The notes beneath the pieces are model-generated. The model did no database searches and was not told the DNA's origin. It worked only from the letters and a program-made list of their open reading frames with translations. Of a stretch of 64,000 nucleotides of DNA, positions 1-64,000 are shown piece after piece. The stretch spans positions 736,001-800,000 of the forward strand of contig CAXXHO010000005.1 of the NCBI GenBank assembly GCA_963667725.2, written 5' to 3'. This stretch comes from Treponemataceae bacterium (lineage in GTDB: Bacteria; Spirochaetota; Spirochaetia; Treponematales; Rectinemataceae). Position 1 is the stretch's first letter, and the number at the start of each line of letters is the position of its first letter. The position numbers were made by a program, and so were the translations under genes.

Positions 1-1596
1 CCTAGAGGTAAAGCATTCAAGTGGCTTAAGACAGTTAGATTCTTTAATCCCTTTAATATTCGTCTCTTTAAATGTAGCACCTGTTGCGATAACAACGAGA
101 TTCGGCTTATACACAGTATAGTCGGATTCACTAAAAACATGACCGGTCATGACGTTTACTCCAAGTTTAGTTAACTTGTTTACTAAATATCTTATATACA
201 TATGATAATCATACTTAAATTTTGGCAGATATCGCTCTTGAAAATTTCCTCCTAAAGTATCGCTTTGTTCAATTAGAAGTACACTGTGTCCTCGAGTTGC
301 GGCGACAATGGCTGAAACCATACCTGCAACTCCGCCTCCAACGATGATTACTCTTTTAGTAACATTCGCTCTAGTAACCGATAGATATTTTTCGTTTCCG
401 GCAGCAGGATTCACTGCACAACTAATACTCTTAAAATCAACTATCCGACGTAAACACCCTTCGTGACAACCAATACATGGCATTATCTCGTCTATTCGAT
501 TCTCTTTTACTTTATTAGCCCATTCAGGATCAACAATGAGTGGACGTCCAATTGCAACAAAGTCAGCTTGGTTTCTTGTTAAAATATCCTCCGCTACTTC
601 AGGGTAATTTATCTTACCACTTATAATTACTGGAATACTTACTACAGATTTCACTCTGGCAACTAAAGAAGCTAAAAATCCTGAAGGCATAGTTGTTGGC
701 GGATGAGCTAAATACCATGTTTCGTAGCACCCCGCATCTATATCTAATGCTGCAACCCCATAATTCTCCAATAATATTGCCATTTCCAAACCTTCTTCGA
801 TGCTTCTTCCCCCATCAACGAAATGACTTAGGCCGTATCGATAAATAATAGGAAACTCTTCACCTGCACCTCTTTTTATTGATTCAATGATTTCTTTTAT
901 AAAACGCAGCCTATTTTCAAGAGTGCCACCATATTCATCTGTCCTAAAATTCCACAGAGATGTAGTGAACTGGTCCATTAGGTACCCTTCATGCCCATGT
1001 AGCTCTATTGCATCAGCACCCGCAGTCTTTATGATTGATGCGGATTCTTGAAAAGCTTTTAAAAAGACATTCATGTCATTTTTTGTAAGCTCTCTACAAA
1101 ATTTATATGGGGGGATGCGGCATTTTATCTTAGAAGGAGCTATTGCCAGTCCATGCTCTTGTACGAAAGGACCTGCTTGCCTTCCTCCACCCAAAGTTAA
1201 CTGAATCGCTAATTTTGCTCCATGATCATGGCAACGTTCGGCAAGCTCATTTATCCACCCGGTGTGTATCTTATGGTCAGCGAAAGCCATCCACAATGGA
1301 ATCGTGTCCTTCGATCTTTCGAATTCTCTTGTAACCCTGACCGCCCCAGTTATTATCAAACCTGTTCCGCCTCTGGCTCTCTCTGTGAAATATTCTATTC
1401 CTCGTTCTGAAAGACACCCATCTGAGTTATTTAGCGCGCCAACATTCATCGGAGCCATCACGACACGGTTCCTCAGTGTCAGATTTCCCATCTTTCCTTG
1501 CTGCAAAAGAAGATGCGTCTCCACGTCATTGTGAGATGAGTTTTTAACATCTGCTTTTGAGTGCTCTAAAGCATCTATATTAAAACTAATACCCAC
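1..1596 (-). CDS. NADH:flavin oxidoreductase, Old Yellow Enzyme / 2,4-dienoyl-CoA reductase-like (3' end beyond window edge)
   Basis: Absent from ORF track. Manual translation from GTG at 1596 (AGGAGG upstream) gives LRNRVVMAPM...RARGGTGLIITG, ELHGHEGYLMDQF, CIGCHEGC and IIVGGGVAG, i.e. OYE barrel, Fe-S motif and FAD/NAD domain. Confidence 0.88.
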   Translation of the reverse strand, partial: MGISFNIDALEHSKADVKNSSHNDVETHLLLQQGKMGNLTLRNRVVMAPMNVGALNNSDGCLSERGIEYFTERARGGTGLIITGAVRVTREFERSKDTIPLWMAFADHKIHTGWINELAERCHDHGAKLAIQLTLGGGRQAGPFVQEHGLAIAPSKIKCRIPPYKFCRELTKNDMNVFLKAFQESASIIKTAGADAIELHGHEGYLMDQFTTSLWNFRTDEYGGTLENRLRFIKEIIESIKRGAGEEFPIIYRYGLSHFVDGGRSIEEGLEMAILLENYGVAALDIDAGCYETWYLAHPPTTMPSGFLASLVARVKSVVSIPVIISGKINYPEVAEDILTRNQADFVAIGRPLIVDPEWANKVKENRIDEIMPCIGCHEGCLRRIVDFKSISCAVNPAAGNEKYLSVTRANVTKRVIIVGGGVAGMVSAIVAATRGHSVLLIEQSDTLGGNFQERYLPKFKYDYHMYIRYLVNKLTKLGVNVMTGHVFSESDYTVYKPNLVVIATGATFKETNIKGIKESNCLKPLECFTSR

Positions 1597-1701
1597 GACA
1601 GCCTCCTAGAAATTTGCTCATCACCGTTGTATAAATAGTGATGATGAATGTAAATTGCCTTTTCTATCTGCGTCTTCTGAGACTTATCCGATTTAGTGGA
1701 G

Positions 1702-2275
1702 AGTCAACAACCACCACCAGAGGTGGTGGCTTGAAGATTAATGGCCTCTAAAAGAGGCCATAGTTTTTTGCGCTGTCTTCTTCCAATCTTTCGTTATCTT
1801 CTTGGTATTTCACATACCGTTAGATTTTTTCCTCATCCATCCCTATCGTTGTAACACAGTATCCCCTACTCCAGAAATGATTGCCCCAGTAAGGCTTTTT
1901 CTTCAATCCTGAGCGCCCCTTGAACAACGCTATTGCGGTTTACCTTTCAGTATTTCCATCACTTCAGGTATCGATTCTCTCGGCAGTATTGTTGCCACCA
2001 TATGCACATGATCTTTCATCACGTTTAGTTCTAATACTTCAATATCTTTCCATTCACATATCGTTCGTATTTTATCTTCCACTGCTTTTGCGACATCACC
2101 TTCCAAAATCCTATACCTATATTTGGGTGTCCATACAACGTGGTAGCTGCATTGGTAGACGACATGCGCTAGCTTTTTCCATTTCGCCATGATGTATTTT
2201 AGCCTCATGCTATCTGAAGGCATAGCCAGTCAGCACATTACCACCGCCATAGACAGTGGGTTTCGGAGGCAAACT
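1702..2275 (-). mobile_element. IS200/IS605-family element (tnpA only, inactive)
   Basis: Y1 transposase remnant between subterminal hairpins CCACCACC-AGA-GGTGGTGG (1711-1729) and degenerate CCACCGCC-ATA-GACAGTGG (2241-2259). Ends approximate. Confidence 0.8.
1748..2190 (-). pseudogene. tnpA: IS200-family transposase pseudogene
   Basis: YHVVWTPKYR and HUH motif DHVHM; 1-bp frameshift near 1940; continues KKPYWGNHFWSRGYCVTTIG; in-frame TAA at 1820-1822 before the catalytic Y (RYVKYQ). Confidence 0.9.
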
Positions 2276-2377
2276 AAATTAAGCCTATACGAAAATAAAA
2301 AGTAGGAGAGGATATGGAAACAAAAAAAAGACCTACACAGAAGAGTTCAAGCGTAATTTTGACCACTTATTCACCCG

Positions 2378-3112
2378 CTAGATACTGAATAGCTTCTGGG
2401 CCTCAATGTAACTGCTTAAGGAACCAATATCATAACGTTTGCCTTCGAATTGATAAGCGTGGACTTGCATTTCTTTTACAATCCAAGCGACAAATTGACC
2501 GGGAGCATCGGCATTTTGACCTGTGCTTAGGAATTCTTGTACCCTCTTTATTGTCGCTTTAGTATAGATGTAGAAAGGAGGTACCGCGTTGTTCGATCGA
2601 GGCTTTAAAGGTTTTTCTTCGAATGAAAGAACCTTGTCTTTCGGGCTAAGTTCAGCCACCCCCGTCTTTTGGAGCGCTTCGAGGCTTTCTTCATAATAAG
2701 TCGTGATACAGTCAGCTTGGACGTCATTGAAGAAGGATGTAAAATCTTTCAAGCTGAAGTCGAAAAGATTATCTCCCGCCAGTACCATTACATCATCGTC
2801 GATCTTAGCTCGCTCTATAGCGAGCGATAAATCGGCAATAGCGCCAAGGCGATGTTCATTGTCCCATGTTCCATCATCAAGGACTGATATAGGCTTTTTG
2901 CCTTTGTACCCAGAAAGAAAAGCGTTGAACTGTCCAGCGAATTTTGCGTTTGAGACCAGTAATACCTCATCGACTTCAAGTACTTCTTCTACCTTTACGA
3001 GGATGTGCTCCAAAATTGTCTTACCTGCTACAACAAGAAGACTCTTGGGCAAATCCTTCGTAAGAGGATACAAACGAGTCGCATAACCCGCGGCGAGAAT
3101 CACGCATTTCAT
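2378..3112 (-). CDS. Sugar-1-phosphate nucleotidyltransferase family protein
   Basis: ILAAGYATRLYPLT..PKSLL signature, LAGDN, YDIGS. Confidence 0.9.
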   Translation of the reverse strand: MKCVILAAGYATRLYPLTKDLPKSLLVVAGKTILEHILVKVEEVLEVDEVLLVSNAKFAGQFNAFLSGYKGKKPISVLDDGTWDNEHRLGAIADLSLAIERAKIDDDVMVLAGDNLFDFSLKDFTSFFNDVQADCITTYYEESLEALQKTGVAELSPKDKVLSFEEKPLKPRSNNAVPPFYIYTKATIKRVQEFLSTGQNADAPGQFVAWIVKEMQVHAYQFEGKRYDIGSLSSYIEAQKLFSI

Positions 3113-3116
3113 CGCT

Positions 3117-4316
3117 TCAATCCTTTACACCGCATTTTGTTATATAGGATGCCCCATCTGCGGTCTTGCAGAAATATACTTTGTACTCTTCAGCATATTG
3201 TGGATGCTTTGCGGGATATACCTTGGCGATACGCCCCTCAACCTCTTCGTGGCAGGAAGGATCGATCATTCCAATACAACAACCCCTGTACCCCGCCCCG
3301 CTGAAACGGGCTCCATAGACACCAGGGATGCTTTTCAAGGTATCGAAGATTGTGATGAGCTCGGGAGATCCGCACTGATAGTCGTGCACCGAACTCTCGC
3401 CCGATTCCACCATCAGCTTTCCAAAGGTCTTGATATCCCCCTGTTTCCAGGCTTCGGTGCCATCGATCACCCGTTGATTCTCGGTAAAATAATGCTTCGC
3501 TCTTCGTCCAAATCTTCCTGGGAGTGAATTCCTATGCGCCGCCCACTCATCGCGCGTCACGCTGTGCAACATGATATCTTTGTAAGGTGTCGTTGCTCCT
3601 CGGGATAGCTCCTGCAATAACGACGCCGCTATCTTGCACTCGTCCACCCGGTTGTTGTAGTCGGTGCCGATGAGCGCTTTCGTAAAGCCGGAGTTTACGA
3701 TGACAACCTCGAACTCAGGCATGGAGGGACTCTTGGGAATAAGTTCCCACTCGCTTGTGGCGCAGTCCATTCTCATCAAATAACCATCTTTGCTAAGAAT
3801 ATTGGCCGATTGGTCCAGGATACCATTCTTTAGCCCTATAAAGGCTGTCTCCACCCAGTGGCTGTATTGAATAAGCTTTTCTTTGGGAATCTCAATGCCG
3901 TTGACATCGGCTAACGCCATTAAATAAGCAGTCGTTACCGCCGCCGAGGAACTCAATCCCCCCATGGGAAGACGGCCGCGTATCACCGCCTTCAAGCCCT
4001 TCCTGAACTTAAAATCCCGCGAAAGCGAAAGCACCGAACCCCTGATGTAATTGCCCCAGAACCCTGGGAGCATCTCCGGTACCTGATCGATATGAAAGTA
4101 TTCCTCGTCCGGGAAATCCATGCTCTGGATTTTCACGAAACCCGCATCGTCGGGCGCGTAGAGCAAATCCACGTTCACGTCCAAAGCCATGCCTGTGACC
4201 AGTCCGCCCTGGTGATCTATATGCGCCCCAAGGGGACAAATCCTCAAAGGAGAACGAATCTGGCCGCAGTGGGGAAAGCCGAAGATGTCTATGAACTGGC
4301 GCGCGATCGTATCCAT
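3117..4316 (-). CDS. GHMP sugar kinase, galacturonokinase-like
   Basis: RICPLGAHIDHQGG (galactokinases have GRVNLIGEHTDY), PMGGLSSSAA ATP loop, GILDQ, GARFSGAGYRGCC. Confidence 0.85.
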   Translation of the reverse strand: MDTIARQFIDIFGFPHCGQIRSPLRICPLGAHIDHQGGLVTGMALDVNVDLLYAPDDAGFVKIQSMDFPDEEYFHIDQVPEMLPGFWGNYIRGSVLSLSRDFKFRKGLKAVIRGRLPMGGLSSSAAVTTAYLMALADVNGIEIPKEKLIQYSHWVETAFIGLKNGILDQSANILSKDGYLMRMDCATSEWELIPKSPSMPEFEVVIVNSGFTKALIGTDYNNRVDECKIAASLLQELSRGATTPYKDIMLHSVTRDEWAAHRNSLPGRFGRRAKHYFTENQRVIDGTEAWKQGDIKTFGKLMVESGESSVHDYQCGSPELITIFDTLKSIPGVYGARFSGAGYRGCCIGMIDPSCHEEVEGRIAKVYPAKHPQYAEEYKVYFCKTADGASYITKCGVKD

Positions 4317-4320
4317 ATGA

Positions 4321-4335
4321 TCCTGTTATCCTGTC
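4321..4335. repeat. Orphan right arm of the CAGGA hairpin repeat (R0)
   Basis: Exact TCCTGTTATCCTGTC; overlaps the epimerase TGA and lies 4 nt upstream of the kinase ATG. Confidence 0.75.
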
Positions 4336-5389
4336 AAAATTGCTTATAATGCGAAGCAAACCACTCAACGAAGCGCTTTAAACCTTCGGCAATGCTTGTG
4401 TGGGGTATCCATTGCACCGTGCTTTCAAGATCGTCGATCTCGGCTTCCGTGGCGTACACATCGCCCGGCTGCATCGGAAGGTACTTCTTTATGGCCACCT
4501 TCCCGATCGCCTTTTCCAGCTCCTCGATGAAGACCGAAAGCCGTTCCGAATGATTGTTGCCTATATTGAAGACCCTGTAAGGCGCCCTCGACCGGGAAGG
4601 ATCGGGATTCGCGGGATCCCAGGCCTTATCCCCTTGGGGGATTTTATCGGCTATGCGGAGAATACCCTCGACGATGTCGTCGACATAGGTAAAATCCCTC
4701 CACATATCCCCATTGTTGTAGATATCGATCGAGCGACCCTCGACGATAGCCTTCGCGAATTTGAAATAAGCCATATCGGGGCGGCCCCAGGGACCATAGA
4801 CCGTAAAAAACCGCAGACCCGTCGTCGGCAATCCATAGAGATGACTGTAGCTATGAGCCATGAGCTCGTTCGACTTCTTGGTAGCGGCATAGAGGCTTAC
4901 CGGATGATCAGTATGATCTTTCGTGCTGAAAGGCCTCGTGTCGTTGAGGCCATAGACCGAGGAACTCGACGCGTACACAAGATGGGAAACCTTCGCGTGC
5001 CTGCAAGCCTCGAGCATGTTCAGGAACCCTACGATATTCGAATCGATATACTCGCGGGGATGATCGATGCTGTACCGAACCCCAGCCTGAGCGGCGAGAT
5101 GAATGACCCTGTCGAAGGCAAATTCCTTGAAGAGCGACTCGATCGCGGCCTGGTCCTCAAGCTTCATCCGGATGAAACGCATATTTGGGTACGCGGCGCT
5201 GTGTACGGCCTTTCCCCAGACTTCCGCTTCCCTATTGATCCCCAACTCCGCGAGACGGGCGAACTTGAGCTCCGGATCATAGTAACTGTTGATGGCGTCG
5301 ATCCCGACGACGGAATCACCGCGCTCTAAAAGCCTCTTCGTCGTATGAAAACCTATAAATCCGGCCGCGCCGGTCAACAATATTCGCAT
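4334..5389 (-). CDS. uge: UDP-glucuronate 4-epimerase (extended SDR)
   Basis: TGAAGFIG, HLAAQAGVRYS, YASSSSVYG, YAATK, RFFTVYGPWGRPDMA. Confidence 0.92.
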   Translation of the reverse strand: MRILLTGAAGFIGFHTTKRLLERGDSVVGIDAINSYYDPELKFARLAELGINREAEVWGKAVHSAAYPNMRFIRMKLEDQAAIESLFKEFAFDRVIHLAAQAGVRYSIDHPREYIDSNIVGFLNMLEACRHAKVSHLVYASSSSVYGLNDTRPFSTKDHTDHPVSLYAATKKSNELMAHSYSHLYGLPTTGLRFFTVYGPWGRPDMAYFKFAKAIVEGRSIDIYNNGDMWRDFTYVDDIVEGILRIADKIPQGDKAWDPANPDPSRSRAPYRVFNIGNNHSERLSVFIEELEKAIGKVAIKKYLPMQPGDVYATEAEIDDLESTVQWIPHTSIAEGLKRFVEWFASHYKQF

Positions 5390-5392
5390 TCG

Positions 5393-6736
5393 CTATCTCC
5401 CGACGCCGATGTAGGCAAATCCCAGAGCCTCAGCCTGAGCGCGGTCGTAAATATTCCTGAAATCGAAAAGCACGGGCGTCTTCAGAAGGCGCTTTACCTT
5501 GGCAAGGTCCAGGTTCCGGAATTGGTTCCACTCCGTAAGGATGACGAGAGCGTCGGCATCCTTCATTGTGTCGTATTCTCCCGCGCAGTAGGTGACATGA
5601 TCATCGATAGCCTGAAGCCTCCAGGAAGCCTCTTTCATCGCCTCCGGATCGTAGGCTTTGATCCTGGCTCCCTTGGACACCAGGGCGGCAAGGATCGCGA
5701 GGGCTGGGGCTTCGCGCATGTCGTCCGTGTTGGGCTTGAAAGCAAGACCAAGGACAGCCAGCTTCTTCCCCTTCAATGACCCGAGCGCCGCTTCGATCTT
5801 GTCCACCATGCGCAGCTTTTGGGCTTCGTTCGCCAGGATCGTCGCTTCCACTACCTTCAGGGGGCTATCGTTCTTTCGCGCGATATCGGCGAGCGCCTTC
5901 GTGTCCTTAGGGAAACAGGAACCTCCGTAACCGGGACCAGGATGGAGGAATTTGGCCCCGATGCGGCCATCCTTCCCCATCGCCGTGGCGACGGCTTTGA
6001 CGTCGGCGCCCACCTTCTCGCAGAGATTCGCTATCTCGTTGATGAAGGTTATCTTGACCGCCAAAAAGGCGTTGGACGCGTACTTGATCATCTCGGCCGA
6101 CTCGAGATTGGTCTCGATGAAGGGCGTCTCGTTGAGATACAGCACCCGGTAGATCGCGCGCATCGCCTCGCGGGCCTTGTCCGACTCTATGCCGAGCACG
6201 ACCCTATCCGGATGCATGAAATCGTAGACCGCCGACCCTTCGCGAAGGAATTCGGGGTTGGACACGACATCGAAGTCATGCGAGAGCGCGCTAGAGGGGC
6301 TTTGGAGCGCCCGGGCGGCCAACTCTTCGGCGATCCACTTTTTGACAAGCCTTCCGGTACCGATGGGCACCGTGCTCTTGTCGACCACCACTCGATAGCT
6401 GTCTATCGTGCGGCCGATAGTCCGCGCGGCTTCCTCGACATAGCGAAGATCGGCAGAACCATCGTCCGAGGGGGGCGTTCCCACCGCTATGAATATAACT
6501 TCCGCCGCCTGGATAGCTTGGGACGCGTCGGTAGTGAAAGAAAGGCGTTCGGCGGCCACGTTCCGCGCCACCACATCGGAGAGCCCCGGCTCGAAGATGG
6601 GGATTTGTCCTGCCCGAAGGCTTTCGATTTTTTTCTCGTCGACGTCGACGCAGGTTACCGTGTTGCCGAAATCGGCCAGGCAGGCGCCCGACACGAGACC
6701 GACATAGCCGGTACCGATTACCGCGATTGATGCCAT
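5393..6736 (-). CDS. ugd: UDP-glucose 6-dehydrogenase
   Basis: GTGYVG, KSTVPIGT, SNPEFLREG, GYGGSCFPKD, GLAFKPNTDD. Confidence 0.95.
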   Translation of the reverse strand: MASIAVIGTGYVGLVSGACLADFGNTVTCVDVDEKKIESLRAGQIPIFEPGLSDVVARNVAAERLSFTTDASQAIQAAEVIFIAVGTPPSDDGSADLRYVEEAARTIGRTIDSYRVVVDKSTVPIGTGRLVKKWIAEELAARALQSPSSALSHDFDVVSNPEFLREGSAVYDFMHPDRVVLGIESDKAREAMRAIYRVLYLNETPFIETNLESAEMIKYASNAFLAVKITFINEIANLCEKVGADVKAVATAMGKDGRIGAKFLHPGPGYGGSCFPKDTKALADIARKNDSPLKVVEATILANEAQKLRMVDKIEAALGSLKGKKLAVLGLAFKPNTDDMREAPALAILAALVSKGARIKAYDPEAMKEASWRLQAIDDHVTYCAGEYDTMKDADALVILTEWNQFRNLDLAKVKRLLKTPVLFDFRNIYDRAQAEALGFAYIGVGR

Positions 6737-6747
6737 AACACTTCCTA

Positions 6748-6807
6748 GACAGGATAACAGGAGGTGCGGGATTTACGGGTAAATCTTGGGGGTCCTGTTA
6801 TCCTGTC
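6748..6807. repeat. CAGGA hairpin repeat R1 (short, 60 bp)
   Basis: GACAGGATAACAGGA...TCCTGTTATCCTGTC with central region missing. Confidence 0.9.
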
Positions 6808-6951
6808 CTATTGTATAAAGTTTTAAAATGGGTTCTGCCCCATCTTGGTGTAGCGTAGTGTATTTTTTTGAATCAAAGTCAGTGGCTTTATGCGTTCTCC
6901 AGATAAAGGAGCCTCACATCATAGGCATTTTTATTATTAGAATTCTAAAGC

Positions 6952-6980
6952 TTGACAATACTTTGGCGAGCCCTTACCCT
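6952..6980 (+). promoter_or_regulatory. Putative sigma70 promoter upstream of structured leader and NYN gene
   Basis: TTGACA-N17-TACCCT. Confidence 0.5.
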
Positions 6981-6996
6981 TCATTGTATAAGAGCC

Positions 6997-7053
6997 AGAG
7001 CCATAAGGGTTTATATAAACATCGCAAGGTGTCCCTTTTGGCTCTATTTTTTT
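6997..7053 (+). ncRNA. Putative branched RNA structure upstream of NYN nuclease gene
   Basis: Outer stem AGAGCCATAAGGG / CCCTTTTGGCTCT enclosing GTTTATATAAAC and ACATCGCAAGGTGT hairpins, followed by a T7 run. Confidence 0.4.
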
Positions 7054-7057
7054 CCCT

Positions 7058-7527
7058 GATGAAGTCCACCGATGAAATATATCGTTCTCAAAGCCTGTAT
7101 CGGGAACAGTATTGGATCTCTCCAAAACACCCACATTCCTGGCAAATAAGCAAAGGCTCGAAGCCTTGAAACGAACCGATTATTTTGCCGTACGCGAAGG
7201 CCGCCTGACGATGAATGGATGGAAACTCAAGCAATCGGCAATTGGAAAAGCGGCGGCAGATCTCACCGATAGCGATTTTTCACCCGATATTCAGCAAAAA
7301 GGCGTGGACATGAAAATCGGTCTCGATATCGCTTGGATCAGTTTCAACAAGATCGCGGAAAGGATTCTTGTCATTACCGAGATTCCGATTTCATCCCCGC
7401 GATTAAATTGGCGCGACGTAATGGAATTCAAGTGTATCTTTTCACGCTCGCCCATGGAGTCACCCACGAACTCACCGAACATTCGGATCGATTAGTCGTC
7501 TCAGCGATTGATTCCCATTCGATTTGA
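7058..7527 (+). pseudogene. NYN/LabA-DUF88 (PIN-like) nuclease pseudogene
   Basis: QQKGVDMKIGLDIA, then after a 1-bp deletion near 7379 (G)DSDFIPAIKLARRNGIQVYL. N-terminus missing; a further break follows DEIYR. Confidence 0.85.
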
Positions 7528-7723
7528 TTCCATAGCTTCGCCCTCCAGCCGTGTGGCTGGATCCTCCAAAAACAGAGGTTTTGGCGCCGTTGCGCATCGA
7601 TCGCGGCCGGAACACGCTGATCGTTCGCTCTACGGTTCAATGTTCAGTCTTTGAACATTCTATGAACAGTATCGGCATGACGCAAGGGCTGGCACAAAAA
7701 TATTTTATGTTTCAGGTGGGGAG

Positions 7724-7838
7724 GACGGGATAACGGGATGAGCAGGATTTACGGGAAAAGGATTTAGGTAAAGAGATGAAATTTCGATTCTTTACCTTAA
7801 ATCTTACATGTCGATCCTGGAGGTCCTGTTATCCTGTC
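7724..7838. repeat. CAGGA hairpin repeat R2 (115 bp)
   Basis: GACGGGATAACGGGA...GCAGGATTTACGGG...GTCCTGTTATCCTGTC. Confidence 0.9.
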
Positions 7839-7930
7839 TAAAAATTTAAAAAATAGAGGTCTGACCCATTTTTCGACTTCTTTGCGCGAAAAATATGTAC
7901 ATTACTGAACAATAGTGTATAGTAAAGCCG

Positions 7931-8551
7931 ATGAAATTCAATGAAATCGTGCGATTATTCGCGGACCGGGCCTGGTTTGACTTCGAGATGGTCCACCTTA
8001 TCTCGGGCGAAGCCTCGGCCTGCGTGCATACGGAACTGTACCGATGGCGGGAATCGGGCAAACTGATCGAACTGCGGCGAGGCCTATTCGCCCTGGCCGA
8101 ACCCTGGAGACATTCGCCCGTCGATGGAGCCTGCCTGGCCGAAGCCCTGTACCCGCCCTCCTACCTATCGGGAACCTGGGCCCTGCGGCGCTATGGACTG
8201 CTTCGCGGCCCGGAAGGCGGCCGCCCGGAGTTCGACTCCGTGACGGCGCGCCCCGCCAAGACCTTCGAAAACACCTTTGGCCGCTATACCTACACCACCT
8301 TCCCCCGCGACCTCCTCTTTGGCACCAAAACCGAGCTGATTGACGGGAAAAGAGTACGGATAACCCTCCCCGAGAAAGCCCTTCTGGACTACTGGTTCAT
8401 CGAAGGCGGGGACTGGGACGAAGAGCGGATAAAGAACGCGGGATTGAGTCGCGGGCCGCTGGATAGGGATAGGATGGAGGCGATGGCGGCGCGCGCGGGC
8501 CGGCCACGGCTCGCGCGCGCCACCGGAGCCTTCCTGAGGGCAGCCCTATGA
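7931..8551 (+). CDS. AbiEi-like type IV antitoxin / transcriptional regulator
   Basis: N-terminal wHTH (GKLIELRRGLF), PSYLSGTWALRRYGL, PEKALLD; ATGA overlap with next gene. Confidence 0.75.
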   Translation: MKFNEIVRLFADRAWFDFEMVHLISGEASACVHTELYRWRESGKLIELRRGLFALAEPWRHSPVDGACLAEALYPPSYLSGTWALRRYGLLRGPEGGRPEFDSVTARPAKTFENTFGRYTYTTFPRDLLFGTKTELIDGKRVRITLPEKALLDYWFIEGGDWDEERIKNAGLSRGPLDRDRMEAMAARAGRPRLARATGAFLRAAL

Positions 8552-9024
8552 TACGAGAAGAAATCCTCGAGATAGCCGATAAAGCCGAAACGCCTGAAGA
8601 AAAACTTTGCGCGATACGAGCATGCATCCAAGCCGCGGCGCTCCGCTCGCTGCACGAACTGGGAGCCTTCGAAAAACTCTGCCTGACCGGAGAAAGCGCC
8701 CGCCACTTCGCCACCGGAACGCCAGACTACATAACCGACCTCGAATTCAGCCTCGTGGACAAGAAAGGTTACAAACCCGAACAGTGGCTCTTCGCGGTCA
8801 AGCGCCGCCTGCGCTTCATGGGACTCGATCCCCGCATCGCCTTCGCGAGGAAAGCATCCATCCACGCAGGCTGGGTGAAAGTGACCGGCCTCCTCGCCGA
8901 AGAAGTCGGCTTCAGGATCACCATCAATATCGCCCCGATAGAACCCGCGCTGTGCACCGTGAAACTCGTGGACATGGCGGGAGAGTATTTTGGCATTCGG
9001 TATGTAACTTCCTGTCGGTCCTGA
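8548..9024 (+). CDS. Degenerate, truncated AbiEii-like nucleotidyltransferase
   Basis: Coupled to AbiEi-like gene. LTGESAR...ITDLEFS aligns with the AbiEii GGTAL...SEDLDFS motif but is degenerate. Only 158 aa; stop lies in repeat arm R3. Confidence 0.6.
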   Translation: MIREEILEIADKAETPEEKLCAIRACIQAAALRSLHELGAFEKLCLTGESARHFATGTPDYITDLEFSLVDKKGYKPEQWLFAVKRRLRFMGLDPRIAFARKASIHAGWVKVTGLLAEEVGFRITINIAPIEPALCTVKLVDMAGEYFGIRYVTSCRS

Positions 9025-9042
9025 GGGTCCTGTTATCCTGTC
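9009..9042. repeat. Right arm only of CAGGA repeat (R3)
   Basis: TTCCTGTCGGTCCTGAGGGTCCTGTTATCCTGTC. Confidence 0.88.
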
Positions 9043-9063
9043 TTTATAGTTATTCCCTTAAGC

Positions 9064-9187
9064 GACAGGATAACAGGAGAAGCAGGATTTACGGAAGAAA
9101 GATTTAGGTAAAGAGAAGATAAGAAGGAAAGAGGATTCTTTAATAAAAGCTTATTCCTGTAGGTCCTGACGGTCCTGTTATCCTGTC
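9064..9187. repeat. CAGGA hairpin repeat R4 (124-bp subtype)
   Basis: Perfect 15-bp TIR; core AGAGAAGATAAGAAGGAAAGAGGATTCTTTAATAAAAGCTT. Confidence 0.95.
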
Positions 9188-9257
9188 TAAAAGTTAAAAA
9201 ACAGGGTTTGATCCCGAATCCGCGAAGTGGTGGCTTTGTGCCACCTTGTCTCGGACT

Positions 9258-10508
9258 TCAACCTAACAGGTAAGCGACATGCACAGCGGTTATGTTGTGC
9301 GCAATTTCTTTCGTATCGGGATCGTTTGAGAGAATGAAACTGTGAAGAAGGGGCTTGTCGAGAAAAGCGTCCAAACCTTTGAGATGACGCGCATCGACCG
9401 CGGCAACCCGAGAAGAAAGCTTTATTTCGAAAGCGAGATATCCCTGCGGCAACTCGATGAGGAGATCCACCTCCCGCCCATCCACCGTTCTCAAGTAGTA
9501 GAAACGCGCATCGGAAAAACTACAGCGTGCCTGCTTGTACAGTTCAGAGACAACAAGACTTTCAAACTCGAAACCCGTGAGACCGCCTCGCTTCCGCGCT
9601 ACCGCCTGTAAAACACCATTATCGAGACAATGGATCTTCGGAGCCTTGACCAGCCGCTTGTTTTCATTTCCGAACCAAGCGGGAAGAACAAGCGCCTGAT
9701 AACTCAACTCAAGATACCGAAGGTACCGTTGTACCGTTTTTACCGATACGCCTACCTCTCGCGCTATCGTTGAACTATTCAAAATCGTGCCCGTCTGCAA
9801 TGCTACATACTGCTGAAGCTTGACGAATGGCTCGAGGTCCCTGAACGAAGCCAGGTCCCTGACATCCCGTTCCAGATAGGTTCGGACATACTGCGTGAGC
9901 CAGTGAAAGCGATCCTCGTCGGAGAGGCTTGGATCGGTGAGCGCCGGATAGCCTCCGAACCGGATATAGTGATCCCAGGCTTTCTGTTTAATCGCCTGTC
10001 GCTTGTCGAAAAGAAAACTTGGCAGAAGAGGCGGAATAGTGTCGGGGGCAGAAAGACAGGCTTGAAAAATGGAATCTGGCACAGGATCATCCCATCCTCC
10101 GGTTTCGAGCTCAGGGACGGTCAAGGGCAAGAGATCGATTATCGTGCAGCGTCCGGCAAGGCTTTCTTTCACCTTTTCGAGAAGCAACAACTGGCTTGAC
10201 CCTAAAAGCACGTAACGCGGTTCCTGCCATTGGTCATAGACTGATTTTACACTCTCAATGAGACGAGGCTCCTTCTGAACCTCATCCAAAATCGCCAAAG
10301 GATACAGCGTGTTCCACTGCGCGGCGGTTAACCGGGCATACTGGACACGAAGGACCGGATCCTCAATCGACAAATATTCATAGCCTGGGAAGAGCATACG
10401 CGCCAGGGTAGACTTGCCAGTCTGCCGGGCTCCCGTGAAGACCATTATCCGGCCACCGGGCTTTTGGGATTGCTCCCTGATATAGTCGGCTATCTTACGA
10501 TTCTTCAT
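9258..10508 (-). CDS. AAA+ ATPase (AAA_14) with C-terminal DUF4143-type PD-(D/E)XK domain, copy 1
   Basis: Walker A GARQTGKS, Walker B ILDEVQ, LGSS, GGYP, YLERD, EVDL...FEIK. Confidence 0.9.
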   Translation of the reverse strand: MKNRKIADYIREQSQKPGGRIMVFTGARQTGKSTLARMLFPGYEYLSIEDPVLRVQYARLTAAQWNTLYPLAILDEVQKEPRLIESVKSVYDQWQEPRYVLLGSSQLLLLEKVKESLAGRCTIIDLLPLTVPELETGGWDDPVPDSIFQACLSAPDTIPPLLPSFLFDKRQAIKQKAWDHYIRFGGYPALTDPSLSDEDRFHWLTQYVRTYLERDVRDLASFRDLEPFVKLQQYVALQTGTILNSSTIAREVGVSVKTVQRYLRYLELSYQALVLPAWFGNENKRLVKAPKIHCLDNGVLQAVARKRGGLTGFEFESLVVSELYKQARCSFSDARFYYLRTVDGREVDLLIELPQGYLAFEIKLSSRVAAVDARHLKGLDAFLDKPLLHSFILSNDPDTKEIAHNITAVHVAYLLG

Positions 10509-10568
10509 ACCAATAGTTTCGTATATTTCGGACTTGATGTCCAGTATATGGCGTATTTTTAGGATATA

Positions 10569-10693
10569 GACAGGATAACAAGATGGGGCAGGATTTACGG
10601 AAGAAGGATTTAGGTAAAGAGAAGATAAGAAGGAAAGGGGATTCTTTAATAAAAGCTTTTTCCTGTCGGTCCTGGGGGTCCTGTTATCCTGTC
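10569..10693. repeat. CAGGA hairpin repeat R5 (124-bp subtype)
   Basis: GACAGGATAACAAGA...GTCCTGTTATCCTGTC, same core as R4. Confidence 0.95.
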
Positions 10694-10697
10694 TTAT

Positions 10698-11906
10698 TTA
10701 CTCAAGACACAGCAGGAACTGCCTGATGTTCATATGACGTATGCCATTCCTGCTCCGATCCACCTCGTCCATCGTCACCACGTATTTTGGATAGTTGTCG
10801 GGAATCGTTTCCAGCACGGAAAATTCCCTTTCGATAGTGTCATCGCTTGCCAGAAGGTAGGCTACCTGCACGTACAGCTTTTCGTTTCCTTTTTTTGCCG
10901 AAAAATCCACCTCGGCTTGAGCGCTTTTCCCTATCGTCACTTCATAGCCATTCCTGAGCAGTTCCATATAGACGATATTTTCCAGGGTCTGATTGATATC
11001 TCTCTGGTTATTGCCGTAGAGGGCTTCGCGTATGCCATGATCGGTCAGGTAGATTTTTTCCTGAAAACTCAAAAGTCTCTTGCCGATCAAATCCTCTCTG
11101 GGCACGAGGTGAAGCAGGCAGGCTTCCTGGCAATAACGGATATAGTTATAGAGCGTTTCGCTCGACAGACTTCGTTTTTCGTTTTTAAGGTACTGAACTA
11201 CCGAAGCGGACGAGAAGGTGTTCCCGACATTGGCGATGAAAAATAGTATCAGGCGCTTCAGCTGGTCGATATCGCGAATTCTGTTTCGCTGCGCGATGTC
11301 CTTGAGGATTATGGAATCGAAGATGTCGCTTAAATATTGCCGCGCCGATGCCGCGTCGAAAGAATGCCGATATAGAAATGGCATTCCGCCCATGACAAGA
11401 TAGCGCGTAAAGACATCAGCCTGGTCTATGGGCATCTTTTCTTCCTCGTAACAGTCCAGTACCTCCCTGAAGGAAAAAGGATATACCTTGATCTCGACAT
11501 ACCTGCCCCCCAGGTAGGTGGCCAACTCGCCGGACAGCATCTTCGCGTTTGAGCCGGTGATGAATATGTCGATATCGAAATCGATCATGCAGGAGTTGAC
11601 GAGCTTTTCCCACCCTTCAAGCTCCTGGACCTCATCCAGGAACAGATATAGCTTCCCTTTTTTGCCTTCCGCCGATGCTTTGATATGGGAATAGGTCAAA
11701 TCGCGGCTTCCAACGTAAGGCTCGACATTGGATTCAAAATTAATGGAAAGCATCCGCGACGGGTCTATACCTTTTTGCAAAAGGTCTTGCCGAATGAGTT
11801 CCAGCAAGACGGTTTTGCCGCATCGTCGCATCCCCGTAAGCACTTTTACGACAGGGGTGTCGATAAAGGGACGAATTTTCTTCAGGTAGGTTTCTCTTCG
11901 TATCAT
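10698..11906 (-). CDS. AAA_14/DUF4143-type ATPase, copy 2
   Basis: Start re-called at MIRRETY. GMRRCGKT, FLDEVQ, TGSNA, GGMP, LENIVY, EVDF...YVQV. Confidence 0.9.
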   Translation of the reverse strand: MIRRETYLKKIRPFIDTPVVKVLTGMRRCGKTVLLELIRQDLLQKGIDPSRMLSINFESNVEPYVGSRDLTYSHIKASAEGKKGKLYLFLDEVQELEGWEKLVNSCMIDFDIDIFITGSNAKMLSGELATYLGGRYVEIKVYPFSFREVLDCYEEEKMPIDQADVFTRYLVMGGMPFLYRHSFDAASARQYLSDIFDSIILKDIAQRNRIRDIDQLKRLILFFIANVGNTFSSASVVQYLKNEKRSLSSETLYNYIRYCQEACLLHLVPREDLIGKRLLSFQEKIYLTDHGIREALYGNNQRDINQTLENIVYMELLRNGYEVTIGKSAQAEVDFSAKKGNEKLYVQVAYLLASDDTIEREFSVLETIPDNYPKYVVTMDEVDRSRNGIRHMNIRQFLLCLE

Positions 11907-11913
11907 ATGGTGA

Positions 11914-11942
11914 AGTATAAACCGACTATATCGAAAATGCAA
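11914..11942 (-). promoter_or_regulatory. Sigma70 promoter, probably leaderless transcript
   Basis: TTGCAT-N17-TATACT-N7-ATG. Confidence 0.65.
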
Positions 11943-11983
11943 TGGGATTAATGATATAGATTTCGTTATATCGAAATATATAG

Positions 11984-12143
11984 GACAGGATAACAGGATG
12001 GGGCAGGATTTACGGGAGAAGGATTTAGGTAACAAGATATACGCTCTTTTCTTATCTCTTTACCATATCGTATTCTTTCTTCTCTTCTCTTCTCTTTCCC
12101 AAAAACTCTTTCCTGTTAGTCCTGCTGGTCCTGTTATCCTGTC
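11984..12143. repeat. CAGGA hairpin repeat R6 (160-bp subtype)
   Basis: Perfect 15-bp TIR; long CT-rich core; near-identical to R7. Confidence 0.95.
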
Positions 12144-12154
12144 CTATTTTATGT

Positions 12155-13336
12155 TTAATAAGCAAAGCCCAAAAGCCATAGAGGAATTGCCTTCCCGGCG
12201 GGATAGTCCATATCGTCGCGGATTACGAAGTCGGCCTGTTTAAAATTTTTTGAATGTCCGCCCACCTCTATCCTGTATTTCCTCGTCCCTCCAGAACCTG
12301 CCGCCTCGGAGATTACGAAATCGGCTTCCGTTTCATTCCTTGCGGCTTCGACCTTCCATCCCGCGCCGGAGCAGAGCGCGGTAACCAAGGCTTCGCGCGC
12401 GGTTCCCCTGTCCCCATTCAGCGCCGAATACAAGGCCGGATCGGAGAAGAACATTTTCTCGCCGACAGATTTCGCCTTCGTGTCGTTTTCGACGCGAACG
12501 ATACGGAGCACCCCCACGGATTCCATGACCTCCAGCAGCTGATAAAGCTTGTCGCTGCCGACACCCCAGTCGGCGCAGAGCGATCTCACCTGGAGACGCG
12601 GAATGGCTGCGTTTCCCAGCGTGCCCACAATCGCCTTCATAAGGCGGAGATTGCCATCGGTGATCCCCGGGAGGAAAAAAGGCACATCCGAATAGAGTGT
12701 CTTATCCAGAACGGCAAGGAGTCGATCCTGAAAGTCTCCCTCGCCGTAGAAAGGCCGGGTGCCTATGCGACGGTACTTCTGGAAAGCGTCGAGCAGGGCT
12801 GGCGTCGGCGCCAATGGAAGCGCTTGAGCTGGCGAAAAAGGATCTAGTCGTGGATAAAGAATCCCTGTCTCCAAAGACAGGAATTCCCTGAATGAAAGAA
12901 GAGGCATCTGGATCGGCAGGTAGCGACGGGAAAGATCTCCCACGGCGCTTCGCAGCACGAGCGAAGAAGAATCGCTAATCCAGATCGAATGCGAAGGGAA
13001 GTCATCATACAATGCCTTGACGTGAAGGCTCCACTCTTTCGCGAAATGGACTTCATCGATGATGACGCCTTCATAGCCGATTAAAAAAATGCCTTTAACG
13101 AGATCATAGAGGCTAATCCCCGCGATGATGGGATTGTCCGCCGAAAGGTAGAGAATTCGCTTTTTATTGATATGGTACAGCAGAAACGTGGTTTTACCGA
13201 CGCCTCTGGGGCCCGTGAGCACCACCGCGCGGGGAAGCGGGGGCTGCTCCACCGTGAAGGGTCGCATCACCGCAGGCATGGCCGCGTGGCGCCGCTGCAT
13301 GGCTGTCTCCAAGTCCACGACATATTTATTGTCCAT
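12155..13336 (-). CDS. AAA_14-type ATPase with C-terminal nuclease-like domain, copy 3
   Basis: Start re-called at MDNKY. GPRGVGKT, IIDEVH, EADF...IEVGG, IPLWLLGF. Confidence 0.88.
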   Translation of the reverse strand: MDNKYVVDLETAMQRRHAAMPAVMRPFTVEQPPLPRAVVLTGPRGVGKTTFLLYHINKKRILYLSADNPIIAGISLYDLVKGIFLIGYEGVIIDEVHFAKEWSLHVKALYDDFPSHSIWISDSSSLVLRSAVGDLSRRYLPIQMPLLSFREFLSLETGILYPRLDPFSPAQALPLAPTPALLDAFQKYRRIGTRPFYGEGDFQDRLLAVLDKTLYSDVPFFLPGITDGNLRLMKAIVGTLGNAAIPRLQVRSLCADWGVGSDKLYQLLEVMESVGVLRIVRVENDTKAKSVGEKMFFSDPALYSALNGDRGTAREALVTALCSGAGWKVEAARNETEADFVISEAAGSGGTRKYRIEVGGHSKNFKQADFVIRDDMDYPAGKAIPLWLLGFAY

Positions 13337-13342
13337 AGCTGA

Positions 13343-13371
13343 AGCATACAGCAATATCGTTCTTACGACAA
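13343..13371 (-). promoter_or_regulatory. Sigma70 promoter, probably leaderless transcript
   Basis: TTGTCG-N17-TATGCT-N6-ATG. Confidence 0.55.
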
Positions 13372-13417
13372 GTACATATTATAATATTTGTACCTGCTGT
13401 GGATACGTTACCAATAA

Positions 13418-13577
13418 GACAGGATAACAGGATGGGGCAGGATTTACGGGAGAAGGATTTAGGTAAAAAGATATACGCTCTTTTCTTATCTCTTTACCAT
13501 ATCGTATTCTTTCTTCTCTTCTCTTCTCTTTACCAAAAACTCTTTCCTGTAGGTCCTGCTGGTCCTGTTATCCTGTC
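13418..13577. repeat. CAGGA hairpin repeat R7 (160-bp subtype)
   Basis: About 4 mismatches to R6 by eye. Confidence 0.95.
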
Positions 13578-14425
13578 TTTATTGCTATTCCCCGAATACC
13601 CGATTCGACCAGGTAAAGAGGTAGGGAAATGAGCGTGAAGGGCTTGCTCGATTTGCCCGCGATCGCGGTACTGGTAGATAGAATGGAAGGCAAGTCCGTA
13701 TTGAACCTGAGGGCTAGGTCAACCTCTTTTTCCTGGACGAACATATGAAGCGACCTGAGACGCCCCGTGGCTCCGGCTTTTACTTCCACGGGCAGAACTC
13801 GGTTTTCTTTTTGAATGAGAAAATCCACCTCCGCCGTTGAACCTTTGGCGGGGCGATTCCAATAGTAAAGATGAGGTTCGGCATACCCAGGCTGAGCATA
13901 CAGAAGATGCTGACCGATAAACTGCTCCGCGAAAGCCCCGGAGTTCACCATCGCGAAGTTTTCCGCCTGGCCTAGCTCTTGGGGTTTCAGTCCTGATAAC
14001 GACAAGGCCAATCCGATGTCCAGAAACAGCAGCTTGAAAGAACTTGCTTCCGCTTCCGCGCCCAAGGGAAGTCCGTTGCCGTGGCTGTGCATGACTGGAT
14101 AGATTAGTCGGGCTTTTTGCAGCAGATCCAGGCATTCTTTTATTTCCCGTGACTTTACTTGGCGGTTCAACGCCGAGTATTTGATCGTTTTTCCAAGTTG
14201 ACCGGGTATTTTTATAAAAAGATCCTGCGGAAGCCCGATATTGGCCCTTTTCTTGTACTTGCCGAAGTCGAGAAAAAAAGTCTGCAGAATGGCGTTTTGC
14301 TCCTGCCACGCCCTTGAAACATCCAGACCCGACTCGATATAGTCCTTCAACTCGGCCTTACCGGGGGTTTCGTCAAAGTTGGTCTCAACGTAGGTTTCGA
14401 ATTCCCGCGCGGCGAATATGCGCAA
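13568..14425 (-). pseudogene. AAA_14/DUF4143-type ATPase, copy 4, deleted
   Basis: Close paralogue of copy 6 but lacks the Walker A N-terminus and about 140 internal residues including Walker B; retains EVDF...PVEVK; stop codon lies inside R7. Confidence 0.85.
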
Positions 14426-14478
14426 TGGCTATTGTATACTAAATTTTTGTCCACTTTTGTATATTTTTATAGGTTTAG

Positions 14479-14602
14479 GACAGGATAACAGGAGAAGCAG
14501 GATTTACGGGAAATGGATTTAGGTAAAGAGAAGATAAGAAGGAAAGAGGATTCTTTACTAAAAGCTTTTTCCTGTAGATCCTGAGGGTCCTGTTATCCTG
14601 TC
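14479..14602. repeat. CAGGA hairpin repeat R8 (124-bp subtype)
   Basis: Perfect 15-bp TIR; overlapped by the 3' end of copy 5. Confidence 0.95.
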
Positions 14603-15889
14603 GAGTATAGAAAGCGCATAGAGAGGAATGTTTGTCAGCCAGCGCTCTTCACGGTACGCGGAGAGCGAGGTTCTGAAGCAGCGTGGAGGAGAAAACTTTT
14701 CATTATAGACCCGAAGGCTCTTGGCCTGCAGGTTTTCGGCAGCCTTCACCTCAAGTGGATAGATGGAATCTTGGCCTTGGATCAGGAAGTCGACCTCAGC
14801 CCTCGAAGTGTCGCTGGACCAGTATGAAGCGTCCATTTCTTCCATAAGGCGTAATTCCTGCGCGACATATTGTTCGGTCAGCGCTCCCTTGAATTCTTCA
14901 AAAAGAGCGTTCCCATGCAATACCGTTTGTATCGGCAGGCCAGAATGTGCCGCCAACAGCCCGATATCAAGCATGTAAAGCTTGAACGCGTTGAGTTCCT
15001 GATATGCCTTAAGAGGGAGCCCCGGTTTCGATACTCTAAAGGTTTTGCGCGATAATCCCGCATCGCAAAGCCACTCGATCGCGCTTTCGTATTCTCTTGC
15101 CCTGGCGCCTTCACGAATGAGACCGTACATGAACTTTTTCTGCTCCCGCGCCAATTGAGCCGGCAAGGAATTCCACACCGCCCGAATTCGAGGAACCGTG
15201 TCCGATTTCGCATATTTGGAAAAATCCCGTTCATAAGCTTCAAGCAGTTCTTTCTGGAAGGTACGAACCTGGCCAAGATCCTTCGTCGCCACAAAGGTTG
15301 CCACGCTTTCCGGCATGCCGCCAACGCAATAGTAATATCGCAGGAATTCGATCAGTTTCTCCCTGAACGCATCGATCATCGGCCAATCACTTGATGAAAC
15401 GAGATCCGCCAGCGCGGATTCGCCAATGGCTTTTAAAAATTCCAAGAAAGAAAGAGGATAAAGGTTTAAAAAGTCGACTTTGCCCACGGGAAAAGAATTC
15501 TCCGCATGCAACGAGATTCCCAAGAGCGATCCTGCCGCCACAAGATGATACTGGGGAGCATTCTCATAAAAATACTTGAGCGACGTGAGCGCCTTTGGGT
15601 TTTCCTGGACTTCATCGAAGATGATGAGCGTCTTTTCGGGTTCAATAGGCAGGCCGGTCTCAATACGCAAGCCCATGAGTAGACGCTCAGGATCCACGTT
15701 GGATGAAAAAAGCGTCGCCATTCGCTCATTGGACTCAAAATTTATATAGGCGACGTTTTGGTATGCCCTTTTGCCGAATTCTTTCAGCAGCCATGTTTTG
15801 CCGACTTGGCGGGCACCGTTTAGAACGAGAGGCTTTCTGCGCTTATCGCTTCGCCACGCCAGCAAGTCAGCAAGGGCTTTTCTTTCCAT
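14558..15889 (-). CDS. AAA_14/DUF4143-type ATPase, copy 5
   Basis: Start re-called at MERKAL. GARQVGKT, IFDEVQ, AAGSLLG, GGMPE, EVDF...LEVK. Last residues DRITGPSGSTGKSF are encoded by R8. Confidence 0.92.
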   Translation of the reverse strand: MERKALADLLAWRSDKRRKPLVLNGARQVGKTWLLKEFGKRAYQNVAYINFESNERMATLFSSNVDPERLLMGLRIETGLPIEPEKTLIIFDEVQENPKALTSLKYFYENAPQYHLVAAGSLLGISLHAENSFPVGKVDFLNLYPLSFLEFLKAIGESALADLVSSSDWPMIDAFREKLIEFLRYYYCVGGMPESVATFVATKDLGQVRTFQKELLEAYERDFSKYAKSDTVPRIRAVWNSLPAQLAREQKKFMYGLIREGARAREYESAIEWLCDAGLSRKTFRVSKPGLPLKAYQELNAFKLYMLDIGLLAAHSGLPIQTVLHGNALFEEFKGALTEQYVAQELRLMEEMDASYWSSDTSRAEVDFLIQGQDSIYPLEVKAAENLQAKSLRVYNEKFSPPRCFRTSLSAYREERWLTNIPLYALSILDRITGPSGSTGKSF

Positions 15890-15896
15890 AGATACA

Positions 15897-15925
15897 AGTG
15901 TATTCGTTGTCATCACAAAAGTGAA
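15897..15925 (-). promoter_or_regulatory. Sigma70 promoter, probably leaderless transcript
   Basis: TTCACT-N17-TACACT-N7-ATG. Confidence 0.55.
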
Positions 15926-15985
15926 GCCTGTTTTGTGCAGTATAATCACATAAGTCTTACAAGTTTTGTGTTTGTCTCGCTAAGA

Positions 15986-16102
15986 GACAGGATAACAGGA
16001 TGGGGCAGGATTAACGGGAGAAGGATTTAGGTAAAGAGAAGAGAATTCAATTCTTTACCTATAGCTTTTTCCTGTCGGTCCTGAAGGTCCTGTTATCCTG
16101 TC
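15986..16102. repeat. CAGGA hairpin repeat R9 (117 bp)
   Basis: Perfect 15-bp TIR; core resembles R2. Confidence 0.95.
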
Positions 16103-16108
16103 CAAAAG

Positions 16109-17519
16109 TTAACAAATGGGGTCCGACCCCGGCCGCAGGAGCCTTTCGGCTTGTTCCACGAGGTATAAGGGGAGTGAGAGAAGCTTAAAGGGCTGAGGTT
16201 TTTTCCCCGCGATCGATGTTGTGGACTCAAGGCATGAAGGCAGATCGTCATTGAAGCGCAAACCCAAGGAAGCGTTCTTCTCCTGTATGAACACCTGGAG
16301 CGACCTGAGCCGGCCCGTCTTGCCTGCCTTGACTTCGACAGGAACGGCAAGGCTTCCCGCCTGGATGAGATAATCCACCTCGGCGGTGGAACCCTTGCTC
16401 TGTCGGTTCCAGTAAAAAAGGGAAGGCTCGTGATAGAACCCATTCCGATACAGAAGATGCTGGCCGATGAACTGCTCCGCCATGGCGCCGGAATTGACAA
16501 GCGTCATATCCTTATCACGCGGTAAGTCGGCCGCGTTCAGACCGAGAAAAGACGCCAGGAGACCAATATCCAGAAAAACCAGCTTAAAGGAGGAAGGATG
16601 GATTTCGGCGCCAAGGGGAATCCCATTTCCATCTGAATGAAAAACCCTAAACACGAGGCGCGCCTTCTCTAATAGATCAAGACTCTCTCTCACCTGGATC
16701 GACCGAGCGAGAGGATTGAGACTCGAGTATTTCGCCGTCTTGCCAATCGTCGCGGGAATGTTCTTGAAGACCGCCTGCAGCATCGGTACATCGACCTTTC
16801 GCTTATATTTGCTGAAATCGGCATAATAGGTGAGCAAAAGGCTACTCTGCGCGCGTGCCGCGGCTTTCATGTCGAGATCCGATTCTATGAAAGCCTTGAC
16901 AACCCCCGGCAAGCCCCCTACCAGGAAATATTCCCTCAAGAAGGCTCGCGCCTTGGCATGAAGCGCTTCGGGCAGGCTTTGAGAAATTCGATACATGGAA
17001 AGATACTCACGCAACTGTTCCTGCCCGCGAGCCAGGAGAAATTCCTCGAAACTCATTGGCCCCAGATACATGAACTCGATTCTTCCGACGGGAACGGAGT
17101 ATTCCGGCGCGCCGAGAGAGAAATCCAAGAGGGAGCCAGCGGCGATAACATGGAGTTCCGGCATCTTTTCGTAAAAATAGCGGAGCTTGGCCAGTACGGC
17201 GGGCGCTCCTTGAATTTCATCGAGGAAGAGAAGGGTTTCCCCCGGGACAATCTTCTTTGAAGCATCGGCTTCGATAAGCCGCACGATGGTCCGGACATCA
17301 GGCTCGTCGAAAAGGCTCGCCTTCTCGGGATTTTCATCGAAATTGATCTCCACGATCGAATCGAATGCCTGTCGCGCGAAAATCCGCACGAGTTCCGTTT
17401 TTCCGACCTGCCGCGCGCCGCGTATGACGAGAGGTTTTCTGTCTCAGGCGCCAGGCGCCAGGTTTTCTGTCGGGTCTCAGGCGCCACTGCGCGAGGAAAT
17501 CGAGAGCAAAGCGTTTCAT
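16109..17519 (-). pseudogene. AAA_14/DUF4143-type ATPase, copy 6, frameshifted
   Basis: MKRFALDFLAQWRLRPDRKP joins LVIRGARQVGKT once a 28-bp imperfect local duplication (17432-17459) is removed, restoring 460 aa with FLDEIQ, GGLP, EVDY...PVEVK. Confidence 0.88.
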
Positions 17520-17526
17520 AATGTTG

Positions 17527-17555
17527 ATTATACAATATTTACCTAGTATTTTCAA
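17527..17555 (-). promoter_or_regulatory. Sigma70 promoter, probably leaderless transcript
   Basis: TTGAAA-N17-TATAAT-N7-ATG. Confidence 0.75.
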
Positions 17556-17588
17556 CAATTATTGCTATTATTATAGGATATAATAGCA

Positions 17589-17712
17589 GACAGGATAACA
17601 GGAGAAGCAGGATTTACGGAAATAGGATTTAGGTAAAGAGAAGATAAGAAAGAAAGGGAATTCTTTAATAAATGCTTTTTCCTGTAGGTCCTGGGGGTCC
17701 TGTTATCCTGTC
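17589..17712. repeat. CAGGA hairpin repeat R10 (124-bp subtype)
   Basis: Perfect 15-bp TIR; ends 6 bp from the GxxExxY stop codon. Confidence 0.95.
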
Positions 17713-17718
17713 CTATCG

Positions 17719-18111
17719 CTAGGGCGCCTTCTTGGGCGCGGGGGCATAGTCCCTATACTTGCGTTTGAAGTTTATGTCCTGGGGCCCGAAGTTGATGATG
17801 AGGCCCGTGGGCGTATTGGTGGCTTTTAAGTAATTCACGAGCTGTATCTCATGGACTTTATTGATGGCTTCCACAGCCTTGAGTTCCAGGATGACCTGAC
17901 CATTAACGATAACGTCGGCAAAGAAAAAACCGATCATCGATCCTTCGTAATACACCTCGATCGGCGCTTCGATGATGAAGGGCAGCTTGGCTTTATGCAG
18001 TTCTATGGCCATCGCCTGCTTATAGACCGATTCCAGGAAGCCCGCGCCGAGGGTGTTGTATACCGTAAAGGCACAACCGATGATTTTTTCCGTGAGGGGA
18101 TCTTCCACCAT
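17719..18111 (-). CDS. GxxExxY protein (PD-(D/E)XK nuclease superfamily)
   Basis: 130 aa; LGAGFLESVY motif, ADVIV...ILELKA, QLVNYLKAT...GLIINFG. Confidence 0.95.
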   Translation of the reverse strand: MVEDPLTEKIIGCAFTVYNTLGAGFLESVYKQAMAIELHKAKLPFIIEAPIEVYYEGSMIGFFFADVIVNGQVILELKAVEAINKVHEIQLVNYLKATNTPTGLIINFGPQDINFKRKYRDYAPAPKKAP

Positions 18112-18152
18112 ACCTTTATCGCGCGCGGGGTGGGGGCTTTTGATTCAATGTG

Positions 18153-18276
18153 GACAGGATAACGGGATGAGCAGGATTTACGGAAGAAGGATTTAGGTAA
18201 AGAGAAGATAAGAAGGAAAGACGATTTTTTAATAAAAGCTTTTTCCTGTAGGTCCTGAAGGTCCTGGTATCCTGTC
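18153..18276. repeat. CAGGA hairpin repeat R11 (124-bp subtype)
   Basis: GACAGGATAACGGGA...GTCCTGGTATCCTGTC. Confidence 0.93.
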
Positions 18277-18308
18277 CAATTATATCATTTTTCGGTATTA
18301 TCCATGTA

Positions 18309-19601
18309 ATGCCCACTATTCAAACCTATACGGCTATCATCATTGGAGCGGGGCCGTCGGGCCTCTTCGCCGCCATTCGACTCGCCGAAGCCATCGGCGG
18401 CGGCGAGGGCATCCTCGTTCTCGAGCGCCGCGAGAAACCCGCCCGCAAGCTGCTTCTCTCAGGGTCAGGCCAGTGCAACCTCACCCACGCGGGGGAAATA
18501 GCCGACTTCCTCGGCCACTACGGCGGCGGACCGAAGGCCGAATCGGCCGCACGCTTCCTAAAACCCGCCCTCTACGCCTTCACTAACGAGGAACTCCTCG
18601 CCTGGTTTGGCGCCCGGGGCATCGAATTCGAGACCGAGGATTCGGGCAAAGTCTTCCCCGCCGACCGCCGCGCCACTTCCGTTCTCAAGATTCTCCAGGA
18701 CGAAGCCTATCGCCTGGGCGTGCGCATAGCGGCGAACAGCCGCGTCAGCGGCATAAGCGTCTCAGAGGGCTTTCTCGTACGGGTGGAAGCGGTGACCGCC
18801 GATGCTCCGGCTGCTCCGGAGCCCGCCGAATATCGCGCCCCGATTGTCCTGATCGCCACGGGAGGCTTGTCCTACCCCAAAACCGGCAGCACGGGTGACG
18901 GCTACGCGCTCGCGGCCTCCTTGGGACATCGCGTCGTCCCGCCCAGGCCGGCTCTCGCGCCCGTTTACGTCCGGAACTTCGCCCTCAATCCTCTCGCTGG
19001 GCTTTCCTTCCATGACGCGGGCCTTTCGGTGCTTCGCGAGGGCAAGCGGGTCTTTTCCGCTGAAGGCGACCTTCTCATAACTCACGAAGGCCTCTCGGGA
19101 CCTCTCATCCTCGACGCGTCGCGCCATATCGCGCCGGGCGACAGTCTCGAGGTCAATTTTGTCGATGTTGCTATCGAGGAATTCCGGAACCGCCTGGACG
19201 CCGAGCTCAAAGCCAATCCCCGGCGCCTGGTCCGCACGGCCCTCGCCGATCTCGGCCTGGCCAAAAACATGGCTGAACTATTCTGCGACCTTTCGGGCAT
19301 AACCAAGGAAGAAACCGCGGCGGCCCTTCCCCGCGCCAAGAGGGAAGCGCTCTGCCGCTTCGCCTGCGCCCATCCCTTCTTCGTGGCTCGCCTCGGCACG
19401 CTTGAGGTGGCCATGGTCACCGCGGGAGGCGTCGATCTCGCCGAGGTGAATCCCGGCAGCATGGAGTCGCGCATCGTCCCCGGCCTCTTCTTCGCGGGCG
19501 AGGTCCTCGACATCGACGGCGACACTGGCGGCTATAATCTCCAGGCCGCCTTCTCGACCGGCTCCCTCGCGGCCAAGAGTATGGCTATGAGAAAGAATTA
19601 G
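18309..19601 (+). CDS. HI0933/YhiN-family NAD(P)/FAD-dependent oxidoreductase
   Basis: IIGAGPSG, KLLLSGSGQCNLT, ATGGLSYPKTGSTGDGY, GEVLDIDGDTGGYNLQAA. Confidence 0.93.
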   Translation: MPTIQTYTAIIIGAGPSGLFAAIRLAEAIGGGEGILVLERREKPARKLLLSGSGQCNLTHAGEIADFLGHYGGGPKAESAARFLKPALYAFTNEELLAWFGARGIEFETEDSGKVFPADRRATSVLKILQDEAYRLGVRIAANSRVSGISVSEGFLVRVEAVTADAPAAPEPAEYRAPIVLIATGGLSYPKTGSTGDGYALAASLGHRVVPPRPALAPVYVRNFALNPLAGLSFHDAGLSVLREGKRVFSAEGDLLITHEGLSGPLILDASRHIAPGDSLEVNFVDVAIEEFRNRLDAELKANPRRLVRTALADLGLAKNMAELFCDLSGITKEETAAALPRAKREALCRFACAHPFFVARLGTLEVAMVTAGGVDLAEVNPGSMESRIVPGLFFAGEVLDIDGDTGGYNLQAAFSTGSLAAKSMAMRKN

Positions 19602-19748
19602 ACATGATCACATGATTGATCATGATCGACGGGAAAGAAGAATAGGTTAAAGAAAGATCTTCTATTTCTTTTTTCTCTTTCTCTCTTTCTTTCTTTCTTT
19701 AATAAAATCTTTTTCCTGTAGATCCTCCCCAGTCCCGTAGATCCTGTC
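19601..19748. repeat. Divergent repeat copy R12
   Basis: GACATGATCACATGA...purine then pyrimidine core...CCTGTAGATCC...GATCCTGTC. Confidence 0.8.
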
Positions 19749-19781
19749 TAAATTAGGCGCCGCAACGCGTCGATCATTAGG

Positions 19782-19825
19782 CGAAAAGTTAAAAATTGGG
19801 GTCTGACCCCTTTTTTTAACTTTCG
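19782..19825. repeat. GGGGTCTGACCCC palindrome (second repeat family); possible terminator
   Basis: CGAAAAGTTAAAAA-TTGGGGTCTGACCCC-TTTTTTTAACTTTCG; related copies near 6817-6843, 7840-7873, 9189-9216, 16104-16130. Confidence 0.7.
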
Positions 19826-20850
19826 TAGTAGCGGGCGAGGTCGTAGGGGGGGTAGATGCCCTTGTCGGTGACGATGCCGTCGCAGAGTTTGGGCGGGGTG
19901 ATGTCGAAGGCGGGGTAGAAGCCGTGCACGCCCCGCATGGCGGTGCGGACGCCCATGGCTTCGAGGACGTCGTTCTCGTCGCGCTCTTCGATTTTCACCG
20001 TGTCGATGGTGGGGTGCTGGCGGTTGGGCGAGCCCGTGCAGAAGTAGGGTATGCCCCAATAGCGCGCCGCGAGGGCGATTTGGAAGGTGCCGACCTTGTT
20101 GACGATGTGGCCGTCCATGCAGATGACGTCGGCGGCCGAGGTGAAGACGTCGACGTGTTTGGCTTTCATGGTGTAGCCGGGCATGTTGTCGGTGATGACG
20201 GTGACGTCGAAGTCCATGTCGCGCACGACGGATGCGGTGAGGCGGGCGCCTTGGAAGTAGGGTCTGGTCTCGGGGCAGATGACTTTGATGGTTTTACCTC
20301 GGCTCCGGCATTCGCGCAGCATCATGCCGACGATGGTTTCGGCGAAGCACTGGGTCATGACGGTGCCGTTGTCGGGGAACTGGTCGACGAGGTATCTCGC
20401 GCCAGCGGCGCTGCGGGCGTAGCGTTTGTTCACCGCGTCGATGGTGTGCTCGAAGACGGCTTTGTCGGGCGCCTTGCCGGCGGCTTTCGCCTCGATGGCC
20501 ACCTTGGCGCAGGCTTCCGTGATCGTGGCCATTTTTTCGGCCGTGGTGGGGCGGGCGTGGGAGATTTCAAAGGATGCCTTGGCGATGCGCACGGCAAAAT
20601 CGCTCGCGCCTTCTAAGGCGATCTGGCGCGCGGCGAGGGCCATGCCCATGCCGGCGGCCACGTAGGGGCCCCCCGACTGGGTGACCATGGCTTTGATGGC
20701 CAAGATGACGTCCGCGTAGGTTCTGCAGGTGACATATTCGATCCTGGCGGGATAGACGCGGCGGTCGAGGATGCGCACCGTTTCGCCGTCGTACCAGGCG
20801 ACGTTTTCGTACATGAGCATGAAGGCGAGGTCTTTGTCCTGTCGTTCCAC
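19816..20850 (-). CDS. mtnA: S-methyl-5-thioribose-1-phosphate / 5-deoxyribose-1-phosphate isomerase
   Basis: GTG start after AAGGAG. LDRR, ARPT, ETRPYFQGARLTA, NKVGT, YPAFDITP. Confidence 0.88.
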   Translation of the reverse strand: MERQDKDLAFMLMYENVAWYDGETVRILDRRVYPARIEYVTCRTYADVILAIKAMVTQSGGPYVAAGMGMALAARQIALEGASDFAVRIAKASFEISHARPTTAEKMATITEACAKVAIEAKAAGKAPDKAVFEHTIDAVNKRYARSAAGARYLVDQFPDNGTVMTQCFAETIVGMMLRECRSRGKTIKVICPETRPYFQGARLTASVVRDMDFDVTVITDNMPGYTMKAKHVDVFTSAADVICMDGHIVNKVGTFQIALAARYWGIPYFCTGSPNRQHPTIDTVKIEERDENDVLEAMGVRTAMRGVHGFYPAFDITPPKLCDGIVTDKGIYPPYDLARYYES

Positions 20851-20900
20851 GGTTGTCTCCTTGTCGAGAAATTCTATGCTATGGCTTTGTTTATTTTTTT

Positions 20901-21059
20901 GACAGGATAACAGGAAAGACCAGGATTGACAGGAAAGAGAAGAAAAGATTTTGGGTAAAGAAAGAGAGAAGAAAAAATTGGCTGTGTCCATGTAATACTA
21001 AATCTTCTCTTTACCCTATTCATAGTCTTGTTCATCCTCTCTTGCCTGTTGATCCTGTC
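20901..21059. repeat. Divergent repeat copy R13, inside the operon
   Basis: GACAGGATAACAGGAAAGACCAGGATTGACAGGA...CCTGTTGATCCTGTC. Confidence 0.85.
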
Positions 21060-21074
21060 AAAGTGTCGGCGCCC

Positions 21075-21719
21075 CTAGTCGGGCAAGCCCAGCCGGGCCT
21101 TTATGGCCTTGACGGCCTCTTCGGGAATGGTCTGGATCTTGCCGGCGCCGAGGGCGAGCGAGTAGATCTTGGCCGCGTCCTCGACGTAGATGGCGCGCAG
21201 ATGGGCCTGCTCGATGGTGGAGCCGACGGCGACGGCCCCGTGGTTGCGCATGAGGCAGGCGTTGCGCTTCGCGAGGCTTTCGACGACGCGCTCGCCCAGG
21301 GCTACGGTGCCGGGCATGGCGAAGTCGGAGACGGGGATGTCGCCGCCTATGTAGGCCAGCATTTCGATGAGGATGAGGGGGATGGGCATGCAGGTGACCG
21401 CGAAGCTCGTCGCGTAGGGCGAATGGGTGTGGACGACGCCGAAGATGTCGGGGCGTCCGTTCATGATGGCGGTGTGCATGCGCCACTCGGAGGAGGGCCG
21501 GTGCCTGCCCTCGACGATGGATCCGTCGCTCATCCGGATCACCATGATGTCGTCCAGGGTCATTTTCTCGTAGCGGAAGGAGCTTGGCGTGATGGCCAGG
21601 AATTCCTTGGCCTCGTCGCAGGCGCTCAGGTTGCCGCTCGTGCCCGCGAAGAGGCCTTCGTCGTAGGCCATGAGGGTGTTTTCGAGCACTTTTTCCTTCA
21701 ATTCCCTTATCGTCAGCAT
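21075..21719 (-). CDS. Class II aldolase (fuculose-1-phosphate aldolase-like)
   Basis: Start MLTIRE. GTSGNLS, ITPS, PSSEWRMH, VVHTHSPYA, MRNHG. Confidence 0.9.
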   Translation of the reverse strand: MLTIRELKEKVLENTLMAYDEGLFAGTSGNLSACDEAKEFLAITPSSFRYEKMTLDDIMVIRMSDGSIVEGRHRPSSEWRMHTAIMNGRPDIFGVVHTHSPYATSFAVTCMPIPLILIEMLAYIGGDIPVSDFAMPGTVALGERVVESLAKRNACLMRNHGAVAVGSTIEQAHLRAIYVEDAAKIYSLALGAGKIQTIPEEAVKAIKARLGLPD

Positions 21720-22948
21720 AGGTTCCTCTTTTCGCGTAGCGATGCCTCTACGAGCGCGCGCAGAAAGTCGCGGCCTTCCCTGTAGTTCCGGCGGTCTTTT
21801 ATGTAGGCCTTGGCGGCGAGAACGACGATCCTTTCGGCTCTCGCCCTGGCCTCGGCCGGTTCTATGGAGGTGAGATCCTTCACCTGGGCCACGCCCACGA
21901 CGCGGCGGATCATCTCGAGTCCGGCCACGCCCGCCGTATCGGCTATGATAGTCGAAAGAAACCATTCGGCGTAACCGGGTGTCCTCCCCATGGGGTCGGT
22001 GGCGCTCTCTTTGTAGAGCGCGAGGAACTTCGCCTTGAAGAGGTCGACGGTGGCGACGATGGTGTCCTCCAGCCAGCCGATGTAGCTGACCGCGGCGGCG
22101 CCCTCCCCCATCGTGACCCGGGCGTTGGCCCAGGCGAAGCAGAAATTGCCGATAACGTTGCCGACGTCGTAGCCTATGGGGCCGAAGTAGGCGAATTCGG
22201 GGTCTATCACCTTGGTGGAGTCTTCCCTGACGAAAATGGAGCCCGAATGGAGGTCGCCGTGGATGAGAGCCTGGGCGTCGTTCATGAAGGCGTACTTGAG
22301 CTTGGCCACTTCGAGATGGAGCTCGGTGTCCGAGAAGAGCTCCTCTTGCGCGAAGGCCGCGTTGGGCGGGAAGACCTTGGTCCTCCCCGGCTTGTTGGTG
22401 TAGGGCTCGGTGTAGACAAGCTGCTCGGTGATGGCGCACAGAGGCGGATTGGTGTAGCGCTTCACGAGTTCTTTCTTCCTTACAGGGTCCATCACCATGT
22501 CGAGGGTGGGCACGAGGGTCTTGGCCATGAAGTCGCTTATGTCTTCGGCGAGCCTGGGGAAAATTTTGTGTTTGATGAGTTCGTAGCGGAGGATGACGTG
22601 GTCGGAGAGGTCCTCCATGGAAAGACAGGCCATCACGGGGTCGTAGTCGTAGACTTCGGGCACGAGGCCGGGGGCCAGCTCGCCTTCCATCTTGAGGATT
22701 TCCGCCTCGATGCGGTTGCGGTCGAAGCCGAGGGTCCGGGAGCCTGAACGCGTGTCGGCGTCGGCGTGCTTGACGATGACGGAGTCGCCGCTGTCCGGAT
22801 CCCTCACCCTGAAGATGAAGTTGATGTTGCCGTCGCCGATCTCCTTGGCCTCGAGCCGCTTCGATGCCGCGAAGCGGGGGAGTCGGTATCGGGCGTATTC
22901 GGCCGCGTCGGCCTCGCCCATGCGGAAATGGCTGTCGAATTTCGGCAT
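21713..22948 (-). CDS. mtnK: S-methyl-5-thioribose / 5-deoxyribose kinase
   Basis: EIGDGNINFIF, LIHGDLHSGS, IDPEFAYFGPIGYDVG, EMIRRVVG. Confidence 0.92.
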   Translation of the reverse strand: MPKFDSHFRMGEADAAEYARYRLPRFAASKRLEAKEIGDGNINFIFRVRDPDSGDSVIVKHADADTRSGSRTLGFDRNRIEAEILKMEGELAPGLVPEVYDYDPVMACLSMEDLSDHVILRYELIKHKIFPRLAEDISDFMAKTLVPTLDMVMDPVRKKELVKRYTNPPLCAITEQLVYTEPYTNKPGRTKVFPPNAAFAQEELFSDTELHLEVAKLKYAFMNDAQALIHGDLHSGSIFVREDSTKVIDPEFAYFGPIGYDVGNVIGNFCFAWANARVTMGEGAAAVSYIGWLEDTIVATVDLFKAKFLALYKESATDPMGRTPGYAEWFLSTIIADTAGVAGLEMIRRVVGVAQVKDLTSIEPAEARARAERIVVLAAKAYIKDRRNYREGRDFLRALVEASLREKRNLC

Positions 22949-22968
22949 AGCTGCGTCCTTCCCCTTCC

Positions 22969-23967
22969 TCAATTATCGCTGGTGCTGGAGTAGTAGGTGG
23001 AAGCGAGGGCCAGGGCAAGCACGACGCCCTTGACCGCGTTCAGCGAATAGTAGGGCACCGACATCATGATGAGGCCGTTTTCCAGTATGCCCACGAGAGA
23101 GGCTCCCACGAAGGTGCCGAAGGCGTTGGGCTTGCCCGCGCCCGCCACGGATCGTCCGATGAAGACGGCCGAGATGGCCGGCATGGCGTAGCCGGCGGCG
23201 CCCTGGATTTGGGCCGACATGTTGCGCGAGGCGACAAGGACCCCTCCCAGGCCTATGAAGGCCGCGGCGAGAAGGCCGGCGTAGACGCGGTAGCGGTAGA
23301 TGGGGATGCCCGAGAGGCGCGCGGCTTCCTTGTTGCCGCCGACGGCGTAGATGTAGCGTCCGTACTTGGTGTAGGTGAGGAATATGTGCACCACGACGAC
23401 GATGACGATCATGATGATGATGATGGTGGGCGCCTGGCCCATGTTCTTGAAGGTCTGGGAGATCTTGCCCAGGGTGTCGGCGCCGTTGGGCCTCGGCATG
23501 CCTTCGGAGAGGGCGCCGCCGCCCGAGTAGGTGAGGCTGAGTCCGTCCAGCATGAACATCATGGCGAGGGTGGCCAGGAGGTCGGGGATCTTGAATTTGA
23601 CGATGAGGAGCATGGTGATCATCATCAGGCCCATGGTGAGGACGAGGGCGAGGGGAATGGCCAGCCACATGCTCATCTGGTACCAGACGATGAAGCTGAT
23701 GACGAGGGATCCCGCCATGGAGGCCATCGAGCCGGAGGAGAGGTCGAAGCCTCCCACGGCGAGGGTGATGGTGAGGCCTATGCCGATGATGGTGGTGATC
23801 GAGATGGACCTCAGGATGGTGATCATGTTGCTGCTGGTGAGAAACATCTTGGGCATGCGCAGGGCGAAAAACGCGAATACCGCGACGAGGGCGATGAGGG
23901 ATGCCCATTTTCCCAAAAAGTCCGAGGCCTTGCCCTTAGGCATGGCCGTGGCTTCCGCTTTCGACAT
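22969..23967 (-). CDS. Sugar ABC transporter permease
   Basis: GGFDLS, YGRYIYAVGGNKEAARLSGI, many TM segments. Confidence 0.92.
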   Translation of the reverse strand: MSKAEATAMPKGKASDFLGKWASLIALVAVFAFFALRMPKMFLTSSNMITILRSISITTIIGIGLTITLAVGGFDLSSGSMASMAGSLVISFIVWYQMSMWLAIPLALVLTMGLMMITMLLIVKFKIPDLLATLAMMFMLDGLSLTYSGGGALSEGMPRPNGADTLGKISQTFKNMGQAPTIIIIMIVIVVVVHIFLTYTKYGRYIYAVGGNKEAARLSGIPIYRYRVYAGLLAAAFIGLGGVLVASRNMSAQIQGAAGYAMPAISAVFIGRSVAGAGKPNAFGTFVGASLVGILENGLIMMSVPYYSLNAVKGVVLALALASTYYSSTSDN

Positions 23968-25490
23968 TATTTGTTGCCCCCCGTGGCGTAGAATAGGATT
24001 TCTTCTTCGGTCGCCGTCCCCGTAGGGAGTTCGGCGACGACGCTGCCGTTGTACATGATATAGATCCTGTCGGTGATGGCCAGGATTTCGTTGATTTCTG
24101 ACGAAGCGTAGAGAACGGCCTTGCCCTTGCCGGCGAGGCCCTGGATCAGCTGGAATATGTCGCGCTTGGCGCCCACGTCGACGCCCTTGGTGGGCTCGTC
24201 CAGCATGTAGACGTCGGAATCGGAGGTGAGCCATTTGCCGACGGCCACTTTCTGCTGATTGCCGCCGGAGAGGAACTTCAGGCGCTGGTACACCGAGGGG
24301 GTTTTTATGCCCAGTTCGGAGACGAGGCGCTTGGCGTTCTGGATTTCGAGGCGCTTCTTGACGAAGGAAAACCTGCCGCAGAATTTTCCGAGGCAGGCGG
24401 CGGAGAGGTTGAAGTAGACGGGTTCGGTGACGAGGACGCCTTCCTTGCGCCTTTCCTCGGGCACGAGGGCGATTTTCTGCCGCACCGCCGTGGTGGGGCT
24501 GCGTATCGCGAGGGCCTTGCCCTTGAGCCTGACCTTTCCGCTTTTCATCCTGTTCGCGCCGAAGAGGAGCTTGCAGAGTTCGGTCTTGCCCGCGCCCACA
24601 AGGCCGCAGACGCCGACGATCTCCCCGCCCCTGATGGTGAAGGACACGTTTTTCACTTTTCCCGCTTCGTCGAAGAGGTTGGCCGCCTCGAACATGACCT
24701 CTCCGATGGCGGTGGGGATCTTGGGGAAGTTTTCCTCGAAGCTGCGCCCGAGCATGAGGTTGACGATCTCGCGGGTGCTGAGATCTTTGTCCACCGTCCT
24801 ATTGGCCACCACGGTGCCGTCCTTCATGACGGTGAGGCTGTGGCAGATCTGGAAGAGTTCGGGGAGGCGGTGGGATATGAAGATGACGCCCACGCCTTCC
24901 TTTTCCGCGAGGTCGCGGACTATCCTGAAAAGTTCCTCGACTTCGCCCATGCTCAAGGGGGCCGTGGGTTCGTCGAGGATGAGGAAGCGGCAGCGCTCTC
25001 TCACCGCGCGGGCGATGAGGACCATCTGCTTTTCGGCGAGGGTGAGACTGGACACCTTGCGGGACACGTCGATATCCATGTGGAGGCGTCCGAGGATTTC
25101 CCTGGCGGATTTCCTCATCCTGCCCCAGCGGATGATGGACTTGCCTTTCATGCCGGTGACGAGGCTGTTGAACATGATGTTTTCGGCCACGGAGAGGTAG
25201 GGGAAGAGGGCCGTGTCCACTTCCTGGTAGACGAGTTCGATGCCGAGCATCTTGGCGGTGCGCGGTTCGCGGATCTCGCGAGTCTCGCCGTCGATGAGGA
25301 TGCTGCCGGTGTAGCCGGCGTTGGCGCCAGCGAGCACCTTCATGAGGGTGGACTTGCCGGCCCCGTTGGCGCCGACGACGGCGCGGATTTCCCCGCTTTT
25401 CATGGAGAAGTCCACGCCGCTCAGGGCTTTGACGCCGGGGAATTCGATGCTGATGCCCTTCATCTCGATGCTGCTGACTGTTTGGCTCAT
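23967..25490 (-). CDS. Sugar ABC transporter ATPase (RbsA-type, two domains)
   Basis: GANGAGKS, LDEPT twice, LSGGNQQK. Confidence 0.95.
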   Translation of the reverse strand: MSQTVSSIEMKGISIEFPGVKALSGVDFSMKSGEIRAVVGANGAGKSTLMKVLAGANAGYTGSILIDGETREIREPRTAKMLGIELVYQEVDTALFPYLSVAENIMFNSLVTGMKGKSIIRWGRMRKSAREILGRLHMDIDVSRKVSSLTLAEKQMVLIARAVRERCRFLILDEPTAPLSMGEVEELFRIVRDLAEKEGVGVIFISHRLPELFQICHSLTVMKDGTVVANRTVDKDLSTREIVNLMLGRSFEENFPKIPTAIGEVMFEAANLFDEAGKVKNVSFTIRGGEIVGVCGLVGAGKTELCKLLFGANRMKSGKVRLKGKALAIRSPTTAVRQKIALVPEERRKEGVLVTEPVYFNLSAACLGKFCGRFSFVKKRLEIQNAKRLVSELGIKTPSVYQRLKFLSGGNQQKVAVGKWLTSDSDVYMLDEPTKGVDVGAKRDIFQLIQGLAGKGKAVLYASSEINEILAITDRIYIMYNGSVVAELPTGTATEEEILFYATGGNK

Positions 25491-25585
25491 TCGTTACCCT
25501 TGCTCCGATGGATGGGCTTGGGTGGCGGCCGCCGCGCGCGGCGGCCGCCATCGGAGCCCCTTTTCTTTTATACGTCGCGCCGGGC

Positions 25586-26668
25586 TTATTTGACCCCGGC
25601 CGCCTTTCTGAGTTCAGCCATCCAGTCGGTGATGTTGTCGACATTGAGGCCGTAGCCGGGGATTATGGTGCCAAGGTTGGTGACGTTGGCGGCCGGCGTC
25701 AGCTGGGTAGCGAGGATGACCGAGGGCTGGAGGATGTATTCGGGGGGCGTGGTCTCGCCGTTGAGTTTCTGCGAGAGGAGGCGGACCGCCGAAATGCCGA
25801 TGTTGGGGAAGTGCGTGGCCACGCATGCTTTCCAGATTTTGTCCTGGGAGCGCATGAAGTTGATGTCCTGGTTGGAGATGTCGATGGTGACGAGGGGGAT
25901 GTCGCTCCTCCCCGCTTCGATGAGGGCCTTGTAGGCGCCGCGGGCATAGGCGTCATAGGCGCTCCAGATCACGTCCACCGTTCCCTTTGGATACTTGGGG
26001 AGGATGGAGGACACGACGGTGGCGATGGAGCCTTCGGAGTCGGCGGGGTTGGAGGGGCCGAGCACTTCGAGGGTTTTGATCTTACCGGCTTCCTCGAATT
26101 TCTTGTAGGTTTCCTGTCTCCTGTCGAAGGGGGGGATGCCGGGGCCGCGCCAGAGCTTGAGCACTCTGATGGGTCTGGGTCTGTCCTTGAGCAGGTCGTC
26201 GACGATGTAGTCGAGGGTGAGGCGGGCCATTTCCTGATCGCTCTGGAACATGGTGGTGACGCCGGGGATGCCTTTGCCTGACGCGTCGGCTATCACGGTG
26301 TCGAAGGTGACGACCTTGATGCCCTTGGCGACGACGTTCTTGACGAGGTCGTAAGAATACTGGGGCTTGCCGTGGGAGATGATCATGCCCTGATAGCCCT
26401 GCTGCGCGCACTGGTTGACGATGTCCTGGAATCTGATATCGTCTCCGTCCGCGGTGAACACGTCTACCTTGATGCCGTAGAGCGCTCCTTCCTTGATGGC
26501 GGCGTCGAATGCCATCTTGAAGATTTCCGTCGATGTCCCGTTGAGTACATAGGCGACTCTGTACCCCTTCGACTTGAACTGCTGACCGATCTGCTTCGCG
26601 TCGGCGCTGGTGAACAGCAGCACCGAAACGAGGGCGATGATCGCGAGCATTGTGGTCGTTTTCTTCAC
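25586..26668 (-). CDS. Sugar ABC transporter substrate-binding protein
   Basis: Signal peptide; class I binding protein features (GIKVVTFD, SAYDAYARGA). Confidence 0.88.
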   Translation of the reverse strand: MKKTTTMLAIIALVSVLLFTSADAKQIGQQFKSKGYRVAYVLNGTSTEIFKMAFDAAIKEGALYGIKVDVFTADGDDIRFQDIVNQCAQQGYQGMIISHGKPQYSYDLVKNVVAKGIKVVTFDTVIADASGKGIPGVTTMFQSDQEMARLTLDYIVDDLLKDRPRPIRVLKLWRGPGIPPFDRRQETYKKFEEAGKIKTLEVLGPSNPADSEGSIATVVSSILPKYPKGTVDVIWSAYDAYARGAYKALIEAGRSDIPLVTIDISNQDINFMRSQDKIWKACVATHFPNIGISAVRLLSQKLNGETTPPEYILQPSVILATQLTPAANVTNLGTIIPGYGLNVDNITDWMAELRKAAGVK

Positions 26669-26708
26669 AATCTGCCTCCTGTTATTGCATGGACACGTTC
26701 GCGTGTCC

Positions 26709-27647
26709 CTAAGCCCTGAAAATCTCGAGAGCGGCCTCGGCCGTCTTCTCGTCGGTGACGATGCCCGATATCAGTTTGCCCCTGATGGCGCCCACGATGG
26801 GCAGGACCTTGTCCTCCCCGTAAGCCACCGCGGTGACGGGGCAGCGGAGCGGGACGTCGGCCGTGACGGAGCGTTCCTCCACGGCCGAGGGGATCCTGCC
26901 GCCGTCCAGGGAGAAGAAGTGGGTGAAAACGTCGCCCACGGCGCCTTGGGCGGCCAGGTTTTCGGCGTCCTGCGCCGTTATGAAGCCTCTGGAGATGAGG
27001 ACGGAATTCTTTACCGAGCCCAGGCCTATCATGGCGCAGTCCACGGCGTTGGCCATGGCGAGGATAGAGGCGAGGACGTGGTCGTTTCTCATGATGAGGG
27101 CCGTTTCCTTCGTCGAGGCGATGGCCGGCGCCCAGATGTGGAAATAGTCGACGCCGAGGCTCCTGGAGAGGAGGATGCCGCTCGAGCTGGGGTTGGTGGC
27201 GTTCACCGCGTAATTGGGCATGGTGGAGCCGGTGAGGGAGACGATCCGCTTGACGTTCATCTTTTTGGGAGCTTCCACGAGGGAGAGGCTGGCTGAGAGG
27301 GCGCGGCTCGACCCGAGGCCGATGCTTTCGTACTGCCGGCACATGTCGGCGAAGCGAAGGGAAGCGGCGTAAGCCACGTTGCCCGCGGCGCTGCCGTCGT
27401 TGGGCACGATGGTGATGTCCGTGAGGCCTGTGGCTTGGGAGAAGTCCTTCTCGAGCTCGAAGAGGGACACATAGCGCCTGGCTATCTTTATTTCGACTAT
27501 TTTCTTTTCGCGGATAACCTTGAGGAGGCGGACAACTTTGATTCTCGGTATGCCCAGGAGGTCGGCGATCTGCTGCTGGCTCTTGTCTTCGTAGTAATAG
27601 AGCCAGGCTATCCTCGTGAGCAAGGAATTGTTCAAATGTTCATCCAT
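26709..27647 (-). CDS. SorC/DeoR-family sugar-binding transcriptional regulator
   Basis: AWLYYYEDKSQQQIA HTH, GAVGD, VAYGEDK, IVTDE. Confidence 0.92.
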   Translation of the reverse strand: MDEHLNNSLLTRIAWLYYYEDKSQQQIADLLGIPRIKVVRLLKVIREKKIVEIKIARRYVSLFELEKDFSQATGLTDITIVPNDGSAAGNVAYAASLRFADMCRQYESIGLGSSRALSASLSLVEAPKKMNVKRIVSLTGSTMPNYAVNATNPSSSGILLSRSLGVDYFHIWAPAIASTKETALIMRNDHVLASILAMANAVDCAMIGLGSVKNSVLISRGFITAQDAENLAAQGAVGDVFTHFFSLDGGRIPSAVEERSVTADVPLRCPVTAVAYGEDKVLPIVGAIRGKLISGIVTDEKTAEAALEIFRA

Positions 27648-27654
27648 GTGAACA

Positions 27655-27683
27655 AGTATGTGGTCGGTTTTTCAGGCTGTCAA
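27655..27683 (-). promoter_or_regulatory. Sigma70 promoter of regulator, probably leaderless
   Basis: TTGACA-N17-CATACT-N7-ATG. Confidence 0.7.
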
Positions 27684-27724
27684 GAAATATTTTTAAATAA
27701 TTCCTGCCTCCTGAACTTTATAGT

Positions 27725-29566
27725 TCACGAATTCGAAAGGATGCCGGAGAGGCCGAGTTCTTCCAGTTTTTCCTTTGTCGGGATTCCGTCTTCCGTCCAG
27801 CCCCGCAGCGCGTAGTATCGGTCCAGGGAGGCCTCGAAGTTGGCGGGGAGGTTCTGGCCGGCGCCGCCGCCCTTGGGTTCGGTGAGGATGCGCTTGGGCA
27901 GGCTGTCGTCCTTGCGGCTGACGCCTCGCGATACGTTGTAGAGGCGCTTGAGGTTGAAGATGCGCTCGCCGGCTTTGAGGAATTCGTCCAGGCTCATATC
28001 CCAGCCTGTGGCCGCGTTGATCCACTGGAGGGCCTGGGTGGCGCTGTTGCCCCCGCCGATGGAGAATTTGCAGAGCTTGAGGCTGTCCACGAGGCTCATG
28101 AAGTTCTGGGTGGCGATGACAAGTTCGGGTTTCCGTTCCTTGCCGAAGCGGTCCTGGGGGGCGTCGAAGCCTCCCTCCGGGAAGGCGAGTTTGCGTTCGT
28201 AGTTGTAGCTCATGCCCTGGAGGTGGCAGGCGCCGCGGTTGGAGGTGGCGTAGGAGAGGGCCATGCTGTTGAAGGCCCTGGGGTCGTGGCCGGGGAATTC
28301 GAGGCCTTTGACATGGACGGCGTAGTCGGGGCTGCCGAGCTTGAGGCTGGTCTTGGCCACGCCTTCGCCGAGGAGGGCCCCGATGCCCGTTTTCGCGCCG
28401 ATGAGGTCGATGAGGTCGACGAGGGCCTTGCCGCTGCCCCAGGTCGGGACGACGCCGGAGAGGTCCTGGCCTCGGATCTGGCCTTTTTCGTAGGCTTCCA
28501 TGAGGAAGGCTATGGCGCTGCCGGCCGAAATGGTGTCGATGCCGTAGCGGTTGGCCTTCTCATTGGCGGCGAGAATGGCTTCTATGTCGTCGATCATGCA
28601 GTTGGCGCCGAGGAGGGAGAGGGTTTCGTATTCGGGGCCACCGCCGAGGCTGCCGTCGGAGAGTTCGACGACGCGGCCGCAGCCAATGGGGCACATGGCG
28701 CAGAAAAAGCGCTTCTTGAGGCGGCCCGATTCGGTCATCCTCTGGCCGGAGATGGCGGCGATGTCGAGGTCGGCGGCGCCCAGGGCCCAGTTCTTGACGG
28801 GCACGTCGCCCATGTCATAGAAGCCGCCGAGGGAGCCCGCCGTGCCGAACTTGCCCATGGCTTCCGTGGCGGCTGCCATCTTTTTGGCCACCTCGCGGGA
28901 GGCCAGGCCGAGGGCGGCGGCGTCGTGAATTCTGCGCGGCGCCTTGCCCGAGGGGGCGGCGACCACGGCCTTGAGTTTCTTGGAGCCCATGACGGCCCCG
29001 AGGCCGCAGCGGCCTGCCATGCGCGCGTCTCTTCCGTCATGGGCGACGCAGGCGATGCTCACCATGCGTTCGCCCGCTATGCCGATGCAGGCGGTTTCGG
29101 AGCCGGGGTATTTCGCGCCGTAGTGGTCGTAGGCGGCGAAGGTATCGAGGCCCCAGACGGCGGCCGCGTCTTCGACGCGGCCGCCAGTCTCGGTGACCAC
29201 GAGGGACACGGGCTTGTCTGAGGCGCCGGATACGACGAGAAAATCGAAGCCCGTGTTCCGGAAGACCGAGCCCCAGGCGCCGCCCACGTCCGACTCGGCG
29301 AAGAGGCCGGTCAGGGGCGAGAGGGCAGCCACCTCATGCCGCCCGGAGGTGGGGGCTGAGGTGCCGCAGAGGGGTCCCAAGGCAAAGACGAGGGGATTGG
29401 CCGGGTCGAGGGGGCCTATGCCGGCCGGCGCCTGGCGGGAAAAAAGCCATGCCGCGACGCCCGAGCCGCCGATGAAGGAGCGGAGCAGCGATTCCTCGAG
29501 GACTTCCACCGTCGAAGTACCCGTCGAAAGATCCACGAAAAGCGTTTTTCCGTATGCTATGTCCAT
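27725..29566 (-). CDS. aor: Aldehyde:ferredoxin oxidoreductase (W/Mo-pterin)
   Basis: SPLTG, AGRCGLGAVMGSKKLKA, CAMCPIGC, GPEYET, GIDTIS, RGACH, YYALRGW. Confidence 0.93.
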   Translation of the reverse strand: MDIAYGKTLFVDLSTGTSTVEVLEESLLRSFIGGSGVAAWLFSRQAPAGIGPLDPANPLVFALGPLCGTSAPTSGRHEVAALSPLTGLFAESDVGGAWGSVFRNTGFDFLVVSGASDKPVSLVVTETGGRVEDAAAVWGLDTFAAYDHYGAKYPGSETACIGIAGERMVSIACVAHDGRDARMAGRCGLGAVMGSKKLKAVVAAPSGKAPRRIHDAAALGLASREVAKKMAAATEAMGKFGTAGSLGGFYDMGDVPVKNWALGAADLDIAAISGQRMTESGRLKKRFFCAMCPIGCGRVVELSDGSLGGGPEYETLSLLGANCMIDDIEAILAANEKANRYGIDTISAGSAIAFLMEAYEKGQIRGQDLSGVVPTWGSGKALVDLIDLIGAKTGIGALLGEGVAKTSLKLGSPDYAVHVKGLEFPGHDPRAFNSMALSYATSNRGACHLQGMSYNYERKLAFPEGGFDAPQDRFGKERKPELVIATQNFMSLVDSLKLCKFSIGGGNSATQALQWINAATGWDMSLDEFLKAGERIFNLKRLYNVSRGVSRKDDSLPKRILTEPKGGGAGQNLPANFEASLDRYYALRGWTEDGIPTKEKLEELGLSGILSNS

Positions 29567-29576
29567 TTTCGGCTCC

Positions 29577-30551
29577 TCATTCCCCGAGGGGTTCGATCTC
29601 GGCGCTCTTGCGCGCCGCTCGCGGGTTTTTCTGCGAAAGCATATACAGGGTGACCGTCGCCATGACGATGAAAGCCCCTAATCCCTGCGTGAAGGAGGTG
29701 ATCCCCTCCCCCAGCAGGAGCCAGGAGAAGGCTATGGTGCTGGTGAGCCGCCATGCCTGTATGGTCGAGTAGGTAGCGGCGCCCAGGTGTTTTACCGCGT
29801 TGTTCTGAAGGATCGTGCCCAGAAGAAGGACGAGAATGGCAAAGGCCAGGGCGGCCGCTATGCCCGAGAGCGGCAGGGAAAGCCAGGGGCTCCAGTCTTC
29901 GCCGAGGCCAACGCTTCCCGCCGTCATGAATAGGGACAGGGAGCCGAACTGCGCGAAGGCGAGGGTTTCCGACGACGCGCCTTTTTTCGCCGCTTGTTTG
30001 ATGGAGAGCATGAGGAAGGCGAGGAGGATGCCGCCCAGCACCGAAAGGCCGATGCCGATCCAGTTGGCGACGGGGTCCAGCTTCGCCGATTGGCCCGCTT
30101 TCGTGGCGCCGAAGATCATGAGCAGGGATCCCGCGAGGGAAAAGCAGAGCGCGAGGAAGGTATATTTCGGCAGGGTTTCCTTGAGGAAGGTCTTGCTGAG
30201 AAAGGCCACGATGAAGGGGGCGAGAAGGGCGAAGAGCTGGACGTTGGTGGCGTAGGTGAGGCGGGCCGCGTAGAGGTTGAGCAGGCCACGCGACACGACG
30301 ATGAAGATGAGGCCGAGGAGCTCCTTGAGGCCGGTGGATCTCATGTCTATTTTGCGGAGCATAAGGACGAGGAGAATGGCCATGGCCAGGATGTTGGTCA
30401 CGGCCGAGAGGCTCATGGTGCCTATGTGGTGGCTGTTCTGAAGGTAGCGGGCGAGGACGGGATAGCCGCCCCAGGCCGTGTGGGAGATGATGGCGAAGAG
30501 AACCCACGCGGTCTTCGGGGTCGCGGAAGCCTGATCGGGTTTTCTGTTCAA
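29577..30551 (-). CDS. DMT/EamA-family transporter
   Basis: About ten TM helices in two EamA repeats (FLKE, LLGE). Start uncertain; the track start at 30599 coincides with a TTGACA. Confidence 0.85.
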   Translation of the reverse strand: MNRKPDQASATPKTAWVLFAIISHTAWGGYPVLARYLQNSHHIGTMSLSAVTNILAMAILLVLMLRKIDMRSTGLKELLGLIFIVVSRGLLNLYAARLTYATNVQLFALLAPFIVAFLSKTFLKETLPKYTFLALCFSLAGSLLMIFGATKAGQSAKLDPVANWIGIGLSVLGGILLAFLMLSIKQAAKKGASSETLAFAQFGSLSLFMTAGSVGLGEDWSPWLSLPLSGIAAALAFAILVLLLGTILQNNAVKHLGAATYSTIQAWRLTSTIAFSWLLLGEGITSFTQGLGAFIVMATVTLYMLSQKNPRAARKSAEIEPLGE

Positions 30552-30630
30552 TTGTGCATACCTATGTACATATATCTCACTGATCAGCGCAACTGTCAAG
30601 TTTATCTTTTCGGCAAAGGAGAAAGAATTA

Positions 30631-30765
30631 GACTATGATCAACATGATTTAGGGTGATTTACAGGAATAAGATTGTGTTAAAGAAGGAAGGAAAGAATAG
30701 GATCAGTGATTCTTTCTTTAGCTTATTTTCTATTGTTGATCCTCTTCAGTCACGTAAATCCTGTC
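30631..30765. repeat. Divergent repeat copy R14
   Basis: GACTATGATCAACATGA...GATTTACAGGA...GTAAATCCTGTC with purine-rich then pyrimidine-rich core. Confidence 0.75.
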
Positions 30766-30775
30766 TGCTTTCATT

Positions 30776-30808
30776 AAAAAAAGCCGCCCGCGCTTTCGCG
30801 TAGGCGGC
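30776..30808 (-). terminator. Rho-independent terminator
   Basis: GCCGCC-TACGCGAAAGCGCG-GGCGGC followed by T7 on minus strand. Confidence 0.8.
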
Positions 30809-30835
30809 CTATCGATGACGGCGTAGGATTATCGG

Positions 30836-31378
30836 CTATTTGCCGTTTTTACCGCTACCGTTGCCATTGCCGTTGCCGGAGTTGGGGCCGGGGCCTTCGC
30901 TTTCGCCTTTGTTCTTGCCGTAGGCGTTGTTTTCGCGCTCCTGCTTCATTTCCCTGAAGATTTTGCCCTGGTGGTCTCCCCATTTCAGCTTGAGAGCATG
31001 GAACTCGGTTGATCCGGGGGCTATGCCGATGGTCTGGGAGAGGATGCCCCAGCCGTGGCCTTCCACGCCGTCCGCCAGAAGAATGGTTTCCGCGAGGGGT
31101 TTTTCGGTGGCCAGGGAGATTTCAAGGGCCAGCCAGATTTCGCCGGGCGCGTAGCCTTGGGTGGAGAGATCCTGAAGGACGAGGATGTCGACGTTGAATT
31201 CCACGCTCAGCTTTGTGAGAAGGCCTTCTAGGTCTTCTTCTCCGGCTTGGTTGAGCAGCGAGAGTTCCTCGTCGAGATCGTCGTCTTCGCCCGTGGTCTG
31301 AGCCGAAAGACCCATGGCCGCTATGAAAGAAAATGCCAGTACCGCCAAAAGGGCGATGATTTTTTTGTTTTTCCGCAT
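30836..31378 (-). CDS. Secreted hypothetical protein, G/N/K-rich tail
   Basis: MRKNKK signal peptide with GGAGG RBS; GHGWG..IGIAPGS.EFHALK motif. Confidence 0.75.
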   Translation of the reverse strand: MRKNKKIIALLAVLAFSFIAAMGLSAQTTGEDDDLDEELSLLNQAGEEDLEGLLTKLSVEFNVDILVLQDLSTQGYAPGEIWLALEISLATEKPLAETILLADGVEGHGWGILSQTIGIAPGSTEFHALKLKWGDHQGKIFREMKQERENNAYGKNKGESEGPGPNSGNGNGNGSGKNGK

Positions 31379-31496
31379 ACTGTACCTCCGTTTCCCTTTT
31401 TCAAGGGAGTCTATGGGTGGATACGCGGCCAAGCCGGGCATGGTTGCAGGAATTGGTTCTGGCACGACGGCCTCGTCTTGGGTATACTTCGTCCAT

Positions 31497-32084
31497 ATGA
31501 CCAGTGAGTTGCGCAACATTGACAGCGAGGTGGTGGCCAGAGTTCTCTCGGGCGACCGGGAGGCCTACCGCATCCTCGTGGATAAATATGGAAGCAGGGT
31601 TATCGCGTTCTGCCGGTCCAGGATGAGGTCAGACGAGGATGCCCGCGACGCCGCCCAGGATGTTTTCATCAGGGCTTTCAACTCGCTGGCTTCCTTCAGG
31701 CAGGGCGAAAGCTTCCCGGCATGGCTCTTCGCGATCGCGGGCAATCACGTGCGCACGCGGTTCCGCGTTTTTTCGTCGGAGCGGCGCAAGACCGAGGCGG
31801 CCGGCATGATGGCGGCGACGGCGGCCCCCGCCGATCCGGCCGAGGATGTGGAACGGAAGCTGAGCGGGGAGGCGCTGCGGCGCGCGGTTTCCGCCTTGCC
31901 GGTCGAGATGCGCTGGCCGGTGGAGTTCTATTATTTCGCCGAGCTGTCGGTGGCGGAAACCGCGCGCGTCCTGGGCCTGGGCGAAGAGGCGGTGAAGACG
32001 AGGCTGTTCCGGGCGCGGAAGGCCTTGCGCCTATTATTGGAAGACAAGCAACCGAAAAGCGTTTCGCGAGGTATAGCTTTATGA
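31497..32084 (+). CDS. ECF sigma factor
   Basis: DAAQDVF, FPAWLFAIAGN, LSVAETARVLG, VKTRLFRAR. Confidence 0.93.
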   Translation: MTSELRNIDSEVVARVLSGDREAYRILVDKYGSRVIAFCRSRMRSDEDARDAAQDVFIRAFNSLASFRQGESFPAWLFAIAGNHVRTRFRVFSSERRKTEAAGMMAATAAPADPAEDVERKLSGEALRRAVSALPVEMRWPVEFYYFAELSVAETARVLGLGEEAVKTRLFRARKALRLLLEDKQPKSVSRGIAL

Positions 32085-32683
32085 TGAAATGCGAAGATGT
32101 ACGTTCCTTCGTCGACGCGTGGGAAGAAGGCAGAAAGACGCCAGGCGATCCGGAGGAATTCCGGGCACACCTCGATGGATGCCGCGAATGTTCGCGGCGC
32201 TTCGGCGCGCTTTTGCCTTTGATGATGAGGGAGGCTGACCTCTCCGGCATCGCGGCGCCGCCTGAAGGCTTCGCCGAGGACGTCATGGCTTCGATCCGAT
32301 CCGCCGGCGCCAGAAAATCATCATCCATCCTCTTCCATCCCCTCCTCGCGGCCGCGGCCGCCGCCATTTTCGTCGTCGGCTTAGGGCTCGGCGTCTTCTT
32401 CACGAAGCTGGACAGGGAAAACGTCACCGTCAGGTTCGTGCTCAGCGCTCCGGAGGCCAGTTCCGTGTATCTGGCCGGGGACTTCAATTCCTGGAACGGC
32501 GAGCGCTACCAGCTCAAGCGCGCCGGATCCGATGGTTTGTGGGAGATCATGGTCCCCTTAAGGAAAGGAAAGGTTTACGTCTACAATTTCATTCTCGACG
32601 GCACCACGTGGATCGCCGATCCCCAGGTTCCGGCGAAGATAGACGATGGATTTGGAGGCTCGGGGAGTCTCCTGAGGTTATAA
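32081..32683 (+). CDS. Zinc-finger anti-sigma factor with C-terminal CBM48/AMPK-type glycogen-binding domain
   Basis: HLDGCREC (HxxxCxxC), one TM helix, VYLAGDFNSW, YNFILDG..WIADP, DDGFGG. Confidence 0.88.
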   Translation: MMKCEDVRSFVDAWEEGRKTPGDPEEFRAHLDGCRECSRRFGALLPLMMREADLSGIAAPPEGFAEDVMASIRSAGARKSSSILFHPLLAAAAAAIFVVGLGLGVFFTKLDRENVTVRFVLSAPEASSVYLAGDFNSWNGERYQLKRAGSDGLWEIMVPLRKGKVYVYNFILDGTTWIADPQVPAKIDDGFGGSGSLLRL

Positions 32684-32688
32684 AAAGT

Positions 32689-33510
32689 ATGAAAATGCCT
32701 GGATTTAGAAAAGTCACTCATTGTGGTCTCGCGCTGCTTCTCGTCGTCCTCTTTCCCTTCAACGCGGCGGCGCAGGATTTGCAGGCTTGGTTCAATAAAC
32801 CGGCCAATCAGGCGGCCTATGGCGCCATCGCGGCCGAGACGCGGATTCTGGCCGAGGCTATCCAGAAGGCTTCCCTCTCCGATTCACTCATAACGGCGAG
32901 GCTCGAGGAGGCCGCCAAGAAGCGCATCCCGGCAAACGTGCTTCTCGCTACTTTAAAGGAAGATACGGCGCGCTATCTCATCGTTTCCGATGCCCTGCGG
33001 CTTCGGGGGCTCCAGCCCGAGAACGAAAAGCAGGCGACGGCCATGGTTGAACAGGTGGCGCTTCTGCTCAGGGCTGGCATCGGCCGAGCCGAGCTCGACG
33101 CCACCCTCGACGCGGCGGTTTCCATGCTGGGCATGAAGGCCGGCGGCAAGACAGCCGTCACGCGGACGGTAGCCGCCCTGTCGGTGGTCGCCAACGCGCA
33201 GGCCGCATACGGCATGAGCAAGGAAGAGAGCCTCCTGCTCGCCAGGGCTCTCGTTGAGAGCAAGCTGTCGGACAAAAAGCTGGATTCGGTCCTGGATTCC
33301 ATCCAAAAAGTCATAGCCAAGGGCGGCACTATCGGCGAGGCCCTGACTTCGGTGATCGAGAAGGAATTGACGATAAAAGCAGTCGAAGCCAAGACGAAGT
33401 CCAAGACCACGGCAAATGAAAATGCCAAGGATAAGACGAACCAGGGAAAGTCCGAAAACAAGGACAATTCGAACGCTAGCGCGAGCGGCGGCGGCAGCGA
33501 TAAAAAATAG
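32689..33510 (+). CDS. Secreted hypothetical protein, low-complexity tail
   Basis: Signal peptide (AAA-Q), Ala/Leu-rich body, K/N/S-rich end. Confidence 0.72.
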   Translation: MKMPGFRKVTHCGLALLLVVLFPFNAAAQDLQAWFNKPANQAAYGAIAAETRILAEAIQKASLSDSLITARLEEAAKKRIPANVLLATLKEDTARYLIVSDALRLRGLQPENEKQATAMVEQVALLLRAGIGRAELDATLDAAVSMLGMKAGGKTAVTRTVAALSVVANAQAAYGMSKEESLLLARALVESKLSDKKLDSVLDSIQKVIAKGGTIGEALTSVIEKELTIKAVEAKTKSKTTANENAKDKTNQGKSENKDNSNASASGGGSDKK

Positions 33511-33548
33511 TCAGTCGGCATGGCCGCTGGCTTGCCGCCGCGCTCTAG

Positions 33549-33577
33549 TTGAACAAATGCAGCCAATGCGCTATACT
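33549..33577 (+). promoter_or_regulatory. Sigma70 promoter of helicase
   Basis: TTGAAC-N17-TATACT. Confidence 0.65.
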
Positions 33578-33726
33578 GCAAGAAATTCACCGATTGGCGT
33601 CGCATGAATCGTTTATACCTTGTATAATTCGAACGCCATCGTTTTGAGCTCGCATCGGCCATCCAGTATGGCTCCGATCTTGATTGACCAGGTTCATGCT
33701 GTTCAAGCAAACATATAGGATCTTCA

Positions 33727-34848
33727 TTGAATTTCTCATCATTCTCATTCGACAAAACCATTGCGTCCAACATAGCCCAAGCCGGCTATGAAACCCCGAC
33801 CCCCATCCAGGAAAAGACGATTCCCGCCATTCTCGAGGGCAAGGACGTACTCGGGCTCGCGCAGACCGGCACGGGCAAAACGGCCGCTTTTGCCCTCCCC
33901 ATTCTCCAGCGTCTCATGGGCGGAGAGCGCTGCGTGCGTCGCGCCCTCATCATTTCGCCGACCAGGGAGCTTGCCCAACAAACCCATACGACTTTCGAAA
34001 CATTGGGCAAGGGTACGGGCTTCAGGAGCATGAGCATTTACGGCGGCGTAACCGCTAAATCTCAGATTAAAACGCTTAAAAACATCATGCCGGAGATCGT
34101 CGTCGCCTGTCCCGGCCGTCTTCTGGACCTCATGGGCCAGGGTTTCGTGGATCTGCGCTCGATCGAGATTCTCGTCCTGGACGAGGCCGACCAGATGTTC
34201 GACATGGGCTTCCTGCCTTCGATCAAGAAGATCATCCAGGCCCTGCCCAGGAATCATCAGACCTTGCTCTTTTCCGCGACGCTTCCTTCCGAGATAAGGA
34301 CGCTGGCCAGGCAGTTCCAGAACGATCCGGTGCGGGTGGAGATCGGGAATTCCAAGCCGGTCGAAACCGTGAGCCATTTCGTCAGCCCGGTGAGCCAGGC
34401 CGACAAGTACGAGGCTTTGCGATCGGTGCTGTCCACGGGGACCACTGGTCAGACCCTCATTTTCACGAGGACGAAGCATAGGGCGAAGAAGCTGGCCCTG
34501 CAGCTGACGAGCGCCGGCTATGGCGCCACGTCGATCCAGGGGAATCTTTCCCAGGGGCAGAGGGAAAAGGCCATGTCCAGTTTCCGCTCCGGCAGGGCCA
34601 AGATCATGGTGGCCACCGATATCGCGGCGCGCGGCATCGATATTTCCCAGATTTCCCAGGTCATCAACTTCGATATTCCCGACACTCCCGAGGCTTACAC
34701 CCACAGGATCGGCAGGACAGGCCGCATGCTGCACAAGGGCGTGGCGCTGACCTTCGTCACTCCCGAGGACAAGCAGATTCTGCGCGCCATCGAGCGCTTC
34801 ATCGGCGCCCCGATCGCGCAGATGGCCATAGCCAGGCTGGCGATATAG
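33727..34848 (+). CDS. DEAD-box RNA helicase (RhlE-like, minimal core)
   Basis: Q motif, AQTGTGKT, PTRELA, DEAD, SAT, ARGID, HRIGRTGR. Confidence 0.95.
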   Translation: MNFSSFSFDKTIASNIAQAGYETPTPIQEKTIPAILEGKDVLGLAQTGTGKTAAFALPILQRLMGGERCVRRALIISPTRELAQQTHTTFETLGKGTGFRSMSIYGGVTAKSQIKTLKNIMPEIVVACPGRLLDLMGQGFVDLRSIEILVLDEADQMFDMGFLPSIKKIIQALPRNHQTLLFSATLPSEIRTLARQFQNDPVRVEIGNSKPVETVSHFVSPVSQADKYEALRSVLSTGTTGQTLIFTRTKHRAKKLALQLTSAGYGATSIQGNLSQGQREKAMSSFRSGRAKIMVATDIAARGIDISQISQVINFDIPDTPEAYTHRIGRTGRMLHKGVALTFVTPEDKQILRAIERFIGAPIAQMAIARLAI

Positions 34849-34877
34849 TTTCGCTTCCCCGATAGGGGATGCGCCTG

Positions 34878-34922
34878 AAGGGCGGCCGGCTCCATCTTCG
34901 ATGGGGCCGGCCGCCCTTTTTG
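34878..34922 (+). terminator. Rho-independent terminator between convergent genes
   Basis: AAGGGCGGCCGGCTCCATC-TTC-GATGGGGCCGGCCGCCCTTTTT. Confidence 0.85.
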
Positions 34923-36728
34923 TCAGTTTTGCTCGCGCAGGACGAACGCCGCGAGGAGGCCTGCCAGAGCGGCGAGTCCGGCGGCCAGGATGATGCCGGT
35001 GGTTTGGGCCGGGGCCGGTTTCTTTTCCTCGTTCAGGACGCTCATGGTTATCGGGATGCCCGAGGCGGAGTCCGGACTCGCCGCCTTCCCGAGCAGCCTG
35101 ACCACGCCGAAATCGCGGGCCGCCAGGTAGGAAACCAGGGCCGCCTGCCTGGCCGGCAGGCCGACATAGGCGGCGGCGACAGCGTCCAGCGCCGCCTTGG
35201 CCACGGCGCTCGAGCCCGCTTCGTTCGTGGTATCGACGACTATCTTGATCAGGCTCGATTCCGCCTCATACAGGACCTCGGGCGCTTCGTGGAGCGTGGA
35301 GGAGGCCTTCGTGGCGGCGCCTTCGGCCGCCTTGAGCACCTTGGCGTCGTCGGAGGCTTTCGTTATCAAGCCCGCCGGCTCCGGCACGAGGGGGTCGTTA
35401 AAATAGGCGCTCACTTCGAGCCTGTGGTGTTCCGCGTCCGCGGCGGCGCCGGCGGCCGGCACGATCAGGGCGCCAAGCGCGAGAACGGCGATCGCCGTCA
35501 TTCCGATTATCACGCGCCGGCTTTTCTTCTTTTTCTCTTCGCCCATGGTCACGCTCCTTGTCGCCGCGATGTCCTCGTCGGCCTTATGTTCTTTCGCTAG
35601 AAGGCAAATGCCCAGGAAATAGCCGAGAAAGCGCAGGCCTCCCGGGTTTATCGTGTCGGAAGCTATCAGAAAGATGAACGCTATGAACGCGAGGTCGAAA
35701 AAGTCGGGTTTCCTGCCCAGGGCCAGGGTTCTGGCCGCGAACATCGCTATGAAGCCGGCCAGGGCGAAGAGTCCGTTTTCGAAGAGCATCGTCAGGTGGG
35801 AGTTGTGCCCTCCAAGGCCCTCCGTCTTAAAGCTCTGGAAGATCATTGTCCCTTCGAGGCTGTTCCCTAGAATTCGTATGTTGTCCGCTTCCTCCGTATA
35901 GCCCCAGCCGAAGATAGGTCGTTCGGCGGCCATCGCCGTATAGCCTCGCCAGAGGTCGAGCCGTCCCGTGAGGATGTCGTTGACGCGCTCTGGCCCCGCC
36001 GCCACGATGAGGAGAAGGGCTATGATCGAGGCGGCATAGAGAACCGTGGAAAGGGTTTTTATATGGATTTTGCCCTTGAGCGCGACGATGAGGGAGATGA
36101 AGGCGAAGGCGATGGGACCCACGCGCCAGCCGCCTGCCAAGGAAAGGATGACGAGAAAGATTTCTCCCAGGGCAAAGGCTCCCAGCCTGAAGAGCCATGC
36201 TTTCTTTCCCCTTTGTCGGTCGGCCGCGATGGTCGCGTAGAGGGGAAGCCAGAGGGAGAGAAGCCCCGGCGTGTTGCGATGCATGACTTCCCCGAGCGAG
36301 AGGGGCCAACCTAGTCTGTAGCGGACATTGAACCAGTAAAAGGTCATGGCCACGGCGGTGGCGCCCAGCGCCTTGGCGAAGATGTCCTCGACCTTCCTCC
36401 GGGGATATGCCTGGAGAAGAGCCGCGCTTCCCGCGAGTATGAAGACGCGCGATCCGGACTTGGCGAAGGCCTTGAAGCTTCCGTCGCCAAGGGCGAGCGC
36501 GACGAGATCCTTGAGGGCTATGGCCGCGAAGAATCCCATGACGAGGAGGGCCCAGCGCGAGGTGAGGACTTCCCGCCAGTTCAGGGCGAGGTACCAGGCC
36601 GAGATGGCCAGGATCAGGGCGGTTCCGATGCCGTTCCAGTAGCTGAAGACGAAGGCCATGGGAAGAATAAAGGGCAGGCAGAGGGCCGAGGTTTCCAGGA
36701 GCTTCGGCTTGAGCGATTCCAGTCTCAT
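34923..36728 (-). CDS. O-antigen ligase/polymerase (Wzy_C-like), in frame with a second two-TM protein (34923-35546)
   Basis: Multi-TM with TGRLDLW...PIFGWG...HN..L..L.E.G; internal AAGGAG + ATG at 35546. Confidence 0.8.
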   Translation of the reverse strand: MRLESLKPKLLETSALCLPFILPMAFVFSYWNGIGTALILAISAWYLALNWREVLTSRWALLVMGFFAAIALKDLVALALGDGSFKAFAKSGSRVFILAGSAALLQAYPRRKVEDIFAKALGATAVAMTFYWFNVRYRLGWPLSLGEVMHRNTPGLLSLWLPLYATIAADRQRGKKAWLFRLGAFALGEIFLVILSLAGGWRVGPIAFAFISLIVALKGKIHIKTLSTVLYAASIIALLLIVAAGPERVNDILTGRLDLWRGYTAMAAERPIFGWGYTEEADNIRILGNSLEGTMIFQSFKTEGLGGHNSHLTMLFENGLFALAGFIAMFAARTLALGRKPDFFDLAFIAFIFLIASDTINPGGLRFLGYFLGICLLAKEHKADEDIAATRSVTMGEEKKKKSRRVIIGMTAIAVLALGALIVPAAGAAADAEHHRLEVSAYFNDPLVPEPAGLITKASDDAKVLKAAEGAATKASSTLHEAPEVLYEAESSLIKIVVDTTNEAGSSAVAKAALDAVAAAYVGLPARQAALVSYLAARDFGVVRLLGKAASPDSASGIPITMSVLNEEKKPAPAQTTGIILAAGLAALAGLLAAFVLREQN

Positions 36729-37642
36729 GGTTTCTCCCTGGCGGCTTTTCCCAGCTTCCTCGTGTCCATGATTTTGGCCGCCCAGCCGAGGGGCGCGGCC
36801 AGGATGGCGAGGGGGCGGCGTCGGGGACTGAGTTCGCGCAGGGCGGCGCCGAAGGCTTTCGCGTGGAAGGCGAAGCGGCCGAAGTTGATCGCCTCGCGGA
36901 TGGTGGCCTTCGCGGGCAGGTCGAGTTCAAGTTTTTCCCTGTAGAAGAGTCTCGTGCCCAGTGGATTCCCCACTCTCAGGGCAAGGCTCGCGGCCGAGAG
37001 TCCGCCGGGCAGGTAGTCGGCTTCGTAGATCACCTTGTCGAGCAGGAAAAGTTTCCATCCCGCGCGCGCTATCCTGTTCCAGACCACGGCTTCGCTCATG
37101 AAGCGCTCCCCTTCGAACTCGGGAAAGAGGAAGGCACGCAGGACTTCCGTCCTGAACACCTCGGCCTTGTCGGCCTTGATGCCGTATCGGTAGCGCAGCT
37201 CGATCGAGTCGGCCAGCGCGACGCCTTCCGGAAAATCGCCGGTTATGGGGCTTCCGTCTCCGTGGGCTTTCAGGCCGACGATGCCGCCGCAGTTGGCGTT
37301 TCCTTCGCAACGTGGGACGGCCGAGGCTATGGAAGCGAGGGCATGAGGCGGGAGTCTGTCGTCCGAGTCCACCACGAAGGTCCAGTCGCCCGAGACCAGT
37401 TCCATGCCACTATTCAGCGCCCGGTGTTTTCCCCCGTTGGGGAGGCTGAGCGTGACGAGTCTGTAGGCGGTCCGGCCTTTCCAGGATTCTAGAAGGGCGG
37501 CCGTGCCGTCGCTCGAGCCGTCGTCCACGACGATCCATTCGAAGTCCGCGCGGTTCTGCGCGTCCAGTGAGGCTTTGAGGGCTGGCAGCCTGTCCGCCCT
37601 GTTATAGGCCGGGGTCAGCACGCTTATGAGGGGTTTCGGCAT
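36725..37642 (-). CDS. Glycosyltransferase family 2
   Basis: SVLTPAYNR, VVDDGSSDGT, VDSDD. Confidence 0.93.
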   Translation of the reverse strand: MPKPLISVLTPAYNRADRLPALKASLDAQNRADFEWIVVDDGSSDGTAALLESWKGRTAYRLVTLSLPNGGKHRALNSGMELVSGDWTFVVDSDDRLPPHALASIASAVPRCEGNANCGGIVGLKAHGDGSPITGDFPEGVALADSIELRYRYGIKADKAEVFRTEVLRAFLFPEFEGERFMSEAVVWNRIARAGWKLFLLDKVIYEADYLPGGLSAASLALRVGNPLGTRLFYREKLELDLPAKATIREAINFGRFAFHAKAFGAALRELSPRRRPLAILAAPLGWAAKIMDTRKLGKAAREKP

Positions 37643-37646
37643 TTCG

Positions 37647-39200
37647 TCATCTCCTTTCCGTGTCGAGCCGGAGCGAGGCGCCGAGAGTGAGGGTCAGAAG
37701 GGGTTTCGTGTTTCCTTTCACGGGCGCGTAGATCCATATGCCGGAATCGGCGGGCGCGACGCTGGTTTCCGACGAGGCAATTTCGGGCGCCCTGAGTTCG
37801 AGGGCGTCGAAGGCGATACCGCCCGCGACGCTGCCGTAGAACGTCCAGGCGCCGCGCTTCCAGTCGGCGTCGAGGCTGAGCATGAAGCGTTTTTCGAGCA
37901 CGGGATCGTCGAGCCAGTGGGTTCCGTCCTGAGGGTCCCTCAAAAGGTCGCCCCAGGCGTTGGCGGGGCTGTTGGAGCCGGCGAGGCGGAATTCGAAGGC
38001 GGCGCGCAGATCCAGGTCGCCGAAACCTTTCGCCCAATTCAGCCGCATGGCCAGGTTGTTCTGTCCGTAGAGGTAGCCGATCTGGTTGTCTTCTATGGCT
38101 ATGGCGCGCGACTGAAATCCCGCGGTTCCCGAGTCGATGTCGAAGCGGGTGTCAGGATAGTAGGTATAGCCATAGGCTGCCGTGCTCTGGGTTTCGGCGA
38201 GGGTCGCGTCGGTGAAGTCGCCTACCTGGCGCGGCTCGAAGGTATATCTGGTCGCCCCCGCCACGTGGAAGCCGAAGCTGCCGGCCCGGGTTTCGAGGCT
38301 TCCGCCGGCTGTGGCGGCCAGCTGCCATGGGTTGTTCACCCATTCGCCTATGCCGAAGGCGCCGAAATCGTCGACGAGGACCTGGGCGTCGGCGGCGAAT
38401 TCACCCGGCCGTCGCCAATCCCAGAAAATCCCCATGATGCTATTGTCGTCGTAGCCCGTCGACCAGGGCCGGCCGCCCTGCCCGCTTATGTACTGGATGA
38501 GATACTGGGGCACGGGGCTGAGGAAATATTCGGCGTCGAAATTGCGTCTCGCGTAGACGGCGATATCCTGGAAGCCGGCCCTCATTTCGCCGCCTGAGAA
38601 TTTGATGCCGTAGGTCTTGAGGTTGGCGCCCCTATCGGGGAATCCATCGAAGTCGGATTCGGGCCAGCCGTCGGTGTTCATCGAGGAGTCATGGTTGAGC
38701 GATATCCATCGCGTTTCGTAGAAGAATCTTTCGTCCTCGTAGCGCGCGCGCATGATGAAGGCCGAGAGACCGCGGCCGTTGACCGCGAGGGAATAGGGCG
38801 AATCTATTTCGTCGTAATGCCTGAATCGACCAACTTCAAAAATGAAGTTTCCAGGCTTAGCCCTGATGCCGCCTTCTTCCATCATCGCGTATATATCGCC
38901 CAACGTTCCCGTCGGCGTGTCGGCGAGGATGGGCGCGTATTTTCCGTCGGTCTGCGCCGAGGCTTCCGCCACGAGGCTGAAGATGCCCGCGTCGAACTGG
39001 ATCGCCGCCCCGAGGGAGGGAGAGAGTCCGCGGTCGAGGAATTCTTCCCCCAGGCTTCCCAGCCTTTCCGTGGCTTCGACCTTGACGGTAAAGCTTAATG
39101 ACGATGGCTGATCCCCGTCGGCCGCGAAAGCGGGCGCCGCGGTGGAGAGCGCCGCGAGGAGGACCAGGCCGAACAGTATCCACGTTCCGTTTTTCGTCAT
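37647..39200 (-). CDS. Putative outer-membrane beta-barrel protein
   Basis: Signal peptide (AFA-A), amphipathic beta strands, aromatic-rich. Confidence 0.6.
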   Translation of the reverse strand: MTKNGTWILFGLVLLAALSTAAPAFAADGDQPSSLSFTVKVEATERLGSLGEEFLDRGLSPSLGAAIQFDAGIFSLVAEASAQTDGKYAPILADTPTGTLGDIYAMMEEGGIRAKPGNFIFEVGRFRHYDEIDSPYSLAVNGRGLSAFIMRARYEDERFFYETRWISLNHDSSMNTDGWPESDFDGFPDRGANLKTYGIKFSGGEMRAGFQDIAVYARRNFDAEYFLSPVPQYLIQYISGQGGRPWSTGYDDNSIMGIFWDWRRPGEFAADAQVLVDDFGAFGIGEWVNNPWQLAATAGGSLETRAGSFGFHVAGATRYTFEPRQVGDFTDATLAETQSTAAYGYTYYPDTRFDIDSGTAGFQSRAIAIEDNQIGYLYGQNNLAMRLNWAKGFGDLDLRAAFEFRLAGSNSPANAWGDLLRDPQDGTHWLDDPVLEKRFMLSLDADWKRGAWTFYGSVAGGIAFDALELRAPEIASSETSVAPADSGIWIYAPVKGNTKPLLTLTLGASLRLDTERR

Positions 39201-39210
39201 TTTCATTTCC

Positions 39211-40866
39211 TTAAAAATGGAGGCCAAGGCCGAGCCAGCCTTCGATTTTGCCCGAGTCAAAGCTTCCGATTTGTATGAAATCGAGAAGGTCGTAGCCGAG
39301 CGAAAGCCTGTATATGAAGGATCGCGCGTAGCGAGGGAAGACGGCCAGCTCGAAGCCGGCGCAGAGGATCCCGTCGCTGCTGAGGGCGATCGCCTTGGTT
39401 GGATCGGCGCGGAGAATTCCCGCGTCGACGAAGGGGGTCGCGAGCACTTCGGCTTCCAGCTTGGACCAGGTGAAGAATTGGCCTTGCGCGAAGTTCAGGG
39501 GAAACTCGAGGTTGGCGATAAGGGCCAGGTCGCCGTAGCTCGCCGCCGCGATGCCCCGTACGTAGGTTCCCCAATCCACGTCGTCGTAGTTTCTCGTGTT
39601 GCCGAACATCGTCCAGCCGGCGTCCCAGCGGCCGCTCAGCCTGAAGTTGACGCCGAAAAGGTTCCTGAAGGCGAAAAACGCGGTGGAATCGAGGGTGAGG
39701 ATAATGTCCTGTTCCTTCACGGGATCGCTTTCCAGCCAATGGCGCGTGTAGCTTGCCGACAGGTTCGCCGAACTGCCCCGCCTGAAGCTGCCGATCCAGT
39801 CCACGGCCGAGTATCCGAGGCCCAGGCTGGCGCCCAGCGTGGGATCGAGGGGAGCGAGTCCGGGCAGCTCCATGTCGAAGGAGGCGCTCAGGCCCGGGTT
39901 CAGCGAGAGCGTCGCCCGCGAGGGAAGGCCGAGAAGGGGTATGGATCCGGCGAGGGAGAGGTCGTTCGTCAGGCTCTGCGCGATGGCGATGTTTTTCTGC
40001 GCTTGGTACCCGGCCGTGGCCGAAAAACTCCAGTCCTGGCCGCGGCCGAAGCGTCTGAGCGCCTTCACCGTGGCGTTCAGCGTCGGAAGCGTGTCGTCGA
40101 TGTCGTAGACGTAGGATAGTCCGGGACTGATCGTCCATGCCTTGTCGGGTTCGCCCGCCGGGTAGTCCGAGCCGATCGAGACGTTCACGGCGTCGAGGTC
40201 GATGTCGGATGGAGCGTCGTAGCGCAGTGAGCCGTCGAAGGACCAGGACCAGGTGTTGCCGAGCATGAAGGGATAAACGCCGAAGCTGGCGCCGAGGACG
40301 GTGCGATTCAACTCGAAGTATTCGTCCAGGTTTATGGTGAGGGCGTTGAGGGTTCCGAGAAAGTTGAAATCCTTGTAGCGCAGCGCGAGCTGGAATCCAT
40401 CGTCGACGCTGTATTTAGGGAAGGGAACGGCGAGGATCGTCCAGCTGTCCTTGGCCAGCACGACGATCCTGATGTCCGCGGGATCGGCGGGATCCTCGGG
40501 CTCCACGGGACAGCCCGGGGCTATCGGCTCGAAGCGCACCGTCGAGGAAAGGTCGAATATCGTATTGCTCCGGAGGAGGCGTTCCTTCGTTATGACATAG
40601 TCTTCGAGCTCGCGGGGGGACGCGAATTCCTTGCCGACGCGTATGTCCAGATACGCGCGCAGGGCGGACTCCATGGTGTGGCCCTCTATCTCAAATCGCA
40701 CCTCGGCGATGCGGAATCGCCCGAATCCGGGCGACAAAGGCAGGCCGGGCTGGGCAAGTGCCGAAGGTTGGGCAGACAGGGCTCCCGCCGCGGCGCTCAG
40801 GATGAGGATCAGCAGCGATAATTTCCATCTATGTCCAAGGCTAAGGGCCTTTTTCGTCATCGTCAT
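39211..40866 (-). CDS. Putative Omp85-like outer-membrane protein with POTRA-like N-terminus
   Basis: Signal peptide, IAEVRFEIEG.T, DSWTILAVPFPKY, PFVDAG, terminal LGLHF. Confidence 0.65.
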   Translation of the reverse strand: MTMTKKALSLGHRWKLSLLILILSAAAGALSAQPSALAQPGLPLSPGFGRFRIAEVRFEIEGHTMESALRAYLDIRVGKEFASPRELEDYVITKERLLRSNTIFDLSSTVRFEPIAPGCPVEPEDPADPADIRIVVLAKDSWTILAVPFPKYSVDDGFQLALRYKDFNFLGTLNALTINLDEYFELNRTVLGASFGVYPFMLGNTWSWSFDGSLRYDAPSDIDLDAVNVSIGSDYPAGEPDKAWTISPGLSYVYDIDDTLPTLNATVKALRRFGRGQDWSFSATAGYQAQKNIAIAQSLTNDLSLAGSIPLLGLPSRATLSLNPGLSASFDMELPGLAPLDPTLGASLGLGYSAVDWIGSFRRGSSANLSASYTRHWLESDPVKEQDIILTLDSTAFFAFRNLFGVNFRLSGRWDAGWTMFGNTRNYDDVDWGTYVRGIAAASYGDLALIANLEFPLNFAQGQFFTWSKLEAEVLATPFVDAGILRADPTKAIALSSDGILCAGFELAVFPRYARSFIYRLSLGYDLLDFIQIGSFDSGKIEGWLGLGLHF

Positions 40867-40884
40867 TTCCTTATTCGCGGGCAC

Positions 40885-42003
40885 TCAGCGCTGGTCCCGG
40901 ATTCTGTCGTAGAGCGCGCCATAGCGTTCCACCATCAGCGCGGCCGAATATTCCCTCTGCCATGCCAGGCGCGCCTCCTTGCCCGCTTCTTCCCTGAATC
41001 TATGGTTGGAGGCGAGATCGGCGATGGCGTCGGCGAAGGCGATCACCTCATTCCTAACGATATAGCCGTAGGGAGTCTTGACGGTCCTTTCGGGCAAGGC
41101 GCGCTCGGGGTCTATGGCCGTAAGGCCTAACAGCTCCGGTATTCCGCCGACGCCTGAAGCCACGACAGGAAGGCCAGCCGAAAACGCCTCGAGCAAGGAC
41201 ACGGGCATTCCCTCGTGTTCGGAGGCGAGGAGGAATATGTCGGCCAGTCCCAGGTAAGCCGTGGCATTGGGCAGGGCGCCCATCGCGTTGAAGTTGGGGG
41301 GATCCTGCGGCGTCGGAAGGCCGCCGATCCAGAATATTTCCACATATCCTTCCAGCATCCTCGCCGCGACCCGCAGGATGTCGACGCGTTTGGGCGGCGC
41401 GTCGCGCGCGACGGCCAGGGCGATCGTCATTCCTTTGGAACGGGCGGCCCTCATGGCCTTGGCTGCCGGGTTGCCGAGCTTCAGGCTCCCCGAGGACTCC
41501 CCGACGCCGTTGGGTATATAGAGCGCCTCGTAGCCGTCCCGGTTCATAGCGTCGCGGTCGCGCCTCGATACGGCCACGACAGCCCCGCAGCGCTTTCTCA
41601 GGGCCTTGTCGATATGGAGAAGTTTTCGGTTCGCCGTTTTCAGCTGATCGTAGCCATGCATCGTGTAGACAATTCTTCGCCGGTCGATTCCGCCCGCGAG
41701 CCGCCCGAGGGCTGCCGCCTTGGAGGTATGGAGATGAAGGATGTCGGGCTTCCAGGAAGCGCAGAGGCGGGATATTTCGCCCAGGGCACGCAGGTCGCGA
41801 GCGGGGGAAATGGATCGCCTGAGGTTCGGCAGGAGAATGCGTTCAATCGCGGGATCGAGGTTGGCCCATGCTTCCCCGTTTCCTTCGGGGCCGTAGGCGA
41901 GGGCCACCTCGTGCCCCGCCGAGCTGGCGCCCCCGGCGAGGATCGAGGCGATGGTCTGCCCGCCTCCGGGCTCCGATCGGGTTATGAGGTGCAGTATTCT
42001 CAT
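40885..42003 (-). CDS. Glycosyltransferase family 4
   Basis: ILHLIT..GG, SEHEGMPVSLLEAFSAGLPVVASGVGGIPE. Confidence 0.93.
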   Translation of the reverse strand: MRILHLITRSEPGGGQTIASILAGGASSAGHEVALAYGPEGNGEAWANLDPAIERILLPNLRRSISPARDLRALGEISRLCASWKPDILHLHTSKAAALGRLAGGIDRRRIVYTMHGYDQLKTANRKLLHIDKALRKRCGAVVAVSRRDRDAMNRDGYEALYIPNGVGESSGSLKLGNPAAKAMRAARSKGMTIALAVARDAPPKRVDILRVAARMLEGYVEIFWIGGLPTPQDPPNFNAMGALPNATAYLGLADIFLLASEHEGMPVSLLEAFSAGLPVVASGVGGIPELLGLTAIDPERALPERTVKTPYGYIVRNEVIAFADAIADLASNHRFREEAGKEARLAWQREYSAALMVERYGALYDRIRDQR

Positions 42004-44663
42004 TTTTGGGATTCCCTAAGGCGGCCGTAAAGCTCAGCGTAGACGGCGACGGTAGCCTCGATGGAATATCCGGCCGCGCGCGCCTTCCCCGCCTCGACGG
42101 TTGTCTTTCTGGCATCGGGCTCCTCGAGTTCCAGGATTCGCCGAGCCGCCGCCGTCCACTCGCCCGCCGGAAAAAGAAGCCCCGCCCCCGCCACCAGCGG
42201 CCCCAGCCCCGGGACGTCGGCGGCGGCCACGGGCAGCCCCGCGGCCATGGCCTCGAGCGCCGCTATGCCGAAACCTTCCTTGCGCGAGGTCTGCAGGTAC
42301 ATCTCGCAGGCGGCGAGAATTTCAGGCACGTCGTTCCTGGATCCCGTGAAGAGGCAGCGCTCCGCCACGCCCAGGGTCTTCGCGAGCCTCTCCATGCCGG
42401 GCTTTTCGCCGCCGTCGCCCACGAGGACGAGGGCGTGATCTTCGGGCAGGCTCGCGAGGGCGCGGATCGCCGTCTCGTGATCCTTAGTCGGCACGAAGCG
42501 CGCGACCATGACGATGCCGCGTCGGCCAGCCAGCCAGGCGGCCACGTCGGCGGCGGGAGCGCGCGCCGAGGCGAAGCGATCGAGGGGCACGCCGTTCGGC
42601 GCCACGGAAATCCCGCTTCCGCCCAGGCCGAGCCAGTCGCCAAGCGCCTGGGCCACCGAGGGGCTGACGCAGACAATGCTGTCGTAGCGGCCGTAACACC
42701 ATTTTTCGAAACCGCGCAGGAGCGGCATGGCCATGCGCCTGTTTTCGCTCGCGTGTTCCGTGGTGACGAAACGGCGCCCGCGAGCGAAAACGCTCGCGAC
42801 GGCGCACCAGTGAAAGCTCGGTCCGAGATGGGAATGGACGATATCGGGATCGAAATCGCGAATTTTCTTCATGATACTGAACACTCTCAAGGGGGAAAAT
42901 GCCGGTTTCGCGCGCTTTCCGGCCTTCAGCACCGCAAAGTCCACCCTCACCCCGCCCGCCTCGAGTTCCCGGGCGAAGACGCAGGCCCTTCCATCCAGGG
43001 CCAGAACATGGCATTCGATGCCGCGCTCCTGGAGCCGGGGTAGGAGTTCGGTCAGAAGCTTTTCGGCGCCGCCGGCAGCCAGGGAGTTGATGACGTGGAG
43101 GACCCTGAGGGGCTCGCCGGCCCTGCCGGGCCTCCCGCTCGCTTCGCCGGGCGCCCCGTCGACAGCCCTGCCAGCCCGGCCATCCCCTCCGGACCCGCCG
43201 CGTCCCCGCCTCCCCAGCCTCGCTTTCAGGAAATCCAGAAGACGAAGCGTGGCGCTGTCTTTCAAGGCAAGGAGAAAAGCGGCATAGGCCAGGACGGCCA
43301 GGGCGATGGAAACGGCAAGCCTCGCCAGACCCGGCCGCATGAAAAGGCGGGGAAGCGAGGCGAATCCCGCGCTTCCGATGGCCCCGGCCAGATACCGCAG
43401 CGCGGCCCGCAGGTCCACCAGCGCTCTGAGATGCCTTCCTCCGCAGAGGAAGGCATGGACCAGGAGGACGGTGACCTCCCCGGCGAGCATCCCGATGGCA
43501 GCCCCCGTATGGCCGTAGGGGCCGACGAGGAAAGCGAGGACGATGGCCGTGACGGCGAGACCGGCGCCGAAGGAGAAGAGCATCGCCTTTTCCCTTCGCT
43601 TCGGGACGAGAATCTGCATCTGCAGGAAATTGGAGACGGTCACCACAGGAATCATGAAGGCCGCTATCCTCAACGAATCGGCCACGCCCAGGAACCTGGA
43701 GCCGGCGAAGACATAGCCCAGGTCGGCGGCCACGGCCCAGATCCCGAAGCCCGCGGGAAGGGAAAACATGAGGCTGTACGAGGAAGAGTGGCCGATGAGC
43801 CTCCCGAATTCCTCGGGATCGCTGTCGACGAGGGAGGATAGCCTCGGCATGAGGACGGCGCTCAGCGTCGTGGCGAGGGCTATCACCATCCTCACGAGGC
43901 GGATCGATATGGAATATAAGCCGGCGTCCCGGCCGCTCGAAAAAAGTCCGAGAAAGATGAGATCGAGATTCGTGTAGGCGACGATGGCGAACTGGAAGAG
44001 CGAGAATACCGCCATGGAGGCGAAATGCCGCGAAGGATGAGCCCCGGCGAAGAGGGGCGAGGCGATCCTCCGGGCGGCCCTCAGGTTTATGAAGGCGTTC
44101 GTCACCGAGGCCAGGGAAAAAAGGAGGGCGTAGACGATATAGTCTTCCTGCCGCCTGACGAAAAGGAAAAGCGAGACGACAAAGACGATTTTTATCGCCA
44201 GATTCCTCAATCCTATGAACCTGAAGCGCTCCACCCCCTGGAAGAACCACTCGATGTTCAGGGCGGCCGAGGGAATCGTCATGCCGAAGACCAGAAAGAG
44301 AAGCAGTTCGGACCTGTAAGCCGGGACAAGAAGGACGATGAGGACATAGAACAATGAGGAAAAAATCGCCGCGTACAAGCCGAGCAGGATGAGTTCGCCG
44401 GAAGTCCGCCTAAGGCCGAGCGGATCCGCTTTTGTCCTGGCGATGGCTCTCACGCCATAGACGGGCAGTCCCAGCAGCGCCGCCACGATGAAGTAGTTGC
44501 TGAGCGCGCCCGCTATGCCGAGCTGTCCCAGCTTTTCGGGACCCAGCACCCTCGCGATATAGGGATAGGTGAGGATGGGCACGAATACGTTGAGAAACCC
44601 CGACAGGCTGGCGAAGAGGAAGTTGCCGGGAACCGAGGGCGCGGCCGCCGTCCCTTCCCTCAT
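42000..44663 (-). CDS. Wzx-type flippase fused to GT4 glycosyltransferase
   Basis: N-terminal flippase (TYPYIARVLGP, EWFFQGVE), Gly/Arg linker, then VLHVINSLAAGGAE...EGFGIAALEAMAAGLP. Confidence 0.88.
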   Translation of the reverse strand: MREGTAAAPSVPGNFLFASLSGFLNVFVPILTYPYIARVLGPEKLGQLGIAGALSNYFIVAALLGLPVYGVRAIARTKADPLGLRRTSGELILLGLYAAIFSSLFYVLIVLLVPAYRSELLLFLVFGMTIPSAALNIEWFFQGVERFRFIGLRNLAIKIVFVVSLFLFVRRQEDYIVYALLFSLASVTNAFINLRAARRIASPLFAGAHPSRHFASMAVFSLFQFAIVAYTNLDLIFLGLFSSGRDAGLYSISIRLVRMVIALATTLSAVLMPRLSSLVDSDPEEFGRLIGHSSSYSLMFSLPAGFGIWAVAADLGYVFAGSRFLGVADSLRIAAFMIPVVTVSNFLQMQILVPKRREKAMLFSFGAGLAVTAIVLAFLVGPYGHTGAAIGMLAGEVTVLLVHAFLCGGRHLRALVDLRAALRYLAGAIGSAGFASLPRLFMRPGLARLAVSIALAVLAYAAFLLALKDSATLRLLDFLKARLGRRGRGGSGGDGRAGRAVDGAPGEASGRPGRAGEPLRVLHVINSLAAGGAEKLLTELLPRLQERGIECHVLALDGRACVFARELEAGGVRVDFAVLKAGKRAKPAFSPLRVFSIMKKIRDFDPDIVHSHLGPSFHWCAVASVFARGRRFVTTEHASENRRMAMPLLRGFEKWCYGRYDSIVCVSPSVAQALGDWLGLGGSGISVAPNGVPLDRFASARAPAADVAAWLAGRRGIVMVARFVPTKDHETAIRALASLPEDHALVLVGDGGEKPGMERLAKTLGVAERCLFTGSRNDVPEILAACEMYLQTSRKEGFGIAALEAMAAGLPVAAADVPGLGPLVAGAGLLFPAGEWTAAARRILELEEPDARKTTVEAGKARAAGYSIEATVAVYAELYGRLRESQK

Positions 44664-45508
44664 GACTGGCTCTCGGAGAGCGCGGCCGCGCGGCCGGCGA
44701 TCCAGCCCTGCACCGCCCTCACCCTTTTTTCAACCGCCGAATACACGTCCACGAAAGCGTACACGGCCTTGGAAGGGTTCCCCAGGCATATGCCGTTCAC
44801 CAAAAGGCCTTCCTTCACGGGCAGAAGGAGAAAGCGCATCTCGAGCTCCCTCTTTCCGAAGGCGCTGAAAAGGGCTATGCCCAGGGGTTTTTCGTTGGTG
44901 AGCGACACGAGGAGGGCCTCGTTCCTGCGTTCCATAAGGAGCGAATACCAGGTGGAACCGAAGTTCACGTCCTTGATATGGATGGTCATCGTCATGGAAT
45001 AAGGCATGGCGGCGAATGACAGGTCGGGCAGCTTCGTCCTCGAGCCCGGCGCGTAGACCCTGTAGACATCGTCGAAAAGCACGGTGATCTTCTTGCGCGT
45101 CTCGGAATAGTAGGTGATGCCCGACATCGTCCCTATCTTCGACAGTTCATTGACGAGGGCGAGAAGTCCCTCTTCGCTCAATTTCTTTATAGGCACGAGA
45201 AAGAGGCTACCGATGAGAAGTTCGGGATCCGCCCTGGTCGCGTAATCCTCCAGCTTCCTGGCTTCTGGCGCGTTCACGAGAAAGCGGAAATTTTTATCGC
45301 TCTTCGCGTCCACGACAATGCCTCCCCCCTTCAACACCGCGTCCAGTTCGCTCTGGCTCAGGCCCGGGAGGAAGGCTTTTGTCGGGGAGGCCACGGCGTC
45401 GAGGGCGGCGCCCTTAAGATCCGAAGCGAAGACGGATTCCGCGCCGCAGAGCAGTACGAAGGCGAGCAGCGGCGCCCATGGCCGGGAGAGGAAGGTTTTA
45501 ATACGCAC
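44660..45508 (-). CDS. Secreted conserved hypothetical protein (DUF6675-like)
   Basis: Signal peptide; GITYYSETRK, D.NFG, R..A...W pattern recalled from spirochaete proteins. Confidence 0.6.
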   Translation of the reverse strand: MRIKTFLSRPWAPLLAFVLLCGAESVFASDLKGAALDAVASPTKAFLPGLSQSELDAVLKGGGIVVDAKSDKNFRFLVNAPEARKLEDYATRADPELLIGSLFLVPIKKLSEEGLLALVNELSKIGTMSGITYYSETRKKITVLFDDVYRVYAPGSRTKLPDLSFAAMPYSMTMTIHIKDVNFGSTWYSLLMERRNEALLVSLTNEKPLGIALFSAFGKRELEMRFLLLPVKEGLLVNGICLGNPSKAVYAFVDVYSAVEKRVRAVQGWIAGRAAALSESQS

Positions 45509-46937
45509 CCTTGCCCTCGAATACCACGGCCACCGTCCTGAAAATGATGTAGAGATCGAGCCAGAAGGACCAGCTCTGGATGTAGGAGCTGTCCAGGGAC
45601 ACCCTTTCGACGTAATCGGTTTCCGAACGGCCCGATATCTGCCAGAGTCCGGATACCCCCGGCTTCACGCTGGAGAAGAGTTCGTAGTCGTCGCCGTACT
45701 TTTCCACCTCCGCCTCGATGATGGGGCGAGGCCCCACGAGGCTCATGTCTCCCTTGATTACGTTCCACAGCTGGGGAAGCTCGTCGAGGCTCGTCTTCCT
45801 GAGGATGCGTCCCACCCTCGTCACCCGCGGGTCCTTCCGCAGCTTGAAGCTCGCCTCCCACTCCTCCCTGGCTTCCGGGTCATTCTCGAGGATATCGGCG
45901 AGGAGCTTGTCGGCGTTTTGGTGCATGGTCCTGAACTTGAGGATGCGCATGGGCCTGCCGTAGCGTCCGAGGCGTTTGTGGGCATAGAAGACGGGGCCTT
46001 TCGAATCGAGGGCGACGAAAAGAGCGATAAGGGCGAAGACGGGCAGGAGGAGGAGCCCGCCCGTCATCGCGAGAATCAAATCCGTCACTCTTTTCAGAAG
46101 GAGGTTGCTGGGCTTGAGGAGGTTCTGGTCGCTGTGTATTCCCAGTATTCCGCCCACATCCCGCACCGACATCCACAGATTCGCGACGCCGAAAAAATCG
46201 GGGATGATGGTGATATTCCTGAACTGTTTGGCGTGCTTCGCGAGAATACCGGCGAGTTTCTCCCTCTCCACGCCGGGCATCGCCACGATGGCCGTATCGA
46301 CGTCCATGGCTTCGCGGATCATTTCGGCATTGTCCGATCCGTGATAGAGGGGAAGGCTTCGGTAATTCGGCCCGAGAGAGGGGTCGTCATCGAGGATGGC
46401 CATGGGTTTGAGACCGATGGAGGGTCTGTCCAGGAGTCTGTCGGCTATCATCCTGCCGGTTCTGCCGCCGCCTATGATGACGACGGGGATGCCCCAGAAG
46501 GGCGTGTTGACGAAAAAGCGCCGAATGAGCCCCCTGACCGTCATGAAGGCAGGCAGGCTCGCGAAAAAGGAGAGGGCGAAGGCGATGGATATGGCCGGGT
46601 TGATCTTGCGCTGGATATTCAGGGCGATGAGGATTCCGGCATGGCCAAAGAATGAGGCTATGGCGAATCTCCTCAGCTCGTCGGCATGGGCGTAATTGAC
46701 GCCCGGATACAGCTTCAGGATATGGAGGACCAAAAGGAAAAAAGGCAGGTATGGCCAATAGAGGACGAAGGACTTGAAATCGATGGCGGTCATGTTCACG
46801 GCATTGACGATGAAAAATCCCACGCCGAAGCTCGCCAGCACGGCGGCCAGGTCTCCGGCCGCGAAATGCAGGGACATCAGGAGCCGATGGGAATTGTAGC
46901 CATACCTCGGTGGTGTCTGCGCGATATCAAAGGTCAT
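45498..46937 (-). CDS. wbaP: Undecaprenyl-phosphate hexose-1-phosphate transferase
   Basis: KRVTD, KFRTM, DPRVTRVGRILRKTSLDELPQ, GDMSLVGPRP, KPGVSGLWQISGRS. Confidence 0.92.
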   Translation of the reverse strand: MTFDIAQTPPRYGYNSHRLLMSLHFAAGDLAAVLASFGVGFFIVNAVNMTAIDFKSFVLYWPYLPFFLLVLHILKLYPGVNYAHADELRRFAIASFFGHAGILIALNIQRKINPAISIAFALSFFASLPAFMTVRGLIRRFFVNTPFWGIPVVIIGGGRTGRMIADRLLDRPSIGLKPMAILDDDPSLGPNYRSLPLYHGSDNAEMIREAMDVDTAIVAMPGVEREKLAGILAKHAKQFRNITIIPDFFGVANLWMSVRDVGGILGIHSDQNLLKPSNLLLKRVTDLILAMTGGLLLLPVFALIALFVALDSKGPVFYAHKRLGRYGRPMRILKFRTMHQNADKLLADILENDPEAREEWEASFKLRKDPRVTRVGRILRKTSLDELPQLWNVIKGDMSLVGPRPIIEAEVEKYGDDYELFSSVKPGVSGLWQISGRSETDYVERVSLDSSYIQSWSFWLDLYIIFRTVAVVFEGKGAY

Positions 46938-47152
46938 GTAACACCCTTGCGGAAATATTTTGTTCTCTTCCAGAGAAACGCGGTCTCGTCCGAAACCGTT
47001 TCGAAATGAGGATACCGCAGTATTCAGGCTAAGGTTGCCGACTCTGGCTTTTTTTCAAAAAATATTTGCGGACCTAATTTCCTTACTGTATAGTTAATCA
47101 ATAAGGGCGGCTTTGCCGTCAGCCCATATCTTCGCACCGACAGGAGTCTACG

Positions 47153-47581
47153 ATGAAGGTGAAAAAGTTGATCCTTGTTTCGCTCTGCGCCGCGCTGCTG
47201 ATGGCCGGCTGCGATCTTTTCACGAGTTTCTCGATCGACGAGGCGCTCGGGGAATGGGATTTCGTGGACAGAAGCATTGGAGGAAAGGCGGCCACTGGCG
47301 TCCACATGAGCGTTATGGCCGATGGGACAATGGCCGACGTGCGCTGGGATACGAGCGAAAACGGCTATCTGTTCGCCTGCGACGGCACCCTGGACGGAAA
47401 AAACTTCACCGGCACCTATACCGGATGGGACAGCATGCTTCTAGGCGATAACGAGATAGTGACCGATGCCGCGATATCGATCAGCTATTCGCTGAGCGGG
47501 GGCAAGCTTTCCGCCTCATTTTCGGGCTCGGGCCCTCTGAACGGTCTGGTTTTGACCGGGGGAGTTCTTTCACCTCCATGA
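47153..47581 (+). CDS. Lipoprotein
   Basis: AGGAG RBS; lipobox LMAG-C. Confidence 0.8.
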   Translation: MKVKKLILVSLCAALLMAGCDLFTSFSIDEALGEWDFVDRSIGGKAATGVHMSVMADGTMADVRWDTSENGYLFACDGTLDGKNFTGTYTGWDSMLLGDNEIVTDAAISISYSLSGGKLSASFSGSGPLNGLVLTGGVLSPP

Positions 47582-47619
47582 AAGCTTCTATATAATGGTT
47601 CTCAGCTCAGGAGGCTTCC

Positions 47620-48351
47620 ATGTTCGCGCTCAACATCACGTCCAAACGTTATGCGGAATTATCCGGCACAATCGACACCGTCATCATACCCACGGGCAGT
47701 TTCGAGGCCCACGGGATGCACTGCCCCCTCGGTACCGACATTCTGATACCGGAACGCATGTGCCGCGACCTCGAAGCGGCATCGGGCGGAGAATTCTTCA
47801 TCGCGCCCACGGTCAACTACGGCTATACGCCGACCCTCGCCGGTTTTCCCGGCACGGTCACCATTCCCGCCGAGACGCTCATTTCGCTCTATTCGGAAAT
47901 CGGCTCCTGTTTCGTGCGTTGGGGAGCCAAGAATATCGTCTTCATGAACGGGCACGGCGGCAATATCCCAGCCCTCACCCTCGCCTGCGACAAGATCGCC
48001 AAGGCGGGCGGGACGGCCATGGCCATCAGCTGGTGGGCCACGTATTCGGCCGATATCCTGAAGATATGCGATACCCAGGGTCACGCCGGCGAGGACGAGA
48101 CCTCGGCGGTCCTGGCGATCGACGCTTCCCTCGTGGACGACGAGGCCAGAAGCGTTCATATGCGGAAGGTTTTCTGCACGCCCCTTTCCGGTCCCACGCA
48201 GACCGAGGCGCGTTACCCGAATGCCATGAGCGGCGATTCGACGATGGCCACGCGCGAAAAGGGCGAAAAGCTCTATGCCATGATGCTCGGGAAAAACCTG
48301 GACTTCATCGCGAGGCTCCGCGAGGGTAACTTCACCGATCCGATACTCTGA
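47620..48351 (+). CDS. Creatininase-family amidohydrolase
   Basis: GSFEAHGMHCPLGTD, NGHGGN, HAGEDETS. Confidence 0.92.
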   Translation: MFALNITSKRYAELSGTIDTVIIPTGSFEAHGMHCPLGTDILIPERMCRDLEAASGGEFFIAPTVNYGYTPTLAGFPGTVTIPAETLISLYSEIGSCFVRWGAKNIVFMNGHGGNIPALTLACDKIAKAGGTAMAISWWATYSADILKICDTQGHAGEDETSAVLAIDASLVDDEARSVHMRKVFCTPLSGPTQTEARYPNAMSGDSTMATREKGEKLYAMMLGKNLDFIARLREGNFTDPIL

Positions 48352-48366
48352 GCGGCTCCGAATTTT

Positions 48367-48544
48367 GACAGGACTTACATGAGGGGGAATGATTTACGGG
48401 AGAAGATTTTAGGTAGAGAAAGAAACCGTATTTCTTTGTGCGCTTTATTTATTCTCTTTTTTTCTTTTTTTTCTTCTTTTCTTCTTCTCTTTCTTTACCC
48501 AAAATTCTTTCCTGTAGATCCTTATATATCCTGTAGATCCTGTA
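48367..48544. repeat. Divergent repeat copy R15, between convergent genes
   Basis: GACAGGACTTACATGA...GATTTACGGGAGAAGATTTTAGGTA...CCTGTAGATCC...CCTGTAGATCCTGT. Confidence 0.85.
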
Positions 48545-48560
48545 AAATTCTTCTCTCGGC

Positions 48561-49595
48561 TCAGCCCACGGCCTGAGAGAATACGCGCGCGAAGTTTTTC
48601 CACGCCACTTTCTCCACATCGTCCTGCGACAGGCCTGAAGCCAGGAGGGCGTCGACGATAGCCTGGGCATGGGAAGCGTCTTCTAGTCCATCGACGAGAG
48701 GATATTCCTCCCGCGTGTAGAGGTATTCGCAGAAATGGAGGCCAAGGCCGACGTGGTCTATGCCGGCCGCGCCGATCATGTGCAGGAGGTGCTGGATATA
48801 GCGCTCCAGGCTGTGGCAGGCGCGATCGCTCATCGGGGCGAGGGCGGCCGGGCTCGTCATGCAGCCAACAAGGCCGCCTTTGTTTGCGATGGCGCTCATC
48901 TCCTCGTCGGAGAGGTTGCGGCCGTTGTCGTAGACCGCTTTGGCCGAGGTGTGAGAGAGCATGACGGGCTTCGAGGACGCGGCGAGAATGTCGCGTCGCG
49001 TCGCCCTGCCCGCGTGGGAGGCGTCTATCAGTATGCCGAGTTCGTTCATGAGGGCGACTGCTTCCCTTCCCTTCTCCGTCAAGCCGAGGGCCTGATCGAG
49101 GGGCAGCCCCCCGCGGAGACCGAGAGCGCCGCCGCCGAAGGGGTTGTCGTCATTGTGCGTGATGATGGCGAGCCTCAAGCCCGCTTCCTCGTAGAGTCGC
49201 GCTATCCAGCCGAGGTCGCCACCCGTGGCGCTCAGGCCCTCGTAGCCGACGATCGCGGCGAAAGCCCCGCTCGAGAGGGCTCGCCCTATGTCGGCGGCTG
49301 TCTTTACCTGGAGCAGGTTCTTCCCGGCGGCCCGCAGTTCTTCGTTGACATAGGTGATGAAATGCTCAAGATGGGCCGGTTCGGCGCTTTCGCCCGCCAT
49401 CCTGCAGTCGGTGAGGACGGCGCCGAATATTCCGCCCGATCGGATGCGGGCGAGATGCCGCGTCTCCAGCTCATTAATATCGCACAACGTCTCGCTTAAG
49501 TATGACGCGTTGTGCGATTTTATAGCATTGCGCGCTTCATGTCGCCTGACGAGATCCATGAATACGTCGGCGTGCAAATCGAATATCGGCACCAT
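48561..49595 (-). CDS. M19 (membrane/renal) dipeptidase family
   Basis: DLHAD, GYEG, IDASH, SHT..RNLSDE, IDHVGLG. Confidence 0.9.
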   Translation of the reverse strand: MVPIFDLHADVFMDLVRRHEARNAIKSHNASYLSETLCDINELETRHLARIRSGGIFGAVLTDCRMAGESAEPAHLEHFITYVNEELRAAGKNLLQVKTAADIGRALSSGAFAAIVGYEGLSATGGDLGWIARLYEEAGLRLAIITHNDDNPFGGGALGLRGGLPLDQALGLTEKGREAVALMNELGILIDASHAGRATRRDILAASSKPVMLSHTSAKAVYDNGRNLSDEEMSAIANKGGLVGCMTSPAALAPMSDRACHSLERYIQHLLHMIGAAGIDHVGLGLHFCEYLYTREEYPLVDGLEDASHAQAIVDALLASGLSQDDVEKVAWKNFARVFSQAVG

Positions 49596-49624
49596 TCATC
49601 GCCTCCGTTGCGGCTCCGAAGCTT

Positions 49625-49758
49625 GACAGGATAACAGGACTGAGGATGATCTACAAAAGACTAGGTTAAAGAAGGAAAGAAAGAAACATATTTCGATACT
49701 GCTCTTTCTTTAGCAAAATCTTTCTCCTGCAGATCATCCTAAGTCATGTGATCATGTC
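49625..49758. repeat. Divergent repeat copy R16, inside the operon
   Basis: GACAGGATAACAGGA...GTCATGTGATCATGTC. Confidence 0.85.
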
Positions 49759-49777
49759 TGATTCTTCCGCCAGGTGC

Positions 49778-50872
49778 TCAGCGGCTGTAGCTCATTATCT
49801 CGCGCTCGAAGGTCTCTCGGTTCAGCGACTTGAGGAAGGCCAGGGAGAATTCCTTGGCTGCGGCGTAGTCCCTGTAGTCCATGATGCTCGAGTTGGTGTG
49901 GATGTAGCGCGAGGGAACGCCCACCGTCATCGAGGGACAGCCGGATCTCGCCATGTGGATCTCGCCCGAATCGGTTCCGCCCAGAGCCATAAAATACTGG
50001 AAGGGAATGTTCTTCTTTTCGGCGAGCCTGGTTCCGTACATAAAAAGGCCGCGATGCGTGATGGCCGTCCTGTCGATGTAGCGCAGGAGGACGCCTTTGC
50101 CCTGCTGGCCCAGTTCCTCAGGGTCGCCCATATTGTCGTTGGCGGCCGAAGATTCGAAGACGATGGAGACTTCGGGCTCGACGGTGAAGGCGGCTGTCCT
50201 GGCGCCGCGAAGACCCGACTCTTCCTGGACGGTGGCGCCGATGTAGAGGTCGACGTCGAGTTCCTCGTTGGCCACTTCCTCAAGGACGTCGAGGGCGAGG
50301 GCGCAGCCGAAGCGGTTGTCCCAGGCTTTGGACAGGAGTTTCTTTCCGCCGAAGAGGGGAACGAAGGGGCCATCCACGATGATCATGTCGCCGGGTCTGA
50401 TTCCGGCGGCGAGCACGTCTTCGCGGGACTCGGCGCCGATGTCGATGAGCATCTGGTCGATGGAGAGGAGTCGCTTGGAGCTGTCCTCGGGAAGAAGGTG
50501 GGGCGGTATCGAGGCCACGGCGCCCGGATAGCCCTGCCCGGTGATGCTGGAGTAGACGGTGACGCGCTGGGCCATGATCACGTGTTCCCAGGTCCTGCCT
50601 ATCGGGAAGAACTTGAGGAGCCCTTTGGGCGTTATCTGTTTGACGATGAAGCCGACTTCGTCCATATGGCCGTTCATCATGACGCGCGGGGCGTTCGGTT
50701 TCTTCGAGCGCTTGATCGCGAAGACGGAACCCAGGCCGTCGAAGACGAGTTCGGAGGCGTATCTGGACAGTTCTTTCTTCATATACTCGCGCACGCGCAT
50801 TTCGTGGGCCGAAACCCCGGGAATCTGGGTAAGGGTCCTGAATCTTTCCATTTGTAGTTCGGTAGGTATCAT
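49778..50872 (-). CDS. M42 aminopeptidase
   Basis: GHMDEVG, KAWDNR, TVQEE, GGTD, RYIH. Confidence 0.93.
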   Translation of the reverse strand: MIPTELQMERFRTLTQIPGVSAHEMRVREYMKKELSRYASELVFDGLGSVFAIKRSKKPNAPRVMMNGHMDEVGFIVKQITPKGLLKFFPIGRTWEHVIMAQRVTVYSSITGQGYPGAVASIPPHLLPEDSSKRLLSIDQMLIDIGAESREDVLAAGIRPGDMIIVDGPFVPLFGGKKLLSKAWDNRFGCALALDVLEEVANEELDVDLYIGATVQEESGLRGARTAAFTVEPEVSIVFESSAANDNMGDPEELGQQGKGVLLRYIDRTAITHRGLFMYGTRLAEKKNIPFQYFMALGGTDSGEIHMARSGCPSMTVGVPSRYIHTNSSIMDYRDYAAAKEFSLAFLKSLNRETFEREIMSYSR

Positions 50873-50886
50873 AGTTTTCTCCTGAT

Positions 50887-51870
50887 TTAGACGAATTGTT
50901 CCGCGAGGCGGCAGGCGACGAAGCGCCCGGGAGCTATTTCCCTCAACGCGGGATCGGCGACGGAGCATTCGGGCTGGGCGTGGATGCATCGGGGCGCGAA
51001 GCGGCAGCCCGGTTTGGGGTTGATGGGAGAGCTTACTTCGCTCTTGAGGATGATTCTTTCCTTCCTCGCGTTCAGCTTGGGTACGGGTATGGCCGACAGG
51101 AGTGCCCTGCCGTAGGGATGGATAGGTTTGGCGAAGAGTTCCTCGGTGGGGCCTCTTTCGACGATCTGGCCCATGTACATGATGACGATGTCGTCGGAGA
51201 TGTGCTTGACGACGGAGAGATCGTGGGTGATGAAAAGGTAGGTAAGCCCGAGCTTGTCCTGGAGGTCCATGAGAAGGTTCAGGATCTGCGCCTGGATCGA
51301 CACGTCGAGGGCCGAAACCGGTTCGTCGCAGACGATGAATTCCGGGTCCAGGGCCAGGGCGCGCGCTATGCCGATGCGCTGGCGGCGTCCTCCGTCCAGC
51401 TCGTGGGGGTACGAATCGTAGAGGCGATCGGCGAGCCCTACGGTGGCCATCAGTTTCCTCACCCTCTCCTCGTATTCCTGGCTGCCCGACACTTTTCTGT
51501 GGATTTTCAAGGGCTCGCCGATGATGGTGGCCACGGTGTGGCGCGGATTGATCGAGGAGTAGGGGTCCTGGAAGATCATCTGCATCCGCGTGCGCAGGAC
51601 TTTCATCTCGCGGTCGTTGGCCTTGGTCACTTCGGAGCCGTCGTAGACGATGGATCCGGCCGTGGCTTCGTGGAGGCGGACGAGAAGCCTGCCCGTCGTG
51701 GACTTGCCGCAGCCCGATTCGCCTACCATGCCCAGGGTTTTGCCTTTTCTGATGTCGAAGGATACGTCGTCGACGGCGTGGAGGCTTCCATGGGCGGACT
51801 GGAAGTATTTCTTGAGGTTGTTCACGCGCAGTATCGGCGCCGCGGCGGTGATTACAGTTTTGGCGCTCAT
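50887..51870 (-). CDS. oppF: Oligopeptide ABC transporter ATPase
   Basis: GESGCGKS, FQDPY, CDEPVSALDVSIQAQ, GCRFAPRC. Confidence 0.9.
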   Translation of the reverse strand: MSAKTVITAAAPILRVNNLKKYFQSAHGSLHAVDDVSFDIRKGKTLGMVGESGCGKSTTGRLLVRLHEATAGSIVYDGSEVTKANDREMKVLRTRMQMIFQDPYSSINPRHTVATIIGEPLKIHRKVSGSQEYEERVRKLMATVGLADRLYDSYPHELDGGRRQRIGIARALALDPEFIVCDEPVSALDVSIQAQILNLLMDLQDKLGLTYLFITHDLSVVKHISDDIVIMYMGQIVERGPTEELFAKPIHPYGRALLSAIPVPKLNARKERIILKSEVSSPINPKPGCRFAPRCIHAQPECSVADPALREIAPGRFVACRLAEQFV

Positions 51871-52859
51871 GCCTGGCTCCTCGCGCCGGTTTCGGCGGTG
51901 TATAGGTGGCACTTGACGCGGTGGCCGCCGAGATCGATGTCCACGGGGTGCTTTTTGGCGCAGATGTCCATCGCGTGGGGGCAGCGCGGGCTGAAGAAGC
52001 AGCCTTCGGGCAGGGCGGTCGGGTCGGGCATCAGGCCGGGGATGGGCTTGAGCCTGTCGGTGATCTCGGAGAGGTCGGGCAGGGAGCCGAAGAGTCCCTT
52101 GGTGTAGGGATGCAGGGGGTCGCCGAAGACCTGGTCGATCGAGCCGTATTCGACGATTTCGCCCGCGTACATGGTCGCCACTTCGTCGCAGTTCTCGGCC
52201 ACGAGGCCGAGGGAGTGGGTGATGAAGAGGACCGAGGTGCCGTTGTCGCGGATGAGGGTGCGCATGAGGTCGAGGACCTGGGCCTGGATGGTGACGTCCA
52301 GGGCCGTCGTGGGTTCGTCGGCGAGGAGGAGTTTGGGGTTGCAGGCGAGGGCGAGGGCTATGACGACGCGCTGCTTCATGCCGCCGGAGAACTGGTGAGG
52401 GTATTCCTTGGCGCGGTCGGCCGGTATGCCCACCGTTTCCAGCATCTTTTCGGCTTTTTTCCAGCTTTCCTCGCCGCTCAGGCCTTCGTGCTTCATCACC
52501 GTCTCGGCGATCTGCTCGCCCACGGTGAGCACGGGGTTGAGGGCCGTCATGGGGTCCTGGAAGATCATGGCCACGTCCTTGCCGCGCATGTCGCGCAGGT
52601 CCTGCTTGGACATGCCGAGGACATCCTTGCCCGAGAAGCTGATGGAGCCTTTCATGATCTTGCCCTGGGGGGAGCGGATCATGTTGAGGATGGAGAGGGC
52701 CAGGGTTGTCTTGCCGGCGCCGGTCTCGCCGACGAGGCCGAGCACTTTGCCTGCCTTGAGGTCGAGGGTGAGGCCGTTTATGGCCTTCGTCACTTTGCGA
52801 TACGAGAAGTACTGGACTTCCAGATCGCGTATTTCAAGTATTTTTTCCATGCGGTTCAC
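51867..52859 (-). CDS. oppD: Oligopeptide ABC transporter ATPase
   Basis: GETGAGKT, FSGGMKQR, ADEPTTALDVTIQAQ. Confidence 0.9.
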   Translation of the reverse strand: MNRMEKILEIRDLEVQYFSYRKVTKAINGLTLDLKAGKVLGLVGETGAGKTTLALSILNMIRSPQGKIMKGSISFSGKDVLGMSKQDLRDMRGKDVAMIFQDPMTALNPVLTVGEQIAETVMKHEGLSGEESWKKAEKMLETVGIPADRAKEYPHQFSGGMKQRVVIALALACNPKLLLADEPTTALDVTIQAQVLDLMRTLIRDNGTSVLFITHSLGLVAENCDEVATMYAGEIVEYGSIDQVFGDPLHPYTKGLFGSLPDLSEITDRLKPIPGLMPDPTALPEGCFFSPRCPHAMDICAKKHPVDIDLGGHRVKCHLYTAETGARSQA

Positions 52860-53807
52860 CTATCGTTTCAGTTTGGGGTCGAGGGCGTCGCGCAGCCCGT
52901 CGCCGATGAGGTTGTAGGCCAGTACGGTGAGCAGGATCGTGAGGCCTGGGGCGAAGAGGAGGTGGGGCGCGTACTGGATGAATTCCCTCGCCTCGGAGAG
53001 CATGTTTCCCCACTCTGGCTTCGGGGGGAGGATGCCCAGGCCGAGGAAGGAGAGGGAGGCCGCCCAGTTGATCGCCGATCCGACGTTCAGCGTGGACTGG
53101 ACGATGATGGGCGAGGTTATGTTGGGCATGATGTGCTTGAGCACGATCCTGAGGTCGCCGGCGCCTATGCAGCGGGCCGCCTCGACGAATTCCTGGTCCT
53201 TCACCTGGATGATGGAGGCGCGCACGATTCGTATGTAGCCGGGTATCATCGAGGTCGATATGGCGACGATGAGGTTGAAGAAGCTGTTCCCCAGGGCGGC
53301 GACGATGGCGATGGCCAGCAGTATCGTCGGTATGGAGAGGAGGATGTCGGTGGCGCGCATGATGAAGGTGTCGAAGAGGCCGCCCTTGTAGCCGGCTATC
53401 GCCCCGAGTATGCCGCCCACCATGAAGGAGATGGCCACGGTGGCGAAGCCGATGATCATGGAAACCCTGGCGCCGTGGACGAGGCGGCCGAGGATGTCCC
53501 TGCCGTAGTTGTCCGATCCGAGGATGAAGGTGTGTTCTATGTCCTTTTCGTGGTAATAGACGACGCCGCTCTCGCCCGGCTTGAGGAGGGCGTTTTCCAG
53601 GGAGTTCGAGGTGACGAAATCGTATTCGTAGAGGAGGTCGGCGAATATCGCCACCAGGGCGAAGACGATAACGAGGGCCAGGCTCAGCACGGCGAGCTTG
53701 TTGCGCGCCAGCTGCCTCCAGAACTGGGAGAAGTTCTTGCCCGTTCGGCGCATGAAGCGCGCGAACTTGGATGTGTTCGTCATGGTATTGGTCATGGTCT
53801 CGCTCAT
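52860..53807 (-). CDS. oppC: Oligopeptide ABC transporter permease
   Basis: LGSDNYGRD, EFVEAARCIGA, LIGDGLRDALDP. Confidence 0.9.
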   Translation of the reverse strand: MSETMTNTMTNTSKFARFMRRTGKNFSQFWRQLARNKLAVLSLALVIVFALVAIFADLLYEYDFVTSNSLENALLKPGESGVVYYHEKDIEHTFILGSDNYGRDILGRLVHGARVSMIIGFATVAISFMVGGILGAIAGYKGGLFDTFIMRATDILLSIPTILLAIAIVAALGNSFFNLIVAISTSMIPGYIRIVRASIIQVKDQEFVEAARCIGAGDLRIVLKHIMPNITSPIIVQSTLNVGSAINWAASLSFLGLGILPPKPEWGNMLSEAREFIQYAPHLLFAPGLTILLTVLAYNLIGDGLRDALDPKLKR

Positions 53808-54802
53808 GCCCGGCTCCTTGCTATGGCCGGTTTGGCCTTTTTCTTCCCGAAGGTCGTCTTGATGCGCGGGTCGATGAATCCATAGAGGACGTCTACGAGG
53901 AGGTTGATGACCGTGAAGGTGAGCGCGATGAAGCATACCGAACCGAGGATCTGGGGCGTGTCCTTCTGGTAGATGGCGTCCACCATTATGGAGCCCAGGC
54001 CCGGGTAGGAGAATATCTTCTCGGTGAGGACGGCGCCGCCGAGGAGCTGTCCGAACTGGAGCCCTGCCACGGTGACGACGGGGATGAGGGCGTTGCGGAG
54101 CGCGTGCTTGAAGATGACGACTTTCTCGTCCATTCCCTTTACCCTAGCCGTCCTGATGTAATCCTGCTCCATGACTTCGAGCATGGAGGACCTCGTCATG
54201 CGCATGATGATGGCCATGGAATACATGCTCAGCGTGATGGTCGGCAGGATGAGGGAGACGAAATCGCCCGGATTGGACATGGCGGGGAATATCCTGAGGT
54301 TGTTGGCGAAGGTATAGATGAGGACCATGGCCGCCCAGAATACGGGCATCGAGGCCCCCAGGAGCGCGAAGACGGTGAAAATCATGTCGATCGCCGAGTA
54401 TGGTCTCGTGGCCGAGAGTATGCCGATGGGCACGCCTATGCAGACCGCCAGCAGAAGGGCGCCGGCCGCGAGTATAAGTGTATTGGGAAACGAGCTCAGG
54501 ATGAGCTCGAAGACGTTCCTGTTCGAGATGTAGGACCGGCCGAGGTCGCCGAAGAGGAGTCCTTTATAGCCGAAAATGGGATGGCTGTAGCCAAAGAGGA
54601 AGCGCACGTACTGTATCAGGAATGGTTTGTCGAGCCCCATGTCCGCCTTCATCTGCGTGTAGGCGGCGGGTGAGGCGTTGGGTCCCAGCATCATCTGCGC
54701 CGGGTCCGAGGGCGTGACGTACAGAAGCGCGAAGACTATCAGCGTCACGCCGAAAAGTACGGGTACCAGCATAAGGATACGCCGTAATAGGTATCTGCTC
54801 AT
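53804..54802 (-). CDS. oppB: Oligopeptide ABC transporter permease
   Basis: GDLGRS, DYIRTARVKG, HALRNALIP, IDPRI. Confidence 0.9.
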   Translation of the reverse strand: MSRYLLRRILMLVPVLFGVTLIVFALLYVTPSDPAQMMLGPNASPAAYTQMKADMGLDKPFLIQYVRFLFGYSHPIFGYKGLLFGDLGRSYISNRNVFELILSSFPNTLILAAGALLLAVCIGVPIGILSATRPYSAIDMIFTVFALLGASMPVFWAAMVLIYTFANNLRIFPAMSNPGDFVSLILPTITLSMYSMAIIMRMTRSSMLEVMEQDYIRTARVKGMDEKVVIFKHALRNALIPVVTVAGLQFGQLLGGAVLTEKIFSYPGLGSIMVDAIYQKDTPQILGSVCFIALTFTVINLLVDVLYGFIDPRIKTTFGKKKAKPAIARSRA

Positions 54803-54934
54803 ATTTGGAAAGTCCGATCGTAAAGCCCGGAAGGGTTCCCCGGGCGGGGTTCCCTTCCGGACGGAAGGCCGCGAGGCGGCAGGCGTTCCGTCGTCATGAC
54901 GTCGCGCTCGCGGCCGGGAGGCCTTCCTTCAGCG

Positions 54935-56683
54935 TCAGAACTGCTTGGTCAGCAGGTGGAGGTCCACGAGTTTGGTGCCGAAAATCGCTCTGTCGAGATT
55001 GCCGACTCTGGGATGGGTTCCGAAGAGGACGTTTTCATAGACCATCGGGAAGTAGGGCTTGTCGGTCATGAGCTGGGTCTGGACTTTGTCGTAGGCAACT
55101 TTGCGCGCCTTCGGGTCCAGGGTGTAGCGGCCGAGGGCGATGTTGGCGTTGACGATGTCGTTGTTGTAGACGGCGCCGTTCATGCCAGTGCCGATGGAGT
55201 CGCCGTTGTAGATGATGCAGGTGTAGTCGGGGTCGCCAGTGGGGGTGAACCAGCCGGTCACGACCATGTCGTAGCCTTCGCCGGTCTTGCTCATCTGGAT
55301 GATCTGGGAGTTGACCATCGGTGTCACTTTGATGAGGTCGATGCCGAGGGTGGTCTTGACCTGGTCCTTGATGTTGTTGGCGATCTTCACGCGGTCGGTG
55401 ATGTTGCCGACGTCGAGCTGGACGATTTCGGGGGTGAGTTTGGCCCTGAACTCAGGGGAGAGGGCGGCGAACTCGGCCTTGGCCTTCTCGCGGTCGAAGT
55501 ACCAGTCCTTGTCGGTGAATTCGGCGAAAGGAGTGCCGGCGGGAGCGCCCTCGACGTGGCCGAGGAAGCCGGGCTGCATCATCTGGTTGGCGGGAATGGC
55601 GTTGCCGTTGAAGAGGTCTACCTGCCTGATGAAGGGTATGGGATTGATCGAATAGAAAATTGCCTTCCTGAGGTGGGTGGAATCGCCTTCGGTGTATTTG
55701 CCGGAGAGGTCGAGCTTGCCGTTCACCTTCTGTCCGACGAGGTCGGAGTTCATGCTGAACACGCCGTACCAGATCGTGAGGCCGGGCTTGGAGGTGATAT
55801 GGATGCCGGATTTCTCGATGCTCTTGATGTCGAGCTTGGAGAGGTTGAAGGCCATGTCCACTTCGCCGGTGATGAGGACGTTGTTGACCTGGGGCTGTTC
55901 GGACATCGCCCTGAACTGGATGTTCTTGAAGGCCAGGGTTTTGGGGTCATTCCACCAGGCATCGTTCCTGGTGACGTTGACTTCCTGCGGGTTCGGGAAG
56001 GACACGAACTTATAGGGGCCGGTTCCGGTCACGATCTTGGTGCCGTAGTCGGCGCCCGCCGCCTCGACGGTCTGGCTGTCCTCGATACCCGAGCAGTAGT
56101 GAGCGAGGATGTTGAGCGCGGGGCCGTAGGGAGAGGCGACCATGTACTTGGCCCTGTCCGCCCAGGAGGTGAGGGGGATGGTGGCGTATTCGGGGTTCTT
56201 GAGCTTGCCCCAGGTGATTTTCACGGTGTATTCGTCCACTTTCTCGACTGAGAGAATGGCGCTGAACATGGACTTGGAGCTCGACTTGGGGTGATGCAGG
56301 ATGCGGTTGAAGGAGAATACGACGTCGTCGGCGGTGAAGGCGTTTCCGTTGTGGAATTTCACGCCTTTGCGCAGTTTGATCGTATAGACCGAACCGTCTT
56401 TCGACACGAGTCCGTTCTCCACGGTGGGGATGGTATCGGCGAGGACGGGGTAGAACTTATAGTCCGGGGTCATGCCGACGAGTGTTTCGTTGATTTCGCG
56501 CATAACCTGCGCTTCGTTCAGGGTCGTGTAGAGGTTCGGGTCGAGGGGCTGGGGCGCGGCCGCCAGGACGAACACGAGGGTGTCCGCGTCGCGGTTGCGG
56601 AGCGCGGGGCCCTTGGCTCCCTGGGCGAAGACGACGCCGCCCATCATGAGAGCGATGACTAAAACCGTCACTAGTTTTTTCAT
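54935..56683 (-). CDS. oppA: Peptide ABC transporter substrate-binding protein (family 5)
   Basis: Signal peptide; LDP, LRKGVKFHNG..FTADDV, GTGPYK. Confidence 0.88.
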   Translation of the reverse strand: MKKLVTVLVIALMMGGVVFAQGAKGPALRNRDADTLVFVLAAAPQPLDPNLYTTLNEAQVMREINETLVGMTPDYKFYPVLADTIPTVENGLVSKDGSVYTIKLRKGVKFHNGNAFTADDVVFSFNRILHHPKSSSKSMFSAILSVEKVDEYTVKITWGKLKNPEYATIPLTSWADRAKYMVASPYGPALNILAHYCSGIEDSQTVEAAGADYGTKIVTGTGPYKFVSFPNPQEVNVTRNDAWWNDPKTLAFKNIQFRAMSEQPQVNNVLITGEVDMAFNLSKLDIKSIEKSGIHITSKPGLTIWYGVFSMNSDLVGQKVNGKLDLSGKYTEGDSTHLRKAIFYSINPIPFIRQVDLFNGNAIPANQMMQPGFLGHVEGAPAGTPFAEFTDKDWYFDREKAKAEFAALSPEFRAKLTPEIVQLDVGNITDRVKIANNIKDQVKTTLGIDLIKVTPMVNSQIIQMSKTGEGYDMVVTGWFTPTGDPDYTCIIYNGDSIGTGMNGAVYNNDIVNANIALGRYTLDPKARKVAYDKVQTQLMTDKPYFPMVYENVLFGTHPRVGNLDRAIFGTKLVDLHLLTKQF

Positions 56684-56799
56684 GCTGATTTCCTCCCTTG
56701 GAAACAGTGAAAGTGTAAGGCTGCTACGCGGCCTACATGGACAACACAAAAGCGCGGCGAGGTTCCGCTTGCGGGCAGGACGCTCCCGATCGCTTCTTT

Positions 56800-57642
56800 T
56801 CAGGTGAACGCGGCGAATTTGCCGCCCAGCATGGCCACGACGTGGAGCATGCGGTAGATCTCCCGGAAGTCGCCGCTGGAATAGCGCACCGAGCGCCCGG
56901 AGGTTCTCGCAAGGCCGGGAATCGCGGCTACGGCGTCGGCCACCACGGTGGACGAGAGTTCTATGTCGAGCCGGGTCGCGGCCGAAGCGGGAAGGGCCTT
57001 GAACGCGGAAAGACCGTCGAGGGCCTTCGAAGCGCCCGCGACGAACTCGCCTTCGAGCCTTTCCGGCGCGTACATTTTTCCGGCGAACCGGCCAAGGCCT
57101 TCCTTGGTCCTCACGTAGACGGGCATCGGTTCAAAACGGCCCTCAAGCTGGGACTCGAGGATATTGTCGCCCGAGATGAAGCAAACCGGGACGCCGTAGA
57201 AGCCGGCCAGCCTGGCGTTGATCTCCGTCTCGCCCGATTCCACGCCGTCCAGCCGCACGCGGTAGATGCAGGAAGCCGAATAGGAATGGTCCATCATGCC
57301 GCCCTCGGAACCTATCGACGCGTGGTAGCCGACGAGGAAAAGGCCGGAATAGCTTTCGTCCAGGCCTTCCAGCATGTAATAGGGGCGAGGATAGCCGCGC
57401 ACCATGGTGACGCGGGGATCGCCGAAGCCTTTGAAAGGGACGCCTTCGCCCCTGGCGTGGGAATCGCAGACGCAGATTTCCTCGATTTCGGCGTCGCGCG
57501 GCGAGGCCGCGATGCCGCGCAGGATCCAAGATATCTCCTGCCAGGCGCGTTCGTAGTTGGCGGCTCTGGATGGTCCCTCCAGGTCGCTCCAGGAGGTGGT
57601 TCCATGGATACCTTCCATGTCGACTGATATAAAAAGCTTCAT
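56800..57642 (-). CDS. dppA: M55 D-aminopeptidase
   Basis: ISVDMEGI, DSH, VGYHA, HSY, ISGD. Confidence 0.9.
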   Translation of the reverse strand: MKLFISVDMEGIHGTTSWSDLEGPSRAANYERAWQEISWILRGIAASPRDAEIEEICVCDSHARGEGVPFKGFGDPRVTMVRGYPRPYYMLEGLDESYSGLFLVGYHASIGSEGGMMDHSYSASCIYRVRLDGVESGETEINARLAGFYGVPVCFISGDNILESQLEGRFEPMPVYVRTKEGLGRFAGKMYAPERLEGEFVAGASKALDGLSAFKALPASAATRLDIELSSTVVADAVAAIPGLARTSGRSVRYSSGDFREIYRMLHVVAMLGGKFAAFT

Positions 57643-58505
57643 GCGTTCTCCCTGACTTCCTGTATGGAAGCGTAGCCGCTCTGCTGCATCGTCAGCGTCT
57701 GCGACCTGGCTTCGATCGACGTGTCCTTGGATCCCAGGAAGACCGTATGGACGAGAATGTTCAATATAGAGACGAGACCGACGTAGGAATTGGAGAGGAG
57801 AAGGGAGTTCGTATCGCACTTCACGACATTGTCCGCGAGAGAATAGATGGGGCAGACGGCCGAATCGGTGAAAAGCTGGAGAATCCCTCCCTTTTCCTTC
57901 ACCACCTTGGCGACATGGCGGACTTCATCGGAATAAGGCGGAAAGGTCAGGATGAACATGACATCCTCAGCCGTGAAGGTGCGGAGGCGGGGCGAGTAGT
58001 CGGAAACCGAGCCCGATATGATCATCACGTCCTTGTTGATCGAACTCATGAGGGTATACTCGAAGGTCCGGGCGAGATGGCCGGAGACGCCGAAGCCGCA
58101 GATGAAAATCCTCCGCGAGTTCCGGATGGAATCGGCCATGCTCTGGAGTTCGGATATCTTGATGTTGTCGAAGGTATTGCGGAGGTTGTTAATTTCGTTG
58201 AGAAAGAGTTTCTGCAGCCGCTTTTCTTCCGGAAGAAGGTCGAGTTCGCGGAGCGCGATCTTCTCGTAGGGGCTCAGGCGGAACTTTATCTCATCCTGGA
58301 TTTCGCGCTTGAAGCTCTGGTACCCGTCGAGGTCCAGGCTCTTCGCGAAGCGGACCAGGGAGGCGTTGCTGACGCCGATGGCCTTGCTGATGACATAGAT
58401 GGAAGCGAAAGCGACGCTCTGCTCGTGGTCGAGGATATAGGAGCCTATCTTCCTGAAATTCGGAGGCATGTCGGGAAGCGCTTTCTTTATTTTTGCGAGT
58501 ATCAT
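57639..58505 (-). CDS. MurR/RpiR-family transcriptional regulator
   Basis: GVSNASLVRFAKSLDLDGY HTH plus SIS domain. Confidence 0.92.
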   Translation of the reverse strand: MILAKIKKALPDMPPNFRKIGSYILDHEQSVAFASIYVISKAIGVSNASLVRFAKSLDLDGYQSFKREIQDEIKFRLSPYEKIALRELDLLPEEKRLQKLFLNEINNLRNTFDNIKISELQSMADSIRNSRRIFICGFGVSGHLARTFEYTLMSSINKDVMIISGSVSDYSPRLRTFTAEDVMFILTFPPYSDEVRHVAKVVKEKGGILQLFTDSAVCPIYSLADNVVKCDTNSLLLSNSYVGLVSILNILVHTVFLGSKDTSIEARSQTLTMQQSGYASIQEVRENA

Positions 58506-58530
58506 CCTGTTTCGGCCTTTTAGAGCGATA

Positions 58531-58578
58531 TGAAACTATTGTTTCTCAAGTCTTACATGCCGAAACTATGGTGTCAAG
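58531..58578 (-). promoter_or_regulatory. Tandem operator-like palindromes and -35 box upstream of RpiR regulator
   Basis: TGAAACTATTGTTTC (58531) and CGAAACTATGGTGTC (58561); the second overlaps a minus-strand TTGACA. Confidence 0.55.
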
Positions 58579-58605
58579 CAAAAACTCTCAAATACCGAAA
58601 AATTC

Positions 58606-59715
58606 TCAGCCCTTGAAGATTTTCACGCATACGGGTGTGGGAACCTTCAGCTCTGTACCGGAGAATTCGAGCAGCCCGGTAGCCATGTCGACGCTGTAGA
58701 GAACGATCTGGTCCGTGTCCTGGTTGGCCACAAGCAGCCACCGTCCCGTGGCGTCCAGGGTGAAATTGCGCGGTACCCCGCCCCTCGTGGATTCATGGCC
58801 AAGGGCCTCGAGCCGTCCCGTCGCCTCGTCTATCGAGAAGATGGCGATGCTGTCGTGGCCCCGGTTCGAGGCGTAGAGAAAGCGCCCCGAAGCCCCGATG
58901 TGGAGATCGGCGCAGGTGCTGGAACCTTTGTAGTCCGCGGGGAGGGTCGAGATTTCCTGAAAAGCGCTCAAGGTCATCGCCTGGGCGTCGTAGGCGGAAG
59001 CGGTTATTGTCGAACCGAGTTCGTTGACCGTGTAGGCGAAGCGCCCGTTTCCATGGATTTCCATATACCGAGGCCCAGCGCCGGGAATGGAAGGGGCGCT
59101 CCGGGTTGGATTGGCGGCGATGCGGCCGCTATTCTCGTCAAAATCATAGGCGACTATCGAGTCAAGGCCCAGGTCGGGGACGAAGATGGTCCGGTTGGAG
59201 GAATCGAATATGATGGAGTGGGCGTGGGGGCCAGCCTGACGCGCCGCGTCGAGGCTGCGGCCCGCATGCTGCGCGACGCTGCTCGATTCCCCGAGGCTTC
59301 CGTCGGGCCGCAGCGGGAAGACAGCCACGCTCCCCGACATGAAATTGGCGACGACGGCGAATTTCTCCCGCTGATCGAGGGCTACAAAGCAGGGATCGGT
59401 GCCCCCCGTGAGCCGGCTATTCAGGAAGGTCAGGCTGCCAGAAGCGGGATCGAAGGCGAAAGCGCTGATCATCCCTGAATCCTGGCCCTCGGCCCACTTG
59501 AGCTCGTTGACGGCGTAGACAAATTTGAGATCGCGCGTCGCCGTGAGAAATGAAGGATTCACGACGCCTTTCGTCAGGGAGGAAAACCGGAACTTTCCCT
59601 TCTCCGGATCGAATCGATAGCAGTAGATGCCTTCGCCCTTGCCCTCGAGAATCCTGCCGGTTCCGAAGCGTATGGGCTCGGTATAGGTGCCCACGAGCAG
59701 GGTGAGTTCTTTCAT
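58606..59715 (-). CDS. 6-phosphogluconolactonase-family beta-propeller lactonase
   Basis: VGTYT, NPSF, PHAH, GAGPR, YASNRGHDS, PRNF. Confidence 0.92.
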   Translation of the reverse strand: MKELTLLVGTYTEPIRFGTGRILEGKGEGIYCYRFDPEKGKFRFSSLTKGVVNPSFLTATRDLKFVYAVNELKWAEGQDSGMISAFAFDPASGSLTFLNSRLTGGTDPCFVALDQREKFAVVANFMSGSVAVFPLRPDGSLGESSSVAQHAGRSLDAARQAGPHAHSIIFDSSNRTIFVPDLGLDSIVAYDFDENSGRIAANPTRSAPSIPGAGPRYMEIHGNGRFAYTVNELGSTITASAYDAQAMTLSAFQEISTLPADYKGSSTCADLHIGASGRFLYASNRGHDSIAIFSIDEATGRLEALGHESTRGGVPRNFTLDATGRWLLVANQDTDQIVLYSVDMATGLLEFSGTELKVPTPVCVKIFKG

Positions 59716-60653
59716 CAACCTAGCCTCGTGACGATTTTCACCGCCTCGATTATGAACCGATCCCGCTTTTCCATGTCGGCTTCCATGCTTCGCTGACTCC
59801 AATCATAGAAACCCTTGCCGGTTTTGGCGCCGAGGTCGCCATTTTTAACCAGGTTCCTGATGTAATCGTTGGCGTGTTTTTCGGCGCAGATGTCGGGGAG
59901 GACAGTCTCCTGCACGGAGAGACCGAGCTCCAGGCCAACGGCGTCCAGGTGTTTCAAGGGACCCCATACGGGGAATCGCATGGCCATTCCGCAGCTGATG
60001 GCGGTGTCCACGTCTTCAGCGGAGGCGAGTCCCGATGCCACGATATCTACCGATTCACGGATGATCGCCTGGAATACGCGGTTCGCGAGCTGGCCGGGAA
60101 GATCCTTTTTCACGAGTACGGGAGATTTCTTCCATTTTTTCAGTTCATCCAGCACCCTCTCCGCCACGGCCACCTCCGTTTTATCGCCCATTACCACTTC
60201 GACGAGGGGAACGAGATGGGCTGGCAGCCAAAAATGGGTGGTGACCGCGCGCTCAGGATGAGCGCACTTCGCGCTTATGTCCGTAATCCTCAATCCGCTG
60301 GTGTTGCTACAGATCGGGACATCGACCGGAAGCATCGCGTCCAGCTGAGCGAACAGTTCCTGCTTCGCGCTCATTTTCTCTATGATAGCTTCCACAACCA
60401 TGCGCGCCTTGCTCGCGGCTTCGGGCATATTCGCGCTGGTTTCCAGCAGCGCCACCGCCTTCTGGCATTCCGCGGGAGTGTTCAATCCATTGGCTTCCCT
60501 GACCTGGATGCATGCTCGCGCCTTGTCCAAACCCGCCTGGACCCGCGTCTCATCCACGTCCAAAAGTATGGTCTTGTTCCCGGCAAGCGCGCTCATGGCT
60601 CCGATGCCGCTTCCCATCATGCCGCTGCCTACTACTACTACATAATCTCGCAT
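59715..60653 (-). CDS. 3-hydroxyacyl-CoA dehydrogenase family protein
   Basis: GSGMMG, EAIIE, SNTSG, HFWLP, PLVEV. Confidence 0.88.
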   Translation of the reverse strand: MRDYVVVVGSGMMGSGIGAMSALAGNKTILLDVDETRVQAGLDKARACIQVREANGLNTPAECQKAVALLETSANMPEAASKARMVVEAIIEKMSAKQELFAQLDAMLPVDVPICSNTSGLRITDISAKCAHPERAVTTHFWLPAHLVPLVEVVMGDKTEVAVAERVLDELKKWKKSPVLVKKDLPGQLANRVFQAIIRESVDIVASGLASAEDVDTAISCGMAMRFPVWGPLKHLDAVGLELGLSVQETVLPDICAEKHANDYIRNLVKNGDLGAKTGKGFYDWSQRSMEADMEKRDRFIIEAVKIVTRLG

Positions 60654-60657
60654 ATCG

Positions 60658-61707
60658 TTAATCTCGCTTCCCCGCGGGCATCATAAGCACGACACGTCCC
60701 TTGGCTTCCCCAGTTCTCAGCATGTTCAATCCCTCATTGATCCGCTCGAAGGGGATGGCTTTGTACACGAAGGGAACGATCTTTCGCGTTTCCACCAGGC
60801 CGATCACCTCGACAAGGTCGAGCTTGGTCATGCCCCTCATCCCCAGGATCTCCTTTTCGAATTTCATGATATTTTGGTAGTCCGCCTCGAAGGATGGATC
60901 GTTATACCCGGAGACGATCACGCGTCCGCCCGCGCACAACAGTTTCAGGGCGTCGTTTATGGAAGATTTGATCCCGATATTGTCGATCACCACATCGCAC
61001 ATTTCACCTTGCGTCAGACGGACAATTTCCTCATGCAGGTCCTGTTCCTTCGTGTTGATGACGGCGTCCGCGCCCATGCTCAGGGAAATATCCAGTTTTT
61101 CCTTCTGGCGGCTCGTGGCGTACACTTCCGCCCCGAATATCTTGGCTATCTGGATGGCGTTCATACCGAGCCCGCCCGTTCCCAGAATCAGGACCCGGTC
61201 TCCCGGCCTGACCCTCGCCCTGTTCTTTATCGCGTTGTACATGCAGCCGACCGCGTCCGTGATGCTGGTCATCTGGTCAAAGGGCACCCAATCGGCGACC
61301 TTGAAGGCATTTGCCGCGGGGATCACGCAATATTCCTGGTGGGAACCGTCCCGCTCAAAACCCACCCGCACCAGATTCCTGCACAGGTTGCTGCGCCCGC
61401 TGAGGCAGTATCTGCAGTTGCCGCAGGTGATATCTATGGCGCTGACCACGTGATCGCCAATTTTCACCCTCGTGACGCCTTCGCCCACTTGGGCGATGAT
61501 GCCGGCCATTTCATGACCCGGCGTGTAGGGCAGCCTCACCGTTCCGATGATTCCGTCCTGAATATGGAGATCGGATACGCACAATCCGCTCGCGCAGACC
61601 TTCACCAGCACCTCGCCGGGACCAGGGGAGGGAATCGGCTTCTCCTCGATTGTCAGCGGCTGTCCGAACTGCCGGAGGATCGCGGACTTCATCATCTCGT
61701 TGTTCAT
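60658..61707 (-). CDS. Zinc-dependent alcohol dehydrogenase (MDR)
   Basis: GLCVSD, GHEMAG, CGNCRYC..C, GTGGLG. Confidence 0.92.
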   Translation of the reverse strand: MNNEMMKSAILRQFGQPLTIEEKPIPSPGPGEVLVKVCASGLCVSDLHIQDGIIGTVRLPYTPGHEMAGIIAQVGEGVTRVKIGDHVVSAIDITCGNCRYCLSGRSNLCRNLVRVGFERDGSHQEYCVIPAANAFKVADWVPFDQMTSITDAVGCMYNAIKNRARVRPGDRVLILGTGGLGMNAIQIAKIFGAEVYATSRQKEKLDISLSMGADAVINTKEQDLHEEIVRLTQGEMCDVVIDNIGIKSSINDALKLLCAGGRVIVSGYNDPSFEADYQNIMKFEKEILGMRGMTKLDLVEVIGLVETRKIVPFVYKAIPFERINEGLNMLRTGEAKGRVVLMMPAGKRD

Positions 61708-61728
61708 AGCTTTACCTCAATCTTCTTG

Positions 61729-62823
61729 TCAGGGGTGTATCACCACTTTCAAAGAACCGTCCCTCTTGTTTTCGAATACATCCACAGCCTTTTCATAGTC
61801 CTCCAGAGGGAAGCTGTGGGTAATGAGTTTCTCGGCTTGGATCGCGCCCGATGAGATCATGCGGAGCACCTGATCCGATACGTTGGGATTGGCTTTCGAT
61901 CCCACGATCCGGATTTCGTTGAAATTGACGGTATTCGCGGGAATCAGGACCTTGTCGTCATGATAAGTGGCTATGATGGCGACCGAACCCGTCTTGCGAA
62001 CCATCTTGCATGCCTTCATGGGAGAATCCATCGCTCCCGAGCACTCCATGACCTCATCAGCGCCCACGCCCTCCGTCAGTTCAAGCACGCGCTTTACGGG
62101 ATCTTCCTTTTCGAAATCGACGCAGACATCGGCGCCCATCTCAGCGGCTATCGCCAGCTTCGCCCCGCGGCCTATCATAATCACGCGGCCCGAACCGAGG
62201 GCCTTGCATTCCATCATCGCGCACAGTCCAATGGCTCCCGGGCCGAAGACCACGCTCGTTCCGCCAGGGGTGACGCCCGCGAGCAGTACGCCATGGAGAG
62301 CGACGCCAGCGCAGTCGCACATGGCGGCCGCGTCATAGCTCACATTGTCCGGAATCTTGTGAAGCGCCCCCACCTTATAGACGTTGTACTCGGCGTTCGC
62401 GCCCTGCCAGTAGAATCCATAATGGCGGTGCCCCGTATCGAGCGCGCCATTTCTCCCGTCTTTTCCGTAGTTCAGGCAGACGGTATAGTGCCCTTTCTTG
62501 CAGTTGTCGCATTTTCCGCAGCCCGCGTGGGCTTCGCCGGCGACCCTGTCCCCAGGCATGAAATCTTTGACGCCAGCCCCGACGGCCACGACCTGTCCTG
62601 ACCACTCGTGTCCCATGATGAAGGGATAGTACGGCGGCCAATTGGCGAACTTATAGCCCCCGTGGATCATCTTGGGGTCCGAGCCGCAGATCGCCACGGA
62701 TTTTATCCGGCAGAGCACCTCGCCAGGATCAGGTTTTGGCACCGGGACTTCAGCTCGTTCCAAAGTATCGTAGGCAACGAGCCTCATCGCTTTCATCGTC
62801 TCCGGTACTTCGAATTTTTCCAT
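61729..62823 (-). CDS. Zinc-dependent polyol/sugar dehydrogenase (MDR)
   Basis: ICGSD, GHEWSG, CGKCDNC..C, GPGAIG. Confidence 0.92.
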   Translation of the reverse strand: MEKFEVPETMKAMRLVAYDTLERAEVPVPKPDPGEVLCRIKSVAICGSDPKMIHGGYKFANWPPYYPFIMGHEWSGQVVAVGAGVKDFMPGDRVAGEAHAGCGKCDNCKKGHYTVCLNYGKDGRNGALDTGHRHYGFYWQGANAEYNVYKVGALHKIPDNVSYDAAAMCDCAGVALHGVLLAGVTPGGTSVVFGPGAIGLCAMMECKALGSGRVIMIGRGAKLAIAAEMGADVCVDFEKEDPVKRVLELTEGVGADEVMECSGAMDSPMKACKMVRKTGSVAIIATYHDDKVLIPANTVNFNEIRIVGSKANPNVSDQVLRMISSGAIQAEKLITHSFPLEDYEKAVDVFENKRDGSLKVVIHP

Positions 62824-62842
62824 CGTTTCCCCCTGCATTCGT

Positions 62843-63628
62843 TCAGTCCCGTGAAGAGTGATCATCGTCCGTCGTAAAAACGTTTTTCACGTACTTCTGC
62901 TCTTTCAGCGCTTCGATTTCTTCCTTCGTGTGGGTCTTGGTATACTCGATATAATCCTTGACGCGGAGGATAAGATTCTTGATGTGGCAATCCATCATGT
63001 AGGCGGCCTCATCGGGTTTGTGCTGTTTGATGCAGTTAAACACCATATAGTGATAAAAGCTGGAATCTTCGACATTCGGCTTATAATAAAGGAAGTTTTC
63101 CATTTTCGAGGTCATGATCCAGCGGATCAGCTCGAGAAGCCTGACGAAGAGTTCGTTCTTCGAGGCTACTGCTATCTCCACGTGAAAATCGCTCGTCAGC
63201 TGAGCGAATTCCTGGCTGCTCGTATTGCTTTTATGTATCTCCTCGAAATAGCGTTCCATGCCTTTTATGTCTTCATCGGTCGCGTTGACGGCGGCAAGGC
63301 GGGCCGAAGCCATCTCCAGGCCGCGCCTGAACTCCACCAACCCGAGGAGGTCGTCTTCGTTCAAGAGCACCGAGGGGACAAAGCTGTTCACGTAGATCTG
63401 GGTTCCGATTCCCTTGAGGAAACTGCCCTCTCCCCTGCGCGTCTCCACTATTCCCATAACGACGAGCTTATTCAGCACCGTACGGATCGTGTTCCTGCTC
63501 ACCCCGAATATATCCTTGAGTTCGTTTTCGGAGGGGAGTTTGTCCCCGGGTACGTATTTCCCGCTCAACAGGAGGCGCATTACCTCGTTATAGGCCTTAT
63601 CGGTTACGTTCTGCTTTGTCATGTCCAA
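62843..63628 (-). CDS. GntR/FadR-family regulator
   Basis: PGDKLPSENEL..FGVSRNTIR, RRGEGS, FCD domain. Confidence 0.93.
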   Translation of the reverse strand: MDMTKQNVTDKAYNEVMRLLLSGKYVPGDKLPSENELKDIFGVSRNTIRTVLNKLVVMGIVETRRGEGSFLKGIGTQIYVNSFVPSVLLNEDDLLGLVEFRRGLEMASARLAAVNATDEDIKGMERYFEEIHKSNTSSQEFAQLTSDFHVEIAVASKNELFVRLLELIRWIMTSKMENFLYYKPNVEDSSFYHYMVFNCIKQHKPDEAAYMMDCHIKNLILRVKDYIEYTKTHTKEEIEALKEQKYVKNVFTTDDDHSSRD

Positions 63629-63648
63629 GAATTTATACCTCCGGAATC

Positions 63649-64000
63649 CTATCGCCTTTTGATGTACTTCTGCGTATCGACGGCTATCGCCAAGACGATT
63701 ATGATTCCCTTGATTATGTATTGTATATACGGATTGATATTCATATAGACGAGACAGTAGCTGAGCACTTGGAATATAAGGACGCCGATCACGACTCCGC
63801 TTATTTTTCCCACGCCGCCCCGGAGGGAGACTCCGCCCACGACGCAGGAAGCGATCGCGTCCAGTTCGTAGCCTTCGCCGAGGCCGTTGGTCGCGCTTCC
63901 TGTCCTGCCGGCATCCAGGAATCCGGCTAAGGCGTAGGTGATTCCCGCGATGAGGTAGGCGAACATTATGACTCTTTTGGTGTTCACGCCGGAGACGATG
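63649..64000 (-). CDS. Sugar ABC permease, MglC-like (5' end beyond window edge)
   Basis: GYELDAIASCVVGGVSLRGGVG, QYIIKG. Confidence 0.88.
   Translation of the reverse strand, partial: IVSGVNTKRVIMFAYLIAGITYALAGFLDAGRTGSATNGLGEGYELDAIASCVVGGVSLRGGVGKISGVVIGVLIFQVLSYCLVYMNINPYIQYIIKGIIIVLAIAVDTQKYIKRR

Follow-up and report, generated by a model that had tools for sequence, protein, structure and literature searches.

Between ugd (5393..6736) and an HI0933-like gene (18309..19601), the stretch of 64,000 nucleotides analysed here (the window, from contig CAXXHO010000005.1 of a Treponemataceae bacterium) carries a row of genes separated by copies of one imperfect palindrome, raising the question of whether this is an integron-like cassette array and, if not, what the palindrome does. 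A sequence-only reading had described ten full co-oriented repeats plus one half copy, alternating with nine gene units between these two flanks, and this layout was reproduced by repeat finding, our own alignment of the window and profile searches. The array palindromes, 60 to 160 nt long with ends GACAGGATAACAGGA...TCCTGTTATCCTGTC, all lie on the forward strand. They comprise a short 60-nt form that has both ends without the centre (6748..6807; DNA fold -18.2 kcal/mol, z -9.7), copies of 115 nt (7724..7838), 124 nt (9064..9187) and 125 nt (10569..10693), two long forms of 160 nt (11984..12143 and 13418..13577), and further copies of 124 nt (14479..14602; fold -29.6 kcal/mol for the top strand, -24.2 for the bottom), 117 nt (15986..16102, likewise folded) and 124 nt (17589..17712), before the last hairpin at 18153..18276. 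The half copy, a right arm only (about 9007..9042, forward strand; repeat family D4, 90% to 13544-13592), resembles together with its next 15 nt the right end and flank of hairpin 13418-13577, and is therefore what remains of a unit since lost. Among the nine full-length hairpins of the window, nucleotide identity is 77-97%. An end motif of 17 nt is found there 21 times with two or fewer mismatches, against 0.01 occurrences expected.

The defence-type cargo first proposed for the array was borne out for an AbiE pair, six AAA/DUF4143 genes and a GxxExxY gene, while the supposed NYN gene (unit 1, 6828..7733, forward strand) proved to be a frameshifted remnant whose match to PF01936 (E 0.0078) lies below the cut-off; runs X5, X6 and X11 have an extra G in it behind position 7378. 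Unit 2, also on the forward strand, pairs an AbiEi-like gene (7931..8551; profile match 3e-31) with a truncated AbiEii-like gene (8548..9024; 2.2e-9, profile positions 10-115 of 270), and four variants share one end point, TTCGGTA. Units 3 to 8, on the reverse strand and classified by profile searches, are six ATPase genes: A1 (9258..10508), A2 (10698..12035) and A5 (14558..15949, 606 bits) are AAA_14/DUF4143 genes assigned to PDC-S01, A3 (12155..13354) has the AAA_14 domain only, A4 (13568..14425) is truncated to the DUF4143 part, and A6 (16109..17389) has both domains and a short N-terminus, its counterparts in a metagenome contig and in genome G021 being longer (473 and 470 aa). Unit 9 (17719..18111, reverse strand) is a PDDEXK_3 (GxxExxY-type) nuclease-fold gene found by profile search, a relative of which is also the last unit of the genome's array on contig C4.

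Of the nine units, six thus match models for PDC-S01 (COG1373; AAA_14 plus DUF4143), at E-values between 6e-18 and 1e-182. This PADLOC candidate is treated as a single gene, unvalidated and the fourth most common prokaryotic defence candidate, in passages of PMC12988326 that mention neither cassette arrays nor bounding repeats. The six array ATPases show only 20-35% mutual amino-acid identity (one pair, 56%) against the far closer nucleotide identity of the hairpins, and judging from these values tandem duplication is not the origin of the array. Across the genome, 13 of 20 DUF4143 matches adjoin a hairpin. In other genomes, homologs of A1 and A5 lie without a hairpin in their vicinity, which shows that these genes need not be accompanied by one.

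About 43 copies of the hairpin occur in the 4.2-Mb genome, with arrays on contigs C5, C4 and C6. Their density is strongly clustered rather than uniform, 22 of 63 genome-wide motif matches falling inside one 20-kb bin. Each array has a single best-scoring orientation among the full copies listed by nhmmer: ten copies in the window, ten in the main C4 array (65233-77744, setting aside a right-arm fragment at 73729-73775), and six each in G005:C49 and metagenome contig L164. Members of the family measure 115-170 nt and have three CAGGA boxes per arm; an end stem of 15 bp, in which positions 8 and 9 covary, leads into a 4x4 internal loop and then into a second stem. In minimum-free-energy folds of most array copies the top strand forms 3-13 G.T pairs and the bottom strand 0-1, an asymmetry that is partly common by descent, so that independent events are fewer than copies. 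Summed over 36 copies, fold energies reach -929 kcal/mol for the top strand and -811 for the bottom, and for most of the cargo the strand that folds better and is rich in G.T pairs is the antisense strand. Both size classes of hairpin are found in both arrays, and the hairpins are mosaic in sequence.

Units are missing, replaced or reordered, with breakpoints in or at hairpins, in a second array of the genome, in its 92-94% identical twin contig, in genomes of the same genus, in contigs from metagenomes and in one public run. The sequence-only reading had predicted gain and loss of units with breakpoints inside repeats, and such changes are seen at three loci. Contigs C4 and C6, which may be two strains in one assembly (contamination 6.26%) rather than two loci of one cell, have their flanks and two units in common and differ in the rest, and their homology blocks stop at hairpin ends. 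The window order A5-A6 appears on C4 as A6'-A5', at 82-85% nucleotide identity. In L164, A3 is joined to a hairpin of the 17589 type without A4-A6, the junction lying in the left arm; run X11 lacks A1 (joint 9001 to 10564, depth 0 over 9403-10536); and in G002:C3 AbiE is joined directly to HI0933, with only TCCTGTC remaining. Metagenome contig L168 has 2.4 kb of other cargo exactly at 18276/18277 (CCTGTC^CAATTA), the right end of the last hairpin. At a second slot (C5:676.7 kb), three genomes have the same hairpin boundary and different cargo: two have unlike DUF4143 genes that face opposite ways, and one has an AbiE pair. Of the three findings named in advance as refuting a platform of this kind, none was obtained: no relative compared has the gene row of the window without repeats, repeat density is not equally high throughout, and the window order itself is retained at about 98% identity in a 147-kb, independently filed metagenome contig, so that the array is not an assembly artefact. 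A 98%-identical metagenome contig has a hairpin of 117 nt at the position of the 160-nt window copy 13418-13577. A partial copy of A2, 84% identical, lies between hairpins in G021, a genome of another genus, and cassettes compared between genera show 84-87% nucleotide identity, whereas core HI0933 is at 64% amino-acid identity; from these values, cassettes cross genera.

Weaker copies of the repeat lie outside the interval first given for the array, 6748-18276. A lone right-arm end (4319..4335, forward strand), found by end-motif search, sits between galactokinase and epimerase genes. A solitary diverged hairpin (19601..19748, forward strand) stands at the HI0933-like gene's 3' end, and behind it lies a REP palindrome of 41 nt (about 19780-19820); the two are missing from the same-genus genome G002 and from run X11, where position 19587 is joined to 19824 with 24 other letters. 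Another solitary hairpin, in the opposite orientation beside an IF-2B-family gene (20901..21059, reverse strand), is missing from genome G001 and skipped in X11 (joint 20849 to 21082). Two more diverged solitary copies lie at 48367..48543 and 49625..49758, both on the forward strand. The junction of epimerase and ugd exists in three states: empty in the window, hairpin only in runs X5 and X6, and hairpin plus gene in metagenome contig L167. Because the repeat occurs alone beside core genes, it is a mobile element by itself as well as a boundary between cassettes. A duplication of about 9 nt flanks one hairpin-plus-gene insertion and hints at a transposase-type event; no flanking duplications were seen at other hairpin copies.

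We therefore favour, with a probability of roughly 0.55, the reading that the palindrome is a lineage-specific, non-autonomous mobile hairpin which defence-gene cassettes use as a portable recombination junction; the earlier suggestion of a capture or shuffling platform with the repeat as its junction is supported by the comparisons at the three loci. The hairpin would spread by itself to sites just behind stop codons, and single-gene units, mostly PDC-S01 ATPase-nucleases with AbiE, HicB, PIN and PDDEXK_3 genes among them, would be gained, lost, replaced and reordered at the hairpin junction, within and between arrays and genomes. Exchange would proceed by recombination between hairpin copies, whether resident, in other arrays or on incoming DNA, possibly helped by breakage at the long palindrome; the top strand is predicted to fold as single-stranded nucleic acid, and is presumably the strand that matters. 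On this reading the array has no recombinase gene in cis, and integron integrase and attC play no part. Crossovers look scattered within hairpins, a pattern that suits homology-driven exchange, for which shuffling would probably need no dedicated enzyme, no less than it suits a site-specific one; the initial spread of the hairpin would still require an enzyme. That the CAGGA boxes are invariant, that copies are strictly co-oriented and that one insertion lies at the right end to the exact base would be better explained by a sequence-specific protein than by plain homologous recombination. Neither a transposase nor a recombinase was found beside seven lone arms examined, and no autonomous element with the hairpin's ends was seen. 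The window contains no tyrosine recombinase, as had been noted, and the genome as searched no serine recombinase; a broken IS200-type Y1 transposase gene lies at about 1802..2160.

The earlier statement that there is no integrase is correct for the window and not for the genome, which encodes three integron integrases on other stretches, each with an extra N-terminal domain and each exceeding the TIGR02249 cut-off. One of them might serve the array in trans, the hairpins then being a divergent second attC class in a CALIN. Long imperfect palindromes between single genes, often of defence or toxin-antitoxin type, whose stop codons lie 4-12 nt away, make an integron-like layout that resembles Vibrio VCR arrays; end stem, 4x4 loop and second stem loosely parallel R box, unpaired spacer and L box; and the favoured strand is antisense to most cargo, as is the folding bottom strand of attC. 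AAC...GTT is present in nine of ten window copies, yet both triplets are present in just 19 of 58 family members, the C4 and C6 arrays having GAC...GTC, and the end stem has 15 bp, not 7. A covariance model built from 19 attC sites of the genome, which recovers 30 sites in its three integrons, has no match up to E 10 either in the window or in six further hairpin-array loci (L019-L022, L164 and L166), and in a seventh, L036, a single match that is not a hairpin. By this result and the poor retention of the triplets the hairpin is not an attC, and the earlier statement that the repeats lack the attC consensus holds. Moreover, no integrase was found in three of five hairpin-rich relatives (G002, G014 and G021, 92-97% complete), 11 relatives have the integrase without the hairpin, and the nearest integrase is about 190 kb away, with none on C4 or C6. 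A second attC class is thus the least probable of the alternatives, and decidedly unlikely.

It is also improbable, if slightly less so, that the cargo drives its own spread, PDC-S01 ATPase-nucleases being selfish cassettes that cut or bind hairpins and are copied in by repair, in a homing-like manner, while other genes hitch-hike. These proteins, which we take to combine AAA+, a winged helix and a PD-(D/E)XK fold, make up roughly half of the units, or a larger share, in each of the arrays seen, and their frequent abutment on hairpins would follow. DUF4143 is described as a restriction-endonuclease-fold domain (PMC3424549), and a cut hairpin would have homology on both sides to a hairpin-gene-hairpin donor, repair from which would create just this alternating pattern. 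Many PDC-S01 array genes are truncated, however (A3, A4, A6 and fragments on C4 and C6), their products are too divergent for one common sequence-specific target, the family is an unvalidated candidate, and other hairpin-bounded units or slots hold only AbiE, HicB, PIN, DUF2335, GGDEF or sugar genes. Rather unlikely, too, is that the hairpin is an expression element (a terminator, insulator, RNA-stability hairpin or operator) travelling with acquired genes during normal island turnover. It does lie directly behind stop codons (-49 to +32 nt) and 36-82 nt before the next start codon, AT-rich, TATA-like stretches adjoin its left end, and the repeated CAGGA boxes could be putative binding sites of a regulator. 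Against this, the better-folding strand is the antisense one for most cargo, neither terminator-like sites (14 against 14.0 expected) nor promoter-like sites (8 against 10.2) are enriched, and an Rfam search of the hairpin gave no family above threshold. Nor does a passive spacer predict breakpoints at hairpins in three loci, or solitary copies that appear and vanish by core genes.

Among known systems, integron arrays and CALINs, clusters of attC sites lacking an integrase (Cury et al. 2016, PMC4889954), are described with much the same anatomy: co-oriented imperfect palindromes of about 120-160 nt alternating with single, mostly promoter-poor accessory genes. They also share toxin-antitoxin or defence cargo, units gained, lost and reordered at the repeats, and the lack of an integrase nearby. 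Here, in contrast, the repeat is unrelated in sequence to the genome's attC sites and does not keep the triplet, its 15-bp end stem carries CAGGA boxes, cargo orientation is mixed, and the occurrence of the repeat does not follow that of the integrase. REP/REPIN sequences with their RAYT transposases, ERIC and Correia elements are bacterial MITE-like hairpins, and resemble the present one as extragenic, lineage-specific imperfect palindromes in tens of copies, with a single-strand fold, variable internal length, sites behind stop codons and presence or absence between close relatives. The hairpins differ from these in having few copies set in co-oriented arrays that bound swappable genes, for which no description was found for REP/REPIN, ERIC or Correia in the literature searched; nor did the literature yield a published description of such hairpin-bounded defence-gene arrays. 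The genome's two RAYT-like genes are flanked by another 40-nt palindrome, not by the array hairpin, and Y1 genes do not follow the hairpin across relatives. A further parallel is offered by pdif sites, XerC/XerD sites of 28 bp that alternate in orientation and are substrates of the host Xer system. The dif modules of Acinetobacter plasmids are described (PMC6449649, PMC13141974) as small sets of genes, in many cases toxin-antitoxin or accessory ones, which lie between short recombination sites, move from replicon to replicon and encode no recombinase themselves, whereas the units of the present array are bounded by co-oriented hairpins of 115-170 nt.

Between ugd and the HI0933-like gene, at 6748-18276, ten co-oriented imperfect palindromes plus one right-arm half copy bound nine gene units, as the sequence-only reading had described; the unit it named NYN is a frameshifted NYN-like remnant with only a sub-threshold Pfam match. 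The other units are an AbiEi gene with a truncated AbiEii gene, six AAA_14/DUF4143 ATPase-nuclease genes (A1-A6), all six of which match PDC-S01 of PADLOC, and a PDDEXK_3 gene. Four of the six ATPase-type units carry both Pfam domains and two a single one, and one is N-terminally short. These ATPases share 20-35% amino-acid identity (56% in one pair) and fall on different PDC-S01 sub-models, whereas the hairpins are 77-97% identical in nucleotide sequence (median 84%), which rules out an origin by tandem duplication. The array has no sharp limit: a weaker hairpin lies behind the HI0933-like gene (19601-19748), another, in opposite orientation, behind the gene that follows (20901-21059), and two further weaker copies are found at 48-50 kb.

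The suspicion that the order of units might be an assembly artefact was ruled out by a 147-kb metagenome contig, from a sample that may or may not be independent of the genome's own, which covers 8497-22000 of the window with the order unchanged and an identity of about 98%. Short-read contigs of the source run, X1, bridge each unit from hairpin to hairpin, but do not themselves confirm the order; many joints within repeats are ambiguous, with contigs ending inside the repeat, and were left out as order evidence. The frameshift in the NYN-like gene, near 7378, is present in the X1 contigs and is therefore real in the strain, not a consensus error; contigs of three further runs (X5, X6 and X11) have an extra G there that is absent from X1. 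In the AbiEii-like gene, at 8996-9003, the end point TTCGGTA is shared by the window, two contigs of the same-genus genome G002 (C6 and C3) and run X11, and the DNA beyond it differs in each of the four, which marks a junction that recurs without coinciding with a hairpin end.

The ends of the hairpin are nearly invariant (left GACAGGATAACAGGA, right TCCTGTTATCCTGTC) and bear 15-bp end repeats; the 17-nt end motif, with two or fewer mismatches, matches the window 21 times, against 0.01 expected by shuffling. Folded as single-stranded DNA, the hairpins reach z scores of -5.8 to -9.7 against shuffles. Across 58 distinct full-length hairpins the core GACAGGA-NN-ACAGGA is invariant, and its two middle positions covary (T-A/A-T, C-G/G-C, T.G). 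Top-strand folds contain 3-13 G.T pairs and bottom-strand folds 0-1 in most array copies, a number of copies inflated by shared descent, and the fold energy summed over 36 copies is -929 kcal/mol for the top strand versus -811 kcal/mol for the bottom. This strand asymmetry argues for function as a single strand.

A profile built from the ten window copies finds about 43 hairpins in the genome (8 contigs, 4.2 Mb). Their density is not uniform, in keeping with the proposal of a gene-capture site: 22 of the 63 genome-wide end-motif matches fall within the single 20-kb bin that holds the array. More arrays lie on contigs C4 (65233-77744, 11 copies) and C6, with a variant hairpin end (GACAGGAYGACAGGA...TCCTGTCRTCCTGTC) and cargo of the same kind, namely AAA_14/DUF4143 genes, two PRiA4_ORF3 genes, HicB and unknowns. 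Two copies also enclose a MASE3-GGDEF gene. Solitary copies occur on both strands. Two lone right arms, L176 (C3:100268) and L182 (C5:254714), adjoin type I restriction-modification genes (HsdM and an HsdR fragment), so that half hairpins border other defence genes as well. Cumulative GC skew of C5, the contig that contains the window, has its minimum near 720 kb, just ahead of the window, which spans 736001-800000 of that contig; the minimum could reflect a replication origin or a local gene-orientation effect. The hairpin is present in 8 of 24 genomes of the same family and in none of 16 from other families of the order; a collection scan with a degenerate 17-mer returned, among the matches listed, mostly chance hits, with a hint of Spirochaetia and Treponemataceae records.

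Comparison of arrays, relatives, contigs and runs bore out the expectation that units would be gained, lost and reordered with breakpoints in or at hairpins. The interval from ugd to HI0933, singled out by the sequence-only reading for comparison among relatives, differs from the window in G002, in the metagenome contigs L164 and L168, and in run X11; that some public runs contain 20-76% of the array's words suggests that natural variants exist, and no RNA run was listed among them. In one G002 version, 12 kb of genes without repeats separate the AbiE pair from a single hairpin that precedes HI0933; in the other (G002:C3), AbiE is joined to HI0933 and the hairpin is reduced to TCCTGTC. L164 carries two other ATPase units, part of A2, A3, a 17589-type hairpin, PDDEXK_3 and HI0933; it lacks A4-A6, so that A3 adjoins the 17589-type hairpin, at a junction inside the left arm. 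Run X11 lacks A1: its sequence passes from 9001 straight to 10564, and depth is zero across 9403-10536. In L168, a DUF4143 gene and an unknown gene, 2.4 kb in all, begin immediately after the final base of the hairpin at 18153-18276 and run up to the HI0933 flank, at CCTGTC^CAATTA and without a second hairpin. A second slot, with a glycosyltransferase gene on one side and a 617-aa gene on the other (C5:676.7 kb), is occupied in this genome by a DUF4143 gene on the minus strand, in G002:C11 by a different DUF4143 gene on the plus strand, in G002:C6 by an AbiEi/AbiEii pair, and in another relative, G001, by an ORF of 204 aa that has no hairpins; one and the same hairpin opens the cargo of all three versions that bear hairpins, and the same left-arm copy ends two of the three.

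Regions C4:64000-103500 and C6:2300-33000 are 92-99% identical, in reverse orientation, with unlike cassette content; the pair may represent two strains mixed in the assembly, which has 6.26% contamination, or a duplication of the region. The two arrays have both flanks and two units in common, an ATPase at 94% identity including both of its bounding hairpins, and HicB; the remaining units are unlike, and four of them lie between the shared ones on C4 only. Homology blocks begin and end at hairpin ends, and the joint hairpins look mosaic, with no single crossover point emerging. Units A5-A6 of the window occur in the order A6'-A5' on C4, at 82-85% nucleotide identity, and a PDDEXK_3-like unit is the last of both arrays. 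Co-inheritance of a gene with its own 3' hairpin was not supported, the C4 hairpin at 67713 being about equally close to all short hairpins of the window. Judging by sequence identities, cassettes move across genera: G021 has, between hairpins, a partial A2-like gene at 84% nucleotide identity, and the cargo of G002:C11 matches a G005 unit at 87%, both G021 and G005 being of other genera, versus 64% for the core HI0933 protein of this genome and G005. Over 424 nt of a DegT-type aminotransferase region, C5:705900-706323 and positions 505-928 of L036 (a locus on G005:C49) are 95.8% identical between the two genera, which suggests recent transfer of polysaccharide genes lying among hairpins.

The hairpin is also mobile by itself. 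Both the copy at 19601-19748 and the 41-nt palindrome behind it are missing from the two G002 versions and from run X11, where 24 other nt stand in place of 236 nt; the copy at 20901-21059 is not in G001 and is skipped in X11. The epimerase/ugd junction occurs in three states: empty in the window, with a hairpin only in X5 and X6, and with a hairpin plus a DUF2335 gene in contig L167. A duplication of about 9 nt flanks that hairpin-plus-gene insertion and is the single one seen, there being no consistent target duplication at 21 hairpin copies.

Our main reading, to which we give a probability of roughly 0.55, is that the mobile hairpin serves as a portable recombination junction for gene units, which would be exchanged by recombination between hairpin copies. 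Hairpin size is swapped at one position between 98%-identical arrays, and both size classes occur in both arrays; together with the mosaic hairpins, half copies and variable junctions, this points to crossovers driven by homology rather than made at a single fixed position. A putative dedicated protein is kept in play by the CAGGA boxes, which do not vary, by the strictly uniform orientation of the hairpins and by the L168 insertion, which is exact to the base. More doubtful, and offered tentatively, is a cassette system independent of the integron integrase (IntI), in which a single-strand-folding hairpin of 115-170 nt with triple CAGGA boxes would be the attachment site, the enzyme would be a putative trans-acting recombinase or a cargo ATPase-nuclease, and defence genes would be stacked and exchanged in Treponema-like spirochaetes.

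Integrons proper are present in the same genome. Three IntI score above the TIGR02249 cut-off (C7:37069-37989, C1:34408-35331 and C5:550880-551806; loci L016-L018), in long open frames of 431-480 aa, and each adjoins a canonical attC array with sites of about 135 nt and an R' of GTTAGRY. With integrons and CALINs, as these and attC are defined in excerpts of PMC4889954, the hairpin arrays share the unit-wise gain, loss and reordering of cassettes at sites, and the hairpin might be a divergent attC class served by IntI, which we consider quite improbable. The attC triplets AAC (R'') and GTT (R') are both found in nine of the ten copies when the window array is taken alone; in the family of 58 distinct full-length hairpins they occur together in 19 (AAC in 24, GTT in 30), and the C4 and C6 arrays have GAC...GTC at these positions. 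A covariance model, R1, built from 19 attC sites of the three integrons and testing likeness to the local attC class only, finds 30 sites at 95-155 bits in 60 kb of the integron loci and none in the window, L019-L022, L164 or L166 at E values up to 10. On these two results the hairpin was rejected as an attC, and the repeats do lack the attC consensus, as had been read from the window. No IntI lies within 190 kb of the array, and none on C4 or C6; among 24 same-family genomes, IntI occurs in 16 and the hairpin in 8, and IntI was not found in three of five hairpin-rich genomes (G002, G014 and G021, all incomplete). The sole attC-model match outside integron loci, at 8283-8385 of L036 (27.6 bits, E 2e-4), lies just behind a PIN gene in a hairpin array interleaved with polysaccharide genes, and may be an integron cassette lodged in that array.

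Mobility might instead come from the cargo, through homing by the PDC-S01 nucleases, a reading we hold to be rather improbable. Hairpins adjoin 13 of the 20 DUF4143 matches in the genome. PDC-S01 is ranked as the fourth most common defence candidate, unvalidated (PMC12988326), and DUF4143 is described as a restriction-endonuclease-fold domain of unknown function (PMC3424549). It is also unlikely that the hairpin is an ordinary expression element. Hairpins lie at -49 to +32 nt from gene 3' ends and at 36-82 nt or more from 5' ends, with the right arm toward the gene 3' end in 27 of 43 copies. Terminator-like sites number 14 versus 14.0 expected, a promoter scan was likewise without enrichment, and no Rfam match was above threshold (best 25-30 bits versus gathering scores of 72-100). 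Most cargo lies antisense to the better-folding top strand, a finding that speaks against a role in cargo mRNAs and so against this reading.

To our knowledge, gene-cassette platforms are almost only integrons. A genome with three canonical integrons here also runs a second, sequence-unrelated set of hairpin-bounded arrays, the units of which demonstrably move between arrays, strains and genera. Should a dedicated enzyme exist, this would be a recombination system of a new kind, acting at a defined DNA site; should none exist, a mobile palindrome alone can make a locus a shuffling platform for defence genes. The arrays also make it possible to approach in concrete terms how PDC-S01 (COG1373) moves, a gene described as very common and as uncharacterised by experiment (PMC12988326). 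Listings, abstracts and excerpts of the literature on DUF4143, COG1373, PDC-S01, Treponema integrons, CALIN/attC and dif modules yielded no description of hairpin-bounded DUF4143 arrays.

The absence of tyrosine and serine recombinases, noted earlier for the window, extends to C4 and C6 for the tyrosine class and to the whole genome for the serine class. A broken IS200-type Y1 transposase gene lies in the window at about 1802-2160 on the minus strand, with stop codons within its Pfam match. The hairpin differs from a MITE of a DDE transposon in that no autonomous element with its ends was found in this genome, where 21 ORFs beside seven lone arms include no transposase or recombinase. The two RAYT-like genes (C5:694837-695658 and C4:25150-25899) have another palindrome, of 40 nt, on their flanks, and Y1 genes were not found in the hairpin-rich G005, G012 and G021; on these grounds RAYT/REP was rejected for the long hairpin, and across relatives Y1 transposases do not track it. 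The shorter palindrome forms a second repeat family of about 30 copies, mainly on C5 and C4 (AAAAGTTAAAAA..GGGGTCAGACCCC..TTAACTTTT), and its position around both RAYT-like Y1 genes is the classic REP/RAYT arrangement. In the window it occurs at about 16103-16131 and at 19780-19820, with weaker look-alikes near 7839-7870 and 9188-9216. It is often found immediately beside the right end of the long hairpin, and, by comparison with G002, one copy has been cleanly inserted (GGCG^TAGTAG).
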